Shown here in pieces: positions 1-64,000 of a stretch of 64,000 bases of DNA (position 1 is its first letter; each line of letters begins with the position of its first letter). The notes under the pieces were generated by a model, which worked only from the letters and a program-made list of their open reading frames with translations, had not been told where the DNA came from and did no database searches. This stretch comes from a virus. The stretch is from the IMG/VR virus record IMGVR_UViG_3300029825_000004; one strand, 5' to 3'. The translations under genes were made by a program, and so were the position numbers.

Positions 1-133
1 TGAACCTAAAATCAATCGCGGCTGGACTTGCGTATTTTGCGGATTCCTAAACCTTATAAGGCATGAAGTTTGCGAACGATGCGGAACGGCGAGAACAACG
101 TAGTGTGTTGGTTATACGTAGTGAAACGGAGGA

Positions 134-484
134 ATGATTGTGAGTAAATATAATATTGGTGAAATTATCATCTACAAAGAAGATACTGAACTCGAAGGTG
201 TATTTGGCACTATGAAAAAGATTAAAGCAGGGACTAAGGTTTATGTTGGTGCGGATAAATTTGCACATTACCTAAATGGGATGATTCAACCCTTAGGAGA
301 ATGCAACAAAGAAGGGTATTCAGTTAAAGGTATTGCGGATTGGGTATATATGTGGTTATCTGCCCAGTTACCCATAGACGAGTTTTTAGATGATTATGAG
401 ATTTCAGAAGTAGAATTTAAAGAACATATAGAAGATGCATTAGAAGAACTTGGAATGTGGGACAACACTGGAAATAGAAGTTAA
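134..484 (+). CDS. Hypothetical phage protein (acidic C-terminus)
   Basis: 116 aa ORF, GGAGG RBS upstream, operon context. Confidence 0.7.
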   Translation: MIVSKYNIGEIIIYKEDTELEGVFGTMKKIKAGTKVYVGADKFAHYLNGMIQPLGECNKEGYSVKGIADWVYMWLSAQLPIDEFLDDYEISEVEFKEHIEDALEELGMWDNTGNRS

Positions 485-502
485 TGTGTAGCCATAAGGA
501 GA

Positions 503-1096
503 GTGATTCTATCGAACCCCTTAATCGACCAGATTAAATCTAACCTGCCCATTATGGAAGCTCTTGCCCGATATACCGATATAGTCCCTATTCGCAAAGG
601 CAATAGATATTGGTGCAATTGCATCTTTCATAATGAGAAAACCCCGTCAATGAGCATTAACCCTGAATCAGATAGATTTTATTGCTTCGGCTGTCATGCC
701 TACGGAGATCAGATTGACTTAGTGGCAGAAGTGTTGAATCTTCCATTAGCAGATACGTTACAGCTACTAGCGAGGGATTTAGGGCTTGACGGAGACATTG
801 GCGAAGCGGAACGCAAGAGAATTGCCTTAGAGCAGTCTAGGCGGCAGCAGGAGCGGCGTAAACAAGAAGAACAACATAATAGTATCAAACAAGAGTACAG
901 GCGGCTAATCGGCATAGAGAAGCAGATGCACTCTTTTATTATGTCCATTGACAGCGGGCTCGACCTGAACCGTGCCGAGGTAATAAAAAGCCTGCAGTAT
1001 AAGGAGCTAATTAGCTATTGGATTGATACCTTGCTTAACGGCTCCTTAAATGAACAGTTGGCGGTTGTAGAAGCAAGTAAAGATTTTGACCCATGA
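503..1096 (+). CDS. CHC2 zinc-finger protein (primase zinc-binding domain, no Toprim)
   Basis: CIFHNEKTPS...FYCFGC CHC2 motif followed by a coiled coil. Confidence 0.85.
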   Translation: MILSNPLIDQIKSNLPIMEALARYTDIVPIRKGNRYWCNCIFHNEKTPSMSINPESDRFYCFGCHAYGDQIDLVAEVLNLPLADTLQLLARDLGLDGDIGEAERKRIALEQSRRQQERRKQEEQHNSIKQEYRRLIGIEKQMHSFIMSIDSGLDLNRAEVIKSLQYKELISYWIDTLLNGSLNEQLAVVEASKDFDP

Positions 1097-1109
1097 AAGG
1101 AGGCAAATC

Positions 1110-1262
1110 GTGAAGAAGCGGCTTCAAAAGAAATGGAACAAACCCAAAATCATGGTTAATGATAAGCGGTATTTCAAGCCTGACGATATAAGCCCCGGCA
1201 GAATAGCAGCCTATGCGGTTTACATACCGGGAGAGAGGGAGAAGGTGAAAGCATGCGAATAG
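1110..1262 (+). CDS. Small basic hypothetical protein (50 aa)
   Basis: AAGGAGG RBS, GTG start, overlaps next gene; translated by hand. Confidence 0.5.
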   Translation: MKKRLQKKWNKPKIMVNDKRYFKPDDISPGRIAAYAVYIPGEREKVKACE

Positions 1263-1720
1263 ATGAAATGCCAGCCGGGAGAGAAATAGATGCGCTGATA
1301 GCAGAGAAGGTAATGGGGTGGAGATACAAAGAAGGTCCTAAATTTGATTATAGCGGTCCTTGTGAATGGAATATGATATTACTTCCCCCTACTATATCAG
1401 ATGATGAGTATATACATTGGAATTTCCCGCCAAAAGGAGTTATATCTAAAACATTCTTTCTCGACAAGCATTACTCCGCCGATATAGCGGCAGCCTGGGA
1501 AGTGGTTAAAGAATTGAAAAAACAAAGGTGGTCATTCCGATATAGCAACAATGCTTATGCTGACACCCAACACGCGGCAGCTTTTTATCGGAGAGGAATA
1601 GGTCGCGATATTCTTGGCGGCGATTATGTTTACAATGATAACGCATGGGCTATCGCTAATACCGAGTGTCTCGCAATCTGCCGCGCCGCGTTGAAAGCTA
1701 TGGGGGTAAGTGAGATATGA
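1253..1720 (+). CDS. BC1872-like / phage ABA-sandwich domain protein
   Basis: GREIDALIAEKVMGW...YSADIAAAWEVV...LAICRAALKA pattern. Confidence 0.65.
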   Translation: MRIDEMPAGREIDALIAEKVMGWRYKEGPKFDYSGPCEWNMILLPPTISDDEYIHWNFPPKGVISKTFFLDKHYSADIAAAWEVVKELKKQRWSFRYSNNAYADTQHAAAFYRRGIGRDILGGDYVYNDNAWAIANTECLAICRAALKAMGVSEI

Positions 1721-2301
1721 GTCTAATAATCGGCATTGACCCGTCACTGACCGCTACAGGTATTGTTGTTCTCCGTAACGGCAAAGTAGAGCTAGCCGAA
1801 ACCACTAAGAACAGGCCGGAACTATGGACTATCGAACGAGTAAAGCTAATTTATCAGCGAATAATCGACATAGTGGAAAACCTAACAGATGGCGAACAAT
1901 GGCAAGCTCCCGACCTTATAGTAATCGAGGGCTTTTCTTATGGCAGTAAAGGACGCTCAGTTTTTGATACCGCCTATCTTGGCTGGCGAATCAGAGAGGA
2001 GTTAGAAAGGCTCAAAAACAGCGCAAACACTCCCTGGATAGAGGTAACACCAAGCCAGTTAAAAAAGTTCGCCACCAGCCAAGGAACCGCCCCTAAAGAG
2101 ATTATATTGCAACAGATATATAAACGTTGGGGTGTTGAGCTTCATGACAATAATCAGGGAGACGCTTTTGTACTAGCGAAGATCGGCGAAGCGTATTTGA
2201 GCGGCGAGGCCTTGCCATCCTTTCAGCAAGAAATCATATCCGCTCTCAAAGGCGAAAAACCAGCGAAGAAAAACAGGAAGAAGGTGAAGCCATGCGATTA
2301 A
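1717..2301 (+). CDS. ruvC: RuvC-like Holliday junction resolvase
   Basis: IIGIDPSLTATG, IVIEG, LKKFAT and NQGDAFVLA motifs. Confidence 0.85.
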   Translation: MSLIIGIDPSLTATGIVVLRNGKVELAETTKNRPELWTIERVKLIYQRIIDIVENLTDGEQWQAPDLIVIEGFSYGSKGRSVFDTAYLGWRIREELERLKNSANTPWIEVTPSQLKKFATSQGTAPKEIILQQIYKRWGVELHDNNQGDAFVLAKIGEAYLSGEALPSFQQEIISALKGEKPAKKNRKKVKPCD

Positions 2302-2852
2302 CCCCTGAGCAATGCCAGATGGTTTTAGACAATCTGCGTTTAGCCAAATATACAGCAAATAAATTTAATATCAACCGCGACTATGACCATGAAGAGGTAT
2401 TAGCGGTAAGTTATTATGCTTTGGTTTTAGCCGCCCTGGGCTATGACCCCGAAGGCGGCACCAAGTTTAGCACATACGCCATTAAATCCATGAAAAGAAT
2501 GCTCTACCGTGAATTTATGTATCAGTACAAAACAAAGCCCATGGAATCTTACCTTGAAGAATTGGCCCTTGACCTTGACGGCGAAGCCTCTAACTGGGAA
2601 TCGTATTTTGGTATTGAATCGCCAGAAGGTGAGCTAACAGACAGATTATCGGCAGAGCAATTTATTCTCAAAATCAACAAAGAAAATCCCGGCAAAGGCA
2701 AGGCAAAGACCAGAGCAGTAGTAAATTTACGCTACTTTTATCCAGATTTAACGCAGCAAGAAATAGCCCAAATACTTGGCTGCAGCCAAAAGAATGTGAG
2801 CTTGATTTTGCAGAATGTACGGAAACGCTACAGACAAGAATTAGCTATTTAA
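2292..2852 (+). CDS. Phage-encoded sigma-70 family sigma factor
   Basis: Region 2 (YDPEGGTKFSTYA) and region 4 HTH (LTQQEIAQILGCSQKNVS). Confidence 0.8.
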   Translation: MRLTPEQCQMVLDNLRLAKYTANKFNINRDYDHEEVLAVSYYALVLAALGYDPEGGTKFSTYAIKSMKRMLYREFMYQYKTKPMESYLEELALDLDGEASNWESYFGIESPEGELTDRLSAEQFILKINKENPGKGKAKTRAVVNLRYFYPDLTQQEIAQILGCSQKNVSLILQNVRKRYRQELAI

Positions 2853-2866
2853 AGGAGGGTTGCTCA

Positions 2867-5371
2867 TTGGACTACCTGGAGTTTTTGAAAAGTAAAATAG
2901 ACATTGCCGTCGATACCGGGTTTGATATCTCACCAGATGATATTAACCCGGTTTTATTTGGGCACGACAAAGATGCAGTAAGATGGGCTATCAAAGGTGG
3001 CAGAAGAGCTTTGTTTGAAGCGTTTGGCCTCCACAAGACAACCCAGCAATTGGAAATATGCAGGATCATCACAGAGCATGAAGGCGGCAAAGCGTTAATA
3101 GTTTTGCCTTTAGGAGTCAAACAAGAATTTACGCATGATGCTACTGTTCTTTTAGGTTGGGAATCAGGGCCGGAATATGTACGGACCATGGAAGAAGCAG
3201 AAGCAACTGCAGGAACGATATTAATGACCAACTATGAGCGAGTTAGAGACGGCGACATTGACCCAAAAATGTTTACCGTTACTACTCTGGATGAGGCAGC
3301 AGTCCTGAGGTCATTTGGTAGCAAAACATATCAAACATTCTTGGATAAATTCAAAGGGGTACCTTATAAGTTTGTTTGTACCGCTACCCCGAGCCCCAAT
3401 CGATTTAAGGAGTTAATCCATTATGCCGGGTACTTAGAGATTATGGATACTGGCCAAGCATTGACCCGTTTCTTCCAGCGGGATTCTACCAAGGCCAATA
3501 ATCTCACCTTGTACCCGCACAAGGAAGATGAATTCTGGCTCTGGGTGTCGAGTTGGGCACTGTTCGTCACGAAACCATCAGACCTGGGATATTCCGATGA
3601 AGGATATGAATTACCGCCCTTGGATATCCGGTACCATGAGATACCCGTAAATCATCTCACTGCTGGTGCCGAAAGAGACGGTCAAGGCAAACTGTTTCGA
3701 GATGCTGCAGCAGGGTTAACTCAGGCCGCCAGAGAGAAGAGGGAGAGTATAGAAGCCCGAGTTTCAGAAATGGCCAGAATTATTAAAGAATCACCTGAGG
3801 ACCATTTTATTCTCTGGCATGACTTGGAAGCAGAGCGACATGCTATTAAAAAAGCAATACCCGAAGTAGTTGATATCTATGGTAGCCAAGACTTGGAGAC
3901 TAGGGAGAAACGAGTAATTGACTTTTCTGAGGGCAGAATAAAATACTTCGCGACGAAGAAAGAACTATCCGGGTCCGGGTGCAATTTCCAAAGACATTGC
4001 CACCGAGCTATTTTCGTAGGCATTGATTATCAATTTAATGACTTCATTCAAGCCATACATCGGATATATCGTTTCCTCCAGACCGAACAAGTGCGAATAG
4101 ACATTATCTATACCGAAAGTGAACGGGCTATATTGGACACGCTCCTGGAGAAATGGAAGAACCATGATTACATGGTTGCCAAAATGACCGAAATAGTTAA
4201 GAAATATGGGCTTAGCAATACTTCTATGATAGAAAAGCTAGCCCGTAGCATTGGAGTTGAGCGAGTGGAAGTTAAGGGACAGTATTTTACCGCAGTTAAC
4301 AACGATTGTATTCTTGAATGTTCAGAAATGGATCCGTGTAGCGTAGACCTGATTCATACGTCAATCCCCTTCGGCAACCATTATGAATATGCGAACTCTT
4401 ACAACGACTTTGGACACAACGAGGACACCGAGCGATTTTTCGAGCAGATGGACTTTTTAACGCCGCAGCTCTTGCGAATTTTGAAACCCGGCAGAGTTTA
4501 TGCCTGCCACGTAAAAGACCGGGTTCTATTTGGCAATGTCACCGGTACTGGTTTTCCAACTATGGAACCGTTTCACGCTTTATGTATTCAGCACTACATG
4601 AAGCACGGTTTTCAGTATTTCGGGATGATTACGGTAGTTACAGATGTTGTCCGGGAGAATAACCAGACCTACCGGCTGGGCTGGACTGAGCAATGCAAGG
4701 ATGGCACAAAGATGGGCGTTGGTTGTCCTGAATATATTTTGCTTTTCAGAAAGGTACCTAGTGATACCAGCACGGCCTATGCTGATGAACCGGTCAAAAA
4801 AGCTAAAGATGAATATTCTCTCGCCCAATGGCAGATCGATGCTCATGGTTATTGGAGATCATCCGGAGAAAGATTGCTTTCATCAGATGAAATATTATCC
4901 CTGCCAATAGGCCAATTACAGGCCGCATATCGTAAGTATTCTAGGCAAATAATTTACGATTATAAAGAACACGTCGAGTTAGCTAAAAAGCTAGGAGAAG
5001 CCAATAAATTGCCTACCTCATTCATGGCTATTGCACCTGGCAGTTGGTCAGATGATGTGTGGGACGATATTCTGCGAATGCGAACGTTAAACGGGGAGCA
5101 ATCTAGGCGAAAGCTACAATTACATCTTTGCTGCCTACAACTGGATATTATCGAACGAATAATAAACCGTTTCTCAAACCAAGGGGAAACGGTTTTTGAT
5201 CCTTTTGCAGGACTATTTTCCGTACCGTATATGGCAGTGAAAATGGGGCGAAAGGGCCATGGAGTTGAATTAAACACAGATTACTTTAGGGATGGAATTG
5301 GCTACTTGAAACGCGCTGAGCAAGAATTATCTACGCCGACTTTATTCGATTTTATGGAGGGAGAGGAATGA
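2867..5371 (+). CDS. SNF2-like helicase domain fused to N4/N6 DNA methyltransferase
   Basis: GLHKT, LDEA, TATPSPN helicase motifs; TSIPF and DPFAG amino-MTase motifs at C-terminus. Confidence 0.85.
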   Translation: MDYLEFLKSKIDIAVDTGFDISPDDINPVLFGHDKDAVRWAIKGGRRALFEAFGLHKTTQQLEICRIITEHEGGKALIVLPLGVKQEFTHDATVLLGWESGPEYVRTMEEAEATAGTILMTNYERVRDGDIDPKMFTVTTLDEAAVLRSFGSKTYQTFLDKFKGVPYKFVCTATPSPNRFKELIHYAGYLEIMDTGQALTRFFQRDSTKANNLTLYPHKEDEFWLWVSSWALFVTKPSDLGYSDEGYELPPLDIRYHEIPVNHLTAGAERDGQGKLFRDAAAGLTQAAREKRESIEARVSEMARIIKESPEDHFILWHDLEAERHAIKKAIPEVVDIYGSQDLETREKRVIDFSEGRIKYFATKKELSGSGCNFQRHCHRAIFVGIDYQFNDFIQAIHRIYRFLQTEQVRIDIIYTESERAILDTLLEKWKNHDYMVAKMTEIVKKYGLSNTSMIEKLARSIGVERVEVKGQYFTAVNNDCILECSEMDPCSVDLIHTSIPFGNHYEYANSYNDFGHNEDTERFFEQMDFLTPQLLRILKPGRVYACHVKDRVLFGNVTGTGFPTMEPFHALCIQHYMKHGFQYFGMITVVTDVVRENNQTYRLGWTEQCKDGTKMGVGCPEYILLFRKVPSDTSTAYADEPVKKAKDEYSLAQWQIDAHGYWRSSGERLLSSDEILSLPIGQLQAAYRKYSRQIIYDYKEHVELAKKLGEANKLPTSFMAIAPGSWSDDVWDDILRMRTLNGEQSRRKLQLHLCCLQLDIIERIINRFSNQGETVFDPFAGLFSVPYMAVKMGRKGHGVELNTDYFRDGIGYLKRAEQELSTPTLFDFMEGEE

Positions 5372-5949
5372 AAAATAAATGTTCAGTTGAAAACTGTAGT
5401 TCAAAAATTCATGCTAAAGGACTATGCAAATACCATTATCAAACTCAATGGAGAACCGGAAAACCAACTGTTGAACGACGTTGTTATCACGAACCGATTG
5501 AAAAAAAGTTTTGGCATTATGTGGTTAAAGGAGCAATAAACGAATGTTGGGAATGGTTGGGATATAAAGATAAAGATGGTTATGGAAAAATAGGAACCCG
5601 GAAAACAAATATTGGCGCGCATCGCATATCCTGGGAATTGCATTATGGGGAAATACCGACTGGCCAAATGGTTTTACATAAGTGCAATAACTCTTCATGC
5701 GTGAACCCACATCATCTTTATCTTGGAGATCACCTTCAAAATATGCAAGACCGTTTAAACGCTGGTCATTATCTAAGAAATGAAGATCATCCAAACACTA
5801 AATTCCCAGATGAAATAGTCAGACAAATACGTAAATCTAATTTGACTTATCAACAGCTTAGCCAAAAGTACGGCATTTCAGAAAGCCAGATTGGTAATAT
5901 CAAGCGTGGAGAACAGCGAATTTTAGATGAAGGGAGCGAAGCCATTTGA
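5368..5949 (+). CDS. HNH homing endonuclease
   Basis: CWEW.G..DKDGYG, AHRISW, VLHKCNNSSCVNPHHL motifs and C-terminal HTH. Confidence 0.88.
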   Translation: MKNKCSVENCSSKIHAKGLCKYHYQTQWRTGKPTVERRCYHEPIEKKFWHYVVKGAINECWEWLGYKDKDGYGKIGTRKTNIGAHRISWELHYGEIPTGQMVLHKCNNSSCVNPHHLYLGDHLQNMQDRLNAGHYLRNEDHPNTKFPDEIVRQIRKSNLTYQQLSQKYGISESQIGNIKRGEQRILDEGSEAI

Positions 5950-6158
5950 ACAAAATAATCCTATTTCCGCGCGGCAAGACAACCATAGCCGCAAGGATAA
6001 TAAAAACCGTGTTAGAGCCACTTGATAACTCAAACGAGCGTCAAGTGGTTTTCTTTTGCCAAGATTCAGACGGCAAGCGGTATAGAGTGCCGAAAGGCGA
6101 AGTGATAGCGAAAGGCATTAATTCGAAAAGCAAAAAGAAAGCGAGGAAATTAGCATGA
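5946..6158 (+). CDS. Hypothetical protein
   Basis: 70 aa ORF, RBS, overlapping operon arrangement. Confidence 0.55.
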   Translation: MNKIILFPRGKTTIAARIIKTVLEPLDNSNERQVVFFCQDSDGKRYRVPKGEVIAKGINSKSKKKARKLA

Positions 6159-6373
6159 GTGAAAGGACTATTAATATTTGTGATGGATGTGGAAAAGAAC
6201 TTAATAGAACGCAGGATAGTTACAAATTGTGCTTACAAACAGACCGCTTCTGGAACAGTGTTGAAATGGACTATTTTACAAAAAACCTTGACTTTTGCGA
6301 AAGTTGCGCCAATAGAATAGTGCGTTCTTTGGAGAAAATCGCTAAGTCCAAAGAAGAAATGGAGGGCAAATAA
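6155..6373 (+). CDS. Hypothetical zinc-ribbon protein
   Basis: CDGCG...DFCESC two CxxC motifs. Confidence 0.65.
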
Positions 6374-6771
6374 TGAGCATCAATAAAGTAATTTTAACCG
6401 GCAGATTGGGCAAAGACCCTGAGTTAAGGTATACTCCCAAAGGCACGGCGGTTGCTAGCTTTTCTATGGCAGTAACAGATAGCTATAACCGCGAAGTAAC
6501 CCATTGGGTTACTTGCGTCGTATGGGGTAAGCCAGCAGAGAATTGTGCCAATTATCTTAGTAAGGGCTCTCTCGTCGGAATAGACGGCAGAATCCAAACC
6601 CGCAATTATGAAAACCAAGAAGGGCGCAAGGTCTATGTTACAGAGATAGTGGCTGATAGAGTGGAATTCCTTGGTACTAAAGCCCAAGAAAAGTCTGCCG
6701 ATACCGCCGATTATACGGATATTGGGAATATTGAGGTTGACGGCGACACAGACGATGATATTCCCTTCTGA
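6373..6771 (+). CDS. ssb: Single-stranded DNA-binding protein
   Basis: [22 protein letters not shown]-fold and acidic DDDIPF tail. Confidence 0.97.
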
Positions 6772-6782
6772 TAGGTGATTCC

Positions 6783-7094
6783 ATGAACTGCATAATGTGT
6801 GGCAAAAAAATTAAGTCAAAGTCCCTTGAGGGTACAGACTATCTTAAGGATAACGAGGGTAATTGGTACTGCATCCAGTGCGCTAAGCAATGCCTAACCC
6901 GATGGCAGGACTTCGAGCGGATTGAAAAACTAGCAGAAGAACCGGACAGATACCGAGACGCCTTAGTCGATACGCTTAAATGGTCAATCAACGAGGGTTA
7001 TTGTGTTAGACCGAAGGAACATTGTAGAGCCAGCATGGATAGATGTTTGAAATGCTGGCTTAATTATTTGGTTGGCGAAGAAGTGGAGGGATAG
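6783..7094 (+). CDS. Hypothetical Cys-rich protein
   Basis: 103 aa with three Cys pairs. Confidence 0.65.
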   Translation: MNCIMCGKKIKSKSLEGTDYLKDNEGNWYCIQCAKQCLTRWQDFERIEKLAEEPDRYRDALVDTLKWSINEGYCVRPKEHCRASMDRCLKCWLNYLVGEEVEG

Positions 7095-7095
7095 T

Positions 7096-7422
7096 ATGAA
7101 TTGTCCATACTGCAACGAACCAGCAGATCAGTTAGATAGCATAGTCAAGCTACCTAACGGTGATAGAGTGCATTTTAAATGCTCCGATAAGATGCTGGGA
7201 GAATGGGCGGGGTTGAAAGCAAAGTTAGAACAGACTGAGAAGGCACTGGAATTAGCATGTGACTTCATAGCCGAAGAAACTGACGTTTGTCTTTGGAACG
7301 AAAGTATAAACGTTGTTAACAATTATGGGGGCTATGATTGCGATTTATGCCACCGTTACCCTATTGAGAAATGCACTAAAGACTATTATCTTACCAAAGC
7401 AAAGGAGGCTCTAAATGGCTAA
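7096..7422 (+). CDS. Hypothetical Cys-rich protein
   Basis: GGAGG RBS then ATG at 7096 (MNCPYC). Confidence 0.6.
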   Translation: MNCPYCNEPADQLDSIVKLPNGDRVHFKCSDKMLGEWAGLKAKLEQTEKALELACDFIAEETDVCLWNESINVVNNYGGYDCDLCHRYPIEKCTKDYYLTKAKEALNG

Positions 7423-7861
7423 ACCAAAAGCTAAATATCTTAATGGTTTTCGCAGGGAGCTAGTATTGTGGATACTCTCCCTGCAATTAATTTTAGAGAA
7501 CCATAGAGAGCACTTCAGGGGCAAAGAGCTTACCTGGCTGGATAGTATCATCCTTAGCATTGAAAACCTGTCCGAGCTAATGCTAGGCGGCTTAGAATTG
7601 ACCGAACTAAAGACCATTGAGAATGCCATAAAGAGAGTCGAGCCTAAACTGTACGCTGAAAAACTGGTTAATTCTCAAGAGCCTGCCGTCAAGGTGAATA
7701 TCGACCTACTTTACGACCTAGCAGAATTAGCATTGGAGTCCTGCCAGCATGACTGCAAACAAGACTTCGACAACTGCCCAAGGCGCAAGATGTTCTTAAG
7801 CCTGATGATTAAACCCTTCACGGAAACAGGTCCTTGTCAATATTGGAGGGGTGATGATTGA
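7415..7861 (+). CDS. Hypothetical phage protein (DUF5651-like)
   Basis: C-terminal DLAELALESC...CPRRK...CQY pattern. Confidence 0.6.
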   Translation: MAKPKAKYLNGFRRELVLWILSLQLILENHREHFRGKELTWLDSIILSIENLSELMLGGLELTELKTIENAIKRVEPKLYAEKLVNSQEPAVKVNIDLLYDLAELALESCQHDCKQDFDNCPRRKMFLSLMIKPFTETGPCQYWRGDD

Positions 7862-8217
7862 AATACACTAGGATTTGTAAAATATGCGGTGCGGAGTTTT
7901 CCACTAATCATCCGGCGAAGTTAACCTGTTCACCTGATTGTAGCTACCAAAACAGTCAAAACGCCTCTAAAGCAGCCGAGAAAAGACGCAACCAGCGCAA
8001 GCTTAAACGTAGCAAATCCAATCCTTTTAAAACTCAATCGCTATGCCTTGGCTGCAAAAGGGCCTATGCAAAACCCTTTGAAGTTGGGGGCTGCAACAAA
8101 ATATTATATGGCACGCCAGTTTACAAAAAAGCCCGTTGGGTTTTAAAAGAACCGCAGAGAGTAGACCCGTATCGAGTTTTAATAGTTGAAGAATGTGATT
8201 TATACGAACCTGATTAA
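7858..8217 (+). CDS. Hypothetical zinc-finger protein
   Basis: CKICG.EF...TCSPDC motif. Confidence 0.6.
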   Translation: MKYTRICKICGAEFSTNHPAKLTCSPDCSYQNSQNASKAAEKRRNQRKLKRSKSNPFKTQSLCLGCKRAYAKPFEVGGCNKILYGTPVYKKARWVLKEPQRVDPYRVLIVEECDLYEPD

Positions 8218-8232
8218 GGAGGTTATTGAAAG

Positions 8233-8592
8233 ATGGGAAGATTTAAAGAGCGCGTAGATGCCCGATTTGAAGCGCAGGAGCGAAAGGGCATAGAGAAGTA
8301 TGGACAGCCTTTAGAGGACAACCACGGTAGCTTTGACTATCGATTAGAGCATTTAGCGCAGGAACTGACGGATGGCTTAATGTATGTCGAATGGCTCAAA
8401 GAAAGCGGGCAAATCATCACTTCGATGTTTGAGCTATTGGTGCAGGACATGGAGAAGATAAAGCCTATTGAGGAAATCTGCCCAATAAAAGAGAGCTGCC
8501 CCGAAGAATACCTTGATGGTAGTAAAAGCTGCTTGGGATGCCTAAAAGCGCACTACGAAGCGAAAGCGAGGGATTTAATTTGCCAAGTGTAA
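8233..8592 (+). CDS. Hypothetical phage protein
   Basis: QERKGIEKYG...HLAQELTDGLMY motif, RBS AAGGAGG. Confidence 0.65.
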   Translation: MGRFKERVDARFEAQERKGIEKYGQPLEDNHGSFDYRLEHLAQELTDGLMYVEWLKESGQIITSMFELLVQDMEKIKPIEEICPIKESCPEEYLDGSKSCLGCLKAHYEAKARDLICQV

Positions 8593-8744
8593 TTACAATA
8601 ATCTGCACAAGTCTTGTGGCGATTGCTATTTTGATGAGCCTGCTGGGGCTCTACTTTTGGGGCATTCTTTGTTTCCTTGTAGCGGCAAGAAAAACAAAAG
8701 AGGAGATAAAATCAATTTTGAAGAGAGGAGTGAGCCAACCATAA
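8580..8744 (+). CDS. Small membrane protein
   Basis: TTG start after GAGGG; hydrophobic stretch of about 35 aa then basic tail. Confidence 0.5.
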   Translation: MPSVITIICTSLVAIAILMSLLGLYFWGILCFLVAARKTKEEIKSILKRGVSQP

Positions 8745-8917
8745 ATACTTATACAGCATTGAAAGAAGTCTTGCCCTGGTCCAAGCCAGCCTGCGAGGAT
8801 AAGGCGAGAACCAAAATATTAGTAAAACTAACGGAATCATATCTTGAAAATCATAATCCCGTCATCAAGAAATTTATTGACCACAGAATAAAAGAACTGG
8901 AGGGAGGACAGGATTAA
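8741..8917 (+). CDS. Hypothetical protein (possible ATA start)
   Basis: GAGGAGTGA RBS followed by ATA AAT ACT; open to TAA at 8917. Confidence 0.45.
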   Translation: MNTYTALKEVLPWSKPACEDKARTKILVKLTESYLENHNPVIKKFIDHRIKELEGGQD

Positions 8918-9151
8918 ATGCCCCGGATAAAAACATATGACAGACTGGATTCGCAAAAAGAGCTTGGTAGAAATGCCGAGCTCTTTATTGATTCTATATG
9001 CTTTGATGCCTCCAACATGACCGTTAGAGAAATGATGGTTGTTTATAAATCTGAGATTTTAAAATCAGACGATGCCTTTTTACGGTCTGAAGATGCTGGA
9101 AGTTGGAAGTGGAACCGTGACCGTAAGAAGTGGGAAAGGATGGTGAGCTGA
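8918..9151 (+). CDS. Hypothetical protein
   Basis: 77 aa, GGAGG RBS. Confidence 0.55.
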   Translation: MPRIKTYDRLDSQKELGRNAELFIDSICFDASNMTVREMMVVYKSEILKSDDAFLRSEDAGSWKWNRDRKKWERMVS

Positions 9152-9618
9152 TGGAGTTCTGTAAAAGCTTTGGCAATATGGACGGCATGGATGGCAGTTG
9201 TCATTATTGCCGGGAAGAAAGCCCCGAAATGTGGCAAAAGTGTTGGGATTACAAGCGCTCGCCAAATAGAAAGGAATTAGCCGAACTCGCAGCCCTCCGG
9301 GAAGAAACCGACCTGCAGCGGCAGAGCATACAGAATCTTTCCTGCCAAGTAGCGGCGCTGAGGGAAGCTCTGGAAGAAATTGTGGAGGAATTAGAAAACT
9401 GCTATTGCCGAGATACAGAATTAACCATAAAGGCGAGAGAAATCATTAATTGTCCAGACCCTGGGGAGAAGATTAGGGCAGTTATTGAGGCAGCAAAAGA
9501 ATGCGTAGATTCTCATGAAGAATTCAATGCGAATCGATGTTACAACACGGCAAGCAATATCCTTAAAGCTGATGATCTTCTTAAGCAGGCTCTTGCCGCC
9601 CTGAAAGAAGGTGACTAA
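9151..9618 (+). CDS. Hypothetical coiled-coil protein
   Basis: ATG at 9151, Cys-rich N-terminus then coiled coil. Confidence 0.6.
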   Translation: MEFCKSFGNMDGMDGSCHYCREESPEMWQKCWDYKRSPNRKELAELAALREETDLQRQSIQNLSCQVAALREALEEIVEELENCYCRDTELTIKAREIINCPDPGEKIRAVIEAAKECVDSHEEFNANRCYNTASNILKADDLLKQALAALKEGD

Positions 9619-10152
9619 TTGTACATCAAATACCCCCAAGCCGAAGAACTGCTAAAGTCTTATCCCAAACTGAAGTCATATCTCAAGAACCTGCAGATAG
9701 AACTTGAACGGCTCTACCATGAGGGCAAGAATGATAATATAGACCCCGACGATATTCTGTACTCCTTGGCTATAGGCAACCGAATAATGAGCGATATGCC
9801 TCATGCCATGCCCTCTCCAGGAGATAAAATGACCAATGTCATTCGTGCCAAAGACCGTATTATCAGCGAAGAAATAAGAAAACTTATGCAGAACATTCTC
9901 ACAATAGGTGAAGTTGTCGAAAAAACCACCAGTGCCCTAACCTGCTTAACTACGCAAGAACGGCGAATAATTGAGCTTAAGTACTTCGAGGATATGCCAT
10001 GGAAAGACATACTGCGGGAAACGGACAACTGTATCGGGATATTGCAGGGCAAAAGAATTAGGCGGGCAGCGGTGGAGAAGATATTGCCTCTACTGAGAAT
10101 AAAACCTGAGCAGCTTGAATTTTGCATAGAAAGGATGCGAGAGAATGCTTGA
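9619..10152 (+). CDS. ArpU/RinA-family late transcriptional activator
   Basis: LTTQERRIIELKYFEDMPW sigma-4-like HTH; position at end of early operon. Confidence 0.75.
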   Translation: MYIKYPQAEELLKSYPKLKSYLKNLQIELERLYHEGKNDNIDPDDILYSLAIGNRIMSDMPHAMPSPGDKMTNVIRAKDRIISEEIRKLMQNILTIGEVVEKTTSALTCLTTQERRIIELKYFEDMPWKDILRETDNCIGILQGKRIRRAAVEKILPLLRIKPEQLEFCIERMRENA

Positions 10153-10513
10153 TTTAGGGCTATCGAAGAAATTGAAAGATGCTGGACTTGCATGGGAGCC
10201 GGCGCTCGGGGACCTCTTTTACTATCAGGTTGGCGACCATTGGGAGAAGGATGTTCTGGCGGAACATGACATAAAAGAAGCAACCCATCAAATTATAGCG
10301 GATTGGATTTTTGTTCCCCGCCTCGACCAACTCATAATATATATGGAGGAGCGGGGCTACAGGGTGGAATCCAGGCACGACGCATGCTATATATTCCATC
10401 CGAATAAGCCGCATATCTGCCCTTGGTGGCAGAAATTCCTAGCGGAAAACCGCACAAATGCCGCCGGGGAAGCTTTGTTATGGATACTACAACAAGAACA
10501 GGCTGTAGATTAG
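10145..10513 (+). CDS. Hypothetical protein
   Basis: 122 aa, LSKKLKDAGL...PRLDQLI motif. Confidence 0.6.
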   Translation: MLDLGLSKKLKDAGLAWEPALGDLFYYQVGDHWEKDVLAEHDIKEATHQIIADWIFVPRLDQLIIYMEERGYRVESRHDACYIFHPNKPHICPWWQKFLAENRTNAAGEALLWILQQEQAVD

Positions 10514-10612
10514 CCCATGAACGGGCAAGGCTCTCCGGCTAATACAAAACCATTGCCGGAGAGCCAAAACACCTGTAGCCGCGTTACAGCAACCTTAAAA
10601 TCTAAATCAGGA

Positions 10613-10879
10613 TTATTCCTCTGTCTTCTTAACCGCGTCATAGTTCCCGCTGGTAGCCGCGCCAAGAATAACACCTGCCATAACCCCATTAATGGCGGGG
10701 TTGCCGGTTAAATAAGCCCAGAGCATCCCTAACCCCATGCCGCCGCCGATAGAAACCAGCGGCAGGTACTTTGACGGGATACCAGCCAGCCTGATAGCTT
10801 TGACCAGAATCCCATTGATAACAAGAGCAGAAGCCCCGCCGATAGCGTATTGAGCAGCTATTTGATTTAAATTTTCCAT
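10613..10879 (-). CDS. Small holin-like membrane protein
   Basis: Three hydrophobic segments, KYLPLVS and GAATSGNYD motifs, directly after endolysin. Confidence 0.75.
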   Translation of the reverse strand: MENLNQIAAQYAIGGASALVINGILVKAIRLAGIPSKYLPLVSIGGGMGLGMLWAYLTGNPAINGVMAGVILGAATSGNYDAVKKTEE

Positions 10880-10898
10880 TATTAAGCCCTCCCTTTAC

Positions 10899-11633
10899 TT
10901 ATTTGCCGATTATGACAGTCTTTGTAGCATTGTCCCAAGTAACATCAATCCCGATATCTCGCAGGATAACCGCTGGGATATAGGTCGTGTCCCTGTTGTC
11001 AACGTTAAGCAGAACGCACTTATCTTTTAAAGCACCGTTCAACTTCACCTTGACTTCGGGCAGATCGACATTGGTGTCGAGTTTTAACTTAGCAAACATA
11101 TCATCATCCTCTCTCTTTAGGTCGTTAAACAACTGGTTCCATGGGAAATTGGGGCCGGGGCAGTTAGGGCGGTTCACACTGTCGATGCGGTAATGGCCGA
11201 GAATATGGTTGTCATCTATTGGCAAATTATATTTATTAATTAATTGTTTATGTAACCACAACGAAGCCTGATATTGCATCTCTGTTAGATTACCATCCCC
11301 GCTTTGCTCTCTGTAACCTTCATGCTCTATGCCGAGGGTACAGTGATTGGGATTGCCACCAGAATACAAGGCCCAATTGGGCCGATTAACTGCTCCAGCA
11401 TGCCAGGCCGTATCTGCATCTTTGACAAGCTGATAAATCTTGCCTTGACGAGTGACCAAATAGTGGGCTGATGCCTTCGCCACTGGATTGCACATCCATG
11501 ATAAGCATCCCGGCATCAGCCCGGCGGTTATATGATCTACTATTGCAATAATCTTGTTGCCCTTGCGTCCTGCGGTAAAATTGGGACTAGGCTTAGATTC
11601 AATCTTAAATTGGTCCTTGCTCGTTTCCACCAC
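10899..11633 (-). CDS. Endolysin, N-acetylmuramoyl-L-alanine amidase (Amidase_2) with C-terminal binding domain
   Basis: SPNF, IVDHIT, ASAHY, AWHAG, GIEHEG, LGHY..D...CPG motifs. Confidence 0.93.
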   Translation of the reverse strand: MVETSKDQFKIESKPSPNFTAGRKGNKIIAIVDHITAGLMPGCLSWMCNPVAKASAHYLVTRQGKIYQLVKDADTAWHAGAVNRPNWALYSGGNPNHCTLGIEHEGYREQSGDGNLTEMQYQASLWLHKQLINKYNLPIDDNHILGHYRIDSVNRPNCPGPNFPWNQLFNDLKREDDDMFAKLKLDTNVDLPEVKVKLNGALKDKCVLLNVDNRDTTYIPAVILRDIGIDVTWDNATKTVIIGK

Positions 11634-12225
11634 CTTCTTTCATGTTGATACCCTCTTCCTCTACGATTTTTTCTAACTTGCGGCGGCTGAACCGTTTTAA
11701 CCAGCTAAATTCTTCTACTCCGGCTTCTAAAAAGTTCTCGCAAGTGCTTTCAAGCTCCACAAAGAAGAATATCCCGTAAATAACTGAACTGGCTAAATAA
11801 GCGTAGTCATATGGGAATTTCTCTATTTGGGCAGCGAAAACACACATGAAGAAATAAGCCGTGATTTTCAGCTTTGCCCCGGATAAAGCCTTGTCAGACC
11901 TGATATGACCCTCTTTAACGGCCTTAAGGAAGCCGCCGTGATTAACTGATTCACACATCAGTCTGGATATCAAATCCATTGCTACGGCTATCCATAAGGC
12001 GTAAAAAGCTGGCCCAGGCCCTACAAGATAAGTAAATGCGCCCACTAAAAAACCCCCTAGCCAGGCTAGAGGGTCGGTAAGCGCATTAGATACGATTCTA
12101 CCAAATGTTATTGCCAATCCATGCAAATTATCATCACTCCCCCGGTTGTAAAATATGTTAAACTGAAATTGCAGGCGTAAAAGTGCCCCCAGCACTTCTC
12201 CTTGCCCCGGTGAGGTTGCCTGCAT
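11605..12225 (-). CDS. Phage holin (family 4-like)
   Basis: Hydrophobic helices, MDLISRL and ELESTCEN motifs, upstream of endolysin; true start probably downstream of 12225. Confidence 0.75.
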   Translation of the reverse strand: MQATSPGQGEVLGALLRLQFQFNIFYNRGSDDNLHGLAITFGRIVSNALTDPLAWLGGFLVGAFTYLVGPGPAFYALWIAVAMDLISRLMCESVNHGGFLKAVKEGHIRSDKALSGAKLKITAYFFMCVFAAQIEKFPYDYAYLASSVIYGIFFFVELESTCENFLEAGVEEFSWLKRFSRRKLEKIVEEEGINMKEGGGNEQGPI

Positions 12226-12359
12226 ACCTCATGACTCTTTTATTGAAACGGCCACATTAAGCCTTTTCTGGCCTGAGCTTCTCTTGTGTTTTCAAGTTAT
12301 AAATAGTATGATAATGGTAAAACTAGGACGTAAAAACAATGTAAAAAGGAGGAAATATC

Positions 12360-13355
12360 ATGCGAAAAAACCCGATGGTTGCAATGTTGTTAACTGTCAT
12401 AATGCTGTTCGCGGTTGTTGCGCCGGTGATGGCGGTTACCTCAACAGAATATTTAACTAGTCAATTGCAAATATTTCATACTACTAACAGAATGAGTAGC
12501 AATGATATTTACGGCGTGTATGTCGATATCTCCCAGATTACCAACAACACCGTAACCGCTACTGTATACCAAACTGATGCACAGCAAGCTACACTAACCA
12601 CGTACACAAACATAGAAGCCCAGCCCATTGCAGGAGCTAATAGCGCAAAAGATAAACTGAGCCGATTCTTTTTCTATTTCCGTAATAACAATCGCGATCA
12701 TCCTATGGCCCTCTGGGGCGGCGCGCCTGACGACACAGTAATGGGCTATGTTTATGGCGAACGCAAGGCCGAAATAATTAGTGCCTACGTCGCTGGCATT
12801 CCTGAATGCCTGGCGCAAGATAGGTTATACGATTCTGGCGATTCCGGCAGCAGCGGTAGCACCACTAAAACTACTGAAGCCAAGCCTGCTGAAAACCCCG
12901 ACGCATGGGCCGGTAAATACCTCGCAACAACTTTTGAGATCGGGGCTACAACCTATTCTGTCTTAAGTAGTACTAATGAAGATGCGTCCGAAACAGCAAA
13001 GCCTGAAATTAAAACAATGGACGTTGCCCCTTACGTGAAGAACGACCGCACCTATGTGCCTGTCCGCTATCTTGCCTACTCTCTAGGGGTTGAGGAGGGT
13101 AGTGTTACATGGGACGGTAACGCCCGTAAGGTTAGTATATCTAAAGATGATACCGATATTGCTTTAATCGTTGGCAGTCCGATAATGTACGTCAATGGTC
13201 AATCAACTAATATGGACGTATCACCTGAGATAACCCAAGACCGTACATTCCTCCCTGCTCGATGGGTAGCAGAGGCTTTAGGAGCAGAAGTCTTGTGGGA
13301 CGATGCCACTCAACAAACAACAATAAAGATACCAGTAGAAAAGCCGGGGAATTAA
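12360..13355 (+). CDS. Secreted/surface protein with C-terminal copper-amine-oxidase-N (stalk) domain; moron
   Basis: Signal peptide, S/G/T linker, MDVAPYVKNDRTYVPVRYLAYSLG and RTFLPARWVAEALGAEVLWD repeats; opposite strand to late genes. Confidence 0.85.
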   Translation: MRKNPMVAMLLTVIMLFAVVAPVMAVTSTEYLTSQLQIFHTTNRMSSNDIYGVYVDISQITNNTVTATVYQTDAQQATLTTYTNIEAQPIAGANSAKDKLSRFFFYFRNNNRDHPMALWGGAPDDTVMGYVYGERKAEIISAYVAGIPECLAQDRLYDSGDSGSSGSTTKTTEAKPAENPDAWAGKYLATTFEIGATTYSVLSSTNEDASETAKPEIKTMDVAPYVKNDRTYVPVRYLAYSLGVEEGSVTWDGNARKVSISKDDTDIALIVGSPIMYVNGQSTNMDVSPEITQDRTFLPARWVAEALGAEVLWDDATQQTTIKIPVEKPGN

Positions 13356-13366
13356 ACCCCGGCTTC
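13341..13366. terminator. Intrinsic terminator hairpin between convergent genes
   Basis: AAGCCGGGG-AATTAAA-CCCCGGCTT. Confidence 0.6.
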
Positions 13367-13534
13367 TGGTTCTTGCGTCGGTTCTCCGGGTAAGGCATCA
13401 AGTAAGGCAAAGAGCCTAGCCTGTTCATCCATGCTTCTGTTATTCTGGTTAATTAGCCCCTCTATATTACGGTTGTTGCTGGAAACCCTAATATCCTCAA
13501 TTTCAATTCGCTTCATAATTTCCTCTTTGGTCAT
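13352..13534 (-). CDS. Small tail-associated hypothetical protein (60 aa)
   Basis: GGAGGTGA RBS, ATG overlapping the Tal stop. Confidence 0.6.
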   Translation of the reverse strand: MTKEEIMKRIEIEDIRVSSNNRNIEGLINQNNRSMDEQARLFALLDALPGEPTQEPEAGV

Positions 13535-16500
13535 TAATCTATCACCTCCATAAGCCGTATTCCGGCGTAATTTTTGCGTGTAGCATAAAACCACCACCCA
13601 AAAATTCTGTTGCTCTCGCTACCGTTGCTTTCTTTTACTTTAAAATAGTTCTCGCCCCATTCAATCACTCTAATATCCTCGCCCTCGCCATAAACCTCAG
13701 TCTTAAAAGTCCACGGAGTCAAATCCGTATCTGGTTCTATGCATTCCAAATGAATAGGGTCGATGTAGACAGTGGCTTTCCCGTTTTCTAGCCGCGCCCT
13801 ACCTCTATCAAATAAAACAATTTCAGGTGATTCAGTCGCGTATTGTCTTATCCTGCCATAATTGGCCGTTGGGATAATAGCCGGTTTGCTACCATCTGCT
13901 TCCAAATCTCCAGTTGCATGTACAGTTCCCAAAACCCTTAAATTCCCCGTCACTTCCGTGGCCCCAGTAATGTAAACGTTATTACCCCCTATAACCACTT
14001 CAGCGCCGTTGACTTGAGCCCTGGAACCGGCACCTTTACCGTACAGGCTGACGACATTGGGAGATTCCAAGACTACCCGATCGGACGAATAAGCCCTTAT
14101 ACCATTGTTGCTTGTTGGGCTATTGGTGGGTCCTATCGTAATGTTTCCACCTATCTCTGACCTTAAGTCTATTCCTTTTTCATTGCGGATAAACAATTCT
14201 GCTGTGTCCAGCAGGGTCCTTACCCTTATTTCGCCGATTGGGGTTCCATTGTCATAAAAATAAATTTGCGGCTGGTTGCCTTCTGAGGATATTTCCATTT
14301 GAGTGTTACCGTGCTGGTTGTTAAAAATTATATTTCCCCAGCTATAGCCCGGATACTCTGGCAAAAACTTGCGGTCAATTTTTATTATACCCCGGTTTTC
14401 GCCCTTTTCACCGGTCTGAACCGTCGTACTGTAGAGGGCACCGCCAATAATCTCCGATAAATAGTTCCCTAAAGCATCCTTGCCGATGTTTATTCGCAGG
14501 TTATCGTCTGCGTCGTACATTTTTATGCCGTCGCCGTCTATGCGCAAATCGCCGCCAGCAGAGAGGATATTTACCAGAGCGGCATTGAGAGTTCCGGTAT
14601 TAACCATGTTCGCATTTATTCCAGCGCCGTTAATTGCTAAATCCCATGCCTGACCACCGTCCGAAGAAATGATTAATCCCTGGGGCGTAATGCGAACTAA
14701 GCTGCCAGTTAGGTTGCCGTTAACATCCCGTTCAAACCATGTAGAAACTCCATCAATAAGGGTATAGTCACCATTAGCACCGTTTATCATAGTCGCAGCC
14801 GTATTGATTATCGCCTTTATTAGATTCTGAAACGATGGATTAGGCTGTACCTGCGACTTGATATAGTCTGCAGCCTTGATGCTGTCAGCCAACGATGCCG
14901 CTATCTTCTCCAGCGGGTCGCCAATATCCATCTCACATAACCAAGGCTGGAAAACATTGAATCTATGCTTGATGATGCGCTGGTATCCCTCTACCCCCAG
15001 TTCAGGGTCTATTACGTCCACCATATCGCCGAGAGCAAAGACCTCATGCTGATAGCCTTCCAGTACCCGCAAATCCACCATATCTATGACATACTTGTGG
15101 CGCGGTTTGCAGACTTTCGCCAGATATTTTGTAGCCGCCTCTTTTAATTGTGTCTGGTCGGATATGTCCTGGTTATACCACACGTCTTCCAATAGTTCAT
15201 CTGAATAACTATTGTTGTCCAGGTAAATCTTTCCGTCGTTGACTGCTGCTATATTTAAATCATTCTCGCCGAAAGGTCGCAGCCGGGTAACAATATCCGT
15301 ATCATCATAACGCTGAATCGCTTTCAGGTTTTTGCCATAGCGAATCTGAAAACCGGAGTAGTTTTGCCATGATTCCTCACTGCGCAGTGATACGGTCTTG
15401 TTCTGACTATCCCAAACCAGATAACCGCCCCATAATTCCTGCACTTTATTGATATTGGCTAAAACTGATTCCTTCTCCGTTTCCAGGTCATAGGTGCCGC
15501 CAACATCCACTGTTCCTAACTCCCATCCGGTGCCTTCCAGCAGGGCATACAGGACATGACCGGCAGAGCCAACAGGGTAACGCGCCCCAGACAAATCAGA
15601 GCCGCCAGAAACGATTATGACAGCTCCCCAAGGTGGATTAGGATTCTGCGGGTCATTGGAGATAGTCTGGTACTTCTTGCCCAGCAAAATCCATGTTTCA
15701 TCTGCCAGTACCTTTCCGGTCAGTTTCTTTCCGTCCCGTGACCGTTCGATAGCATCCGGATTAGCGATAACAAATTCATAAGTGCGATTCTGAGCCTGCA
15801 CGCAGATTCTGTTTTTCGGGGTCAAATAAGCCCATTTTTCAGAAGTAAGAGCTAGGGTAAATTCTAGTCTGGAAATCCCGTTTAGTTCCTGCTCAATCCA
15901 GCACTCATCTAGCCCATCAGACTGCGGCGAGAGCAGGGCAACGGTATTGCCGTCAATGTCCTTTACTTCGATAAACTGAGGAACAGATAATCTTTTTGGC
16001 GTAGACAGTACTCTAAAAACGCCGCTAACTCCGAAAGGACCTTCATCTATCCCATCATTGGCACTTACATAAATCTGATAATTATCACCAGGGGGTAAAT
16101 CGGTAACATCCCATATCAGGCTAGTTTCCGATACGTCATCCGCTATCTGAGTCTTAGTCGCCCCGCCATTAGTCGAGAAAAAGACTTTATAGGTAATTGT
16201 CTGTCCAACGTCCGGGTCTGTTGCCGCTGCCCATTCTATAGTCGTTGGGCCGACAGCAGAAGAACCGGCAACGGGATGGGTTACCTCTGGTGTAGCTGGC
16301 GCGACGTTCTGCCTATAGAAAGTGAAATGCCGTGATGATGATAGTTCGCTTTCGTTTACGGCTTCTATGGTTATGCTGTGATTGGCGTTTATCGCCAATG
16401 TGTTCCATAGAGCATGGGTAATCTCAAACGCAAGGTCAGTCTTTTGCGGCACATCTGGCCGGGTGTTAATTACTACACCGTTCAGCTTTTCAAGTACCGT

Positions 16501-16653
16501 TACGGCCTCATCGTTCGGGTCGTAAACCTTGTATGTCACGGAGAATGGCGCAGTCTTATTTCCTAGGTTGCCGCCACCAATGATTACAGGGGCTTGCTGC
16601 CCTGCGCTACTGCCATTTATGGGTTTGCTATTGAATAGCCATGAGTTGAACAA
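13534..16653 (-). CDS. Tail spike / Tal-like baseplate protein with N-terminal Ig/FN3-like domains
   Basis: IRYGKNLKAI, IVTRLRPFG, LGDMVDVIDPELG prophage-tail motifs; FN3-like N-terminal part. Confidence 0.85.
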   Translation of the reverse strand: MFNSWLFNSKPINGSSAGQQAPVIIGGGNLGNKTAPFSVTYKVYDPNDEAVTVLEKLNGVVINTRPDVPQKTDLAFEITHALWNTLAINANHSITIEAVNESELSSSRHFTFYRQNVAPATPEVTHPVAGSSAVGPTTIEWAAATDPDVGQTITYKVFFSTNGGATKTQIADDVSETSLIWDVTDLPPGDNYQIYVSANDGIDEGPFGVSGVFRVLSTPKRLSVPQFIEVKDIDGNTVALLSPQSDGLDECWIEQELNGISRLEFTLALTSEKWAYLTPKNRICVQAQNRTYEFVIANPDAIERSRDGKKLTGKVLADETWILLGKKYQTISNDPQNPNPPWGAVIIVSGGSDLSGARYPVGSAGHVLYALLEGTGWELGTVDVGGTYDLETEKESVLANINKVQELWGGYLVWDSQNKTVSLRSEESWQNYSGFQIRYGKNLKAIQRYDDTDIVTRLRPFGENDLNIAAVNDGKIYLDNNSYSDELLEDVWYNQDISDQTQLKEAATKYLAKVCKPRHKYVIDMVDLRVLEGYQHEVFALGDMVDVIDPELGVEGYQRIIKHRFNVFQPWLCEMDIGDPLEKIAASLADSIKAADYIKSQVQPNPSFQNLIKAIINTAATMINGANGDYTLIDGVSTWFERDVNGNLTGSLVRITPQGLIISSDGGQAWDLAINGAGINANMVNTGTLNAALVNILSAGGDLRIDGDGIKMYDADDNLRINIGKDALGNYLSEIIGGALYSTTVQTGEKGENRGIIKIDRKFLPEYPGYSWGNIIFNNQHGNTQMEISSEGNQPQIYFYDNGTPIGEIRVRTLLDTAELFIRNEKGIDLRSEIGGNITIGPTNSPTSNNGIRAYSSDRVVLESPNVVSLYGKGAGSRAQVNGAEVVIGGNNVYITGATEVTGNLRVLGTVHATGDLEADGSKPAIIPTANYGRIRQYATESPEIVLFDRGRARLENGKATVYIDPIHLECIEPDTDLTPWTFKTEVYGEGEDIRVIEWGENYFKVKESNGSESNRIFGWWFYATRKNYAGIRLMEVID

Positions 16654-16675
16654 AGATTCTCACCTCCTATGGGCA

Positions 16676-16702
16676 TAAAAATAACCGCCCATTTAGGCGG
16701 CT
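16676..16702 (-). terminator. Intrinsic terminator upstream of Tal
   Basis: AGCCGCC-TAAAT-GGGCGGT followed by TATTTTTA on minus strand. Confidence 0.65.
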
Positions 16703-16719
16703 TGCTGCGCAGTATTAGT

Positions 16720-16869
16720 CTACTGCGCAGGAAGTAAGCCAACTAATTCATTGTATTGTTCCTGCGTTATGCGGTTATTAAGCAAAAACACATCCAGTTT
16801 AATCATAATATCTTCACGTGTCCCGTAAGTACCATTTTGTATAACTTTTTTGCAATAAATATAAGTCAA
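16720..16869 (-). CDS. XkdX/CD1375-like small tail protein (49 aa)
   Basis: Hand translation MTYIYCKKVI...KLDVFLLNNRITQEQYNELV; GGAGG RBS. Confidence 0.65.
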   Translation of the reverse strand: MTYIYCKKVIQNGTYGTREDIMIKLDVFLLNNRITQEQYNELVGLLPAQ

Positions 16870-16880
16870 TTCAATCCCTC

Positions 16881-17153
16881 CTATAATCCCAATTCTATCA
16901 TTGATAACCGATAATCCAAGTCTAACAAGTAATCGTCCTGCGTAGGCTGTGGGGGCAATGGTGTCGGGTCATGAGCATTAATAACCACCTGTATTGCTTG
17001 GGTATCTGCATCATCTGGATAAGTTAGCCAAGTATTTACAGCAATGTTTCCCCCTTGTACGAGATCATTTTGGACTAATAATGGCGCAAGATTAGCAGTA
17101 ATTAATTCACTGTGCAGTTTGTTTGGATTTACGTTTTTAACTTCAATTATCAT
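16881..17153 (-). CDS. XkdW-like tail fibre assembly protein
   Basis: HDPTPLPPQPT...LDYRLSMIELGL motif after RBP. Confidence 0.65.
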   Translation of the reverse strand: MIIEVKNVNPNKLHSELITANLAPLLVQNDLVQGGNIAVNTWLTYPDDADTQAIQVVINAHDPTPLPPQPTQDDYLLDLDYRLSMIELGL

Positions 17154-17157
17154 GTTA

Positions 17158-17967
17158 TCACCCTACCTTAATCATCCCGAAGAATGTTAAATTATAACCA
17201 GACTCTACATTTAATGCTCCCCCACTATCTTGTCTTGCAAGTAATTCTACATAATCATTTTGTGCTAAATTTAAAACGTCCATTATTCCCATCGTTGTAG
17301 AACCACCATTAACTGCAACTTGCGATCTGTAAGCCCGTATATAACCTGTAGGTCCATTTTCTCTAATAATTAATGTCCTGTTACCAGTAGTATTAGGCGC
17401 AAAAGAAATATTACCAAAGACCAAGTATTTACCTGCTACTGGTGCGGTCAAACGAGTTGGATTAGTGGAATTATCATGTATTGTTGCATTGTCATAGGAT
17501 TCATTAGCAAATGATATTTCTGTAAATGTTGCATTAGGTATACTTTGATTAGCACCTAAATACACTCGGCAAGCACCATTACCATCTATATGCTGCGCAG
17601 TATCCGCCAAATGCGCAGCAAGGTCATCGGCATTCCCCTTCACTGTTTCAATCGTTCGACCGGTGCCTGCTAAATCCGTAACATCTTCTTGCAGAGCCAA
17701 GGAATCATACATTCCGACAGTCATGCGGTTTTGCACTTCTACTCCATCGGCATGTGCTACAGCCACGGTTCCTTCCTGCCCTCGCAGCAGGGAGCCGAAC
17801 ACGTTCCCCGTCTTTGCTCTAACCTCTATAATCTCATCCTCGACTGTCACCAAAAAGGGCGGCTCTGGGAATATAGAGCCATCCAGAACCGTCATAACTG
17901 TATCAGTATCTGTTATTGCGCCAACTAACAGTGTTTGCGCATTATTTGCGGCATTCAATCTCGACAA
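17158..17967 (-). CDS. Tail fibre / receptor-binding protein with C1q-like tip
   Basis: Position after Dit; C-terminal beta-rich ACRVY...TRLTAPVAGKYLV...LAQNDYVEL. Confidence 0.7.
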   Translation of the reverse strand: MSRLNAANNAQTLLVGAITDTDTVMTVLDGSIFPEPPFLVTVEDEIIEVRAKTGNVFGSLLRGQEGTVAVAHADGVEVQNRMTVGMYDSLALQEDVTDLAGTGRTIETVKGNADDLAAHLADTAQHIDGNGACRVYLGANQSIPNATFTEISFANESYDNATIHDNSTNPTRLTAPVAGKYLVFGNISFAPNTTGNRTLIIRENGPTGYIRAYRSQVAVNGGSTTMGIMDVLNLAQNDYVELLARQDSGGALNVESGYNLTFFGMIKVG

Positions 17968-17984
17968 TTAAATCACTCTCCTTT

Positions 17985-18689
17985 CTAAATCCAGCGGTTA
18001 CGCCATTTGACACGGGTAGTCCCGCCTCCAGCCGCAACAACATAGTTCGCGCCGACTCCCAAGTGTGGGAACTTAAGATTATAATTTGCCAGAGCGTTAA
18101 CCCCATTGAAGGTACATGAAAAACTTTCCGTATCAATCCTTACTGTATCGCTGGCAGTTATCATGCCGGTATAGGTCATTGCGACTCCACCGATTGTAAC
18201 CGTTGGATTCGTCACAGGCCCAACGATTTCAACTATACAGGGCGTTTCTATGTTACCGCCATTAATAACCGTCCCTGAGCCTTCTAGTAGGCTCTGAGTT
18301 AACGCTTCGCTCAATGCCCCGAACACCTTGAAGGGGATGGTGAACTTGCGATATCCCGGTCCCTCTTCCGTAAACCTCAACTGCCCGGCATAAACCACCT
18401 CGTAAGCCTTACCCGGCTTATTGGCAAAGGTTAGCGTCTGCATTCCTATCTTCGGATTGAGATAGCCCATAATTTCAGCTTCTTTAGCGCCCCATGTTTC
18501 AGGAGTTGTGCTAACAAAACAGGGCAGGGAGATTAACCCTGCCTCAAACTCTGAACCAAAGTAATATTCGCCGTCTTTACCCGGTACTTTATCACTGTAT
18601 TCGCGAGTGTTCTTGATGAACTCAACCCCTCGTAACACCTTAACGCCTAAAGGCTGGAGAATATAATTAGAATCTACGTTAAAAGCCAT
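17985..18689 (-). CDS. Distal tail protein (Dit)
   Basis: Directly after TMP; FTIPFK, NGGNIETP motifs. Confidence 0.8.
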   Translation of the reverse strand: MAFNVDSNYILQPLGVKVLRGVEFIKNTREYSDKVPGKDGEYYFGSEFEAGLISLPCFVSTTPETWGAKEAEIMGYLNPKIGMQTLTFANKPGKAYEVVYAGQLRFTEEGPGYRKFTIPFKVFGALSEALTQSLLEGSGTVINGGNIETPCIVEIVGPVTNPTVTIGGVAMTYTGMITASDTVRIDTESFSCTFNGVNALANYNLKFPHLGVGANYVVAAGGGTTRVKWRNRWI

Positions 18690-18704
18690 ATATCCGACCA
18701 CCCC

Positions 18705-21700
18705 CTAACCTGTTGCCGTTAGCATAGAACGAATTTCAATGCCTAAAGCCTGCATATCCGCTCTTTCATTAACTTCTACATGCTCAATATTAACGGCTTT
18801 GTCTACCAGCAGTTTGCGCCGGTCCATTGCCGCTATTACTCTGTCAGCAACACGGTCTAAATCGGCATTGTCGCCGCCCGTTATCCTGCTGGTTATATCA
18901 GGTGTTTTAACCAAAATTGAAGCCAGCCGGTCAAAACTAGTGGTCAACTGCGGCGATAACACTCGTTCATCGTGTTTTAGGACAGCTGCGCCGGTTTGCA
19001 AGACCTTGGCCCCATCGTGCGCTTTATCCCATATCTGGATTGAGTCATCGGAACCGATATACTTTACGATATACCCTAACGCTTCCGCTACTTGACGTAT
19101 GCTTAAATAGGTTGTGCCGTTGTCATTTTGCAAAGGCGAGAACCACTTGCCGCCAACTTGGACCTGCTGCCGTTGCTGATTCCATTCCGCGCTTTCGCCT
19201 AACAATCCAGCCAGCGTTCTAGCAGGCAGCGTGTACATACCGCCGATGTTTCTCACCTGATTAGGCGATACGGTTGCCACCAGCTTTTGCTGAGGACCGG
19301 GCTTGTAAGAGGGCTGACCAGCATCAGAGCCGGAAGGAAGATCGTCATAATCGCTTTCCACATCGGACATGAAATCTTTAAACCCGCTTGGAAGTTCAGT
19401 TTGACCATCCTCAATTCCCTTGGCTAGGTTTTTCATCCAATCTAAACCCTTTTGATACATGTCCTCGTTTGCAGAACCGAGAGCAGCCAGCATGTCCAGC
19501 GTATGGTCATTAAGCAGGTTTTCGATTTCACTATAATACTTCTGCATTTCCTGCTTCTTGCGGTCATTCTGGGTTTTAAGCTGGTTGATTTCCTCTCTGG
19601 ACGATTTCTCAATGGCTTTTTGTTTATCCTTGAGGGCATCTATCTGATCTTGGTAGGCATCCTTCTGGTCTTCTCTCGCCCAATCATTCTGTTGGAGTTG
19701 CCATGCGCGGTTTTCTTCGGCTATTTCATCATCTATTTCCTTTATCCTGTCCTGATGTTCCAGGCCGGTTCTAAGTTCATGATATAGGCGTTCCTCTGCC
19801 AGTTCAGCCAATTTTTTGTTGTGCTGCCGCTCCGCCTCTTCTCTATCTTCGGATTCAGCATCATCATCCAACAAATCCATTAACCGCTGAATAGCCGCAA
19901 TTTCATCATCAATAGCACTGACCGCCGCCTCCGCTTGTTTTTCTTTGCGCTCAATCAGTTTATCATTAGCCTCTATCTCATCTTCGTACTGGCTCATCCG
20001 CTCGTCATAGGCATCTTTGATTTTATTCATTTCTTCATCAAGCAAGGCCCGCCGCTCTCTAAACCTCTCTTCTTCGAGCTTCCATACTTCGTTTTGCTGG
20101 AGCCTTGTCTCGTCAATGCCTTTAAGATAATCAAGCTGCTGCTGAGTGCTTAACCTGCCGATGGATTCCATGTGTTGCATCCAGCTCATCATAGACTGAT
20201 AGTAGCCGCTATAAGCCGTAGTCGCCAGTTCTTCTAATGCGCCCTTGTTTTCCCATATCTTTTGAGTGTTGCTGGCTATTGTTCCGGAAAGACTGTCTAT
20301 TTCGCTTTGCAGGTCTTTTACCGCGCTTTGCGCATCCTTCATATGCTCGAAGTCGCCAGCGGCTTTAAACTTTTCATATTCAGCCGTTGCTTTCGCCAGC
20401 AAGGGATTAAGCATATTTATCTGCTGTTGATATTGTATATTGGCTTGCGCCAGCTTGATCTGCTCATCTTCAACCAAACCCATCTTAGTTCCTATCAGTT
20501 CTTGCATCCGGGCATAATCCGCGCTTGTAGCCGTACCTGCCTCAACTCTGCTATTAAGGTAGTCATATTCAGCTCCGACAGTGCCAAGCTGCCTGTCAAG
20601 CCCTTGGAGAGTTGACCCAATCCCATAATTAACGACTTCAAACATCTTGGAAGAATCAGCTAACTGCTTCAAGGATTCGGAGATTGCATCGACAGAGGAA
20701 CCAGCGGAGCCTGAGCCAGGAGCAGGGGGGCCGCCGCCAGGTGTAATATCTGCATTTATTCCGGCTATGTTTCTTTGTGATTGCTTTATGGCTTTTTCAA
20801 TTGCATCAATTTGTTTTTTGGTATCCTGAGCAATTTTAATCTTTTCGTTTTTTTCTTTCTCAAGTTCAGCTAGGTTTGACTTTTGCCCAAACATCGTTTT
20901 TACAAAATTGCCCGTTGCCTCGAAAAATCCCCATTCCATGGGATTGCCATAAGCGGCTATTTCTTGTTCAATGATTTTTACCCTTGCAAGAGCTCCGTTT
21001 TTAACGGCTTTAACCTTTTTTAACTCTGAATTTTGGGTGTTTATTACAGCTTGATTTTCTCCAATTTTTAACTCGTTAAGTTTTGCAATTATCTCATCTA
21101 CGGTAGCATTACGCTTTAGGCCTGCCTCTTGAGCAATGTCAGCCATAAGCCTTTCGGTTTCGCCTAGCGCATCCTGAGTCTTTTTAGCTTCTTCTGAACC
21201 TTCTTTTTGCCGGGCAAGGACTTTAGTTAAATCCTCTCGCCGCTCTGCTAAATCCTCTAAAACATTCTTTTCAGATTCCCATTCCTGAGCGTTTTTGGCG
21301 TGCTCCGCAACCTCTGCCTGCAACGTTTTCATGCTATTTTCGAGCGAATCTTCCAATTGCTCCTGGGATTTCTTTAAATCATTGCTTGTGCTTATTAATT
21401 TGTCCATTTCCGCACGATTGATTTTTATTGAATCGGTTTCTTCATCCCATCCATCAATAAGTTCAGGAATGGAGTCGGCGATTTGACCTTTCAATGTGCC
21501 TAATTCCTTGGCAGTCTGATTATATTCATCCGTACCTTGCGCCATAGAATCAAGTTTTTCAGTCAGCCTGTCATATTCGCCGGACAACCCTTCAGCCATT
21601 TCACCATGAGCGATTAACTCGTCATTGGCTCGCTGAGCATTTCGCGCCAATGTTATATAAGCCGTTGCAACCGCTATAATACTTGCCACTACAGGACCAC

Positions 21701-23746
21701 CAAAAGCGGCTATCATTCCTTTGCCAATATTGGACAGCAAGACGGTTATTCCCGTTAAAGCAGACATTAAGGTTCTTGTCGCTACAGTTGCTGCACCAAT
21801 CGGCACGGCCCATCCAGCCATTAGCCCGCCAACTCCTGCTATAGCTCCGCTTACTCCCAGACCTTTTAGAGCAGCACTCAATAATTTGGCTACAACCATT
21901 ACCTCTGCCGCCGTTAATATCAAAGTCTGCATTGAATCATCCAAGCCATTGAACCACTGCACTACATCGGTTACACCCTCAACTAATCCAGTTATTTCTC
22001 TAAGCAAACCAGCATCACCTAATGCCACAGCTAACTGTTCTGCTGATGCTTTTAAGACTTCAATCTGCTTCTCAAGGGTCTGCATGGTGCGCTCGTTTTC
22101 TTTCATAGAGTAGCCAAGAGCGTTCTCCTGAGATATTAAAACTTCATCAACTTTTGACCAGTTCTGCAGTAAAGCCAGCAAGTAGTTTCTACGGTAAACA
22201 CCAGCGGCGGCTTGAGATAAATCCCGCTGCTGCATATCGTTCCATTGCTCCTGCATTCCTACCGCTTCGGACATTTCCTCGCTAAACAATCCCGCAGCTT
22301 CTGCTTCGGTGGTAAAGGCTTGTTTTGCCGCTTCGCCCATTTGAGGCCACTTAGCAGCCATTTCGTCAAATATCTCTATAACATTTCTGAACTGAGTCCT
22401 TGCCTCATCAGCAAATACCGCAATGCCCATTGATTCAAAAGTATCAATCGCCTTATCGCGCTGCATAAAGGAAAGGATAGAGTTTAATGCGTTTCCAACC
22501 TCTTTGCCCGTTCTGCCTGTCGCTTCTCTCATGGCGGTGAGTATGGCTATGGTTTCCTCAAGGGTTAATCCCAAGACTTTAGCCGCACCAGATGAACGCT
22601 GTAAACCAGCCACAAGATCACTGGAAGTTATGGCATAATCATCCGCAACTTTATTGACTTTATCTATAACCGGCAATAGCTCATCTGCCGTTAAGCCCCA
22701 TTGGGCCATCACCGCTATTAATCCGCTTGTCTCCGCAACCTCATTTTTCAATGAGGGATAGACTATATCTTCACCATCGGCATTATCCGTTAAGGTGCCC
22801 CGCACTTCGAGCCCAAAGCCCTACTCCCCTATGGGATAGTCGTTGAACCTTCCTCTGTTCGAGGCTTGGCTGCTGATTGCCCAATTCTTATGCTTTTCAA
22901 ACCTTCACGATTAGGCATATTTCATCCTTGCGTTGTGGTGCATAAAACTCTAAGGGGTTTCCAGCAATTCACGGGGTCGTTATTCTATAAGTTATCCCTA
23001 TAGAACGCCTGTAGGTAGCATTATGCTGCCCAAGCCTGTTCCGCATTTAATTCTGCGGTATTAAGAGCCAGTAATGAATCCTTGGTAAGTTCTATTGTGT
23101 CAGCCTGATTATACCCAGCCTGCGCCCACCGAATAGCTATGTCGCTTATATCGCCCCAAGTATCGCCATAGGTCACGCCTAATTGCTGAAGCTCATCACG
23201 CATACCCTTGAAGCTGAAATTAACATCTTCGGTAACACGGGCTATTGTAGTCATGCCCATTTCCACATCTTTAATCGTGGAAAGAACTTCATATATTCCA
23301 GACATGCCGCCCATTACTAACGCGCCAGTGCCTAGCCATGATACTCTGCGTTCCATCAATCCCGCTAATCCCGTAGGCTTGCTCTCAAAGGCGGCTCGCC
23401 TAGATTGCATATACAAGATTTTTTCTTGTTCTACCTGTTGCCTTACTATCGCCAATTGCGTAGCGGCCTCCTTTTGGGCTATCTGTTGCCTAGCCAATGC
23501 TTCTTTAGCATGGATAGCAGATATTTGAGACTCGCCCTTGGTTATCGCCGCCACTTTTTGAGCTTCGCCTTGAGTAACAGCTTGCATGGCAGCAGGAGAT
23601 ACTAAGCTGGTATTCTTAAAAGCCTCTTGCGCCTTGAGAGCCGTTTCTTTTGCCATTGCCTCTACAGCTTCCATCTGCTTTGCAATATCATCAATTCCAA
23701 ATCGAAGTTGCGCTAATATCGCATTTTCCATATTTAGGTCATCCAT
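18705..23746 (-). CDS. Tape measure protein (TP901-type core), two exons 23746-23033 and 22730-18705; about 1579 aa spliced
   Basis: TMP motifs continue across the intron (ALNTAELNAEQA|TSGLIAVMAQWGL); long coiled coils; C-terminal CAO-N-like domain. Confidence 0.9.
22731..23032 (-). ncRNA. Group I self-splicing intron (302 nt, no ORF)
   Basis: P GAATTGCTGGAAA, Q AATCAGCAG, R TTCAACGACTA, S AAGATATAGTCT; exon ends in U, intron ends in G; removal restores frame. Confidence 0.9.
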
Positions 23747-23845
23747 TAATTCACCACCTTTCAGAAAATAAAAAACTCCCGTCGTTGGGCAATTGGTTGT
23801 AATATTTTACAATTTTGCATATACTGTACTTAAAGGAGGGATAGT

Positions 23846-24346
23846 ATGGGTAATTTTATTGTGGCTCTAATTATCTTCGGCTTTTTTAGTTTATTAATAA
23901 TCGGAACAAGGGCAAACCACAAAGAAAATAAGGCAACCGCTATTATGACTGATTCAGGTCATTATCTCGTTCAATATCTAGGAGGCAGTCCCCACATTGA
24001 TGCAATATCTAATGGGTATATTAAACCCAGAGAAGAAGCCCTGGTTTATTTGCCGCAAAATTCAAGCACAATTTTAACCCGATGGAATAACGTCAAATCC
24101 CTAGAAGTTAAAACACATGAGCAAATAACAAATGATATTACCTTAGGTCGTGTGCTTACTCTAGGAGTCTTTGCCCTTGCCGCTAAAAAACAAACTGTCC
24201 ACACAAAACAATATTTAGTAATTCACTGTGAAGAAGAGGAAGTGAATTATGATATGGTTTTCACTGGCGTAAACATGGGGGCGTTAGCCTCGCAAATCAA
24301 TAAAGCCTTAATCGGCTATCGCAAAGAAACTAAGGCCCTATCCTGA
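23846..24346 (+). CDS. Single-pass membrane moron protein
   Basis: N-terminal TM helix, internal GRVLTLGVFALAAKK motif; opposite strand within tail module. Confidence 0.75.
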   Translation: MGNFIVALIIFGFFSLLIIGTRANHKENKATAIMTDSGHYLVQYLGGSPHIDAISNGYIKPREEALVYLPQNSSTILTRWNNVKSLEVKTHEQITNDITLGRVLTLGVFALAAKKQTVHTKQYLVIHCEEEEVNYDMVFTGVNMGALASQINKALIGYRKETKALS

Positions 24347-24418
24347 GAAAAGCCCTACAATCCATTTTAGAAGAATAAGCATAAAAAATGTCAGATAATC
24401 CATCCAGTATTTTTTATA

Positions 24419-24446
24419 TTACATTTCAGCCAAATTATGCTAAAAT
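24419..24446 (+). promoter_or_regulatory. Sigma-A-like promoter
   Basis: TTACAT-N16-TAAAAT with extended TG. Confidence 0.55.
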
Positions 24447-24590
24447 TATACTTGGTTCTTGGTTATATGCGTGGGAGCTCCTTCTAGCGGTGAGAGTGCC
24501 GCAATTGGAACAATGAAGCAGAAACACACTTAGCATACGTAAAGGAGAGTGTTACATTTGCTTCATTCGCCTGGAAGGAGGTGAATATTC

Positions 24591-24740
24591 ATGGTTGTTG
24601 CTATAAGAATCATTCCAAATGGTTCCTGTGGTAAGGACTCCCGTGATGCTTGGTGTAGATATTGCGCCATTCAAAAGGGATGCCAAGCCACAGAAAAAGC
24701 AATGGCCCTCTGGGTCTCGCCCACCCAAAGAGCCAAGTAA
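24591..24740 (+). CDS. Small Cys-rich protein (49 aa)
   Basis: AAGGAGGTG RBS, ATG, MVVAIRIIPNGSCGKDSRDAWCRYCAIQKGC...; own promoter and terminator. Confidence 0.65.
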   Translation: MVVAIRIIPNGSCGKDSRDAWCRYCAIQKGCQATEKAMALWVSPTQRAK

Positions 24741-24744
24741 CCAC

Positions 24745-24774
24745 GGCGGGGCTTCGGCCCTGCCAATATATTTT
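24745..24774 (+). terminator. Intrinsic terminator (UUCG loop)
   Basis: GGCGGGGC-TTCG-GCCCTGCC then AT-rich tail. Confidence 0.65.
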
Positions 24775-24922
24775 ATGCTATTATATACTATTTATGCCAT
24801 TTGGGCAACGTTTCGGCAGAGAGGCTAATCATGAGAACCTTCTACCAATCCTGCGTCAAACTGACGATCGCCTTATTCGTCCTGTATTGGACGTTTAGGC
24901 TAGGCATGTATTTTGGGGGGAA

Positions 24923-25237
24923 TTAATCTCCTGTGCCCGAAAATGGTACTAATTGCGCCCCCATAAAGCTAGCTAACGCCCTTATATCATCTGTTGTGGC
25001 ATAATGAGCTTTAGGTTTTTCGCCTTTAACTTCGTAGCCATGAATTTTAGCCTGAAACAACTGATCATCTGCCATCACACCAGCTAACAACCGAACTTGC
25101 AACATAGTCAGTTTCCTAACCTTCTCAAAGCCGCCTAATTTTAAAGCCAATTTAGCAAGTGCCTTTTGAACTTCACCGGGTTTAGGTGGCTCTCTGTCCT
25201 CTGTTTCATCATCTTTTGGATTACTAACCGACCAGAA
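24923..25237 (-). CDS. Tail assembly chaperone C-terminal extension (gpT-like frame)
   Basis: Open frame overlapping the end of the upstream chaperone, no clear RBS of its own, before TMP. Confidence 0.6.
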   Translation of the reverse strand, partial: FWSVSNPKDDETEDREPPKPGEVQKALAKLALKLGGFEKVRKLTMLQVRLLAGVMADDQLFQAKIHGYEVKGEKPKAHYATTDDIRALASFMGAQLVPFSGTGD

Positions 25238-25544
25238 AGTATTCGATGGCGTCCACCATCTCTTTCCTGTTCATCTTCTTTATAGCTTCAACCGGTGCAT
25301 CAGGAAATATCATCTGCAATAATGCCAGCAGCTTCTTTACCCTTGCATCACGCGGTTTGTAGTCTTTTTCATCTTGCAGTTTTATGAAGTTGATATAAAA
25401 CCCCTTTTCAGACAAATAAAGCCCTTCAGTTTTTTCCCCAATGTCCAGCAATTCCTCAAAGGTCGCTATGTGCGCCCGATACCCTTTACCGTCAATGGTA
25501 AACTTATCTCCTAATCCTAATGCTTCGTTAACCTCACTCATCAT
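25224..25544 (-). CDS. Tail assembly chaperone (gpG-like)
   Basis: Between tail tube and TMP; AAGGGAG RBS with ATG at 25544. Confidence 0.75.
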   Translation of the reverse strand: MMSEVNEALGLGDKFTIDGKGYRAHIATFEELLDIGEKTEGLYLSEKGFYINFIKLQDEKDYKPRDARVKKLLALLQMIFPDAPVEAIKKMNRKEMVDAIEYFLVG

Positions 25545-25666
25545 TAAATCTCCCTTCAAATTTATTTTCTCCCCCTAAAATCCCCATAAAGGGGAGTCCC
25601 GGCAAGGCAGGAGAGAAACCGAGCCGGGACTATTTCATCTGCCGGTAAGGAGGAACCAGCAGGGGG

Positions 25667-26440
25667 TTAAGCCACTAAATCGGTTGCTATATAGCCCAAA
25701 ACTCCATCAACACGCGCATCAAGTACGGAAAAGTCAAGTTTTGGAGTCGCGGCATCAGCACGTTTCCAATCTAAATTCATATCCCCGGAAGCCTTGCAAT
25801 AGTAAAAACGCGTGACAACACGCATCTTGCCTGCCAAGGGGTCAGCGAATTTGCCATCATGAACGATCTCCACAATTGGAATAGTGTCATCATTCTTAAT
25901 GGTTGCAACAGTAGCGGTTGTGCTGGTAGCGTCATAGTCAACAATAATTGCCTTGCCCTTATCGGCTTCGGCAAAGGTCAACACGCCAGAGGCGATAGAA
26001 TACTTCCCAGTAGCTTCAGAGCCGGAGGCAACTCTTTCAAATAAGGTGCCACTTCCGTCTGCAAGCCTTACAGTTTCCGATAAAGCTACTGCGCTGGCGG
26101 CTTTGCTTAGGGTTACCGTATAAGTTGTAGCAGATGGGATAGTCGCTGTTTCTCCAAACACCGGCATAGCCACTGACTGAGCGGTTGCGACGGTAGAACC
26201 CATTACCTTGAGATAATTTAAATTGAATTTATTGTTAGTGAAAGACAAATTAATTGCCCTGTCACCTGATACGCTGGTAATAGGATAATACCCAGAACCG
26301 TAAACATCTTTGGCGGGATATTTCATGCTTACCTGCATGTCACCAAGTCCGTTAAGACGAGCAATAACAACGCCACCTTGTTTTACCAAGGCTTGTCCAG
26401 AACCTTGAATTATAAAATCTTCTGGCAGTAAAAAGGCCAT
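25667..26440 (-). CDS. Major tail (tube) protein
   Basis: 257 aa beta-rich protein after tail terminator, before chaperones. Confidence 0.8.
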   Translation of the reverse strand: MAFLLPEDFIIQGSGQALVKQGGVVIARLNGLGDMQVSMKYPAKDVYGSGYYPITSVSGDRAINLSFTNNKFNLNYLKVMGSTVATAQSVAMPVFGETATIPSATTYTVTLSKAASAVALSETVRLADGSGTLFERVASGSEATGKYSIASGVLTFAEADKGKAIIVDYDATSTTATVATIKNDDTIPIVEIVHDGKFADPLAGKMRVVTRFYYCKASGDMNLDWKRADAATPKLDFSVLDARVDGVLGYIATDLVA

Positions 26441-26456
26441 TTATCCACTTCCTTTC

Positions 26457-26491
26457 AAAAAATAAAGGCCACCGAATCTACTCAATGACCT
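26457..26491 (-). terminator. Intrinsic terminator upstream of major tail gene
   Basis: AGGTCATTGA-GTAGAT-TCGGTGGCCT followed by TTATTTTTT. Confidence 0.5.
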
Positions 26492-26936
26492 CGCCAACCT
26501 TAAACCTCATCACATATTTTTTTATTTCAGCCACATTTGAAGGGCCCTGATAACTGGTTTGAAACTCCGTTAGGAATGTCGCCCCGGAAAGTTGGACTTG
26601 ATGTAGCAATTCTCTTGCCCTTTGTCCAATCAGCATCGTTCCTGCGGTCTTTCCTGGTGGAATACCAGAACTACTATTGCTATAAACAGCCACTTCAAAC
26701 ATTGAGTCATAGACTATCGCATTCGCCCTTGACCTAACGCCGGGAATAGGGTAAATGCAACATAGCGGGATATTGGCCGCACTTAAGCCTGTTGGCTCCA
26801 TCTCTTTTTGAATTTTGGCTACTATATCAGCCATATTAGAAGTTGGAGTTAGGCCAAAATACCCCAGAAAAACAGAATCGGCTTTCAACTTCCCGAAAAC
26901 CGAATTAACTATTGCGAAATCACTCAAGGGCATCAC
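26478..26936 (-). CDS. Tail terminator protein
   Basis: Size and position immediately before tail tube. Confidence 0.6.
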   Translation of the reverse strand: MMPLSDFAIVNSVFGKLKADSVFLGYFGLTPTSNMADIVAKIQKEMEPTGLSAANIPLCCIYPIPGVRSRANAIVYDSMFEVAVYSNSSSGIPPGKTAGTMLIGQRARELLHQVQLSGATFLTEFQTSYQGPSNVAEIKKYVMRFKVGEVIE

Positions 26937-27469
26937 CTACCATCCGAATAAATGTATTTATGAAACGGGAATGTCTTAACCGCCAGCCTTAACCGCTCGA
27001 AAACATAGGGCAGCGATAAGGCGACAACCTCACGCATCCAGTGCTGGGGTTCTTCCGGGGGGTATTCCCACTCAAGATTACGCCCCTCCCATTTGCCGGT
27101 TGAATAATGAGTCTCGCCGTCAAGGTCAACATATTCACCTTCGGGACGGCCCCTTATGGTGTGTTTGCCAGGGTCGCGGGCAGGGTTCCAATACTTAGAC
27201 TGAGTATATTCATCCCACGCTGGATTACTGGTATCTGCCTTGGAGCCAGAACCCCATTCAGTTGTTAGGGCCCCTATGCCGCCCGCTGAGACGATTCCGA
27301 CCACTTGCCCGGCTACTACCATTACTTCCCTATGAATCATGTCTCTATTGACCTCTGGAGGGGCCTTGTCTTGAACCTGCGCCCATAACCAGTCAGTTAG
27401 GGCTTCGCATTCGGCTAAAAGCATAGTTTGCAACCCTTTAGCCATTGCCTGTCCGTCAATTTTGAGCAA
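26933..27469 (-). CDS. Tail completion / neck protein (HK97 gp10-like position)
   Basis: TTEWGSG motif, position in head-tail block. Confidence 0.6.
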   Translation of the reverse strand: MLKIDGQAMAKGLQTMLLAECEALTDWLWAQVQDKAPPEVNRDMIHREVMVVAGQVVGIVSAGGIGALTTEWGSGSKADTSNPAWDEYTQSKYWNPARDPGKHTIRGRPEGEYVDLDGETHYSTGKWEGRNLEWEYPPEEPQHWMREVVALSLPYVFERLRLAVKTFPFHKYIYSDGR

Positions 27470-27481
27470 AGGACATCCCTC

Positions 27482-28072
27482 CTAACCGGCAGTCCAGATA
27501 CTTAGCTGAACGACCATTGCGCCTGGTATGCCAAATCTGTCTATATCATCTACCCGATAATCACGCCCTGCTACGGTTGCTTTATCATTTAACAACAAGC
27601 CATCATCATTAGGACAAGTGAGTTTCATTACGGTAGTATTCAATAAACCAGTATCTAGCTCGCGCATTTTGCCGTTAATCTGGTCGGCACGACAGGCCAG
27701 AGCATCTATGATAGTTAAAGGAGTTTCACCTGTTGGATTGCCGTCATCGTCATAAGTGGTTGTTGTCCTGCTCACAGTTAGGGTAGCATTGCAAATCAAT
27801 CCATAAGCAATTATTGCGGCTTCCTGCCCTTGGATAACCTCTTTGCGGGATACGACAATTATAAACCGCTCATCCCCGCAGGTTACTAACTCACCAGTAG
27901 TTAGATTAGATTCCAGCAGGCAGTTAATCATTCGCTTGTTCTGCACCGAATAATCAGATAAGGTTTTACCTATCTTGCCAATTATTGCTTTGCCCGTATA
28001 GTCCGTTGGAGTGCGGGATATGGTAATTGACAAACCTTCTTCTTGAATGTGACTAGACTTCGAGTCTATCAT
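27482..28072 (-). CDS. Head closure protein
   Basis: Beta-rich, second gene after MCP. Confidence 0.55.
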   Translation of the reverse strand: MIDSKSSHIQEEGLSITISRTPTDYTGKAIIGKIGKTLSDYSVQNKRMINCLLESNLTTGELVTCGDERFIIVVSRKEVIQGQEAAIIAYGLICNATLTVSRTTTTYDDDGNPTGETPLTIIDALACRADQINGKMRELDTGLLNTTVMKLTCPNDDGLLLNDKATVAGRDYRVDDIDRFGIPGAMVVQLSIWTAG

Positions 28073-28466
28073 TAAATACCACCCCCACAGGACTGATTAT
28101 TACGTCCTCTTGTCCGGTTGCTATACAGATGTATTCTCTTACCAATCCCTCAAATTCTCGCTTTTTCCTGTCCCAGTTAGTCGCTTGAATTTTGAAAGAA
28201 TAAAGAGTTTCATCCTGTTGCATAACCTTCACTCTTTGAGCCATACCAGGGCAAAGCAGAGCACAGACTTGAGCGATAGCAGCAGATTGCAAGAAGGTCA
28301 AATCATCACCCGTTAAACTCGCATACCCGGGGACTGATTTAATTATCAATGCTTCTGCTAGTGTCGCCTTGGATTGAATATCCGCATCGGGAAGTATGCT
28401 AGTTGTTACCCCCATATCGACACGGACTTGAGCTTCATATCCTGTTGCTAGGATTTTATTAGCGAT
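28053..28466 (-). CDS. Head-tail adaptor protein (start possibly ATC at 28466)
   Basis: Helical protein directly after MCP; GGGGGTGA RBS precedes ATC GCT AAT. Confidence 0.65.
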   Translation of the reverse strand: MANKILATGYEAQVRVDMGVTTSILPDADIQSKATLAEALIIKSVPGYASLTGDDLTFLQSAAIAQVCALLCPGMAQRVKVMQQDETLYSFKIQATNWDRKKREFEGLVREYICIATGQEDVIISPVGVVFNDRLEV

Positions 28467-28525
28467 ATTTTCACCCCCTTTAAATTGGGGAAGGGGCAGC
28501 GCAATTAGCACTACCCCTTTCAAAA

Positions 28526-29659
28526 CTAGGCGTTAGTTGTCAGGGTCTTTACCACATCGGGGAACAGGGTAGCAAAGCCGGTTACTTGAGACAGCACGAT
28601 AGTCTCAAACTGGCTCTTAATCATGCGGTCAGTTTCCACAATGTCAGCACCGATTTCAGTTACCTGCTCAAGCGCATATTTCGGGTCAATAACCAGAACT
28701 TTATTCTCAATAGTGGACGAAGGCAGATATACGTAACGCATCGGACCGGAGAATACATTCTGAGCCAGATTTGCACCACCACCGACAGGAGTTCCGCCGT
28801 TCATGGATGCCACCAGGGTAAGCGGATCTATAACCGGGGGCTGAATGCCCAATACTTTAATGAGCTGAGTTTCATCCACAATGGCAGTGGTGCCCTTATA
28901 CGGATAGAATTTCAGCCGGAATTTCAGCCAGCTTTCCCAATCTATGCCGTCGGCCACAACGCCACCGAGTGCAGTCAGGTTGTAGTTAGTCGCAGCGGTA
29001 TTGGCGTTACCGTCACCGCTAATCAGGACGTTAACAGCTCTTTCTGCAAGGTCAAGTCCGGTCTGCTGGAGAATACCCTCAATCAACCGAGCCAGCATAT
29101 CAATGCGAATGCGACGTACATATTCATAAGACATATCAATCGCGCGGCCCTCTTTGTTAAGGGTTACTGAATGCTCATGCCCAGTAATGGTAGTGGTCGG
29201 AATCTCTGCGCCCTGTGCAACGCGTTTCTTCTGTTTTGCGGCAGTGGACAGGTCTACATAAAAGGTTTTATAAGCGTTGCCCTGAATCGGGGTTTTAATT
29301 GCCACCAGTTCATTCAGAATGTCGGGGGCGGTCATAGCCTGCCGGGCAGTCCGGTTAATAAATTCGGGGAATAAAACGTCGGAGCTTGAAGTGCCGAGGA
29401 AGAATTTATCCACGGTATCAGCATACATGCCCTTTGCCGGGTCACTCTTGGTCTGAATACCATTAGCCAGCATTTGCCGTTCAAAGGCATCAAGTTGCCC
29501 CAACCAAGCATCATTGCCTACATACTGATTAGAAGGGTCAAGAATCTCCAAGTGCTGAGACAGGGTTCTGCCTTCTTTGTAGGCTTCTTTATAAACATTA
29601 GTTCCGGTTCCTGCCAGTTGGTCAGCTAGTCCGCGGAATCCATTAGGTTTAGTTTCCAT
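28526..29659 (-). CDS. Major capsid protein (HK97 fold)
   Basis: KRVAQGAEIP, KEGRAIDMSYE motifs; after scaffold and decoration genes. Confidence 0.88.
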   Translation of the reverse strand: METKPNGFRGLADQLAGTGTNVYKEAYKEGRTLSQHLEILDPSNQYVGNDAWLGQLDAFERQMLANGIQTKSDPAKGMYADTVDKFFLGTSSSDVLFPEFINRTARQAMTAPDILNELVAIKTPIQGNAYKTFYVDLSTAAKQKKRVAQGAEIPTTTITGHEHSVTLNKEGRAIDMSYEYVRRIRIDMLARLIEGILQQTGLDLAERAVNVLISGDGNANTAATNYNLTALGGVVADGIDWESWLKFRLKFYPYKGTTAIVDETQLIKVLGIQPPVIDPLTLVASMNGGTPVGGGANLAQNVFSGPMRYVYLPSSTIENKVLVIDPKYALEQVTEIGADIVETDRMIKSQFETIVLSQVTGFATLFPDVVKTLTTNA

Positions 29660-29687
29660 TATCAAGTCACTTCCTTTCAATTGTTCA

Positions 29688-29721
29688 GAAAACACAAAAA
29701 CCCGTCGAATATGACGGGTTT
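29688..29721 (-). terminator. Intrinsic terminator upstream of MCP
   Basis: AAACCCGTC-ATATTC-GACGGGTTT followed by TTGTGTTTT. Confidence 0.65.
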
Positions 29722-29744
29722 ACAGTTTTTAGTTGTCGGCTAAA

Positions 29745-30131
29745 TTAACCGAGTTTCACAATAGCCTTGTGGTTGGTTGCATCAACAGCAACGGCACGAA
29801 CACCAGTAGCGGCAGCGGCCAATGCTCCTTTACCGGCACCGTCCAACTCTACCCAAGAGCCGTTGGTTACTTCATTGGATGCGGTTGCATTGTGCTCAAT
29901 GTCAATTTCGGCATAACCTTTGTCCTGAACACCTACGGCATCGGTTTCAAATACCTTTAATACCCCAAAAGGAACACCGGCATCTGCGCCCAGTCCCCAT
30001 TCTCCAATACCGGAGATAGTGCCAAGTTTGCCAATATCGGTAGCAGCGATACCAGTTTCAGGGACAAGGGTAATCGCGTGAAAACCGATGTTTAAAAGTC
30101 TTTCTTTAGCTTCCGCATAAGTCATAGCCAT
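29745..30131 (-). CDS. Capsid decoration / cement-like protein
   Basis: Gly/Ala-rich beta-tulip-like pattern just before MCP. Confidence 0.6.
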   Translation of the reverse strand: MAMTYAEAKERLLNIGFHAITLVPETGIAATDIGKLGTISGIGEWGLGADAGVPFGVLKVFETDAVGVQDKGYAEIDIEHNATASNEVTNGSWVELDGAGKGALAAAATGVRAVAVDATNHKAIVKLG

Positions 30132-30153
30132 CTAATATACACTTCCTTTCAAA

Positions 30154-30606
30154 TTAAAGTACACGGTAGTAAATTTCATAACTACCTTTTAGTCCAGCAC
30201 TCGCGCCACCAGCAACCACGGAAGCAGTTACCCATTTACCTTTAGCAAGTCTCTGGGCAGCTTTGCCGTTAGTACCAGCCGACTCAAGGTTGGTGAAGGT
30301 TCCAGAGGCGGCATTAATATCCTTGCCGTCAATCAGGTTGTCACTGGAAGTAGTCGCATTGGTTGCGGTTGTGCCTACATCAGCAGAACATGCGCCGGTA
30401 GTTTTGGTGGTTACCACAAGGGCAACGTGCTCAACGATAATATCTCCATCTTCCGGGTTTGCCCAGGAGAATATACCGCCGCCAGTGTCTACGGCAGCCA
30501 GCGCACCAGTAACCTTTTTAAGCGCACCACGGTTAAGTTCGTCGGCACTTGCGGCTACTTCTTTACCCTTAATTTTAAGTCCATTGATTTTAATACCAGT
30601 TTTCAA
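30154..30606 (-). CDS. Virion structural protein (head-associated)
   Basis: Gly/Ala/Thr-rich beta protein in head operon. Confidence 0.55.
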   Translation of the reverse strand: MKTGIKINGLKIKGKEVAASADELNRGALKKVTGALAAVDTGGGIFSWANPEDGDIIVEHVALVVTTKTTGACSADVGTTATNATTSSDNLIDGKDINAASGTFTNLESAGTNGKAAQRLAKGKWVTASVVAGGASAGLKGSYEIYYRVL

Positions 30607-30618
30607 TCTTGCACCCCC

Positions 30619-32025
30619 TTACCTTCCTACTTTGTAGAGTTCGGGGTCAACCGCCTGTTGGAGTCCACCTTCCGGCAGGTGCAAGTCCTCGCCCTTTGTT
30701 CTTGAAGGCGGGATACCGAGTTTAGCCAGAGCTGAATTTTCCCATGCCTCGCCCATCTCCTTGATTTCGTCAATGGACAGGTTAGCGAACATCTTCTTAT
30801 AGGTTTCCTCTTTGAAGTCGTTCTTCTGGTCGCGGACACCGGATGCAAGAGCGGCCGTGATTACATCCTCACGATATTTGTTGCCCAAGTCGGCAAGGGG
30901 AGTCAGTTCAGCTACCTTCGCAGTCAGTTCGGCAACCTCGGTATTCTTGGATTCCACGTCAAGCTTGAACTGTTCGTTTTCCTTGGTCAGGGCGTCAATC
31001 TGCCCTTCCAGAGCCAGTTTTTCTTTTTCGTCCACTTGGTTTTCACTTCCTTTCTTTGATTTGGCCTTTAGGGCCTCGTTTAAGGTTCCGTCAAGCGCAT
31101 CTGCCATTAAGTGCTCGTGTCCTGCGTCTAATAGTTCTTTCACGCACTCTTTATGTTTTGCGGTCAACTTCGCCATTGTCCAACCTTCGGGTAATTCCTC
31201 TTCTGAATACATTTGGTGGTACAATTGATGCAGCTCGCTTGCATCACGTAGATTCTCGCTTTCAATCTGGAATGTCGCTGAGGTTGAGGATAAACAACAA
31301 AAAACCGGTGCGTCTTTGTTCACCAGCTTTAGGTCTGCTATGTTGTTGAGCTTTACCATCTTTTCAGTGTTCGGCGGTTTTTCACCACTTGCTGAAAGTC
31401 CCAATACCCCTGCATCGGGATAAGCCCCAGCGCAGACGATTGAGTTTTCTATCATGCAACTGTTATCTGGACGTGGCGGAGGCGCAGGTTTTGCTATTAC
31501 AGTGCATAACACTTCTTCGCCATCATCCTTATAAACTCTACCGGGATAATGCCTACAGTTCTCATAGTCCCTTATGTCGTTATGGCAAATAGAACATTCG
31601 GAATATCCCCATGATACTGATACAGAGCTATCATGCAGTATACCAGCATCTATCTGTTGGCTAATATCGTCGGTTGTAAAATCCTGAATGTAGGTCTTTG
31701 CTCCTTTTGGCATGAACATATTGCCATCTAACTGTACCTTGTCGCCATCACTTACAAGTTCACCTTCAAAGAACCGCCCAAAAGGGAGAGTTATTTTCTC
31801 GATAAATCCATTACCGAAACTATGGTCGGCTATCTGCGCTACATCACCATTATTGACGTTATTAAGGTATATTTCTAACAGTGAAGGGTCAAACTGTAGA
31901 TACCTTGAAGGAATATAGCCAGTTCCTAAAAGTCGGAACGGATGAACATACACATCATCGGCACTTAGCGGAGTTTTTGCGAATTTATTTATCTTGGACA
32001 ACTGTTCAGGGGTAGGTCTTGCCAT
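30619..32025 (-). CDS. Prohead protease fused to scaffold
   Basis: IADH, DSSVSVS, ENSIVCAGA protease motifs; C-terminal coiled coil. Confidence 0.8.
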   Translation of the reverse strand: MARPTPEQLSKINKFAKTPLSADDVYVHPFRLLGTGYIPSRYLQFDPSLLEIYLNNVNNGDVAQIADHSFGNGFIEKITLPFGRFFEGELVSDGDKVQLDGNMFMPKGAKTYIQDFTTDDISQQIDAGILHDSSVSVSWGYSECSICHNDIRDYENCRHYPGRVYKDDGEEVLCTVIAKPAPPPRPDNSCMIENSIVCAGAYPDAGVLGLSASGEKPPNTEKMVKLNNIADLKLVNKDAPVFCCLSSTSATFQIESENLRDASELHQLYHQMYSEEELPEGWTMAKLTAKHKECVKELLDAGHEHLMADALDGTLNEALKAKSKKGSENQVDEKEKLALEGQIDALTKENEQFKLDVESKNTEVAELTAKVAELTPLADLGNKYREDVITAALASGVRDQKNDFKEETYKKMFANLSIDEIKEMGEAWENSALAKLGIPPSRTKGEDLHLPEGGLQQAVDPELYKVGR

Positions 32026-32029
32026 AAAT

Positions 32030-32251
32030 CTAAGTCACCTCCTTGTTAATAGACACTTTGACGCTATTAAAGGCATCCACATAACAAACCGCCATTAAAC
32101 AATCCGGCGGCAAGCTATCAAATTCACCAGAAGCATAAACCGCCTGAACATCCAAGCCGTTTAATACAAAAGAATTGTCTCTGCGATCCCGCCATTTTGC
32201 TATGGCATCATCAAGGTATTCGTTTATTTGCTGAAGGTTCAAGTTTCTCAC
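32030..32251 (-). CDS. Hypothetical protein
   Basis: 73 aa ORF, AGGTAGG RBS. Confidence 0.5.
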   Translation of the reverse strand: MRNLNLQQINEYLDDAIAKWRDRRDNSFVLNGLDVQAVYASGEFDSLPPDCLMAVCYVDAFNSVKVSINKEVT

Positions 32252-32387
32252 CTACCTTTAAGTCCATTGTTACAGGCTTGCCGCCATAACTGCACTTCTT
32301 CAAAACGTCCATAATTTCATCATCACGAAGTTTTTTCTTTGCTTCTATGACTGCTTTGTCAATCTCGCTTTGTGTTGCTAAACCCAT
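32211..32387 (-). CDS. Hypothetical protein (58 aa)
   Basis: Hand translation MGLATQSEIDKAVIEAKKK...; GGTAGGTGA RBS. Confidence 0.5.
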   Translation of the reverse strand: MGLATQSEIDKAVIEAKKKLRDDEIMDVLKKCSYGGKPVTMDLKVGEKLEPSANKRIP

Positions 32388-32395
32388 TTAATCAC

Positions 32396-32686
32396 CTACC
32401 CTAATACTTCATATGGGCAACCCGCTGTTACTGCCTTAGCTATTGTCGCAAAGGTCAACGTGTTTCCCAAACTAGCCGTTATAGTGCAGTAATAGTCAAC
32501 GCCATCAATAGTTACTTTGGCAATTTTGCCCTTGTATAAGTCAGCTTCAAAGCTTTTAGTTGTATCAATTATTGTGGTAGTCGTCCCACCCGTTGCTACG
32601 CTACGCACCGATACGAGTCTAACAGAAGGAATTATCTCATCATTAAACCACTCATAAGCCTGTTGGCTGTAATCTTTAAAACTCAT
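32396..32686 (-). CDS. Hypothetical virion-associated protein
   Basis: 96 aa Thr-rich beta protein after portal. Confidence 0.55.
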   Translation of the reverse strand: MSFKDYSQQAYEWFNDEIIPSVRLVSVRSVATGGTTTTIIDTTKSFEADLYKGKIAKVTIDGVDYYCTITASLGNTLTFATIAKAVTAGCPYEVLG

Positions 32687-32701
32687 GTTTCACCTTCCTT
32701 T

Positions 32702-34153
32702 CTATTGGTTCGCTGGGGGACTGCCATGACGTGGATAATCTTCTGCTTGTCCACCGCGTTCTTCACGAGCCTTGCGTTCTTCTACGAGTGCTTCCCAATC
32801 TTCAGGCATCCCAATTTCGCCCAATAACTGTCTATGCCTTTGTATTTCCTCGAAGTCGGTGATAGCACCGCGCATACGAGCAGTAATTATAATGTCCTGC
32901 CTTGTCTGCAATTCAGCCACTACCTGCAATTCGCTTCTTAGGTCTACTGGCGCAAATTCTACGTCTACCCAACCTCTAACACCTTCTAGGTTTAATGCCA
33001 TCGTTAAAGCGCGTTCTAGCAGGTTTTCGACTACTTGTTGCACCGATTCTATTCCACGAGAATAGAGTTTTAATTCAGCAGCATAGGATTCTTTAGAAGT
33101 GTCTGCGCTTATGCCGATAATAGAGGATAAGGTTTTAAGCGCAGCAGCAAGTGATTTGTTGATCGTGTTTATTACTGCATCAACCCTAATGGTGCTACCT
33201 GCGCCGCCCTTGCCGACTAAATCTAAATCTGCACTATCCCACAGAACAGGTATGGCATCAGGCTCCAAGTTTCGCATAGAAGTCTGAACGTCAAGCCTTA
33301 TCTTATCCATCCATTCTTTATACTTAACAGGGTCATTCTGAATGTGGATAGGCGCGTTCTTTTTGGCTATTTCCTCAAGAAGCTTAATCCTCATACGAGG
33401 ATAGCCGGTTTGATGAACCGCTGCCTGCAAGTCGTTCAAGAATCCTATCTGCCATGCCACTATCTGAATTAGCGATATTAGCGGGCTTGCCCCATAAGGG
33501 TCATCGGGCGCAGGGTCTAACGGCTGATATATGATTGTCGGATAGTCAATCTTTGTATAACCCATACTGCCAGGTATTGTCTGCTTCTGATATGGCACTA
33601 ATCGCCCGTTTTCAGTCTTAAAGTAAAGTGTTGCGCTGTCAAAAACCTGTAGCCTATCCATCCTACCGATAGAGTTTAAAACTAATTCGCTACCAGCACC
33701 GCCGCGCATCATCACGTTTAAGAGCAGTTGGCCGCTTATTAAGTCAATTCCCCTAGCTTCTTGGAAGTGATTGCCGTTATTGGCATGGTTGAGCTTCCAT
33801 ATCAAGCCGTCTAGCACCTTTTGACCGCGTTTACTATCTTCACCCGTCACCGTTTTAGCTTTAAAGGTAAGTGTGGAATTGGCTACTCGCAGGAATTGCC
33901 AGATACTAAAGCTGGTTTCTGGATGGTTGTGTCGCAACAAGTCCAGCAGGTCATTTGTGCTATGGTTTTTGAATTGAGTTATGTCTAACTGCCTTGTCTG
34001 CTCGAATTTTCTAGGCATAAAGGCAAAGTTTAAATACCTTGCCATAGGATATTGTTCTGTTTTAGCTGTACCCGAAGATGGGGGATTATCGGGACTTCTA
34101 GCTTGCTCTTTTGACTTCGCAAATATCGCAAAGGGATTTTTCAATAATATCAC
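32702..34153 (-). CDS. Portal protein
   Basis: DDPYGASPL motif, 483 aa, directly after TerL. Confidence 0.85.
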   Translation of the reverse strand: MILLKNPFAIFAKSKEQARSPDNPPSSGTAKTEQYPMARYLNFAFMPRKFEQTRQLDITQFKNHSTNDLLDLLRHNHPETSFSIWQFLRVANSTLTFKAKTVTGEDSKRGQKVLDGLIWKLNHANNGNHFQEARGIDLISGQLLLNVMMRGGAGSELVLNSIGRMDRLQVFDSATLYFKTENGRLVPYQKQTIPGSMGYTKIDYPTIIYQPLDPAPDDPYGASPLISLIQIVAWQIGFLNDLQAAVHQTGYPRMRIKLLEEIAKKNAPIHIQNDPVKYKEWMDKIRLDVQTSMRNLEPDAIPVLWDSADLDLVGKGGAGSTIRVDAVINTINKSLAAALKTLSSIIGISADTSKESYAAELKLYSRGIESVQQVVENLLERALTMALNLEGVRGWVDVEFAPVDLRSELQVVAELQTRQDIIITARMRGAITDFEEIQRHRQLLGEIGMPEDWEALVEERKAREERGGQAEDYPRHGSPPANQ

Positions 34154-34159
34154 CTGCCT

Positions 34160-35812
34160 TTACCAATTCACTGAAACACCGCAAATATCGGGCATCAAAG
34201 TATGCTCAAAGTCTGTCTGCACTTGATGGAATAATGCCGCTACCATTTGCAATGCTTCCGGCTCATCATCATATTTCAATGAACCCAAATAAATAAGCCC
34301 CTCAATGAGGGACTGTTGTGACTTATGAAATTTGATGTAGCCGTTTATTATCATCGGTTGTAACTGCGCTTTTATCCTAGAATGTTTATCCCCTCTAGGT
34401 TTCGGCTCTGTTACGATATTCAAGTAAGTACCATTTTTTGCTGATGCTTTTTGGACATTACCTGCAAAATATTCTTGATAGGCTACACCTTCAATGTAAA
34501 ATTCTTGATAGTTAAATCTTATCTGCTTATCGAATATATCTAATATCTGTTGGTCGGGTGAACGCCTGCGGGCATCAGTTTCTACCACATAAAGATAACC
34601 GTTCTTATCCCTTGCCATAGTGCAGATAGAAGACAGGTCACTCTTTTCGTTCTTCCCTAAAGAGGGGTCTAATGCACCCTTTATGATACATTCCGATAAG
34701 TCAGGCAGGTATTCATAGTACTGAAAGTCATCGGGTGTAATCCAAGCTGTATCGGGGTCAATCGGCTCATTCTGATATTCAGAGTTATAAGCAGCAGGTC
34801 CCAAGTCGATTAGTTTTCTCTTATAATAGTAAATATCCTTAGCTTGAGGCCATATAACTTCTGAACCAGCTTCCATTTCTTCTTTGTGTTCTAAAAAGAA
34901 TTTATAAGCATCTTCCACATTGTTTGGATTAGACTTATCGGTATAAATATCTTTCCAATCAATCCATAATGGGCTATCATTATCCTTTATTACTGCCTTG
35001 TATTTTTTAGTTCGATAACCCGGTTTCTGTAAAAGATTATTTAAAAGGCTATCGTAATGCAAAATTGTCCCAATGACCACCACATCGGTTTTCTTTGAAC
35101 CTGCGTTCATCACAACCTTGTTAAACCAGTTCATCAAATACTTGCGCTGGTCTGGACTTCTAACGTTTTCGTCATTCTCAATATCATCAAGGATTATTAA
35201 ATCAGGCCGGTATTGTTTGTGTTTGATACCACGAACCTTTTTTCCTGAACCCTTAGCAACTATCAAAACATCGTTTTTAAGCAAAATAGCATCAGTTTTC
35301 CATGTAGTTTGTCCTTTGAGCTTACCGAAATCTTCTAGTATGTATTCGTTTTCCTCTAATGCGGTTTTCACTTGCTTTAAGTCATCTATTGCTTGCTCAC
35401 TACTATCTGAAATCAATACTATATAATGCTTTTTGCCGTATACAGCATTATTAGCCGTATAAATCGTATTCCAAGAAGTAGACTTCGCAGATTCACGAGG
35501 GGCAGCTATGATAACTGTTTCGCCGCCACCACTTTTCTCTATCCTCCGCATTTCCGCATATTGCTCATGGTGAAATTCACATGGCGGTAAAGAACAGTAT
35601 TCGGGGAAATATGCTCTACCGAAAAATTCGTAGTCTATGTCCCCTAACTGCTTTCTCAATCCATACGGGCCAGTCAAAGGCAGTCCATGGCTAATTATGT
35701 TACCTGCTTTATCCCTTATTGGTCTGTCTGCCATTTCCTGTATTTGTTCTTCGGTAAAATGCTTCGGCAAGTATTCAAATATTAAATCAGCTAAATACTG
35801 CTCATAATCCAT
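34160..35812 (-). CDS. terL: Terminase large subunit
   Basis: Walker A APRESAKST, Walker B LIILDDIE, VIGTILH, nuclease ALDPSLG; ATG at 35812. Confidence 0.93.
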   Translation of the reverse strand: MDYEQYLADLIFEYLPKHFTEEQIQEMADRPIRDKAGNIISHGLPLTGPYGLRKQLGDIDYEFFGRAYFPEYCSLPPCEFHHEQYAEMRRIEKSGGGETVIIAAPRESAKSTSWNTIYTANNAVYGKKHYIVLISDSSEQAIDDLKQVKTALEENEYILEDFGKLKGQTTWKTDAILLKNDVLIVAKGSGKKVRGIKHKQYRPDLIILDDIENDENVRSPDQRKYLMNWFNKVVMNAGSKKTDVVVIGTILHYDSLLNNLLQKPGYRTKKYKAVIKDNDSPLWIDWKDIYTDKSNPNNVEDAYKFFLEHKEEMEAGSEVIWPQAKDIYYYKRKLIDLGPAAYNSEYQNEPIDPDTAWITPDDFQYYEYLPDLSECIIKGALDPSLGKNEKSDLSSICTMARDKNGYLYVVETDARRRSPDQQILDIFDKQIRFNYQEFYIEGVAYQEYFAGNVQKASAKNGTYLNIVTEPKPRGDKHSRIKAQLQPMIINGYIKFHKSQQSLIEGLIYLGSLKYDDEPEALQMVAALFHQVQTDFEHTLMPDICGVSVNW

Positions 35813-35830
35813 GCAACCACCACCCAATAC

Positions 35831-35863
35831 AACAAAAAAACCACCGACATAAAGCCGATGGTC
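35831..35863 (-). terminator. Intrinsic terminator after tRNAs
   Basis: GACCATCGGC-TTTAT-GTCGGTGGTT followed by T-run. Confidence 0.65.
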
Positions 35864-35879
35864 ACTAATCGAATTATTA

Positions 35880-35956
35880 TGGAGCCGACTAGAAGGACTT
35901 GAACCCCTAACTTGATGTTTACAGGACATCCGCTCTACCAATTGAGCTAAGTCGGC
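35880..35956 (-). tRNA. tRNA-Thr(UGU), non-canonical (C33, bulged T-stem)
   Basis: GCCGACT acceptor, D arm GCTC/GAGC, anticodon loop CCTGTAA, TTCAAGT loop, encoded CCA. Confidence 0.8.
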
Positions 35957-35959
35957 ATA

Positions 35960-36035
35960 TGGCAGGAGTGACAGGACTCGAACCTGCATATCAACGATTA
36001 ACAGTCGTTTGCCTTACCAAATCGGCTACACTCCT
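35960..36035 (-). tRNA. tRNA-Asn(GUU)
   Basis: AGGAGTG/CACTCCT acceptor, loop CTGTTAA, TTCGAGT loop, G73 discriminator, CCA. Confidence 0.92.
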
Positions 36036-36081
36036 ACATTGCCGTTGCTTAGGCTCAACGGCTAAAGCCTACGCATTTCAG

Positions 36082-36202
36082 GTGAGCAGTCCGGGGACTT
36101 GCACCCCGGAACGGTTATGGCTTGTGCAGTCATAGGCGGGACACATCCTCGTGCATATCCCCCCATAACCTCTTTTAGCGTCTATCTTTCGCCACTGCTC
36201 AC
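36082..36202 (-). ncRNA. tRNA-like RNA with greatly expanded central arm
   Basis: GTGAGCAGT/ACTGCTCAC closing stem, D-like GCG/CGC hairpin, GGTTATGG/CCATAACC arm, CCGGGG-TGCAAGT-CCCCGG T-like arm. Confidence 0.7.
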
Positions 36203-36285
36203 TAATTCAGGTAAATATTAAACGGGTATTCTCTCACCTAACGGGTGTCGTTGCTGAATAAATCAGTATCATTGAGGATAGCCGT

Positions 36286-38481
36286 CTATATCCAGTTTTT
36301 ATAATCATCTTTTATGGTCCGATAAAACGGTATAAATTCGTTTTTGCACCGCGTTATCGTACCTTCCTTATCTACATGCACTTCAATTATCCAGCCGCCC
36401 ACATGAGCAGCTATTCGTTTGCCCTTCATCCATGGGGTTTGAGCACAAGCAGTACCACACTCGAAAGCATGAATATTGCGATAAAAAAGATACATAGATT
36501 TATGATGATGTCCATTTAGCAAAATATTGGGTTTCTCGCCACCGCTCATAGAATCAATTAATTTCTGAATGGTGTATGATAAAGCGTAGGAATTATGGGA
36601 CCATGTAGACTTTCCATTTCTTCTAACTAGAATTAATTCATTAGGAACCTTACAACAATAAACCTTGCCATTATATAAAATCGTGGATGGTAGTTCGTTG
36701 ACAGTTGGTTTAGTTTGAATACTGCAAATATTTACCGTGTCTTTATGTTCGCTTACCGCATACCCGCATTTAACTGCCATTTCCATAAAATCGGTTCTGA
36801 GTTGTTTTGAGATACTTTTAAACCCAAATCCTTTATTATTTATCCAACCATCGCCACGAATCATAATATCAAGAATTTTTTTAAGATATGAAGTTGGTAA
36901 TTCCTTAATGAAACTAGGTAGATGTTTTTCACGCGAACCTTTTCCACAAATATTATGTATATGTTGAGCTAGTTCAACAGAATCAATAATAAAATCCTTA
37001 TTATCTCTACCTCTGATTCTATAATTAATACCCATCCTATCTAAAAGGTTAACGATCATTGCATGATTTTCTGGGTTTACTCGCTGACTCTGGCAAATGG
37101 AAAGACGTTTTTTCCCAACATATCCTTCAGTCACAAACCACGCAATAAATTCTATAAAATCATCAATAAAAAAGGCACCATAATGGTGCATTTTATCAGC
37201 CATACCCTTATTTTTACTTTCAATAAAAGGAATTTTTATTTCAGTGTTTTCAATTTTTCCTTTCCATTTATCGCATGAATTTGTAAATTGCCATCGCTGC
37301 CTACAATAATTATCATATATTTCTTGAGCAGTAACCCTTTTCCAATTGTAATCAACCTTAGAATGTGATTTTGAGGGCATTATAAGATGTTCTTTAAAAT
37401 TACTTTGCGCAGGATTTCTTCTTACCCATAAGCCATGATTAGGTGTAACCATTAAATCAACCGTACGACTTTTAAAATGAATCATATCCCCAGAATAATC
37501 CTGGATAGTAATTTCGGTCGGTTGCTGCCATTGAAACTCATGTTCAGATTTTGTCATAGTTGCCACAAAGTCGGATTGATTTAATTCGCTAAATAATTTC
37601 CATCCATCTTTAGTTAATATTTCGGTTTTATCATCAAAACAAGCCCCATCGAGAGGATGGTTAACTTCGATGGTACAATTAGGAGTAAGATTGATTTTTG
37701 CATTATAAATACCTAAATACTCCAAATCCTCTCGCTCTCTTGCAATAGCTTTACCAATATCATGCCCACCGGTTTTTATATGACTTGTGTCATGGTTTCC
37801 AAGTACAAACCTTGTCTTTATCCCTTTGCGATAAGGATGATTCTTGATTATGTAATTTGCTTGGTCGTCTGCTCCATGAACAAATATTTCATGCTCATGC
37901 CCAGCGCGCATCTTAAAACCATCGGATATGTCACCAGGGTCGTAAACTGTTCTTATTCCCTCTGCCTCAAATGTGTCATACAATTTATTTAATAGCGTCA
38001 GCTGTTGATATTTAGAGCAAAAATGCTTGTCCGACACTACTCCAAAGCGAATAATCTTATTACCGCTCCATGGTTCATCATGAATATTTTCTTGTAGCAC
38101 AACTGTGCGGCATAAATGCAAAATTCCATCCCGGTTCTCTATTGAATAACCCTGCTCTATTAAATCATCTATATAAGCCTGCATCACCCTTTGAGATACT
38201 TTAAAACTGTCGCTAAGAGCAGACAAGGCAATCTCTTTGTTTAGAGCTTTTAAAACCTGCTGGTGAACATCGGGACCGGAATCTTTTGCAGGCATAGAAA
38301 AAGCCGGATTATCATCTTTCCCGGCCTTTAATAACGAATCTATCTCTTTTTGGTTCCGCTGGACAAATCGCCTTAGGTTTCGTTCATCCATCCCTAGAAC
38401 TCTTGCCACCCCAGCTTTAGAACCTATCTGTTTATAATGTCTTGCATATATCTCCGGGGTAAGTTTCGGTTTTTTCCCCAT
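36286..38481 (-). CDS. Calcineurin-like metallophosphoesterase with N-terminal HTH, interrupted by an intein
   Basis: SDKH, GDISDG, GNHD, GHHH motifs; ATG at 38481 with AAGGAG RBS. Confidence 0.88.
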   Translation of the reverse strand: MGKKPKLTPEIYARHYKQIGSKAGVARVLGMDERNLRRFVQRNQKEIDSLLKAGKDDNPAFSMPAKDSGPDVHQQVLKALNKEIALSALSDSFKVSQRVMQAYIDDLIEQGYSIENRDGILHLCRTVVLQENIHDEPWSGNKIIRFGVVSDKHFCSKYQQLTLLNKLYDTFEAEGIRTVYDPGDISDGFKMRAGHEHEIFVHGADDQANYIIKNHPYRKGIKTRFVLGNHDTSHIKTGGHDIGKAIAREREDLEYLGIYNAKINLTPNCTIEVNHPLDGACFDDKTEILTKDGWKLFSELNQSDFVATMTKSEHEFQWQQPTEITIQDYSGDMIHFKSRTVDLMVTPNHGLWVRRNPAQSNFKEHLIMPSKSHSKVDYNWKRVTAQEIYDNYCRQRWQFTNSCDKWKGKIENTEIKIPFIESKNKGMADKMHHYGAFFIDDFIEFIAWFVTEGYVGKKRLSICQSQRVNPENHAMIVNLLDRMGINYRIRGRDNKDFIIDSVELAQHIHNICGKGSREKHLPSFIKELPTSYLKKILDIMIRGDGWINNKGFGFKSISKQLRTDFMEMAVKCGYAVSEHKDTVNICSIQTKPTVNELPSTILYNGKVYCCKVPNELILVRRNGKSTWSHNSYALSYTIQKLIDSMSGGEKPNILLNGHHHKSMYLFYRNIHAFECGTACAQTPWMKGKRIAAHVGGWIIEVHVDKEGTITRCKNEFIPFYRTIKDDYKNWI
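36592..37641 (-). mobile_element. Intein (350 aa) with LAGLIDADG-type homing endonuclease
   Basis: Starts CFDDKTEILT, block B VTPNH, FIAWFVTEG and MIRGDG motifs, ends KVYCCKVPN...SHN followed by Ser. Confidence 0.9.
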
Positions 38482-38565
38482 ATTATCTCTCCTTAAATTC
38501 TCCACATTCGCCACACCACCCGGCACTTTACCACTACTCCCCAAGGAGTTCCCAAAAGTGGAGAT

Positions 38566-38597
38566 AAAATATAAAAACCCCGCACTGACGGGGCTTA
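38566..38597 (-). terminator. Intrinsic terminator
   Basis: GCCCCG-TCAGTG-CGGGGG followed by TTTTTATATTTT. Confidence 0.55.
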
Positions 38598-38655
38598 ATC
38601 ACATATATTTTTTGTTTTTAAAATCCCGTATTGAAGGATGCTCGTCCATCAGGCA

Positions 38656-38748
38656 TCACCTGCCTATCCTTATACTGCCTATAGCTTCTGCTAGAGCCAA
38701 GGCAACGAAAAACGTCATCCACGGATGAGCTATACACCATTCTGCCAT
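38656..38748 (-). CDS. Very small hydrophobic protein (30 aa)
   Basis: AAGGTGGTGA RBS; MAEWCIAHPWMTFFVALALAEAIG. Confidence 0.45.
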   Translation of the reverse strand: MAEWCIAHPWMTFFVALALAEAIGSIRIGR

Positions 38749-38762
38749 TAGGCATCACCACC

Positions 38763-38891
38763 TTAATATCCTAGCCAGCATCGCCTTCCACGTTCGTCAA
38801 CTCCCATTAGCCAAAACCTGTTTCTAGTCCGCTTGACTTGCCAGCCTTTGGCTTTATAGATGAAATATTCTCTGCGGTTTATTGCTTTCAC
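38763..38891 (-). CDS. Small basic protein (42 aa)
   Basis: GGGAGG RBS, GTG start directly after kinase gene. Confidence 0.4.
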   Translation of the reverse strand: MKAINRREYFIYKAKGWQVKRTRNRFWLMGVDERGRRCWLGY

Positions 38892-38893
38892 AG

Positions 38894-39421
38894 TTAATCC
38901 TCCCTCACTATCGCTATTAACTGCCTCAAACTGGCACCTAAGTCCTTGTTTATGATGCAGTAATCAGCAATTTCTAAGTTATCAAATTCTCCAGAACGAA
39001 AGGCATGTCTTATCCTGTCGGCTATTGCATCTTCATCGTCGCCCCTGGCTCTCATTCGCTCTGCCGCCAGCTTGACAGGTACATAAACATAGATAATTTT
39101 AACCAAATCACCGTAAAGGTTCTTGAATTGCTCTGCACCGTGTTTATCAACTATAGTAAAGGCGCAAGTGCTAGAAGATAAAACTCGTTCAACCTCGCGC
39201 TTGCTGGTCCCGTACAAATTTAAATCGTACTTCGTCTGCTCCACCATTTCTATCTGAACAAAATCTTCATGCTTAACAAAATAGTAAGTCTTCCCTTGCG
39301 CTTCTCCCGGGCGCATTAAGCGGGTGGTGTGTGAAACGAGTTCAGGAATGTCTAATTCTTTGAGATATTGCGCCAGCGTAGTTTTGCCTGAACCGCTAGG
39401 GCCGAGAAGGGCGTATATCAT
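38894..39421 (-). CDS. gmk: Guanylate kinase-like nucleotide kinase
   Basis: GPSGSGKTT P-loop, SHTTR.MRPGE..GKTYYF, YGTS motifs. Confidence 0.9.
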   Translation of the reverse strand: MIYALLGPSGSGKTTLAQYLKELDIPELVSHTTRLMRPGEAQGKTYYFVKHEDFVQIEMVEQTKYDLNLYGTSKREVERVLSSSTCAFTIVDKHGAEQFKNLYGDLVKIIYVYVPVKLAAERMRARGDDEDAIADRIRHAFRSGEFDNLEIADYCIINKDLGASLRQLIAIVRED

Positions 39422-39657
39422 TTGGCAGTCACCGCCTCTGGCAATTTTTTAATTTCCTCCAACACTTCTTGAATGTTGTAGCCCAAAACGAGATAATAAT
39501 TTCCAAGTTGGTTATTGTCATCCTTAATTCTTACTGTCCACCCACCATCTGGCCCGCACATCTCCATTGCAATACCAATTGGCTCCCATATGATTTCTTC
39601 TGCCTCCCAACCTTTTTCTTTTAAAGCTTTAGCGATTTTATCTGTATTCCTGCTCAT
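39418..39657 (-). CDS. Hypothetical protein
   Basis: ATG at 39657, GGGTGAGG RBS. Confidence 0.55.
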   Translation of the reverse strand: MSRNTDKIAKALKEKGWEAEEIIWEPIGIAMEMCGPDGGWTVRIKDDNNQLGNYYLVLGYNIQEVLEEIKKLPEAVTAK

Positions 39658-40007
39658 TCCCTCACCCCGCAATCAGGCACATCATCAAGGCTGTAAAATA
39701 TCTGTAAGCCCAACTCTTTAGCATGTTCTTGCTCTATATCTGCACCCTTTGAACTACCGATAAAATACAGGGCATCACATTTCTCCAAAAAAGCTAAATC
39801 CATATCTATATAGCTCTGCCAATCAAAGTTATAGCCCATCAGTTTAGCAACTTCGTCAAATTCATCATACAAATGCGGAATAATTGGATAATGCCCTTTG
39901 GCTCGAATCGCTATGCCAGCTTTTACGGCAACCAAGACGTTACCCCATCGCTCCTCTATTGTTAAAGCTGAATATGGACCGCTTACGAATATCATTAATG
40001 GTTTCAT
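39654..40007 (-). CDS. DUF4406 / nucleoside 2-deoxyribosyltransferase-like protein
   Basis: IFVSGPYS, GHYPIIPH, FLEKCDALY, SKGADIE motifs. Confidence 0.75.
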   Translation of the reverse strand: MKPLMIFVSGPYSALTIEERWGNVLVAVKAGIAIRAKGHYPIIPHLYDEFDEVAKLMGYNFDWQSYIDMDLAFLEKCDALYFIGSSKGADIEQEHAKELGLQIFYSLDDVPDCGVRE

Positions 40008-40018
40008 TAGAACCCTCC

Positions 40019-40663
40019 TTAACCGAATAAACTCATTTGCTCTCCATAAAAACAACCCGGCACTTCTGCACCGGATTTTAAACTTCCCCATTGTTCTGCC
40101 ATAGCATCAGCTATGCCTTGAAAGGTCCTTGCTCTGTTTTTTTGCCTGTCTTTACCACCCTTATTAAACCAATTGCCAGGGACCTTTGTACTTTGAGCAG
40201 ACTCAACCATATTGGTCGGCTCCAAAAGGGGTAAGTTTTTTAACCACAAACAAGTCTTTTTCTGAAATGGCTCGCCGAAATAATACGGTTGAATTATTTG
40301 CGTATACGGCGGCAAACCATACACCTTGCTAGGTATAGGGTTTTCAACTGCTATAAAAGGAATATCTGCATCATATAAAGCCATAAAAAACTCTTTAGCA
40401 TCTAATCCTTTTTTAAGCCTATCGGTGTTTAAAACGCCTTTAGGATACAGGTGCTTGGCCCCCGCATTACTTAAATAAGTACATGGTGGGTGAGCTATCA
40501 TTAAATCCCAACCATCATTTAATATTCTCAATACGTCTCCTTGAATATGATAAGTAGGGTCAGCATCGGTTGGGGAAATGTCGCAACTCCAAGCGTCATG
40601 CCCACCCCGTCTGAAGGCATCGCGAACAACACCGCTATATTCACAAGCAACTAAAACCTTCAA
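40019..40663 (-). CDS. Compact C5-cytosine methyltransferase-like protein
   Basis: VLVACEYSG (motif I-like), AHPPC (catalytic PC), VENP (motif VI-like); no large TRD. Confidence 0.75.
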   Translation of the reverse strand: MKVLVACEYSGVVRDAFRRGGHDAWSCDISPTDADPTYHIQGDVLRILNDGWDLMIAHPPCTYLSNAGAKHLYPKGVLNTDRLKKGLDAKEFFMALYDADIPFIAVENPIPSKVYGLPPYTQIIQPYYFGEPFQKKTCLWLKNLPLLEPTNMVESAQSTKVPGNWFNKGGKDRQKNRARTFQGIADAMAEQWGSLKSGAEVPGCFYGEQMSLFG

Positions 40664-40770
40664 TCCAAACACCTGCCTTTCAGTGTCTGCCTGCAAATAA
40701 CAAAAGGCTTATATCAGGCAGTAGGCATCTGCTTTTCGGGAGCTACCCTAGATATAAGCCCTGTATTAAC

Positions 40771-40947
40771 TTAAAAACCTAACTTCCGTTTAACTCTCTC
40801 CCAAAAGGAAACGTTCCTCTCAACTATCACAACCACCGGCTCTCCGGCTTCCGTCTTGGCTTCAATAAACTCCTGCAAGTCCAACAACAACTGCTCATAG
40901 TCTCGCTGCTCTCGCTTATCCAAAAGGGAAATGATTTTATCCTTCAT
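40771..40947 (-). CDS. Hypothetical protein
   Basis: GAGGTGA RBS, ATG at 40947. Confidence 0.5.
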   Translation of the reverse strand: MKDKIISLLDKREQRDYEQLLLDLQEFIEAKTEAGEPVVVIVERNVSFWERVKRKLGF

Positions 40948-40961
40948 GAAATCACCTCTGC

Positions 40962-41837
40962 CTATTTGCGGTAATCCTCCCACCAAACAGAGTTGAAAAC
41001 CGCTTTCATGTCAACATATCGCGTTAAGTCCGTTTCCTCTTTTGGTATTTCTCTGCCTTCCGGTGGTTGATATGGTTGGACAAAAGGCTTAATGCCTATG
41101 CCTTTTAAAAACCGTATCCGCTGAATTGCATCCTCTATCTCCCCTGGTTTCAACAGAACATAGCATGAATAGTCCCTTGGACGTGCGTTATACCAACGAA
41201 GTAACTCAACCGCTTTATGAACGTATTTCATCTGTCCAGCAGTATCACAAGCTAAACGAATTGGCTTCCACCATTTCACCCTTGAGAGTAGCTTGGCTAT
41301 CGAATCATCAACTAATCTGGAATCAAGCCCCTGGTTAAAATCAACCTTAACGCCCATCTTCGCTATTTTCTCAATTTGTTTTATGCCCCAATCATGAGCT
41401 AGTACGTTGTTATCCATTAACAAAACCTTGTCGTGTCGGCAAAAGTCCTCTATGTCGGCATACGGGCGAATATCACCTTCCTTATGAGGCACGAAGCACC
41501 ACGGGCATTTATTCGGACAACCGCGAGTTAGAAAACCTAAAGAGTAGTCCATATCGGGATACAACTTATAATCGGGACATATGGAATCTATTTCGGATGG
41601 CAACTGCAAATCTATGTTGTAACCTGTACCGCCCTTAATAATCTCGACATTATCAGGAAAGTAATTGTAGTCGGATGTGAAAGTAAATACCTTGCTGGCA
41701 TAAATGCGATCTGGCTTGCCGCCAAATAAAGGGTCATAAAAAAATACCGAATCACCTTTGCTTTTGTGGTAACTCGATATTTTCATCAACGCTAAATTAG
41801 GCATCTTGGAATCAACGTCTATTAGCCCAATTCCCAT
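40962..41837 (-). CDS. Radical SAM protein
   Basis: CPNKCPWC CxxxCxxC motif, N-terminal PNLALMKIS domain. Confidence 0.88.
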   Translation of the reverse strand: MGIGLIDVDSKMPNLALMKISSYHKSKGDSVFFYDPLFGGKPDRIYASKVFTFTSDYNYFPDNVEIIKGGTGYNIDLQLPSEIDSICPDYKLYPDMDYSLGFLTRGCPNKCPWCFVPHKEGDIRPYADIEDFCRHDKVLLMDNNVLAHDWGIKQIEKIAKMGVKVDFNQGLDSRLVDDSIAKLLSRVKWWKPIRLACDTAGQMKYVHKAVELLRWYNARPRDYSCYVLLKPGEIEDAIQRIRFLKGIGIKPFVQPYQPPEGREIPKEETDLTRYVDMKAVFNSVWWEDYRK

Positions 41838-41851
41838 TCAATCACCTGCCT

Positions 41852-41880
41852 AAAAATAAAAAAAACACTCCAAAGAGTGC
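41852..41880 (-). terminator. Intrinsic terminator
   Basis: GCACTC-TTTG-GAGTGT followed by long T-run. Confidence 0.6.
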
Positions 41881-41945
41881 CAAAATCCCGCGAAAATATA
41901 AAACTAACTTCAATTCCCCAAACATAGGGGTACGGCTTCGTAGAT

Positions 41946-42293
41946 TTACTTAAGTAGCTTAACCATTATCCCATTAGCCTTGCCCACATTCTTCCTACGA
42001 TGATATTCCCAATCTTTCCGATACTTTAAGAACGGCTCAACTTTGGTTCTGCTATTCAACGCCAAACACAACACGCCACAAAGAAATAATTTAGCCGCTC
42101 TACTCACCTGAGCCTTGCGCTTAACCGTATTAATCTGCACACAACTCTCTAGCATGCCTTCAAGGATTAGATTAGCTGCGCCGATATTAAGTTCGGCATC
42201 AATAATCCTATCGGGCAGCAACACCTCATCTGCCTTTAAAATGTCACGGATCTCATCGTGGTAGTTCTCTCTTAGATATTCTTTAATGAGCAT
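41946..42293 (-). CDS. Paralogue of the head-tail adaptor
   Basis: Y..IR..L....LLPD..I and C.VLC..L..R.K...DW pattern shared with 28053-28466. Confidence 0.55.
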   Translation of the reverse strand: MLIKEYLRENYHDEIRDILKADEVLLPDRIIDAELNIGAANLILEGMLESCVQINTVKRKAQVSRAAKLFLCGVLCLALNSRTKVEPFLKYRKDWEYHRRKNVGKANGIMVKLLK

Positions 42294-42294
42294 G

Positions 42295-42513
42295 TTAAAC
42301 CTCCATTGAATTTATTAGCTTGGCATATCGCTTATCGGTTAAATAACCCATTCTATGCAATATCTCTATCTGCTCTTTACTTAATCCCTTCGCGTGATAC
42401 CAAAAGAACAAGAAAACAGGGGAATATAATCTTTTATACCACCAATGACTGCGATACCAACAACAAAAAGCATAGAAAGTATCATCTAGTAAACTGCCTA
42501 TGGATTCGAACAT
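42295..42513 (-). CDS. Hypothetical aromatic-rich protein
   Basis: 72 aa, GGAGGG RBS. Confidence 0.5.
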   Translation of the reverse strand: MFESIGSLLDDTFYAFCCWYRSHWWYKRLYSPVFLFFWYHAKGLSKEQIEILHRMGYLTDKRYAKLINSMEV

Positions 42514-42557
42514 AAAATCCCTCCTAAATTGAATTGTCTGACAACTTCAAAAACCTG

Positions 42558-42749
42558 CTACGAATTATGAATGTGCCTTTTGCTGCCCCGCTGACACGCC
42601 CGGCATAGACAGAAGCGGCCCCCCCCTACCCTGTATAACCTGCTATGGCCTAGCCTGAAGGGACAAGAGCCAACCAACTCCAGGCAAAAGATCAAAACGG
42701 TACTAATGCTGCAAGTTTTAAACGTCTGTATATTGGGCATAGCAAACAT
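42558..42749 (-). CDS. Possible small Cys-rich protein
   Basis: CPF...FCLCRAC motif; weak RBS. Confidence 0.3.
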   Translation of the reverse strand: MFAMPNIQTFKTCSISTVLIFCLELVGSCPFRLGHSRLYRVGGGRFCLCRACQRGSKRHIHNS

Positions 42750-42813
42750 TAATACCTAAACTATAGCAATCTCGGTACTAATACTGAGGCAATTGGGCAA
42801 CCTATAATAAGCC

Positions 42814-43221
42814 CTAACTCTCGCCCTTGCGGCTGTCTAATAGCTCTCTTAAACTCGGACCTGCATCTATGGTCTGGTGGACGTTGACCGTGGCCGTAGG
42901 TTGGTATATGCCGGCAAGCTCAAGTAGCATCTTAATAGCTGCTGTATCACCCATGGCCGCTTGCGCGTTAAGAGCCTGTGATGCAGGAGCCGCGCCGGAT
43001 AGTAGCATGGTCTGGCATAGCTCTGTATAAGCCTTTTTAAAGCTCTCATCCTTAAATAAGGCATAGTATGTAGTCCTTGATATATTGGCAATCTCGCATT
43101 GCTTTGTTATATTCATAGTCCGGCATTCCGGCCGGGTAACCACTTCTAGGAGACGGATTGCCGCATCGGTCAGGTCGTTCTTGGCGGCTACAATGTCAAT
43201 TTTATGCGTTAAGTCACTCAT
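42814..43221 (-). CDS. terS: Terminase small subunit (phBC6A51-like HTH)
   Basis: ITKQCEIANISRTTYY HTH, GDTAAIKMLLELAG motif; first gene of late operon. Confidence 0.7.
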   Translation of the reverse strand: MSDLTHKIDIVAAKNDLTDAAIRLLEVVTRPECRTMNITKQCEIANISRTTYYALFKDESFKKAYTELCQTMLLSGAAPASQALNAQAAMGDTAAIKMLLELAGIYQPTATVNVHQTIDAGPSLRELLDSRKGES

Positions 43222-43419
43222 AGTATCACATCCTCATTCGTTCAGTATAGCCGGGAGGTTGACTGGCTTTTTCGTACTGCATAATTATTCATTCTCCTGT
43301 ATATTTATTCATTGTACTTCCTTATTTGATTACTTACATTTCTAATATGACACACAATGAAATATATATGACGCACATTGAACCTTAACATTGTTAATTG
43401 TGCTATACTATTTGCTTAA

Positions 43420-43662
43420 TCTTACACGCTAATTAAAAAACGACTCTTACACGCTGATCGTTTGGTTATGCCAAACGAGTTTTATTAGCGACAGGAGTTA
43501 TTACTTTTTGCCTTGAGGGGACCCTTAATCTTATATATCTAAGAAGCATTTAACGAGGTAAAATCGATTTGCGCCTTACGGCATCCGAGGATTGGGGCTA
43601 TTTTTTTACAGTACAAAAATGCACTTTTTTAGGGTCAGAAAAGTACAAATTTGCACTTTTTT
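43420..43662. repeat. Two pairs of direct repeats in AT-rich intergenic region
   Basis: TCTTACACGCT at 43420 and 43445; AGTACAAA(AA/TT)TGCACTTTTTT at 43610 and 43642. Confidence 0.75.
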
Positions 43663-44192
43663 TAAACCGTGTATTCCTCTTCTGGTTCTTCTAGCGTTGT
43701 TGCCGTATTAAAGGTGTTTATAAGACTTGCGCCAGGGGTTTTCCCATTAAGCGCGAATTGAGGGTTAATCACAAGGCCTCTTTTTTTATCGTTGGCTAGG
43801 TAGGCTAAAATCTTCTTTTCCATCAGTCCGGCAACCGCTTTTCTTCTGGCTCTTGGCTCCAGTCCGGTTATTTTTTCTATATCCGCCCAAGATAACGGCT
43901 GTTTTTTAATGCCGAGCGTAACGCCGTCGCCCACAAGTAAATTAGACTCCCAGTCCATATAGGGCAACACCGATAACAAGAATATCTTTTCTGGCCCCGT
44001 GAGGGTTTTAAGCTTTCTCTTAATTTCGAGCCGACTATTTATTTTAATATGTTTAGTCCGGCTTTCTTTCCCTCTAGGGTTCCATGTGCCTACGAGCTCT
44101 TCGGGTTTGCGTTCTATTGTATCGCGATACAATATCTCTCCTGTATCCGGGTTAACAACTCTTTTAGATTCAATGATATTATTCTTTTTCAA
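43662..44192 (-). CDS. RepL-like winged-helix replication/maintenance protein
   Basis: VVNPDTGEIL N-terminus, LSWADIEKITG...LMEKKIL HTH, INPQFALNG motif; TTG start at 44192. Confidence 0.55.
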   Translation of the reverse strand: MKKNNIIESKRVVNPDTGEILYRDTIERKPEELVGTWNPRGKESRTKHIKINSRLEIKRKLKTLTGPEKIFLLSVLPYMDWESNLLVGDGVTLGIKKQPLSWADIEKITGLEPRARRKAVAGLMEKKILAYLANDKKRGLVINPQFALNGKTPGASLINTFNTATTLEEPEEEYTV

Positions 44193-44481
44193 TTTTCCAC
44201 CGCCTTCCCAAAACACCGCCAATAAATAAAGGTTTGCCCGTGTCCGCACAACTGGCGGTGTGTAGTCCGTGCTTTCGGTCGGCCAAACCTAGACACGGGC
44301 ATATAAAAAGCCCGGATTCCTCCGAGCTGATTATCAAACTAAGTTTTAAGTTTTTTGCGACTGTATAATTTTGCTACCATAAAGATAACACATCTAAATA
44401 CATATAAATAGGGCACTAAGGGTGCAAAATCGTATCAAAACCGTATCATTTTTGGATTTTGGGCTGATCTGAGCGGGCGTC

Positions 44482-44510
44482 TTGCGGGTAGTTATCTTTT
44501 TTGCTATCCT
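44482..44510 (+). promoter_or_regulatory. Sigma-A-like promoter with GGTAGTTA half-site
   Basis: TTGCGG-N17-TATCCT upstream of RHH gene. Confidence 0.45.
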
Positions 44511-44542
44511 AGAGATAGGTTTTAAAAGGAGTGATAAATAAC

Positions 44543-44719
44543 ATGCCCAACAAGTACAAAGAGGGTACTAAAGCAATTTTAGTACGGATGCCGCAAGAGG
44601 ATAAAGAGCGAGTGGACCGGGCGGCAAAAGCCATAGGCACTACGACTACCGAGTTAGCGCGGCAAGCTATTTTTGATCGGGTGACCATGATAGAGCGGCT
44701 GCAAGGCGATAGCAAGTAG
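44543..44719 (+). CDS. Ribbon-helix-helix (CopG/Arc-like) regulator
   Basis: KAILVRMPQEDKERVDRAAKAIGTTTTELARQAI RHH pattern. Confidence 0.75.
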   Translation: MPNKYKEGTKAILVRMPQEDKERVDRAAKAIGTTTTELARQAIFDRVTMIERLQGDSK

Positions 44720-44844
44720 GTGCTTGTATTGCCCGTATGTCGGGCATCGTGGCTTTAGGTATATTTGGCGATTAATGCCGGTATGTATCGCCGGTTTTTG
44801 GGGATGCGTTGCATGTTTTCCTGCGTAATTTGCACAAAAAATGC

Positions 44845-44873
44845 TTGACGGTAGTTAACTACCATGGTATACT
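44845..44873 (+). promoter_or_regulatory. Strong sigma-A promoter with palindromic operator
   Basis: TTGACG-N17-TATACT; perfect palindrome GGTAGTTAACTACC at 44850-44863. Confidence 0.8.
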
Positions 44874-44879
44874 AGTATC

Positions 44880-45150
44880 AGATAGAGGGAGACACACGGC
44901 AGACCGGGAGTTGAACCCGGCAAGGCTCTACGAAAACCGCATACCACCCGCACCGGCTGGGAGGGCCGGAAGTAGCCGAAGACACATCTTATTTGCAAAA
45001 CCCCCGCGCAGCGAGATTGTATCCCTCGCGGGAGGACGGGAACGCCGGGAAGGGACCCGGGCAGAGGCGAAACTGGAAGCACCGGACACGGGGCGGGAGG
45101 GATGCACGGATGACGATCTTTGACAACTAAATACGGATGTCCCGCTAGAA
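44880..45150 (+). ncRNA. Candidate structured non-coding RNA
   Basis: GC-rich, several hairpins, directly after strong promoter, no RBS-supported ORF. Confidence 0.5.
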
Positions 45151-45153
45151 TCC

Positions 45154-45193
45154 TAGCATGAGCTCTAAGCATGAGCTCTAAGTATGAGCTTTA
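45154..45193 (+). repeat. 13-bp tandem repeat x3
   Basis: TAGCATGAGCTC TAAGCATGAGCTC TAAGTATGAGCTT. Confidence 0.8.
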
Positions 45194-45228
45194 GGGCTGA
45201 TGTGAGGATTTTAGGGAGGGATGATAAC

Positions 45229-45438
45229 ATGAAGATGGAAATCACGTTGGGAGCAGACGAAGCAGCCGCCATTGCGCAGGTTGCCGAGGAACTAGGGAAG
45301 GACCTAGAAACTGCCATACATGAGCTAGTCCTCCGGGGCTACGGACAGTGGCAGAACGAGCGGAGTATCCAGGCCATGCAGAGGCACAGCGAGGAGTACC
45401 GGAGAGTGCACCCGGTTAGCACCGGGCTGCAGAGATAG
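45229..45438 (+). CDS. Small protein, possibly RHH-like
   Basis: AGGGAGGG RBS; MEITLGADEAAAIAQVAEELGKDLETAIHELV. Confidence 0.55.
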   Translation: MKMEITLGADEAAAIAQVAEELGKDLETAIHELVLRGYGQWQNERSIQAMQRHSEEYRRVHPVSTGLQR

Positions 45439-45524
45439 CAGAGTGACGGGGAGAAATCCCTGGTAATGCGCACCGCTCAGTAGGGCGGTCCCGGTCACAA
45501 GCCCGGCAGAAAGGAAGGGGAAAG

Positions 45525-45755
45525 ATGATATATAGAATTACTGTTGACAATGGGCGCTTCCCGTTGACCTGCGATTGCACCACGGCACATGAGGCACTTG
45601 GTTGCATTGAGGCCCTCACAACCGGATTACTTAGCAATGCACCTATAGATTGGAACATGGACGCTATCATGAACAATCTCATTGAAATGAAAAAAGGGAA
45701 TATGCTCAGAGAGAGCAATGCTTGGTGGGCAATTGAGCGAATAGAGGATGACTAA
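45525..45755 (+). CDS. Hypothetical early protein
   Basis: AAAGGAAGGGG RBS, 76 aa. Confidence 0.65.
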   Translation: MIYRITVDNGRFPLTCDCTTAHEALGCIEALTTGLLSNAPIDWNMDAIMNNLIEMKKGNMLRESNAWWAIERIEDD

Positions 45756-45806
45756 TCCCGCCTGATAATAGGCCAGCCGGAGCTAATCCCGGCAGAAAGG
45801 AAGCGA

Positions 45807-46115
45807 ATGAAAATGTTAAAAACAGCAAGAACATTTGACGGTGCGTGGGCTGTTGTTGTAGAGAACAAAGAACAGGAACCCTGGGCAATATTTTGCAACA
45901 AGGAAGATGCGGAGGAATACATCGCTGAGGTTATACTGGTCTACAATGATGGCGAATTAGTGCATGCCGGAAGCCTGGAAAGTTTCTTGGCGGATAATGG
46001 GCACGATGAATGGCTAACAGAAGAATGCAAAAAGCTCGAAATAATGGGCAGTATTGAGTTTAGCGACATATCTGGTGACTGGCTCATAAAAAGAGAGCGC
46101 CAGAATCCGCAGTAG
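45807..46115 (+). CDS. Hypothetical acidic early protein
   Basis: AAAGGA RBS, 102 aa, D/E-rich. Confidence 0.65.
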   Translation: MKMLKTARTFDGAWAVVVENKEQEPWAIFCNKEDAEEYIAEVILVYNDGELVHAGSLESFLADNGHDEWLTEECKKLEIMGSIEFSDISGDWLIKRERQNPQ

Positions 46116-46155
46116 GCCAGCCGGCGCCAATGCCGGCGCGAGGGGCAACAACTCC

Positions 46156-46184
46156 TTGTAATATAAAGCAAGCAAGCGTATAAT
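46156..46184 (+). promoter_or_regulatory. Sigma-A promoter
   Basis: TTGTAA-N17-TATAAT with AAGC repeats in the spacer. Confidence 0.75.
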
Positions 46185-46216
46185 ATTACCCAAAACGAGC
46201 AAGGAGGATTAGGTAT

Positions 46217-46369
46217 ATGGCACAAGTAATGGTACAGCTAAATTTCAGATTACCCGTTGCCCTAAACGAGAAGTTAGAGGCGCTCGCTAAGGACACCGGA
46301 AAGACGAAAACTGAGATAGTTGCCACAGCCTTGGAAGAATATTTTGAGAGGGCCGAAAAGAAAGACTAG
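46217..46369 (+). CDS. Ribbon-helix-helix regulator (50 aa)
   Basis: Hand translation MAQVMVQLNFRLPVALNEKLEALAKDTGKTKTEIVATALEEYF; AAGGAGG RBS. Confidence 0.8.
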   Translation: MAQVMVQLNFRLPVALNEKLEALAKDTGKTKTEIVATALEEYFERAEKKD

Positions 46370-46413
46370 CCTGGCAGCTCGAAAAGGAGCGGGGAGAAAG
46401 GAGAAGGGAACAT

Positions 46414-46671
46414 ATGGAAAAGAGGATTAAGAATTTAGTAGACTTAATTAATGGTTTGGACCTAGAAGGGGTATCTGCAAGATATACCGGAACCCCTAAG
46501 AATCCGGATTTCATTTTGGAAATCGCAAATCGATTTGAGGAAAGATTTGACAATATTGAGGATATGTCCGAATGTCTTAATTTCCGCAACAAGCAGGAGG
46601 ACGATGGCCTATTGGACGATGTAGACCAGGCCATATGCGAGGCCGCGCGGGAGGCCGGGCTTCTTTCATAA
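46414..46671 (+). CDS. Hypothetical acidic early protein
   Basis: 85 aa, strong RBS. Confidence 0.65.
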   Translation: MEKRIKNLVDLINGLDLEGVSARYTGTPKNPDFILEIANRFEERFDNIEDMSECLNFRNKQEDDGLLDDVDQAICEAAREAGLLS

Positions 46672-46695
46672 ATTAGATTTTAAGGAGGAATAAAA

Positions 46696-47070
46696 ATGAA
46701 GATTATAACCAAGAGCCACATCGACGAGATTCACGCCGCCGGACCTAATTTTAGCAGCGCGGTAAGTGATGATGGATTGTATAGCTTGCTCAGTGGCGCA
46801 ACCGGCTATGTGAGCATCAACTGCGCCCTGAGCGGGTTGGATGACAACACTATCGGCAAGACCGGCTGGCACGTAGTTTATCTGCCGCAGCCTGGAGATT
46901 GCCCCGATGCCCTGCTGGCAGGTGCGCGGGAGTTTAGTCGAGTAGTTGACGCAATTGTCACCGAGCGCAAGGCATTTGCGGACAAGGCAGCTGATGATAT
47001 AGCTGCCCATGATAGCAACATTTGCCCCAAGTGCGGGACGTACTGTTATGGTGATTGCGAGGGCAACTAG
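46696..47070 (+). CDS. Hypothetical protein with C-terminal CPKCGTYCYGDC motif
   Basis: AAGGAGG RBS, 124 aa. Confidence 0.7.
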   Translation: MKIITKSHIDEIHAAGPNFSSAVSDDGLYSLLSGATGYVSINCALSGLDDNTIGKTGWHVVYLPQPGDCPDALLAGAREFSRVVDAIVTERKAFADKAADDIAAHDSNICPKCGTYCYGDCEGN

Positions 47071-47204
47071 CCTCAGAAAAGCAAATGAGGGGTTAATCCC
47101 CTCTTGCTACACAAACTAATTTGTTTTTATCCACGCTCAATAGCGACTAGCAACACTTAAAGGGTAACACAACTATCCCAACAAAGTAAAGGAGGATATT
47201 AATA

Positions 47205-47507
47205 ATGGCAGAAATAAAAATCTATAAAATCACCTGCACGAGAGCAGTTATGATGGACGAGCAAGGAGAGGGCTACTCCTTGTATCCGTGGGGTGATGAT
47301 ACCTGCTCTTATGAGGGTTATGACGATGGCGGGGAAATGTATGTGCTGCCGGCTGGGTACAAGGTCGGGAGATCTCAGTACGGGGAAAAGTGCATTTACA
47401 ATGCTAAGGGCAGTTACTGCCCGCTAACCAAGCAGTACAACAGTCCGGCAATAGTAGATTCTGATTTTAACTGCGATGCGACAGTAATGCTAAAAAGGGC
47501 ACAATGA
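47205..47507 (+). CDS. Hypothetical early protein
   Basis: AAAGGAGG RBS, 100 aa. Confidence 0.7.
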   Translation: MAEIKIYKITCTRAVMMDEQGEGYSLYPWGDDTCSYEGYDDGGEMYVLPAGYKVGRSQYGEKCIYNAKGSYCPLTKQYNSPAIVDSDFNCDATVMLKRAQ

Positions 47508-47526
47508 TAACTTGGAGGTGTTGGCT

Positions 47527-48018
47527 ATGGGGCGTAAATCTATATCACAGCGGCTGTCTGCTGCCAAGTCACCGGACACTAAGGCAGAAATAAAAGCAGA
47601 GTGGGCAGCTGCATGGGAGTCCGAAACAATGCAAGTTTTTGCCCGACTGGAGCGGGCTATACAGCGGAATGACTTTGACGAGCTGTGTATTTCTGCGGGC
47701 CAGCTTAAGGCAGTCTTGCAAAAGCATTTTACTGCGCTCCCGAATGTATTAAAAAGCGGCGAGAATGTCCCCTCAGTAGACCCGCCAGAGCCATTGGGCT
47801 CAGCAGAAGAACCATGTAAGTCTCAAAAAGTTATCCCTCTTATGCCGGAGGGATATATAACTCTCCGTGAGTGGTCGATTAAAAACGGCAAGAGCCCGCG
47901 AAGGGGTCAAAGAATACTTGTGGAGCAGCCTAATGTTGTGCCCGCAATAAAAGTACGTAATCCTCGCGGGGGTGTAGACATATGGGCTGTGCCCGAAAAT
48001 ACGCCTTGGCCGTTTTAG
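47527..48018 (+). CDS. Hypothetical protein with C-terminal HTH-like domain
   Basis: GGAGGTG RBS; YITLREWSIKNGKS...IWAVPENTPWP motif. Confidence 0.65.
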   Translation: MGRKSISQRLSAAKSPDTKAEIKAEWAAAWESETMQVFARLERAIQRNDFDELCISAGQLKAVLQKHFTALPNVLKSGENVPSVDPPEPLGSAEEPCKSQKVIPLMPEGYITLREWSIKNGKSPRRGQRILVEQPNVVPAIKVRNPRGGVDIWAVPENTPWPF

Positions 48019-48104
48019 ATAACGTATAACTCGCCTTTCCCCTGCTCCTTCTCAGGGGGTGGGGATAAGGGCGAGAGCTCAAGCAAAACAAAGGAGGGAA
48101 CAGC

Positions 48105-48482
48105 ATGAAATGGTACGCAGCAACCACAGTCGCGCCCGATGGTAAAGATTACGTCGGCATCAATGAGTATTACGGCGGCGAAGAATCTCAGGAGGGATTT
48201 GTCAGTCTGCATGGCTCAGAGGACGAAGCGGAGGCGGCTTGTATCAAGTACGCTCAGGAGCAGGGGTTGCCGTTGTTTGCGGATTATAGGGAGGGAAAGA
48301 GAATGGAAAAGAAACTATATAGATGCTGCAACACTTGCGCTCACAAAGATAACAGTTTTTATCAATGTAGTAAGGCGTCGGAATGTTATAACGGCTTTAG
48401 TGCTTATAGTCCAAACGAAGAAATGAAAAAGCAAGAATCGAAAATAGAAACGGAAAAGCCCCAGCCTGCCAGCCGGAGCTAA
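48105..48482 (+). CDS. Hypothetical protein
   Basis: AAGGAGGG RBS; C-terminal CCNTC..C cluster. Confidence 0.6.
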   Translation: MKWYAATTVAPDGKDYVGINEYYGGEESQEGFVSLHGSEDEAEAACIKYAQEQGLPLFADYREGKRMEKKLYRCCNTCAHKDNSFYQCSKASECYNGFSAYSPNEEMKKQESKIETEKPQPASRS

Positions 48483-48583
48483 TCCCTCAGTAACACACAT
48501 AACCGGGGGTTATATGCGTCCCTCAGTAAGACCATTATAACCCCGGACTCAGTAAAAAATCAATTTTGGGAAAGGGTTTTTTT

Positions 48584-48994
48584 ATGGGTAAAACGAACAT
48601 TCAGCAGAAAAATTATATGCGTGCGAAGGCATTGGTTGAAACTCTCGAAGCAGAGGCTGAACGCATCGAAAAAGCCTATATAACTCAGCATGGCATTGTT
48701 AATCCTGATGGCTCAGTACCGAACAGAATCTATGATATAGAGGACGAAGTCGTATTTGACAGTGTCAACGAAGAAACGGTGGCGGAGATTGATGCCCTGG
48801 GCTTATACGAAGCCCGAGAAATCCTGCGTGAAGCGGAAAACGAACTAATTAAATACGGTCTTTCCATTGTTCCCGCCAAAGAGCGGCAAATACTCAGTGA
48901 CCGCTGTTTTGGCAATAATGGCCATTATGTGCACGTTGATATCCGGCAGAAGGTTATAGAGATTTGGCTTGGAAACTTGATGTTTCGACCGTGA
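48584..48994 (+). CDS. Hypothetical acidic protein
   Basis: ATG at 48584; GIVNPDGSVP..IYDIED motif. Confidence 0.65.
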   Translation: MGKTNIQQKNYMRAKALVETLEAEAERIEKAYITQHGIVNPDGSVPNRIYDIEDEVVFDSVNEETVAEIDALGLYEAREILREAENELIKYGLSIVPAKERQILSDRCFGNNGHYVHVDIRQKVIEIWLGNLMFRP

Positions 48995-49041
48995 CAACTG
49001 GGGCGGTTTAATCCGCTCCCGGCTCAGTAAGGAGGAACCCT

Positions 49042-49155
49042 ATGGACGAATTAAAAGCCCTAATTTCAGGGCTCAAAAACGACATAAACGACCTGCGCCT
49101 AATCGTTGATGATCTTGAATGCAGGATTGAAATTTTAGAAGGGAGCGAAGAATAA
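49042..49155 (+). CDS. Small coiled-coil protein (37 aa)
   Basis: AAGGAGG RBS; MDELKALISGLKNDINDLRLIVDDLECRIEILE. Confidence 0.55.
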   Translation: MDELKALISGLKNDINDLRLIVDDLECRIEILEGSEE

Positions 49156-49156
49156 T

Positions 49157-49444
49157 ATGTGGAAATGGGATTATGACGAAGAATTATTACCGGCGAATAT
49201 CAGCGAAATCCTAATTGATGAGGACGGCAATAAAATCCTCAGCATCGGCGGGGAGGCCGTAGAGGGATTTTACTTCAAGATAACAGAGGAGAATAAGCGG
49301 CTTATTGCCGCTACTCCCGATATATATGAGTGTCTGAGGAGTATAATTAATGACTTGCCCCTAAATCGCGATTGGTTAGACCCAGAATTAGAGTGGAGGG
49401 CGAAGCAAGCCCTCCGTAAAGCCGAAGGGAGGGGTACCGAATGA
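49157..49444 (+). CDS. Hypothetical protein
   Basis: LIAATPDIYECL motif, 95 aa. Confidence 0.6.
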   Translation: MWKWDYDEELLPANISEILIDEDGNKILSIGGEAVEGFYFKITEENKRLIAATPDIYECLRSIINDLPLNRDWLDPELEWRAKQALRKAEGRGTE

Positions 49445-50190
49445 ACGAGCAAGCAATAGCTGAATTAATAGCCTCTATTCCCGGCGCAACCGTGGAAATC
49501 TCAGAGGATGCCATAAAAATTACCAATGCGCCCGGCCTCAGTAGCCTCAGTAGCCCACAAAAGAAAACCAGGGGCAAGCGAAAGGCTAAAAAGCTACCCA
49601 AAACAATTACCTCAGAACAGTTTGTCCAGTTGGTGGGGGTAATTAATCCGGATAAAGATTACCCTACCGGCAAAGGCAGACGGAATGTTACAGACCTCAG
49701 AAATCGGGTTATATTAGAAACGCTGTATCGCGCCGGGTTAAGGATACAGGAACTATGCGACCTGGCCCCTGCCGATGTGAATCTAAAAAAAGGGATTCTG
49801 TACGTCCAGGAAGGCAAAAACGATAGGGACAGAAAAATTCCTTTTGGTGAAGAATTGCAATGCTGGTTTAAGCGGTGGATAGAAGTGCGCCCTCAGGGGG
49901 CAGAGTATTTATTCTGTACCGCCAGAGGAGGGCAGTTGGACACCCGACAAGTCCGGGCAATGGTGGAGCGCGTCAGTAATAAATCGGGAGTCTTCATCCA
50001 GTCCGGTAAAAAGCAAAAGCCGGTTTGGCCCCATGCCTTGCGGCATACCTGCGCTACCAACTGGCTTGACCAAGGGCTTAACATTCGCGAGGTACAGGAG
50101 CTCTTAGGGCATGAGGTGGTCAGTACCACTATGAGGTATACCCATGTCTCTATGAAGGACCTGGACAAGAAGATCAAGGCACTTGGGTAG
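49441..50190 (+). CDS. Tyrosine recombinase, catalytic domain only (Xer/Fim-like)
   Basis: R (AGLRIQE), K (GKND), HALRH, LLGH, Y (TTMRYTH) catalytic residues; no core-binding domain. Confidence 0.9.
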   Translation: MNEQAIAELIASIPGATVEISEDAIKITNAPGLSSLSSPQKKTRGKRKAKKLPKTITSEQFVQLVGVINPDKDYPTGKGRRNVTDLRNRVILETLYRAGLRIQELCDLAPADVNLKKGILYVQEGKNDRDRKIPFGEELQCWFKRWIEVRPQGAEYLFCTARGGQLDTRQVRAMVERVSNKSGVFIQSGKKQKPVWPHALRHTCATNWLDQGLNIREVQELLGHEVVSTTMRYTHVSMKDLDKKIKALG

Positions 50191-50229
50191 CTCAGAAGTC
50201 CTACCCTCAGTAGAAGAAAGGAGTAATCC

Positions 50230-50451
50230 ATGGATCTTAAAGCTGTAGTCCTGGAGTGCTATAATAACGATGACATTATTAAAGAATTTAATAGGCTTAC
50301 CGGGCATCAATTGAAGAAACCGATTTGGAATGACATTGATACACTAATTGATGATGCCTGCAATTATAAACCCAATGAAAAAGGAATAATTGAATTTATT
50401 CAATTTGTCGAGCAATTTATCTGGATGCCATTAGCAGTAAATCCTCAGTAA
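50230..50451 (+). CDS. Hypothetical protein
   Basis: AAAGGAG RBS, 73 aa. Confidence 0.6.
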   Translation: MDLKAVVLECYNNDDIIKEFNRLTGHQLKKPIWNDIDTLIDDACNYKPNEKGIIEFIQFVEQFIWMPLAVNPQ

Positions 50452-50466
50452 CGGCCAGACACCCCT

Positions 50467-50503
50467 GCCTCAGTAGGTCAAGCGGCTTACTGAGGTTTTT
50501 TAT
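50467..50503 (+). terminator. Intrinsic terminator closing the leader block
   Basis: CCTCAGTAG...TTACTGAGG followed by TTTTTTATT. Confidence 0.7.
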
Positions 50504-50716
50504 TGCCTAAAATATCGCGTATGAGCATTTACTGCCAAAACCGAGCTAAGCAGGAAATGGACAAGGGAAGCGGCTGCTTAAAACTGCCGCTGACCCCGGA
50601 GAAGAGCTGCGCCTGACCGCCCGGGAGAAAGAGCCGCAGGTCAGCTGGAGGCAAAAGAAAAGGCCGGGGAGCGCCCCCCGGCCAGCTAAATACGCACTAC
50701 ACAGTAACTACGCAGT

Positions 50717-50899
50717 TTACTCCTTAAATGGTGGTTTATCAAGGCTTGGAATAGGGTTCGAAACCCTGCCAGCTTCATAGTTTGCAATATTTGTTCTTTT
50801 CATCTCTAATTTTTCGGCTAATTGCTCTTGAGATAATCCGCACTCTTCCCTTCTTGTTTTAATCCGCACTCCTATTTCCTTCTTAATATCTTTACTCAT
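50717..50899 (-). pseudogene. Truncated XRE-family (cI/ImmR-like) repressor
   Basis: IGVRIK..REECGLSQEQLAEKL..KRTNIANYEAGR HTH, then stop after 60 aa. Confidence 0.7.
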
Positions 50900-50943
50900 T
50901 TATAAACCTCCAAAATTTTTTTACACAAAGCGGCATACACCTA

Positions 50944-50993
50944 TTGACTTACTTTAAAATGACGTTTATTATTAAGATGTCATTATAAAGTAA
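50944..50993 (+). promoter_or_regulatory. Cro promoter with inverted-repeat operator
   Basis: TTGACT-N17-TATTAT; TTACTTTAAAATGAC / GTCATTATAAAGTAA inverted repeat with one mismatch. Confidence 0.7.
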
Positions 50994-51017
50994 GCGCGAA
51001 GGGTGGTGATAAAATTG

Positions 51018-51251
51018 ATGCCCGACAGAAGATCGCAATTTAGAAAATATCGCAAAATATACAATGTTTCCCAACGTAAAGTATCCATAGACCTTAACGT
51101 AAGCGAAAATCACATCCGAAATATCGAATCAGGGCGCGGGAATCCTGATGCTAAATTGTTATTTAAATTATGTAATTATTTTGGCGCTAAACCAGAAGAA
51201 TTATTTCCTGATCTTGCTTGCGTTAGTGTTCCCAGTCCTAAAAGAGCTTAG
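51018..51251 (+). CDS. cro: Cro-like HTH regulator
   Basis: SQRKVSIDLNVSENHIRNIESGRGNP HTH, divergent from repressor. Confidence 0.8.
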   Translation: MPDRRSQFRKYRKIYNVSQRKVSIDLNVSENHIRNIESGRGNPDAKLLFKLCNYFGAKPEELFPDLACVSVPSPKRA

Positions 51252-51327
51252 TCATTATTATAAACCGTTATTTAAAATAACGCAATAAAACAATTAATTT
51301 ATTTTAAAAAAACAAGAAGGTGACGGC

Positions 51328-52077
51328 ATGAGTAATATTGTTAAACGCGATTTTAAGGGAATCTCTGTTGCATTTGAAGGCAAAGAAAAAGTGAGTTTAA
51401 CAGATTTATGGAAGGCGGCTGATAGCCCCGATAATAAGAATCCAAATGAATGGATTCGCTATGCTGGCGCTGAGTTTATTGAAGAATTATCCAAAAAATT
51501 AAATACGGGGATAACCCATATTATAACCTCCAAGCGCGGCAAGGGTGGGGGGACATGGGCTCACTGGCAAGTTGCCTTAGCCTATGCTAAATATCTCTCT
51601 CCTGAACTTCATATGTTTGTCAATCAATGCTTCATGGAGCGCATACAGGAAGAAAATAATCCGGAGCTCGCTATTACTCGAGGCAGAGAACGCGCCATCC
51701 GCAAGTGGAAAAAAGAAGGCAAGTCTGATGAATGGATAGCGGCCAGGATACGAACCATTAATGCGGCTAAAACAAATAATCGTGTTTTAAAAAAGCATGG
51801 TGATGATTATATGGTCTTTCCCATGTGCGCTAACGCAATGAATCGGCAGATATTGGGCATGGAGGCTAAGCAGTACAAGGAAGCCCGTGGATTACCCGTC
51901 AAATCCACAACCCGCGACTTTCTTGATGATATTCAATTAGCCGAGCTCGAATTATCCAGCCTTGTAAGCGCAAAGCGCATTCAAGATGATTCCATTTACG
52001 GTAACCAAGCCTGTGCCAGCGTCCACGAGGTAATTGCTGGTCGTGTTCATAAGGCCGTAACGGTGCGCGGAGTATAA
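51328..52077 (+). CDS. KilA-N domain antirepressor-like protein
   Basis: SLTDLWKA, GGGTWAHWQVALAYAKYLSPE motifs. Confidence 0.85.
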   Translation: MSNIVKRDFKGISVAFEGKEKVSLTDLWKAADSPDNKNPNEWIRYAGAEFIEELSKKLNTGITHIITSKRGKGGGTWAHWQVALAYAKYLSPELHMFVNQCFMERIQEENNPELAITRGRERAIRKWKKEGKSDEWIAARIRTINAAKTNNRVLKKHGDDYMVFPMCANAMNRQILGMEAKQYKEARGLPVKSTTRDFLDDIQLAELELSSLVSAKRIQDDSIYGNQACASVHEVIAGRVHKAVTVRGV

Positions 52078-52089
52078 GGAGGATTAATA

Positions 52090-52305
52090 ATGCGTGAGCC
52101 AGACGGATACAGAGAACAATTAGAACGTCTGTCCGAGTGCTACCCAGGCATAGAGGTCCTGACCTTGCCGGAAGTATGCAAAATGCTCAGGCGTCACCGG
52201 CAAACCCTACTGGCAGATAAGAGTTTTCCAGCCAAGCGGTTGGGCGGCAAGGGGAAATATTACATACCCATAGTTGGATTAGCCAGATGGATGATGACAC
52301 GCTAG
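52090..52305 (+). CDS. Excisionase-like HTH protein
   Basis: VLTLPEVCKML...GKYYIP..GLARWM winged-helix pattern. Confidence 0.65.
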   Translation: MREPDGYREQLERLSECYPGIEVLTLPEVCKMLRRHRQTLLADKSFPAKRLGGKGKYYIPIVGLARWMMTR

Positions 52306-52631
52306 GCAAAAAACTTATCAGTCCTATTACCTTGAAAGGTGTGATTCTTACCTCGACATCTCCTTAACGGGAGCTATAAACCCTTCGACCTTTGCGGGCG
52401 GTATATCTGGAGCCATTGTGCCGGGACGAGCAGCAAAGGGCAGGCCTGAGTGAATGAAAGCTACGGGTTATTGAGGGGTAAGTAACCTAGCCGACGGACT
52501 GGGCGAAGAATAAGGACGCAGCAAGAATTTCAGTAAGACAAGCCTATGACGATAGAGATTGATTATAGAGGAGAGAGCATTGGCAACAAGAATAAACCCC
52601 CTCATGGAAATAGAATAGGAGGAACAATCAA

Positions 52632-52895
52632 GTGAAAACAAAAACCACTTATGAGTGCGAAAAATGCGGCATGGAATTCGATAGTTACGAGAAGTGTCTA
52701 AATCATGAAGAAAACAAGCATATAGACCCGGATTTCCTTGCCGGTTTTCATCTATTTAAAACTACGCATCCAAGGGATGGAATTTATCCAGTAGTAGTGG
52801 ATATTCCTATGAAAGACGGCGCTATAGTGCGTTATTCTTCTATTAAAACAATTAGGCAACCACAAGAAAAAAGCCCATGCGCCAACATGGACTAA
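52632..52895 (+). CDS. Hypothetical zinc-finger protein
   Basis: YECEKCG.EF..YEKCLNHE C2H2-like motif. Confidence 0.65.
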   Translation: MKTKTTYECEKCGMEFDSYEKCLNHEENKHIDPDFLAGFHLFKTTHPRDGIYPVVVDIPMKDGAIVRYSSIKTIRQPQEKSPCANMD

Positions 52896-53007
52896 AAACA
52901 AATATGTACTTATAGTTTACAATTAAATACTTATGCAGACAAGGAGAATTTATGCAGGGCAGGATTGAAATATTCTGCCCTGTTTCGATTTAAGGAGGAA
53001 TCATAAA

Positions 53008-53337
53008 TTGACTAAACTCGACATTATAAATAAACTCGCTTCCCTGCCCGATCTGATTGAAGAGCAGGAGAAAGTTGTCATTGCCGCTTATCAGCAGGTG
53101 CAAGAGAGCAAGAGCATATTGACCGAAGCTGAGGACGTTTTATTCCTTAGCGGTCAGATTGACGGTAAAAATGCTGAAATCCGTGCTGCTCAGATGAGAG
53201 AAAACACGACAAGCGAGCGCGAGACAGTACAGAATGCCGAAAGAGTCTTAACCATTGAGCAGGTAAAAATAAACCGCTTGAACAACGAACTGGCGATATG
53301 CCGAGCCATTGCCTGGATGTTGAAGGGGGCTGAATAA
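53008..53337 (+). CDS. Coiled-coil protein of recombination module
   Basis: IDGKNAEIRAAQ motif, helical. Confidence 0.6.
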   Translation: MTKLDIINKLASLPDLIEEQEKVVIAAYQQVQESKSILTEAEDVLFLSGQIDGKNAEIRAAQMRENTTSERETVQNAERVLTIEQVKINRLNNELAICRAIAWMLKGAE

Positions 53338-53610
53338 GTGAAATTTGACCCAGATTTTTTAAGGGATAAGTTAGGTCTGCCCTTCACCGCAGTTGAAGAT
53401 AAAATAGTCGATAATTCTCGATGGTCTATCTATCATGAAATTATCTTTGAGTACGAAGGTAAATTTTATAAAACCCATTATTCTGTCGGGGCTACCGAAT
53501 GCCAAGATGAAAGCCCATGGGAATACGAGGATGAAGTTGATTGTACAGAAGTTGTCCAAAAGGAAGTTACTGTAACGGCATGGGCGCCTGTAGAGGAGGG
53601 GGCTGAATAA
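53338..53610 (+). CDS. Hypothetical acidic protein
   Basis: RWSIYHEIIF...GATECQDESPWE motif. Confidence 0.65.
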   Translation: MKFDPDFLRDKLGLPFTAVEDKIVDNSRWSIYHEIIFEYEGKFYKTHYSVGATECQDESPWEYEDEVDCTEVVQKEVTVTAWAPVEEGAE

Positions 53611-54608
53611 TGAGCGAAACAGCATTGGCGATAGCAAAAGACTATCCTGCCGATAAATATAATCTGCTTATCCCGGTTAAAACCATGCAGGAATTAAGCC
53701 CGCTTCATAAACTCGTAATTAACGAAGTTCAAATATCCCCGAACCTTAATGATAAGGATGTTTACAAGGAGAAAAATAGCGAACTAGCCTTAACTAAAAA
53801 AGCCTTAATGAAGCTCATGGCGGCGGCAAATATTCAGGTAATTAATAGTGAATCAGTCCCTACCCAGAAGTGCAACAAATGCATTGAGGTAGCACAACGA
53901 ACCAAGATGGCCCCGAAATGCTTTGAATGCCCATACCAAGATGATGTTGCTTGTCAAGTAACTATTGCCGTCCCTGAGCCAAGCGGAACATACAGAATTG
54001 TTAAAGCAACCAAAGAAATACGCATGGCTGATGCTGAAGGTTTAATGTCTGCTGCGCAATTCAAGCAGTTTAAGCCTTTTAGGACCGAGCAATGCGAGGC
54101 TAAGGCATTAAACAGAGCTTTGCGCCAAGGACTTATGCTTAAGTCCAGTTACAAAGAAAACGAGCTCAAAAAGCCTTTTGCCGTTGCGCTGGTAATGCCT
54201 AACATGAGCGACCCCGACTTAAAGCAGGCTATGATTGAGCGGTATGCTAATAATGTGAACACTTTGTATGGTGGACCGCAATTGTCTATTTCACCCGCTG
54301 GTCAGCCCCAAATATCTTTACCCGATTCACAGGTTGACGTTATCCCCCCGGAGGACGATGATATTGACTACGAAACCGGCGAAGTCATATCTGCCTATAC
54401 TGAGGTCATTGATATCACAGAGCCAGAGGACGAAGAGGTTTTGACTTGCGAAGAATGCGGAACCGAGCTTGCGCCAGTGACCGATAAGACAGGCAAGGAA
54501 TGGACTATTGCCGACCTTGTGGACCTGAGCATGGGGCATTTCAATAAGGTTCTATGCCCTGCTTGTTACAACAAGGAAAAGAAAGCCAAGAAAGCGGGTG
54601 GGAAGTGA
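53610..54608 (+). CDS. Putative single-strand annealing protein (RecT/Sak-like role) with C-terminal zinc finger
   Basis: EAKALNRALR motif, acidic linker, CEECG...LCPAC; precedes SbcCD. Confidence 0.55.
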   Translation: MSETALAIAKDYPADKYNLLIPVKTMQELSPLHKLVINEVQISPNLNDKDVYKEKNSELALTKKALMKLMAAANIQVINSESVPTQKCNKCIEVAQRTKMAPKCFECPYQDDVACQVTIAVPEPSGTYRIVKATKEIRMADAEGLMSAAQFKQFKPFRTEQCEAKALNRALRQGLMLKSSYKENELKKPFAVALVMPNMSDPDLKQAMIERYANNVNTLYGGPQLSISPAGQPQISLPDSQVDVIPPEDDDIDYETGEVISAYTEVIDITEPEDEEVLTCEECGTELAPVTDKTGKEWTIADLVDLSMGHFNKVLCPACYNKEKKAKKAGGK

Positions 54609-55261
54609 TGCCTCCATTAATTAACCTTACGGGACAACGATTTGGGAGACTTGTTGTCTTGGAAAGGGCAGGTAGTAAAAATAAAAGAACCACATGGTTA
54701 TGTCAATGTGATTGCGGGAATACGCATATTGCTACGAAAGACTATTTGCGCAGTGACACAACTCATAGTTGCGGATGTTCTGCAAAAGAAAGACGTCAAA
54801 GGGCATCACGTAAACATGGACTTTGGGGAATAAGGCTTTATCATATTTGGGACAACATGAAACGCAGATGCCAAAACCCGGACAATCCGGGTTTTTATCT
54901 TTATGGGGAAAGAGGCATTTGCCTTTGTTCTGAATGGAATGAGTTTCAGCCATTTTATGATTGGGCAATAGCAAATGGATATGATGATAGCTTACAGTTG
55001 GACAGAAGAAACAATCATAAAGGCTATTCGCCTGATAATTGTAGATGGGTAACCAGTACAGTCAATAACAGAAACAAAAGAAGCAATCGTCCCATTACTT
55101 TCAATGGCAAAACTAAAATATTAAAAGAATGGGCCGAATTTCTAGATATTAACTATAACACGCTTAGAAAGAGATTAGGTAAATGCGGGTGGAGTATAGA
55201 AAAGGCGTTTACCACGCCAATAGATAGGGGGAAAAGCCATGCGCGTCGGACATATAAGTGA
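54608..55261 (+). CDS. HNH-type homing endonuclease
   Basis: LTGQRFGRLVV...WLCQCDCG, YGERGI, LDRRNNHKGYSPDNCRW motifs. Confidence 0.85.
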   Translation: MPPLINLTGQRFGRLVVLERAGSKNKRTTWLCQCDCGNTHIATKDYLRSDTTHSCGCSAKERRQRASRKHGLWGIRLYHIWDNMKRRCQNPDNPGFYLYGERGICLCSEWNEFQPFYDWAIANGYDDSLQLDRRNNHKGYSPDNCRWVTSTVNNRNKRSNRPITFNGKTKILKEWAEFLDINYNTLRKRLGKCGWSIEKAFTTPIDRGKSHARRTYK

Positions 55262-56438
55262 TATTCATTTAGGGTGGAACTCTTATCCTGGCCCCACGCC
55301 ATCATCGCGCTTTATTGATATTAGTAAAATCTTAGACTGGACAGCCGAAAAACTAATAGAAGAAAAAGTGGATTGTGTGCTTTTGTGTGGCGATCTTTTC
55401 AAGGATGCAAAAGTCATGCTTGACCGAGCAAGTCAGGAGATAAAATCTGTGGTTCAATTCTTGCGACGTTTATCAGAAGCAGGTATAGAAACCATAGTCA
55501 TATCAGGAACCCCGTCGCATGATAGTCTGGCATCTTACGAACTTATCAAGGAAATGCAGATACCGAGAGTTATTATCTACACGCAACCTAATACAATTAC
55601 TCTACCAAAAAGTTTCCATCATATCTCTATCGCTTGTCTCCCCGGCCTCAATCGTTCTGCCCTGCTCACCCAGGATGAGTATAAAGGCCTGCCACCAGAG
55701 CAAGTCCACAGAATCATGACCGATAAGATAACCCAGCTCTGCATGGGTATGGCCGCTCAAATGCCCGATGATAAACCTAAAATCCTGATGGCGCATATGA
55801 CCTATCAGGGGGCAGATACGGGCTTCGCGGACTTATTAATGCAGCATGAGCCGATTCTTACCCGTGAAGCGGTTGCAGGCTTTGACCTTGTCTGCTTGGG
55901 GCATATTCATCGACCGCAGCAGATAGACGGTAAGGTATTCTATTCCGGTCCAGTTGAGCGACTATCCTTCAATGAAGAGGATATAAAACCGGGCTTTTGG
56001 ATTCATGAATTTGCCTCCCCAAGCTCTAGTGTTTTGTTTACTAGCAGGTTTATCGAAACCCCTGCCCGCCGATATAAGTCATTAAACTTTGACGAAGGAA
56101 GTATACAGGGATTAAATCAACACGGTATTCACTATTTTGGTTCTTGTATTGCCGACGATGTTAAAGATGCAATTGTTCGTCTCCGTTATACCTGCTCTGA
56201 GGAAACCGCCAAACAGCTGAACCGGAAAGCCCTGGAAAAAGCCCTGTATAATGCCGGGTGTTTCTATGTAGCCGAAATTAAGGCCGACATAGAGCGAGTG
56301 GACAGAGCGCGTGACAATACCGTAAACGAATCTTTAACCCCATTGCAAGCCCTAGAAAAGTGGTGCATTAACCAAGGGATAGGAGAATCAGATACTAAGG
56401 AGCTTGTCTCAATGGCAGGCGGATTAATGGAGGGCTGA
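55239..56438 (+). CDS. sbcD: SbcD/Mre11-like nuclease
   Basis: HISDIHLG, CGDLF, SHD, LGHIH motifs; next to SbcC. Confidence 0.88.
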   Translation: MRVGHISDIHLGWNSYPGPTPSSRFIDISKILDWTAEKLIEEKVDCVLLCGDLFKDAKVMLDRASQEIKSVVQFLRRLSEAGIETIVISGTPSHDSLASYELIKEMQIPRVIIYTQPNTITLPKSFHHISIACLPGLNRSALLTQDEYKGLPPEQVHRIMTDKITQLCMGMAAQMPDDKPKILMAHMTYQGADTGFADLLMQHEPILTREAVAGFDLVCLGHIHRPQQIDGKVFYSGPVERLSFNEEDIKPGFWIHEFASPSSSVLFTSRFIETPARRYKSLNFDEGSIQGLNQHGIHYFGSCIADDVKDAIVRLRYTCSEETAKQLNRKALEKALYNAGCFYVAEIKADIERVDRARDNTVNESLTPLQALEKWCINQGIGESDTKELVSMAGGLMEG

Positions 56439-56439
56439 G

Positions 56440-56688
56440 ATGGGTGCGGTTAATTTTTGGGACGACATAGAAAGTTCTTTAACATTTGGGCTGAGTGTAG
56501 AAGGAAGATTGGAGGGAATGCCAGATTGGTATAAAGAAAATCTATTAACCAGAATTAGAAGAGACATGATGCAATACTTATCCGAACACAAAGACCAAGA
56601 TTTTTTAATCAGGTATAGCGAAGAGCAAAGAGGTGGTAATTCCGCATTGTTTTTCAGAGTCACGCCTATCGGGGGTCCGTTATGTTAA
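56440..56688 (+). CDS. Hypothetical protein
   Basis: GGAGGG RBS, 82 aa. Confidence 0.55.
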   Translation: MGAVNFWDDIESSLTFGLSVEGRLEGMPDWYKENLLTRIRRDMMQYLSEHKDQDFLIRYSEEQRGGNSALFFRVTPIGGPLC

Positions 56689-56879
56689 TAGTCTGCAAAC
56701 AATGCGCCGCACGGAAAGATTGGCGCAAGTTGAGACATGAAAAATTAGCAGATCAGAACTGCGCTTGCGGCGGTAAATATACGATGCTTAACTGCTACCG
56801 AGAAGGTTGCACTTTTCTGCAGTTCAAGCAATGCGAACAAGCGGGGTACTGCAATAAGAGGAGGAATAGCGCAAGATGA
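56682..56879 (+). CDS. Small Cys-rich protein
   Basis: Several CxxC-like motifs. Confidence 0.5.
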   Translation: MLIVCKQCAARKDWRKLRHEKLADQNCACGGKYTMLNCYREGCTFLQFKQCEQAGYCNKRRNSAR

Positions 56880-57061
56880 AAAAAATAACGGCAGAATTTA
56901 CATTAAGCATTGGGTACACTACAGCAACACGTGAAGCCGAAGAAATTTTTGAATTTGATGATGATGCTACGGATGAAGAGATAGAAGATACACTTGAAGA
57001 TTATTGGAAAGAATGGGTTTGGAACTATATTAACGGTGGCTGGGACATAAAGGAGGAATAA
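56876..57061 (+). CDS. Small acidic protein
   Basis: EEIFEFDDDATDEEIEDTLEDYWKEW. Confidence 0.6.
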   Translation: MKKITAEFTLSIGYTTATREAEEIFEFDDDATDEEIEDTLEDYWKEWVWNYINGGWDIKEE

Positions 57062-57065
57062 CCCC

Positions 57066-59597
57066 TTGAATCTTTTACGTATAAATCTTAAAAACTTTTG
57101 TGCAGCCCAGTCAATCGAAATGGATTTGACCGGGCTTTCTCTTTGTTCAATTATCGGGAAAAACGGAGCCTCAAAAAGCACGATTTTTGCTTATGCCCCG
57201 TTCTTTGCCTTATTCGGAAAACCGCGTCCTGGTTGTAGTCTTGACGATATGGTTAGAACAGGTACGCAGGACATGAGCGTATCTGTTGACTTTGACCAAA
57301 ACGGGGAAGTTTATCAAGTCATTAGAACTCGAAACCTAAAGGGCAAAGGGAAATCAGCCTGCGAGTTTCAAAAAAAAACCGCTATGGGGTGGGAATCCTT
57401 AAGCGGAGCAACCATCAAGGAAACAGATGCTAAAATCCAAGCATTGCTTAACCTTGACGCCGATACCTTTTTGGCAAGCTCACTTATATTACAAGGTGAC
57501 GTTAGTAATTTCTCTCGCAAGCTACCGTCAGAGCGCAAGTCCGTTCTAACTTCGATTCTGGGGCTTGATGTTTACTCTACCCTACAAGACCAGGCTAAAG
57601 CCAAGGCAAAGGCCTTAGAGCTTAAACTAGAGGGCAATAAGCAGGAATTAGAACGGCTGAGCAATAGCCTGGAAAAGCTACCTGATATTGACACGGACTT
57701 GGCATTAATCAATCAGCAGATAACCCTTAAGGCGGTTGATATCAAAGCCAAAGAAACCGAGCTTGCCGACATTCAAACTGAAATCAAAGCACTCGAAGCC
57801 AAAGAGCAAGAAGCGAAGCAGATTCAGAGCCAGATTGAAGGACTTGAAAACGAAATAAGCGTTAAAAAAGCCGAGATAATCAGCCTTGAAAACCGCATAG
57901 ACAACGACCAAGCAATCCTGCAATCTGAACCGGAGATAATGCAGAAGGTACAAGAGCTAAACGAGCTAAGGCAACAGATACCAGCGCTTGAGGCGAAAGC
58001 TACCCGGTTGACTGAACTACAAACCGAACTCGACGGACTGGAAGATGAGGAAACAAAGCTCACAGACGAAGAGCACGCACTTGCTACTAAAATCTTTAAT
58101 CTTTTAGCCAAGCTATCCATTAAATCCGAACTCCAACAAGCAGTCAAACAGCATGACCAATTATCAGCAGAGCTAAAAGACTACGACATCAAGCAAGAGC
58201 GGTGTGCATCTTTGTCTGAAGAAATTCAGGTAGAAAAACGGCAAGTTGACTTGCTTAATACTCACATTGATACCCTGCAAACTGCGCTTGAAACGAACCA
58301 AAAGAAAACGGATATTCTGCTTAACTCCGGTTGCATAGACTCCGCAAAAGCCAACTGCAAGTTCCTGCAAGATGCGCAGAAATCGCGAAAGCGAATACCG
58401 GGTATCCAAACCGAAATAGAGCAGGTCGCCAAGGACCGAGAACCGTTAATCGAACAGGTAGGGGCTCTTGAGCGCGAAAGGGATGATTTAGGCTATGATA
58501 AGGCCTATCATGCCAACCTCAAAAGGCGGTTGGAATCACTACAGAAGAAGGTCGAGCAATATAATTCCCTTCAAGGTAAGGAAGAACTCCTGCACACTCT
58601 GCAAGGACAAAAAGACGGCATTGCCCAGCGAATCAATACAATTAACGATAAGGGCTTGAACCTGCAGGATGATATTCAAACTCTTAAAAACGAAACATCT
58701 TCCCTGTCCTCCTTTAAGGCTAAAATCAGCGAGCTAGAGCCTTGCGAGAAACAAGCAGAGCAGATACCGCAAGCTAAGGCTAATATCGAATCTGCAAGGG
58801 ATTCTATTGCCAAATTAGAAGCCGATATTTCCAGCAGATACCAGCAATGCGAATCTTTAAGGAAAAGGTACGGAGATTTGAGGAGCGAAACGGGGTATGC
58901 CTTGCCCGGGAAGATGATTGATGCCGAACGCATGAACGGCACTCTCAAGTCTATGCAATCCGATTTAAACGCTCTATTTGCCCGGCAGGGAGCTTTAAAG
59001 ACACAGTATGAAGGTTTACTGGCAGACCAGCAAAAACACGCTGAATTGAGCCAAATAATAGCCCCACAAGCGAAGGAGTTAACTAGATGGGAAACATTGG
59101 TCAGAGCCTTCAGCAAAAACGGCATTCCAGTTTTAATTCTTGAGAACGCCTTACCCGAACTTGAGAGAATCGCCAACGATATTCTAAGCCAGATGAGCAA
59201 CGGGCAGCATAGCCTTCAATTCATCACTCAAAGGGATGCCAAGAGCAAGGATAGCATGATTGAAACGCTTGATATTCTGGTTAGAGATTGGGCAGGCACA
59301 AGACCGTTTGAGTCCTTTAGCGGTGGAGAGCAGACACGAATTAGCTTAGCGATTAGGTTTGCTTTATCGGAATTACTAGCCAATAGAGCAGGTAGCAAAG
59401 TTGAGTTTATTGTTGGAGATGAGATACTTAGCGATCAATCGCCGGAGTTTAGGGAAATGACAATAGAAGCCATCAAGTCAATGGCAGGGCGATTCAAGAA
59501 GATTTTAATCATATCGCACATTCCGGAGATTCAAGGAGCTTTTGACCAACAGATAACCATATCGGAAGGTGGCAAAGTTGATGTGAGGTTTAACTAA
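57066..59597 (+). CDS. sbcC: SbcC/Rad50-like SMC ATPase
   Basis: GKNGASKS Walker A, coiled coils with central Cys pair, FSGGE signature, IVGDE Walker B. Confidence 0.92.
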   Translation: MNLLRINLKNFCAAQSIEMDLTGLSLCSIIGKNGASKSTIFAYAPFFALFGKPRPGCSLDDMVRTGTQDMSVSVDFDQNGEVYQVIRTRNLKGKGKSACEFQKKTAMGWESLSGATIKETDAKIQALLNLDADTFLASSLILQGDVSNFSRKLPSERKSVLTSILGLDVYSTLQDQAKAKAKALELKLEGNKQELERLSNSLEKLPDIDTDLALINQQITLKAVDIKAKETELADIQTEIKALEAKEQEAKQIQSQIEGLENEISVKKAEIISLENRIDNDQAILQSEPEIMQKVQELNELRQQIPALEAKATRLTELQTELDGLEDEETKLTDEEHALATKIFNLLAKLSIKSELQQAVKQHDQLSAELKDYDIKQERCASLSEEIQVEKRQVDLLNTHIDTLQTALETNQKKTDILLNSGCIDSAKANCKFLQDAQKSRKRIPGIQTEIEQVAKDREPLIEQVGALERERDDLGYDKAYHANLKRRLESLQKKVEQYNSLQGKEELLHTLQGQKDGIAQRINTINDKGLNLQDDIQTLKNETSSLSSFKAKISELEPCEKQAEQIPQAKANIESARDSIAKLEADISSRYQQCESLRKRYGDLRSETGYALPGKMIDAERMNGTLKSMQSDLNALFARQGALKTQYEGLLADQQKHAELSQIIAPQAKELTRWETLVRAFSKNGIPVLILENALPELERIANDILSQMSNGQHSLQFITQRDAKSKDSMIETLDILVRDWAGTRPFESFSGGEQTRISLAIRFALSELLANRAGSKVEFIVGDEILSDQSPEFREMTIEAIKSMAGRFKKILIISHIPEIQGAFDQQITISEGGKVDVRFN

Positions 59598-59613
59598 AGG
59601 AGGTTTAAAAGAA

Positions 59614-59778
59614 ATGGATAAAAAATTATTAAGGCTTGTGGAGTTAATTGAAATCTATGTGTCGGAGGATGTTTTAAGGGAAGAGTTCGAGGCCTTTGCG
59701 CAATATGACAGCAAAATAGAAACCATTGACGACTTAATAGAAGCAATGGAGGACGAAATGAGTTATTGGGGTGATTAA
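59614..59778 (+). CDS. Small highly acidic protein (54 aa)
   Basis: AAAGGAGG RBS; hand translation, very D/E-rich. Confidence 0.6.
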   Translation: MDKKLLRLVELIEIYVSEDVLREEFEAFAQYDSKIETIDDLIEAMEDEMSYWGD

Positions 59779-59784
59779 GGGAGC

Positions 59785-60300
59785 GTGAGAATGAGAATTA
59801 ACCAGCATTTTTATTTAACGGCATTATTACTTATTGCCCTGCTAACCGTAGCAGCCTTTAAATTGGCAGATAAGCCAGCAGTCAAGCCGGTTTTGAAGCC
59901 ACCCGATAAGGCGATAGAGCACAAGTCCATAGAGCCATCAAGAGGCGGTAGAATCCTGAAAATGGAGGCTACCGCCTATGATTTGTCAATCCAATGTTGC
60001 GGCAAAGCCTATGGACACCCAGCTCGCGGAATAACTGCAAGCGGTTATAACCTAAACAATATGACAAGAGAACAAGCAATGACGATAGGTTCTAATGACT
60101 TCCCTTTAGGGACGGAACTAGAGCTTGTTTTTGATGAACCTTACAGCCAATTTAACGGCATTTATACGGTTAGAGATACCGGCAACATGAAGCCTGGTGT
60201 CCTTGACGTTTTTGTCGGAGACTACGGCGAAGAAGTTAGCGAGGAGGCCGTGATATTTGGCAGGCAGACCGTGAAAGTAGAGATAGGAGGGCCGAAATGA
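59785..60300 (+). CDS. 3D-domain cell-wall protein with N-terminal membrane anchor
   Basis: SRGG..MEATAY, GITASG, VRDTG, LDVFV motifs. Confidence 0.85.
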   Translation: MRMRINQHFYLTALLLIALLTVAAFKLADKPAVKPVLKPPDKAIEHKSIEPSRGGRILKMEATAYDLSIQCCGKAYGHPARGITASGYNLNNMTREQAMTIGSNDFPLGTELELVFDEPYSQFNGIYTVRDTGNMKPGVLDVFVGDYGEEVSEEAVIFGRQTVKVEIGGPK

Positions 60301-60470
60301 AAAACAAAGATGAAATAGTTGAAATCTTAATGGGCTATTTTGACAGCGTTTATTGTGACAGTTGTGAACATGACGATAGTAGTCGTTGTGATGAATGCCA
60401 TAGGAAAGCCATGAATTGGGGAATATCAGAAGATTATGCAAAGAAAATTGCAGAAGAAATATCAAGGTAG
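60297..60470 (+). CDS. Small Cys-rich protein (57 aa)
   Basis: GGAGGG RBS; YCDSC...RCDECHRK. Confidence 0.55.
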   Translation: MKNKDEIVEILMGYFDSVYCDSCEHDDSSRCDECHRKAMNWGISEDYAKKIAEEISR

Positions 60471-60480
60471 GAGTGAGGAA

Positions 60481-60828
60481 ATGAAAACAAGCGAAATGAT
60501 AGCACTTCTTGAGAAGAATCCGAAGTTGAAATTTACGAGCAGCTTAAACGGGTTAACATTTACGGCATTTGTAAATGGACGCGAAGAAATTGAATTTACC
60601 AAGATGGCAGGAGCAATTGACTTGATGCGTGACTGGCAACTCGTCCGCGAACCCGTCCCGTGGCAGGAGGCGTTGCAGGCATGGGCAAATGGAAAAACCA
60701 TTGAATGCGTGCTTAACGAGAATCAAAAAGAAACATACTATTCCCCTGGTAAAACTTCCATTCTAGTCCTTACCCCATACAATATAATCAACGGTACTTG
60801 GTACATTCAGGATGATGCCGATGCCTAA
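60481..60828 (+). CDS. Hypothetical protein, paralogue A
   Basis: KTSEMIALLEKNPKLKFT...WQEALQAW..GKTI.C...GTWYI. Confidence 0.7.
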   Translation: MKTSEMIALLEKNPKLKFTSSLNGLTFTAFVNGREEIEFTKMAGAIDLMRDWQLVREPVPWQEALQAWANGKTIECVLNENQKETYYSPGKTSILVLTPYNIINGTWYIQDDADA

Positions 60829-61228
60829 TCTCAATCTCAAACCCTACATCATCTTGTTACTTCTACTTCTACTGACTGGTTTCGGAGTCCTCTATTATGC
60901 CGCAAATATTAGCAGAGAGCCAAGCCACCCGCCAGTTCCGGGGCAGACCGAACAAGTTGAAACAGCAGATCACCCTTTAACCATGCAAGCTGTAGCTTTT
61001 AACGCTTACGGAGTTGACGGAAACGGCATTGACTACGGCCCCGGGTATTGCATTATTTCAAGCTACAGCGATATTCCCCTCTATTCCCTATTGAAGATCG
61101 ACCAATACGGCGAAGGGCAAGTAATCGTTAAAAATGAGGGCCTTGAAAAGAACGAAATCCTACTATGGTACAACGCACCATCAAAAGTGGAGCTGTTCGG
61201 GCAGGCAGATCGTAAAAGTACAGTTTAA
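60812..61228 (+). CDS. Degenerate 3D-domain-like membrane protein
   Basis: N-terminal TM; MQAVAFN, IPLYSLLKIDQYGEG, ELFG pattern resembling 3D fold without the usual Asp motifs. Confidence 0.5.
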   Translation: MMPMPNLNLKPYIILLLLLLLTGFGVLYYAANISREPSHPPVPGQTEQVETADHPLTMQAVAFNAYGVDGNGIDYGPGYCIISSYSDIPLYSLLKIDQYGEGQVIVKNEGLEKNEILLWYNAPSKVELFGQADRKSTV

Positions 61229-61233
61229 GGAGT

Positions 61234-61632
61234 GTGATGACAATGACAAAAACCTACAAAACCAGTGAAATGATAGCCATGCTGGAGAAAAACCCAAAAC
61301 TGAAATTTACAACAATAAGAGGCGGCATTACCACTAGCCCTGTGCTTGTTTCAGAATCCGGTTACATCGTTTGGGAAAATGAGCAACATAACCCACCATA
61401 TAGCACTCCTGCGCTCAAACCGGATGACGAATGGCAACTTGTTTACCAAGCCGTCACTTGGCAGGAGGCGTTGCAGGCGTGGGATAAGGGCAAAACAATC
61501 AAGTGCGACATGGGGCCGGGGGAAGGCTCATTTACACTGAAACCGCTTGAGGAATCATACAGGACCGGGTCCACTTTTTGTGTGTACTGGCTTAAGGCTG
61601 GCACTTGGTATATTGAGGAACCTGGCGAATAA
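61234..61632 (+). CDS. Hypothetical protein, paralogue B
   Basis: Same terminal motifs as 60481-60828. Confidence 0.7.
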   Translation: MMTMTKTYKTSEMIAMLEKNPKLKFTTIRGGITTSPVLVSESGYIVWENEQHNPPYSTPALKPDDEWQLVYQAVTWQEALQAWDKGKTIKCDMGPGEGSFTLKPLEESYRTGSTFCVYWLKAGTWYIEEPGE

Positions 61633-61686
61633 AAAGACCTAGCAAACCGCTATTGAGCGGTTAATTTATTTTAAGGAGGCAAAATA

Positions 61687-63003
61687 ATGGAATTAACGAG
61701 AGAAGAAGCGATAAGGAACTTCCGGGAACATTGGGCATCATTGGCAATAACAGGAATGAGCGATAAAGCAGATTATTTAAGGCGCAACGGTTATCCTGAA
61801 ATTGCATTTAACTGTTTCCTTTGTGAATTTACCAATTCCACATGCTCTAAATGCCCTATTGATTGGCCTCAAATTCGTCTAGCAAAGAATTATTCTGGTC
61901 TTTGCTTAAAATCGTACTATAGCAAATGGGATGAAGCCGATACCCCCGAAGAACGCAAACGCATTGCTGCTATAATAAGAGACTTGCCGGAGAAGAAAGA
62001 AGAACCAAAGCCAGACTTCAAAGTCGGCGATTGGGTGGAAGTTATAAATAATTATTGCGCCTTTACTTCCTATTTCTCTTTTTTTAAAGAAAATAAATTA
62101 GAACAATTTGCTAATCAATATGCTGCTTCTGCCCCTCAAGATGGAGAGAAATATAAAATAATTGCCATTGGTAAACATAGTGAGTGCCCTGACCTTTATG
62201 GGCCGCTTTACGTTCTGGGAAAAGGTGATAAGGTTTATATTGTTAACGGTCATACTACTCCCATGGAACCAGCCTTAAAACTTGCAGAGCCGCCGAAAAT
62301 CGAGCCTAAATTCAAGGAAGGCGATAAGGTTGTGCCGATAAGTAAAACAGTGCCGGGGTGGGGAGACAAGGCTCCCAATTGGAATATTCGTGGGGGCAAA
62401 GAACAAGGATTTCTTTATGTAAGGCGCATTGATTCAGAGTTGACCGGAGAACACAAGGCAACCGTTTATGTTTGCGGTGCACCCGAAGAAGATATGGGGG
62501 GAGATTTTTATTTTGAATCAGACCTCACCACCTATATAGAAACTTTATCACCCAAATTCAAACCTGGCGATAAGGTAAAAATTAAAAGCGTTGAGGAAAT
62601 GGAGACCATTCGGGATGCTGGTCCTGTTTGTGGTGGCCTTAGTTCTGAAATGTTTTCTTATGCCGGCAAGGTTTTAGAGATTAAAGACGGCCCCGAGACT
62701 CGCGATAACTTAATTGGCTATCATGTAAAAACAAATGGATTTATTTGGGATGAGCGTTTTCTTGAACCCTTTCCTATTAACCACTGCCCCGAGAATAAAA
62801 TTATCAAGGACGGGCCAACGACCTTCATCTTCAATGGCCCCGTAACCACTTGCATCATAGAATTTGCCGACACCAAGTTTAAGGGCACAGCCAAATGCAA
62901 TCCCAGCGACAAATGGGATGAAAAAACAGGCAAGATTTTAGCTATGGCTAGAGCCCTGCGCCCACTCCTTGATGCTATTGAGAAAGGGCTAAGGCAATGC
63001 TAA
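61687..63003 (+). CDS. Modular hypothetical protein with three (F)KxGD(K/W)V KOW/SH3-like modules
   Basis: FKVGDWV, FKEGDKV, FKPGDKV; Cys-rich N-terminus; GTAKCNP.D C-terminus. Confidence 0.7.
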   Translation: MELTREEAIRNFREHWASLAITGMSDKADYLRRNGYPEIAFNCFLCEFTNSTCSKCPIDWPQIRLAKNYSGLCLKSYYSKWDEADTPEERKRIAAIIRDLPEKKEEPKPDFKVGDWVEVINNYCAFTSYFSFFKENKLEQFANQYAASAPQDGEKYKIIAIGKHSECPDLYGPLYVLGKGDKVYIVNGHTTPMEPALKLAEPPKIEPKFKEGDKVVPISKTVPGWGDKAPNWNIRGGKEQGFLYVRRIDSELTGEHKATVYVCGAPEEDMGGDFYFESDLTTYIETLSPKFKPGDKVKIKSVEEMETIRDAGPVCGGLSSEMFSYAGKVLEIKDGPETRDNLIGYHVKTNGFIWDERFLEPFPINHCPENKIIKDGPTTFIFNGPVTTCIIEFADTKFKGTAKCNPSDKWDEKTGKILAMARALRPLLDAIEKGLRQC

Positions 63004-63139
63004 CAGGGAGGTGAAAAAAGCCCTGCAAAATAAAATAACCATGTTAAGCCGTCCCGTATTTGCGGGATTTTTTTATTGGGATAGTAGCTAATCTTAAGTG
63101 CTATCCCTTATTTATTTTTTAAAGAAAGGACTGAATTAA

Positions 63140-63505
63140 ATAGCAGAAGAACAAAAGTTGAGCTTCTCCACCTTGGCCGGTGGTGGCGTAGAGGAAAAAC
63201 TGCAATATGCTCTTGATGAAATTGCGGCCAATATTGCAGACCCCAATACCAATGCCAAGAAGACAAGAAAAGTAACCATGACGCTTACCTTTAAGCCCAA
63301 TGAGCAGCGGACAATTTCCAACCTTGAGATTGACGTTAAGACCAGTCCCGCCCCCGTGGTAGGTATTACCACAACCCTGATGATTGACCGGGATAAAAAA
63401 GGCAAAGCCGTTGTCTCTGAGATTTATGGGAATGACCCGAATCAAGGAGTCATTGACTTTGAAACTGGTGAAGTAGTCGATTTTAGAGGGAGGAATGCGA
63501 AATGA
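63140..63505 (+). CDS. Conserved phage protein (LAGG..EKL motif; possible ATA start)
   Basis: GAAAGGA RBS then ATA GCA GAA in frame with the ORF-track 63158 start. Confidence 0.65.
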   Translation: MAEEQKLSFSTLAGGGVEEKLQYALDEIAANIADPNTNAKKTRKVTMTLTFKPNEQRTISNLEIDVKTSPAPVVGITTTLMIDRDKKGKAVVSEIYGNDPNQGVIDFETGEVVDFRGRNAK

Positions 63506-64000
63506 TAAACAAGGATGCGCTGGAATATCTGGTTAATTTGGCCCTAGAGGGCAGCTCCGTCCATGTCGTAGACGGGAAACCATACTCAATAAAACAACTC
63601 CATCCGATCAAGGAAATAGGCCCTGTTGCGCTGGAATTTAACTTCTTGGATTCGCTAGTAACATATCTGCGGGAGAAAATGGATTTATGGCCCGAAGAAA
63701 ATAAATTAATTATTGAGATAGCAAGCCCGACTGAAATTGCCCTGCGGACAGAAGTGTGCGGAAAATTCAATGAGCGGTTTACGCCGGTCCTCTGCCATGC
63801 GTTAGTAGAAGCATTCCCATGGGGCCGTTTCTTAAGTCCGGAAGAATTTATCATTATGGCGCAAAGCCGTTTTGATGAAACTGCAGACTTAGAGATAATC
63901 CGTAAGATAGTCGGCAATGTCCAGACCGAGGAAGTTATCAATTTCTCCGACGATGGCATCAGCCAGCAGGTAACGGCCAAAGCAGGGATATCAAGAGTGC
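63502..64000 (+). CDS. Conserved phage protein, partial (runs off window)
   Basis: ATG overlapping previous stop, GGGAGG RBS, open to the window edge. Confidence 0.7.
   Translation, partial: MINKDALEYLVNLALEGSSVHVVDGKPYSIKQLHPIKEIGPVALEFNFLDSLVTYLREKMDLWPEENKLIIEIASPTEIALRTEVCGKFNERFTPVLCHALVEAFPWGRFLSPEEFIIMAQSRFDETADLEIIRKIVGNVQTEEVINFSDDGISQQVTAKAGISRV

Follow-up and report, generated by a model that had tools for sequence, protein, structure and literature searches.

What is the function of the GC-rich stretch that follows a promoter near position 44880 of a 64,000-nt viral DNA (here called the window)? The window is a piece of a tailed-phage genome from fermentation metagenomes and carries small-terminase-like and radical-SAM genes, tRNAs, a group I intron, and several self-cleaving ribozymes. 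The phage and its host are probable members of the Bacillota. A preliminary description of the locus proposed a structured noncoding RNA (ncRNA) of ~270 nt and offered four roles for it: a protein sponge, an RNA anti-defense factor, a replication-control RNA for the nearby RepL-like gene, or an antiterminator leader. We asked what kind of transcript begins here, whether it is translated, and which role fits the sequence.

The near-consensus promoter that had been reported, TTGACG-N17-TATACT, is present and also has a TG extension (Table 1). Its spacer is filled by a perfect 14-bp palindrome, GGTAGTTAACTACC (44850 to 44863), which is likely an operator and is probably bound by one of the RHH proteins. 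The promoter and the GGTAG..CTACC half-sites are kept in four relatives (L129, L131, L137, and L172), and the palindrome centers differ among relatives. The L167 promoter has the left half-site GGTAG only; its right half reads CTATA. Upstream of the promoter, an RHH gene (44543 to 44719) closes with a hairpin and a T-run, so a new transcription unit begins near 44880. When the + strand was scanned from the promoter, no terminator-like site was found until 50467 to 50496. Because there is no terminator between the stretch and the 69-aa gene, the stretch is the 5' part of a ~350-nt leader of a 5.6-kb early operon. Thus, of the proposed ~270-nt ncRNA, the noncoding status and the position as the first sequence transcribed from a conserved early promoter stood, but the discrete 270-nt unit did not, since the leader runs to ~45228 and not to 45150. 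We infer that positions 44880 to 45228 are the untranslated leader of the first early operon of the phage, transcription itself being predicted. A possible second promoter at TTGACA (45120) was rejected because its spacer to TAGAAT is 20 nt.

That the region is translated, either as a 104-aa open reading frame (ORF) on the + strand or as a 105-aa ORF on the - strand, we regard as barely credible. Open frames are indeed present, but they are expected because stop codons are rare in U-poor sequence: T makes up 15% of the leader versus 27% of the window. The leader is purine-rich, and from 44900 to 45200 the GC content is 0.59 to 0.65, with a strong A>T skew, versus ~0.44 nearby; the stretch had rightly been called GC rich. 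The 104-aa ORF (44809 to 45123) starts upstream of the -35 hexamer, has no RBS, and in natural variants is interrupted by single-base indels at 44981, 44995, 45017, and 45037. Thus, it is noncoding, in agreement with the initial claim that no RBS-supported ORF is present. The products predicted from the overlapping ORFs are Arg/Pro-rich and of low complexity, and the substitution pattern is not codon-like, which also argues against translation.

boxA is the signal that prevents rRNA transcription from stopping in bacteria, and boxA-type antitermination is textbook knowledge for the rrn operons of Escherichia coli and for phages lambda and T7. The E. coli boxA consensus is UGCUCUUUAACA, and the rrn leaders of Bacillus subtilis have a boxA-like AUGAUCUUUGAAA, which binds NusB, immediately after a small hairpin (PMC13753749). 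NusB-S10 recognizes the first 8 nt of boxA (PMC3177189). In the Bacillota, rrn antitermination is so far undemonstrated and is only now being approached biochemically (PMC13753749). We built the pattern GMTCTTTRAMA solely from these two published consensus sequences. Its sole exact match on both strands of the 64 kb lies at 45115 to 45125 (+), inside the leader and on the transcribed strand; the chance expectation is 0.35 in 128 kb. The core found there, GATCTTTGACA, conforms to the boxA consensus GCUCUUUAACA / GAUCUUUGAAA. With the degenerate first copy, the leader has boxA copies 45 nt and 235 nt downstream of the predicted start, both on the transcribed strand and neither in a credible ORF. 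The exact pattern recurs in three diverged leader types (L137, L167, and L172) and occurs at background rate in unrelated loci. In equilibrium folds, the probability that boxA is unpaired is 0.34 to 0.72, which is not consistently above the leader average. A 6-codon mini-ORF with a good SD (45110 to 45130) overlaps boxA copy 2. We rejected coding conservation through this mini-ORF because the boxA of L137 is in a different frame.

The relatives place boxA in a constant context. Behind the same operator-promoter, otherwise very different leaders share a core that consists of ACACGGCAGAC, a CCGG hairpin, CAAG or CAAC, and then a block of 12 to 14 nt. Hairpin 1 and CAAG/CAAC stand ahead of boxA in the window, L172, L167, and L137; the stem has 4 to 5 bp, and the loops differ. 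The block reads GATCTTTAACAA in L137, GCTCTTTGACAA in L167 (directly 3' of CCGG-CAGAA-CCGG and CAAG), and GCTCTTTGAAAAC in L172, which has two copies. A boxA-like GCTCTTTCACAG with one mismatch is found in L122, and L169 has one with two mismatches. Judged by its sequence, the conserved block is boxA. Compared with L167, the window has a leader of the L167 type in which the boxA region has been duplicated, with ~170 nt inserted between the two copies. Relatives L127 and L170 have short leaders without boxA, so the element is not indispensable. Furthermore, boxA needs only ~12 nt, and so it leaves the 170-nt insert unexplained.

TABLE 1 Features of the early leader and its operon (window coordinates unless a relative is named)
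Feature	Position	Strand	Details
Early promoter	44845-44873	+	-35 TTGACG, 17-nt spacer, extended -10 TGGTATACT (TG extension, TATACT)
Untranslated leader of early operon (predicted)	44880-45228	+	~350 nt, U-poor (15% T)
Conserved 5' core	44894-44945	+	ACACGGCAGAC, hairpin 1, CAAG, boxA copy 1, CCGCATACC (44937-44945); local alignments to L137 and L167
Hairpin 1	44904-44920	+	CCGGG-AGTTGAA-CCCGG
boxA copy 1, degenerate	44924-44937	+	GGCTCTACGAAAAC; 2 mismatches, TTT to TAC
Structured insert	44946-45113	+	~170 nt between the boxA copies; hairpin 2 (44953-44969), stem P3 (45001-45035), hairpin 4 (45045-45060)
boxA copy 2, canonical	45114-45127	+	CGATCTTTGACAAC; core GATCTTTGACA at 45115-45125
Helix	45145-45154 / 45205-45214	+	CTAGAATCCT / AGGATTTTAG; surrounds three tandem repeats of 13 nt (45157-45195); its end is at the first gene's SD; read from sequence
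First operon gene	45229-45438	+	69 aa, no family match; RHH-like by eye only
Type-P5 twister self-cleaving ribozyme	45437-45506	+	Directly after the first gene; 51.4 bits vs gathering score 37.6
Ribozymes of relatives	L122 4034-4110, 5117-5189; L137 1339-1413, 1614-1689; L167 3353-3429, 3646-3715; L169 544-623		

Because the boxA copies occur together with a small folded RNA domain, an antitermination leader is the most likely reading. Specifically, the stretch would be a Nus-factor (boxA) antitermination leader that acts in cis and not a free-standing RNA gene, a proposal to which we assign about an even chance. The antiterminator leader had been one of the four options offered, and it gains specific support from the boxA motifs. 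Nus-factor binding and antitermination themselves are predicted from these motifs. In the proposed mechanism, host RNA polymerase would start at ~44880, and the CCGG hairpin followed by boxA on the nascent RNA would recruit host NusB-S10. Together with NusG and NusA, this would give a processive, Rho-resistant elongation complex, as at rRNA operons. The Rho-resistant polymerase would then transcribe the 5.6-kb operon, with 350 nt untranslated at its front and a twister cut after its first gene. The rationale would be that ribozyme cleavage exposes ribosome-free RNA for Rho loading. The ~170-nt insert could serve the antitermination device as an accessory, or it could be a processed RNA. We found no intrinsic terminators inside the 5.6-kb operon; therefore, any benefit of antitermination must be against Rho. 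The leader is G-rich and thus a poor Rho substrate, which counts against the antitermination reading.

We compared the leader with known systems. Its resemblance is to the rrn leader (boxB hairpin, boxA, and boxC, acting with NusB-S10, NusG, NusA, and SuhB): both have a strong sigma-A-type promoter, a small hairpin, boxA, and an untranslated transcript. The order of hairpin and then boxA matches that of rrn leaders. The phage core GAUCUUUGA is identical to the B. subtilis rrn consensus, and the second phage boxA, which follows folded RNA, can be compared to the boxA of the 16S-23S spacer. However, this leader is phage-borne and feeds protein-coding genes, the RNA it encloses is ~170 nt and not rRNA, copy 1 in the window is degenerate, and boxC was not identified in the leader. 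The lambda nut site (boxA, spacer, boxB, and N protein) likewise has boxA in an early leader below an operator-controlled promoter, and GC hairpins with purine-rich loops lie next to it. In lambda, though, the order is boxA and then boxB, whereas here a hairpin precedes boxA, and the phage and its probable host belong to the Bacillota; a lambda-type nut site was rejected on the order of hairpin and boxA. The HK022 put RNAs are also folded early-leader RNAs that act in cis on RNA polymerase, but they work independently of Nus factors and boxA. In T7, a boxA element for antitermination follows the early promoters A0 to A3 (Savalia et al., 2010, as cited in PMC3709561). Like ours, the T7 element is a host-type boxA behind early promoters for host RNA polymerase, and it works without an N protein; T7 infects E. 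coli and has a single boxA, whereas the window has two boxA copies around a folded insert and self-cleaving ribozymes that punctuate the operon.

The genes behind the leader are also variable. The 69-aa protein of the window has no relatives in the viral contigs. Relatives with the same leader differ in their first gene, which encodes this 69-aa protein, a 79-aa protein that matches Rho_N weakly, or a 314-aa LPD29-domain protein that follows a truncated 69-aa start. These swaps were seen in L172 and L175 (2159 to 2400) and in L173 (2247 onward). A Rho_N-like first product beside a boxA leader may be worth attention. The near-identical L126 lacks, at its positions 5650/5651, 88 nt that correspond to window positions 45216 to 45303 and include the RBS, the start codon, and 25 codons at the beginning of the 69-aa gene; L126 has two copies of the 13-nt tandem repeat, of which the window has three. 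It thus seems that the phage can do without the first gene and that the number of repeats varies. In the early operon of the window and of several relatives, twister-P5 or twister-sister ribozymes are found only a few bases away from the stop codons of small genes, and relatives have such ribozymes behind several of their cistrons; that of L169 sits in the leader, ahead of the first gene. Cleavage by the twister of the window would release the leader together with the first cistron. The early operon looks built for cutting into monocistronic pieces.

The RNA had been described as structured, with three similar CCGG-type hairpins, and all three are present as perfect 5-bp stems. In shuffled sequences the mean number of 5-bp hairpins was 1.0 (p ~0.11). 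The form CCGG(G/C)-loop-(G/C)CCGG was found three times in 0 of 1,000 shuffles, this pattern having been picked post hoc. Global folding energy is not above that of shuffles: the minimum free energy z-score of the leader is -1.3 on the + strand and -0.4 on the - strand, and the analogous leaders of two relatives gave -1.5 and +0.2. CCGG itself occurs 7 times in the 271 nt from 44880 to 45150 (26 per kb) versus 3.7 per kb in the window, and it builds all three hairpin stems. The phage lineage encodes a C5 DNA methyltransferase (seen in L127), which may be set beside the CCGG-rich leader.

Conserved structure was sought in two further variants and a recombinant. The X4 variant, a contig of sequencing run X4, is ~84% identical over 44932 to 45067; L172, which has a full-length leader that is 87% identical, and the recombinant L175 were found through the neighboring RHH protein. 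The X4 variant has 15 substitutions, 11 of them in unpaired columns, and the rest make two compensatory double changes in one helix, with no pair broken. These two changes are in stem P3 (45005/45030, C-G to U-A; 45008/45027, G-C to A-U) and are found both in the X4 contig and in L172. L172 additionally has U-A to G-C in a small hairpin (45105 to 45116) and U.G to C-G in hairpin 2, and it has lost one outer pair of hairpin 2. In the alignment, called A5, 99.4% of cells are paired and 3 pairs are changed on both sides; when partners were slid by 1 to 3 columns as a control, there were no double changes. Helices are thus kept through compensatory pairs. The insert, which is absent from L167, L137, and L131, is a structured domain that is specific to one lineage and whose base pairing is under selection. 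Two other pairings that had been reported held up only in part. The GCGAG/CTCGC hairpin competes with the longer helix at 45001 to 45035, whose CCCGCG/CGCGGG core covaries, and the GCGGGA...TCCCGC pairing exists in the window but is lost in L172. G-tracts at 45030 to 45061 have G-quadruplex potential and would compete with hairpin 4.

No Rfam family matched the leader at its gathering score, and nothing better than E = 2 was found in 44700 to 45300 with E up to 10 allowed. Elsewhere in the window, the int-alpA RNA family matches 40690 to 40758 on the - strand (41 bits); this family is also found in relatives L121, L127, and L167. The minus strand of hairpin 1 reads as a textbook tRNA T-arm, CCGGG-TTCAACT-CCCGG, and of a cloverleaf only this T-arm-like hairpin is present. 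A tRNA or tmRNA on that strand was rejected: ARAGORN finds none here, and tRNA-Sec scores 14.8 bits versus a gathering score of 47. The hairpin-1 word occurs in >120 viral contigs, probably in tRNA T-arms, and is uninformative.

Could the RNA instead act in trans? The insert (about 44946 to 45113) might be excised, perhaps through RNase III cutting of a leader-trailer helix, to give a stable small RNA (sRNA) that acts as a protein sponge or in anti-defense; the boxA copies on either side would help to make and fold it, in the manner of a miniature rRNA operon. We consider this unlikely. The duplicated boxA copies do flank the insert, its internal helices are kept by compensatory changes, and a CRISPR protospacer variant has hairpin 2 unchanged. 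RNAalifold also predicts a leader-trailer-like helix between the boxA copies (44939 to 44960 with 45082 to 45105), in which L172 improves one pair (GCATACC/GGTATGC) and has one compensatory change. However, L172 and L175 break 4 to 5 cells of this helix, hairpin 2 competes with it, and the insert is restricted to one lineage. The particular trans roles that had been offered also lost ground. For a protein sponge of the CsrB/RsmZ type, which binds CsrA, GGA is not enriched (15 versus 12.4 +/- 2.2 in shuffles, p ~0.19). For a CRISPR-repeat decoy, that is, an RNA anti-CRISPR, there is no similarity above shuffles to the repeat of the candidate host G183 or to the I-C-type repeat end seen in run X4 (both described below). 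The lack of an Rfam family and the ordinary global folding energy likewise speak against a processed sRNA. Replication control of the RepL-like gene does not fit either: that gene lies upstream in divergent orientation, and the leader module has been exchanged by recombination independently of that gene. In a combined form, the boxA copies, the leader-trailer helix, and the covarying insert would make up a miniature rRNA-operon-like unit. There, the host antitermination/chaperone complex would make and fold a new class of processed sRNA as the first product, which would act in trans on a host target, and the same complex would carry the polymerase through the ribozyme-split operon. We think this a long shot.

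Two other readings concern what the leader does to its own mRNA, or whether most of it does anything. The leader might control mRNA stability or translation through the 5' SD-like GAGGGAG, GC hairpins that hinder exo- or endonucleases, and the 45145-45214 helix, which would gate the RBS of the first gene. This we judge improbable. The SD-like element (44885 to 44891) is 6 nt from the 5' end with no start codon at a usable distance. The leaders are U-poor (9% T in the 283-nt leader of L137), which fits nuclease protection, and the 3' end of the L137 leader pairs with the SD. Beside the SD, the GAATCC...GAGGATTTT motif (a GAATCC/GGATTT helix) is common to the window, L122, and L172; L167 has the 5' half, CTAGAATCC, only. 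Nevertheless, control of stability leaves the conservation of boxA unexplained, L122 and L169 lack the 5' SD-like element, and such control is compatible with the boxA reading and does not exclude it. Alternatively, most of the 270 nt might be mosaic filler from recombination between leader variants, with no function beyond promoter and RBS, for which we see a small chance. The locus is a recombination hot spot. L131 and L133 have the same or a related promoter and switch sequence after ~75 nt, L175 is a hybrid of two leader types, and L122 to L125 have another promoter and a 247-nt leader and share DNA only from 45499 on, a mosaic junction inside the 3' end of the ribozyme. The leader of L167 is 218 nt, L169 has a short one made of a boxA-like word and a twister-sister ribozyme, and L127 manages with 45 nt. 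Ordinary fold z-scores would also be expected of filler. On the other hand, the module from 44838 to 45522 is 98 to 100% identical in >10 contigs that come from several studies, including cases in which the RHH gene next to it has only 81% protein identity, compensatory changes keep the helices, and boxA is kept in diverged leader types. These observations argue for function, and the boxA antitermination leader remains our preferred reading.

A blastn search of 50,697 phage records gave no match to the leader, and the region is absent from the nearest virus record, G001. A scan of the viral contigs for two leader words and the operator-promoter pattern gave no match, and the core pattern matched there only in unrelated coding DNA (L163 to L166). 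We found no description of boxA leaders in Bacillota phages in the literature searched. Phage boxA leaders are already known in lambda and T7; the present leader adds a case from Bacillota phages, with the rrn-like order of hairpin and then boxA and a duplication around a small covarying RNA domain without a described family. The retention of a Bacillus-type boxA core across otherwise unrelated leaders is evidence from natural selection that the NusB-boxA pathway works in these bacteria, and the phage leader offers a compact test substrate for it in the Bacillota. The biological role of twister and twister-sister ribozymes is a long-standing open question. An operon punctuated by both suggests a testable reason for a Rho-resistant polymerase.

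CRISPR arrays give clues to the host. In a contig of run X4, the end of an I-C-type CRISPR repeat (...GTGCGTGGATTGAAAC) is joined directly to window sequence from 44757; a second host array may thus carry a spacer that targets the RHH terminator/promoter region (~44757). A host search through this I-C-type repeat gave 13 loci in scattered phyla and no spacer match. Among 401 Bacillota genomes searched, there was one significant match, a spacer of G183 to 44952 to 44979 (27 of 28 positions). The G183 array has 185 spacers and the repeat GTTTCAATCCCCTATACGCGGGTCACAAAC, and further imperfect matches link it to window positions 7832 to 7857 (24 of 26) and to L127 (28 of 30). These spacers point to a host lineage and to the leader as a CRISPR target. 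G183 encodes NusB and Rho and is, by these three imperfect spacer matches, a candidate host. Beyond boxA, its rrn leader has weak similarity to the phage leader (p 0.014 to 0.9), and whole-leader homology was rejected as not significant. The three rrn leaders of G183 each have a 5' hairpin and then AAG(C/T)TCTTGATAAAACTGAA (AAGCTCTTGATAAAACTGAA), a motif that resembles boxA copy 2 of L172, AAGCTCTTTGAAAACTGAA.

Follow-up and report, generated by a model that had tools for sequence, protein, structure and literature searches.

Results

Organization of the leader operon

The window, the whole 64,000-nucleotide stretch of viral DNA that was analyzed, belongs to a phage family from fermentation metagenomes. 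The distal part (last 3.4 kb) of its first early ('leader') operon carries a dense field of the word CTCAG. The features of the locus are as follows.

44845..47071, plus strand: proximal leader, starting at a promoter-like TTGACG-17-TATACT
45437..45506, plus strand: Twister-P5 self-cleaving ribozyme, the loop of its inserted hairpin showing a full CTCAGTAG copy (45476)
47072..50473, plus strand: motif field, 26 CTCAG in the same orientation (12 of them CTCAGTA) plus a single reverse copy at 49334
47205..49444, plus strand: six small ORFs of no known family (47205-47507, 47512-48018, 48105-48482, 48566-48994, 49042-49155 and 49157-49444), with motif copies in all three frames
48030..48075, plus strand: long intergenic hairpin whose apex carries a CTCAG copy (48051)
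48484..48555, plus strand: intergenic triple of full copies (CCCTCAGTAA, CCCTCAGTAA and ACTCAGTAA), interleaved with hairpins ATAACCGGGGGTTAT and CCGGGG..CCCCGG
49000..49035, plus strand: hairpin GGGGCGGTTTAATCCGCTCCC followed by CTCAGTAA, the latter fused to the Shine-Dalgarno AGGAGG
49441..50190, plus strand: gene for a short (249 aa) Xer-like tyrosine recombinase, with six motif copies
49536..49553, plus strand: tandem CCTCAGTAG-CCTCAGTAG in the recombinase gene, encoding Leu-Ser-Ser twice
50230..50451, plus strand: last small ORF (73 aa, phrog_5692), its stop TAA belonging to a CCTCAGTAA copy
50468..50502, plus strand: operon terminator and orientation-flip point, head-to-head CCTCAGTAGG-N8-CTTACTGAGG plus a T-run
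1..64000, no strand assigned: genome-wide CTCAG polarity, 8 on the plus and 57 on the minus strand outside the block

The catalytic domain of the recombinase matched XerA 4a8e (9e-31) and XerD 1a0p (6e-23) with catalytic residues intact. There is no core-binding domain; approximately 80 non-homologous residues occupy its place, and the N-terminal linker is basic. The tandem motif at 49536-49553 was found as described in the earlier sequence-only reading, and strain variants exist that lack one of its 9-nt copies. The operon ends at 50468-50495, 280 bp past the recombinase gene, with CCTCAGTAGG-TCAAGCGG-CTTACTGAGG followed by a T-run, bearing out the earlier claim that the final terminator is built from the motif. 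This pair was the only 10-8-10 inverted repeat in the scanned regions 50400-51000 and 44200-44900. No canonical dif site is present, nor was an FtsK-like gene found among the window ORFs scanned.

Composition of the CTCAG field

Recounting positions 47072-50475 gave 26 plus-strand copies of CTCAG, one more than the 25 previously reported, and the earlier observation is confirmed in stronger form; the single minus-strand copy (the only CTGAG on the plus strand, at 49334) and the 12 copies of CTCAGTA were as previously counted. Within the same interval CCTCAGTA occurs eight times and CCTCAGTAG five times. Base composition predicts approximately 2.6 copies of CTCAG against the 26 on the plus strand, and no other 5-mer is as strongly enriched in the block. 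Sites are irregularly spaced, 6 to 300 bp apart, and their density rises from approximately 2 to 4-6 per 500 bp approaching the 3' end. The extended consensus over the 26 copies is c-CTCAG-[T/a]-[A 21/26, G 5/26]-[G/A], with CTCAG as the core, CTCAG-N-R as the fuller form and (TAATC)C-CTCAGTA-R as the form of intergenic copies. The proximal leader contains few copies, three on each strand, and constitutes a diffuse zone in which orientation switches back.

As the sequence-only reading had stated, copies lie both between and within genes: nine in the 413 nt of intergenic DNA, where density is 4-fold greater, and 17 in ORFs. The excess in ORFs survived codon-preserving shuffling, 2000 synonymous shuffles yielding 3.96±1.75 copies with a maximum of 9 (z = 7.9 when the test was repeated), and the in-ORF copies are distributed 5/6/6 over reading frames 0/1/2. 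Since the shuffles give 4.0±1.8 copies versus 17 and all three frames are used, the field is not a by-product of coding.

Strand polarity outside the block

In the 60.6 kb outside the block CTCAG occurs 8 times on the plus strand versus 57 on the minus strand (binomial P = 3e-10); away from the block the ratio is 3 against 50. This genome-wide polarity is a new result that was missed in the first reading, which had called the motif rare elsewhere. That description holds for the plus strand, where 29 (maximal-order Markov) to 45 (dinucleotide shuffles) copies are expected; it fails for the minus strand, where the 57 copies are about as expected (45-48). The bias has the same sign whichever way the genes point, with plus/minus counts of 2/12 at 1-10.8 kb (genes on the plus strand), 1/26 at 13.5-44.2 kb (genes on the minus strand) and 2/12 at 50.5-64 kb (genes on the plus strand), and by this measure CTCAG is far the top of all 5-mers in the window.

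Conservation in related lineages

The same one-way field ending at the same operon end was found in five related lineages from metagenomes, with plus/minus counts of 22/0 (L001), 11/0 (L009), 22/0 (L010), 11/1 (L014) and 11/0 (L015) and with recombinases 45-79% identical to that of the window. A sixth lineage, L003, has the one-base variant ATCAG (22/2) instead of CTCAG; in it the hairpin found at 49000..49035 is followed by its own motif, GGTTTATCAGAG. Among in-ORF words CTCAG ranks first in L001 (z = 6.0), L010 (z = 7.6) and L014 (z = 3.7). The field is weak in L012 (5/1) and was not found in at least three lineages that have the recombinase gene (L007, L008 and L016). Site positions turn over between lineages while density is maintained; in the recombinase gene some sites have homologous counterparts, and many others reflect substitutions particular to one lineage. 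The fields avoid copies in the reverse orientation (2 observed versus 17 expected over six lineages, P = 6.5e-6). Together with the codon shuffles, this conservation supports the core of the earlier inference: the field is an array of strand-polar sites under selection at the nucleic-acid level.

The lineages share an operon layout of RHH gene, variable small genes and short Xer-like recombinase; the recombinase is the one protein common to all twelve loci, and RHH heads the operon in five. In L003/L004 and L006 the neighborhood of the recombinase gene includes genes for FtsK/SpoIIIE-family ATPases. Polarity is not mirrored past the operon end in the relatives, where the field is one-sided, and the purge of the plus orientation outside the field is absent from the 10-18 kb flanks examined in L001, L014, L015 and L003; a genome-wide purge was found in the window phage only. 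The inverted pair at 50468 is common to the window and L010/L011 only, as homologous sequence and not as an independent case, and is missing from L001 and L009. One relative is represented by two assemblies that do not break at the same position, an indication that the genomes are circular or permuted and do not have fixed ends.

Discussion

A proposed directional DNA signal

The leading reading, held tentatively, is that the field may be a DNA-level signal of the Chi/KOPS kind composed of many weak, independent sites in one orientation. It is favored because the bias outside the block (8 vs 57) ignores gene direction. An RNA-level or plain duplex-binding reader cannot yield a purge that is independent of gene direction. 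The plus orientation having been purged from the other 60 kb, the block is therefore the sole place at which a signal of that orientation is met. We infer that the reader is a directional DNA enzyme and that the purpose is protecting or handling this end of the replicon. Candidate readers are a host helicase-nuclease of the AddAB/RecBCD type or a motor of the FtsK/SpoIIIE or SMC type; alternatively, the Xer-like protein might work with one such machine. Moving along the duplex, or sensing one strand, the machine would read each weak site alone and in a single orientation, a mode that would fit the irregular spacing of 6 to 300 bp, and with 11-26 sites in 2-3.4 kb the signal would hardly ever be missed. 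The sites would aim at the operon end beside the Xer-like gene, where orientation flips.

Like the field, KOPS (converging on dif/XerCD), SRS (SpoIIIE) and TRS/clt (Streptomyces TraB) are short asymmetric words lying in genes and spacers. They also share with it selection against the wrong orientation and a polarity flip next to an Xer-type function, and would share the reading of one orientation. KOPS are, however, G-rich 8-mers, whereas the field has a 5-bp core (8-9 bp in the full form), reaches 10/kb on one short arm, is one-sided in the relatives and has neither a canonical dif site nor, among the window ORFs scanned, an FtsK-like gene. Chi sites of RecBCD/AddAB are likewise orientation-specific, read independently and probabilistically, species-specific and may be 5 nt long, as is AGCGG of B. 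subtilis, although we know of no Chi that resembles CTCAG or CTGAG. In simple Chi logic the active orientation is enriched and the other is neutral, unlike the purge and avoidance observed here. AddAB recognizes one Chi with p of approximately 0.23, and oriented arrays attenuate it strongly when they face one way but not the other (PMC5443536). At this probability per site, computed recognition is 0.999 for 26 sites and 0.94 for 11; the number of sites would thus suit probabilistic reading.

Avoidance of the reverse orientation within the fields fits a signal that loads or blocks one way, and ATCAG after the same conserved hairpin in L003 is the behavior expected of a specificity co-evolving with its reader. 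The FtsK/SpoIIIE-family genes near the recombinase gene in L003/L004 and L006 were also counted in favor. Against a directional DNA signal stand the purge in this phage only, the one-sided field of the relatives, the lack of a canonical dif site and of an FtsK-like gene among the window ORFs scanned, and the restriction of the 50468 pair to the window and homologous L010/L011, with none in L001 or L009. Further, simple Chi logic predicts neither purge nor in-field avoidance, and the field ends exactly at the terminator, as an RNA-level element would, the last copies lying in or just before the terminator in four lineages.

Alternative explanations

Competing with this reading are two others, half-sites recognized by the Xer-like protein and an element acting in RNA; a decoy role in restriction is much less likely. 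Of the four readers named in the sequence-only reading, translocase or helicase guidance and the adjacent recombinase stay in contention, whereas silencing and an anti-restriction decoy fit poorly.

Half-sites with a 5-bp core, read on one strand by the field-encoded short Xer-like protein, are a possibility that we regard as unlikely. The protein might occupy isolated half-sites, as does XerD at XDS in unloading or blocking SMC complexes, or it might cut one strand transiently, as does poxvirus topoisomerase IB at (C/T)CCTT; the pair at 50468-50495 would be the lone complete core site, serving for instance to resolve dimers of a plasmid-like prophage, and its 10-8-10 geometry is that of a tyrosine-recombinase core site. 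The presence of the recombinase at all twelve loci (RHH heads the operon in five), the intact catalytic domain and the missing core-binding domain, which suits a short recognition word, are in keeping with this proposal. So is the density, which peaks in and around the recombinase gene in the window clade (6-10 copies in 0.7 kb; 14/kb in L001), as suits a cis-acting protein, and avoidance of inverted pairs within the field would prevent illegitimate core sites. There is also precedent for Xer-site arrays acting on SMC motors: XDS arrays at the B. subtilis terminus stop these DNA-tracking complexes (PMC11840125, citing Karaboja 2021). XDS thus resemble the candidate phage system in placing an Xer-family protein at non-recombination sites, but they are few, dif-like, approximately 28 bp long and bound by full-length host XerD, while binding by the phage protein is putative. 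Presence of the field does not track recombinase identity, however: L012 (55%) has a weak field (5/1) and L003 (49%) has ATCAG, whereas the less similar L014 (48%) and L015 (45%) use CTCAG, and L007, L008 and L016 have the gene without the field. In addition, L014 and L015 have a field that leaves out the recombinase gene; the inverted pair, whose spacer is self-complementary, is primarily the hairpin of a terminator and is not kept in L001 or L009; and a mere duplex binder cannot account for a one-orientation purge.

An RNA-level element is also rather improbable. Under this reading a phage or host RNA-binding protein or endoribonuclease would bind or cut the abundant leader transcript at CUCAG(U)A. 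The element could control processing, stability or translation of cassette mRNAs, act on the terminator or serve as a sponge, alongside the self-cleaving ribozymes of this operon. The field lies always on the coding strand and ends at the operon terminator; in the window and L010, L009 and L003 the last copies either belong to the 5' arm or the loop of that terminator or immediately precede it; intergenic copies stand just past stop codons, just ahead of Shine-Dalgarno sequences and adjoining hairpins. The leader is rich in functional RNA, the twister-P5 ribozyme (45437-45506) having a motif copy in a hairpin loop, and avoidance of the reverse complement in the transcript would leave sites unpaired. 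SAS/ESAS of Cluster K mycobacteriophages and the RNase III punctuation of T7 early mRNA are arranged like the intergenic copies, with a hairpin, a conserved word, a Shine-Dalgarno sequence and a start codon following one another between small early genes; most field copies, in contrast, lie within ORFs and use all frames, and RNA does not explain the genome-wide strand purge. The plus-strand purge over 30 kb of minus-strand late genes (1 against 26) is not accounted for, since the late mRNAs have retained CUCAG at normal frequency, the purge having hit the antisense strand, and that one 5-mer heads both the list of block enrichment and that of genome bias would be a coincidence of approximately 1 in 500. 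In predicted local folds motif positions were not preferentially unpaired in the window (0.53 vs 0.48, P = 0.14), with no unpaired trend in L001, L009 or L010, and no Rfam family covers the motif elements.

Restriction-modification is very unlikely. In this reading a host enzyme (Type III, Type ISP or Type IIL) that needs inverse pairs would recognize CTCAG, with single-orientation genome domains as in T7 versus EcoP15I and the leader array as decoy, sink or methylation target. A 5-bp asymmetric word is typical of Type III enzymes, the one-base variant in L003 resembles shifts in restriction-modification specificity, and one phage protein, of 834 aa, has an N6/N4 methyltransferase domain. Outside the block orientation is near-uniform, one orientation depleted and the other at expectation, and depletion of one orientation is the pattern of EcoP15I sites (CAGCAG) in T7, likewise a 5-6 bp asymmetric word in essentially one orientation genome-wide. 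T7, however, has all genes on one strand and no counter-oriented dense block, and the block of this phage contradicts simple avoidance, which predicts loss of sites and not a tenfold gain. The 26 sites opposite to the other 57 create the very inverted pairs that such enzymes cut; the sole escape, linear DNA with ends at 50.5 kb, is supported by nothing, and relatives keep the field without the purge. The Type IIG enzymes proposed earlier (BseMII/BspCNI) are a poor fit, since they ignore site orientation and would deplete both strands, and the minus strand is not depleted (57 vs 45-48 expected).

A stoperator (silencing) array as bound by L5 gp71 in Cluster A phages, also dozens of dispersed asymmetric sites co-oriented with regional transcription in a temperate-type phage, fits poorly because orientation outside the block does not follow transcription: stoperators are 13 bp, mostly intergenic, genome-wide and follow transcription in both arms, whereas the field is local with 17/26 sites in ORFs.

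It is highly improbable that the copies are junction sites for integron- or PeSL-like swaps of accessory genes by the recombinase or short homology. The block is strongly mosaic among co-occurring strains, with the 9-nt indel of one motif copy and skips or replacements at 45504-46392, 47006-47153, 47609-48261, 48292-48518, 48485-49093 and 49174-49409, and cargo genes framed by the RHH gene and recombinase are wholly different among relatives. Break points at 48485|48486, 48518, 48261, 47060 and 50433 touch a motif copy, but such near-coincidence is expected because there is one copy per 130 bp, and other break points lie 60-160 bp from the nearest copy. Moreover, 17/26 copies are in ORFs, so that recombination at them would disrupt genes, the cassettes do not each have one attC-like structure, and at the cleanest deletion the joined sequences are two similar ribosome-binding stretches (AGAAAGGA) and not motif copies. 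The strain-level deletion from 45504 to 46392 begins at the 3' end of the twister-P5 ribozyme. Twister or twister-sister ribozymes are also found in relatives.

A one-way CTCAG field in the leader operon

The distal part of the leader, the first early operon of the phage, contains 26 copies of CTCAG on the + strand and one on the - strand between 47072 and 50475, with ~2.6 expected by base composition, and CTCAG is the top enriched 5-mer of this block. The count agrees with the dense polar field described in the sequence-only reading (25 copies on the + strand and one CTGAG), and the 12 copies of CTCAGTA counted there were found again; CCTCAGTA occurs eight times. The window spans 64 kb out of the 66.9 kb of its phage contig, and runs containing its DNA belong to four studies labelled fermentation metagenome or plain metagenome. 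The features relevant to the field are as follows.

Features of the window surrounding the CTCAG field
From 43221 to 13.5 kb, - strand: late operon, from terS (42814-43221) via terL (34160-35989), portal and head genes to the tail genes at 13.5 kb
43662-44249, - strand: RepL-like gene (no Pfam match for the window protein; the homologue in the related locus L003 has a weak PF05732 match)
44845-44873, + strand: promoter-like site, start of the leader operon
Leader content, + strand: small ORFs without family assignment, two RHH proteins (44531-44719 and 46217-46369) and a short tyrosine recombinase (49441-50190)
50467-50502, + strand: strong terminator, end of the leader
50717-50899, - strand: XRE repressor-like gene, opposite a cro-like gene and a KilA-N gene
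Beyond the cro-like and KilA-N genes, + strand: replication and recombination genes

The enrichment persisted in the codon-preserving shuffles that had been proposed as a check. Synonymous-codon shuffling within each ORF yielded 3.96±1.75 in-ORF copies (maximum 9, n = 2000) compared with the 17 observed, and a repeat of the test for CTCAG in the window gave z = 7.9. The 17 in-ORF copies are split 5/6/6 among the three reading frames, and the other 9 of the 26 lie within just 413 nt of spacer. An integron cassette array, in which a single structured attC site is expected for each cassette at the 3' end of the ORF and none within ORFs, is excluded by the location of 17 of the 26 copies inside ORFs in three frames. 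Alignment of the 26 sites revealed the consensus c-CTCAG-[T/a]-[A 21, G 5]-[G/A]. The fullest copies, (TAATC)C-CTCAGTA-A/G, are intergenic, and intergenic copies are positioned after stop codons, next to hairpins and ahead of Shine-Dalgarno sequences. Spacing between sites ranges unevenly from 6 to ~300 bp. Thus, the field has the properties of a Chi-like word, which is short and asymmetric, occurs in one orientation (26/1), and is unevenly spaced in all frames.

Conservation of the field in related loci

Approximately 260 homologues of the recombinase were detected in public metagenomes, and eleven further loci were fetched for comparison. The usual architecture consists of an opposite-strand RepL-like gene, an RHH gene and lineage-variable small genes, with the recombinase last or next-to-last. 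The check on conservation proposed in the sequence-only reading was positive, with a one-way CTCAG field present in five lineages besides that of the window.

Recombinase identity to the window and CTCAG copies by strand (+/-) in related lineages
L009: 79% identical, 11/0 in 1.3 kb
L010/L011: 57% identical, 22/0
L001/L002: 56% identical, 22/0
L014: 48% identical, 11/1
L015: 45% identical, 11/0

Summed over the six lineages, the forward word occurs 103 times against 13.5 expected and the reverse word, inside the fields, twice against 17 expected (P = 6.5e-6). In codon-shuffled ORFs of L001, L010 and L014, CTCAG was again the leading in-ORF word. When the recombinase genes were aligned, some sites were homologous and many were lineage-specific substitutions at otherwise aligned codons, a mixture indicating that density is maintained while positions turn over. 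A variant was found in L003-L005 (recombinase 49% identical), where ATCAG (22/2) stands in place of CTCAG, together with GGTTTAT. A hairpin of L003 is identical to window positions 49000-49020 and is followed by that locus's own motif, at the point where the window has CTCAGTAA. The field is weak in L012 (5/1) and absent from L007, L008 and L016. A search for a gene confined to field-bearing relatives found none. Overall, the field is genuine, under selection, conserved among relatives and polar.

Searches of the phage GenBank set gave no DNA match and, in protein mode, only distant Xer/integrase matches, and nothing was found in IMG/VR with recombinase peptide patterns or the exact terminator sequence. 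Loci in IMG/VR with triple CTCAGTA numbered at least 115; the 8 densest were inspected and rejected as tandem coding repeats with a 6-19 nt period, the others being ranked by density only, and among the matches listed there was no relative of the recombinase, RHH, RepL-like or TerL proteins. A host search with TerL in species genomes returned no relative, only a spurious 24-residue match.

Strand polarity outside the block

The earlier statement that the motif is rare elsewhere is correct for the + strand of the window, which carries 8 copies outside the block (binomial P = 3e-10 against 57 on the - strand), but not for the - strand. The 57 copies are at or above the 45-48 expected, whereas the 8 are well under the expected 29-45, indicating a purge that affected only one of the two orientations. 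The sign of the bias is constant, with +/- counts of 2/12 and 2/12 in regions of + genes and 1/26 in the region of - genes, and CTCAG is far ahead of all other 5-mers of the window in transcription-independent strand bias. No extended consensus was found among the 57 sites. The orientation flips sharply at 50469(+)/50490(-), inside the terminator hairpin and 280 bp past the Xer-like recombinase gene; past this convergence point and up to 58 kb, 11 copies are on the - strand and 2 on the + strand. The flip back, from ~44.5 to 47.07 kb, is diffuse and falls close to terS and the RepL-like gene. Flanks of 10-18 kb in L001, L014, L015 and L003 showed no comparable purge or bias outside the field. 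The word CTCGG is also rare on the + strand of the window (5 observed, 26 expected; 44 on the - strand), a bias which may reflect coding since it is strong only where genes are on the + strand and weak in the - gene region (4/11).

In the late operon the coding strand carries CTCAG (26 versus 1), while in the early and middle + strand genes the word is mainly on the template strand (24 versus 4). Codon usage cannot yield such opposite coding-strand preferences in two gene classes. The orientation of stoperators follows transcription, and the same counts rule out the proposed array of the Cluster A mycobacteriophage type. An RNA-level reader cannot account for a purge that, over 30 kb of late genes, affected the antisense strand, and a mere duplex-DNA binder is excluded since both orientations look alike to such a protein. 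An anti-restriction decoy had also been proposed; avoidance of, or a decoy for, the Type IIG enzymes BseMII/BspCNI, which ignore orientation, predicts depletion on both strands, yet the - strand retains its full complement of sites. Type III avoidance (T7/EcoP15I type) predicts a single orientation, but the dense block opposes the rest of the genome and many inverted pairs result. Since the codon, RNA, duplex-binding, Type IIG/III, stoperator and integron readings are excluded, whatever recognises the word would either track DNA directionally or see one strand.

A proposed direction-sensing signal of the Chi/KOPS type

A DNA-level, direction-sensing reader is the best fit to these results; we advance it tentatively. 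In a signal of the Chi/KOPS class, many weak sites would each be read independently and in one orientation only, and the density of sites would make recognition within 2-3 kb nearly certain. The sites converge on the operon end next to the Xer-like gene, and wrong-way sites are selected against inside the fields and, in the window phage, genome-wide. Recognition of Chi by AddAB was measured at 0.23 per site (PMC5443536). At that value, the computed probability of recognition across 26 sites is 0.999.

The inactive orientation of Chi, as read by RecBCD/AddAB, is expected to be selectively neutral, whereas here the reverse orientation is avoided inside the fields (2 versus 17) and one orientation is purged genome-wide (8 versus 29-45). 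Avoidance of the wrong orientation suits a motor-loading or motor-blocking signal better than classical Chi. As in the KOPS/dif-Xer system, the polarity of the word flips beside an Xer-like gene, although the two-sided polarity of that system is absent in L001, L014, L015 and L003, which are unbiased outside the field. No match within 9 mismatches to the 28-bp dif of B. subtilis, E. coli or difSL was found in the window, and a C. difficile-like dif query gave a single 9-mismatch match at 29717, far from the block. The terminator is the only 10-8-10 inverted repeat in 50400-51000 and 44200-44900. Searches of the window for DnaA and Spo0A boxes found nothing near the block, and no FtsK/SpoIIIE-type translocase was found among the window ORFs scanned; PF01580 genes adjoin the operon in L003/L004 and L006. 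The weak points of the Chi/KOPS reading are the one-sided field in relatives, the absence of a canonical dif and the end of the field exactly at the terminator.

The Xer-like recombinase and alternative explanations

The recombinase matched PF00589 (1.3e-39), and residues 84-246 matched the XerA/XerD-like catalytic domains of 4a8e (9e-31) and 1a0p (6e-23), with the catalytic residues R..HxxR..H..Y visible in the alignment. The core-binding (SAM-like) domain families PF02899, PF13495 and PF13102 gave no match; only ~80 residues, including a Lys/Arg-rich linker, precede the catalytic domain. An Xer-like catalytic domain lacking a core-binding domain would suit a 5-bp word, and the density of CTCAG peaks on the recombinase's own gene in the clade of the window, as expected if the copies were half-sites of the protein. 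XerD at XDS arrays, directed against SMC motors (PMC11840125), provides a precedent for such non-recombination use. However, presence of the field does not track recombinase similarity, and the 10-8-10 inverted pair of the window recurs only in L010/L011, as homologous sequence. In a reading that we consider very improbable, the core-binding-less protein and its one-way 5-bp half-sites would form a phage device acting on host machines that track DNA. On the circularised genome the device might displace or stall loop extruders of the SMC type (condensin, anti-plasmid Wadjet), as XerD does at XDS, or it might serve as a sequence-specific single-strand swivel resembling poxvirus topoisomerase IB. 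If true, it would be a novel type of module for anti-defence or genome handling, with expression from the first operon, and the purge would be explained by stray sites in the active orientation harming replication or packaging.

The motif could instead be an RNA element of the leader transcript, consistent with a field bounded by a terminator in an RNA-rich leader, but no bias of the motif towards unpaired positions was found in predicted local folds. At a relaxed threshold, the motif elements in 44-51.5 kb matched no Rfam family. A twister-P5 ribozyme (RF02684) is predicted at 45437-45506 (+) between small leader ORFs, scoring 51.4 bits over the full model against a gathering threshold of 37.6, with a copy of CTCAGTAG in the loop of an inserted hairpin. 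Further ribozymes are predicted in leader spacers of relatives, of the twister-P5 class at L008:4684-4738 and L008:7848-7913 and of the twister-sister class at L015:3182-3257 and L016:1080-1155. Judged from these predictions, twister and twister-sister ribozymes seem to be naturally at home in operons of this type, which combine an RHH gene, small genes that vary and a short Xer-like recombinase.

In contigs from four fermentation runs, the block is a hot spot of mosaicism, with six skips or replacements and, in addition, a 9-nt indel of one motif copy, as would be anticipated if motif copies were cassette junctions. Break points meet motif copies only sometimes, however, and in the cleanest deletion the junction is between two ribosome-binding stretches of similar sequence. 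Contigs break up among co-occurring strains across 43000-55000, where small genes are skipped or swapped whole, while genes flanking the leader block differ by point changes only. An 887-bp strain-level deletion, from 45504 to 46392, starts at the 3' end of the twister-P5 ribozyme.

Other candidates were rejected: a pac or cos site by the large size of the field, a centromere or iteron array by uneven spacing and polar sites, promoters by copies in ORFs approximately every 130 bp, 16S rRNA complementarity by a 6-mer match expected by chance, a hammerhead NUH target by the lack of conserved flanks, and CRISPR-repeat mimicry by the lack of repeat-like units.

Moving enzymes learn the direction of a replicon from only a few cis-signals, Chi, KOPS, SRS and stoperators among them, and to our knowledge nearly all polar DNA words are chromosomal or from one phage cluster. 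Here a phage family carries a selected dense array next to a minimal Xer-like enzyme, in an operon that is expressed first and is highly mosaic, and in one member the orientation of the array has also been removed from the rest of the genome, whatever the direction of the genes. This provides a clean case, amenable to experiment, in which a viral 5-mer is under orientation-dependent selection. The identity of the reader would define either the Chi/KOPS equivalent of an uncultured Firmicute host or a new role for Xer-like proteins without a core-binding domain.

Additional features of the window and related loci

Plasmid-type genes adjoin the leader in some relatives (L003:11336-13817 and L006:12037-13712), comprising a ParM-like ALP_N gene, FtsK/SpoIIIE-family ATPases and faint Replic_Relax and NikA-like matches; the L003 leader also contains LPD29 and DUF3560 genes. 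These surroundings are reminiscent of the leading region in conjugative plasmids. Immediately past the leader terminator of L003, at 10630-10700, are the DnaA-box-like words TTGTCCACA, TTATCCACA and TTATGCACA, a cluster that is a possible replication origin and lies at the position matching the orientation flip of the window. The 2.3-kb contig of L009 contains four copies of TGTCGAA, a match to the Spo0A-box consensus, two of them (TGTCGAAT, 1400-1450) just downstream of the leader terminator; the resemblance is a hint that the host forms spores and that control is linked to sporulation.

In an 834-aa protein of the window (2867-5371, + strand), an N6/N4 DNA methyltransferase domain is confined to the C-terminal 320 residues, with no family match over the first 490. 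The large tail gene region contains a group I intron at 22739-23014 (-), matched over the full RF00028 model with 92.8 bits. An int-alpA RNA match (RF02996, 41 bits with a cut-off of 35.8) lies at 40690-40758 (-) between radical-SAM and methyltransferase-like genes, and a stronger copy (61 bits) adjoins the leader at L016:5218-5285.
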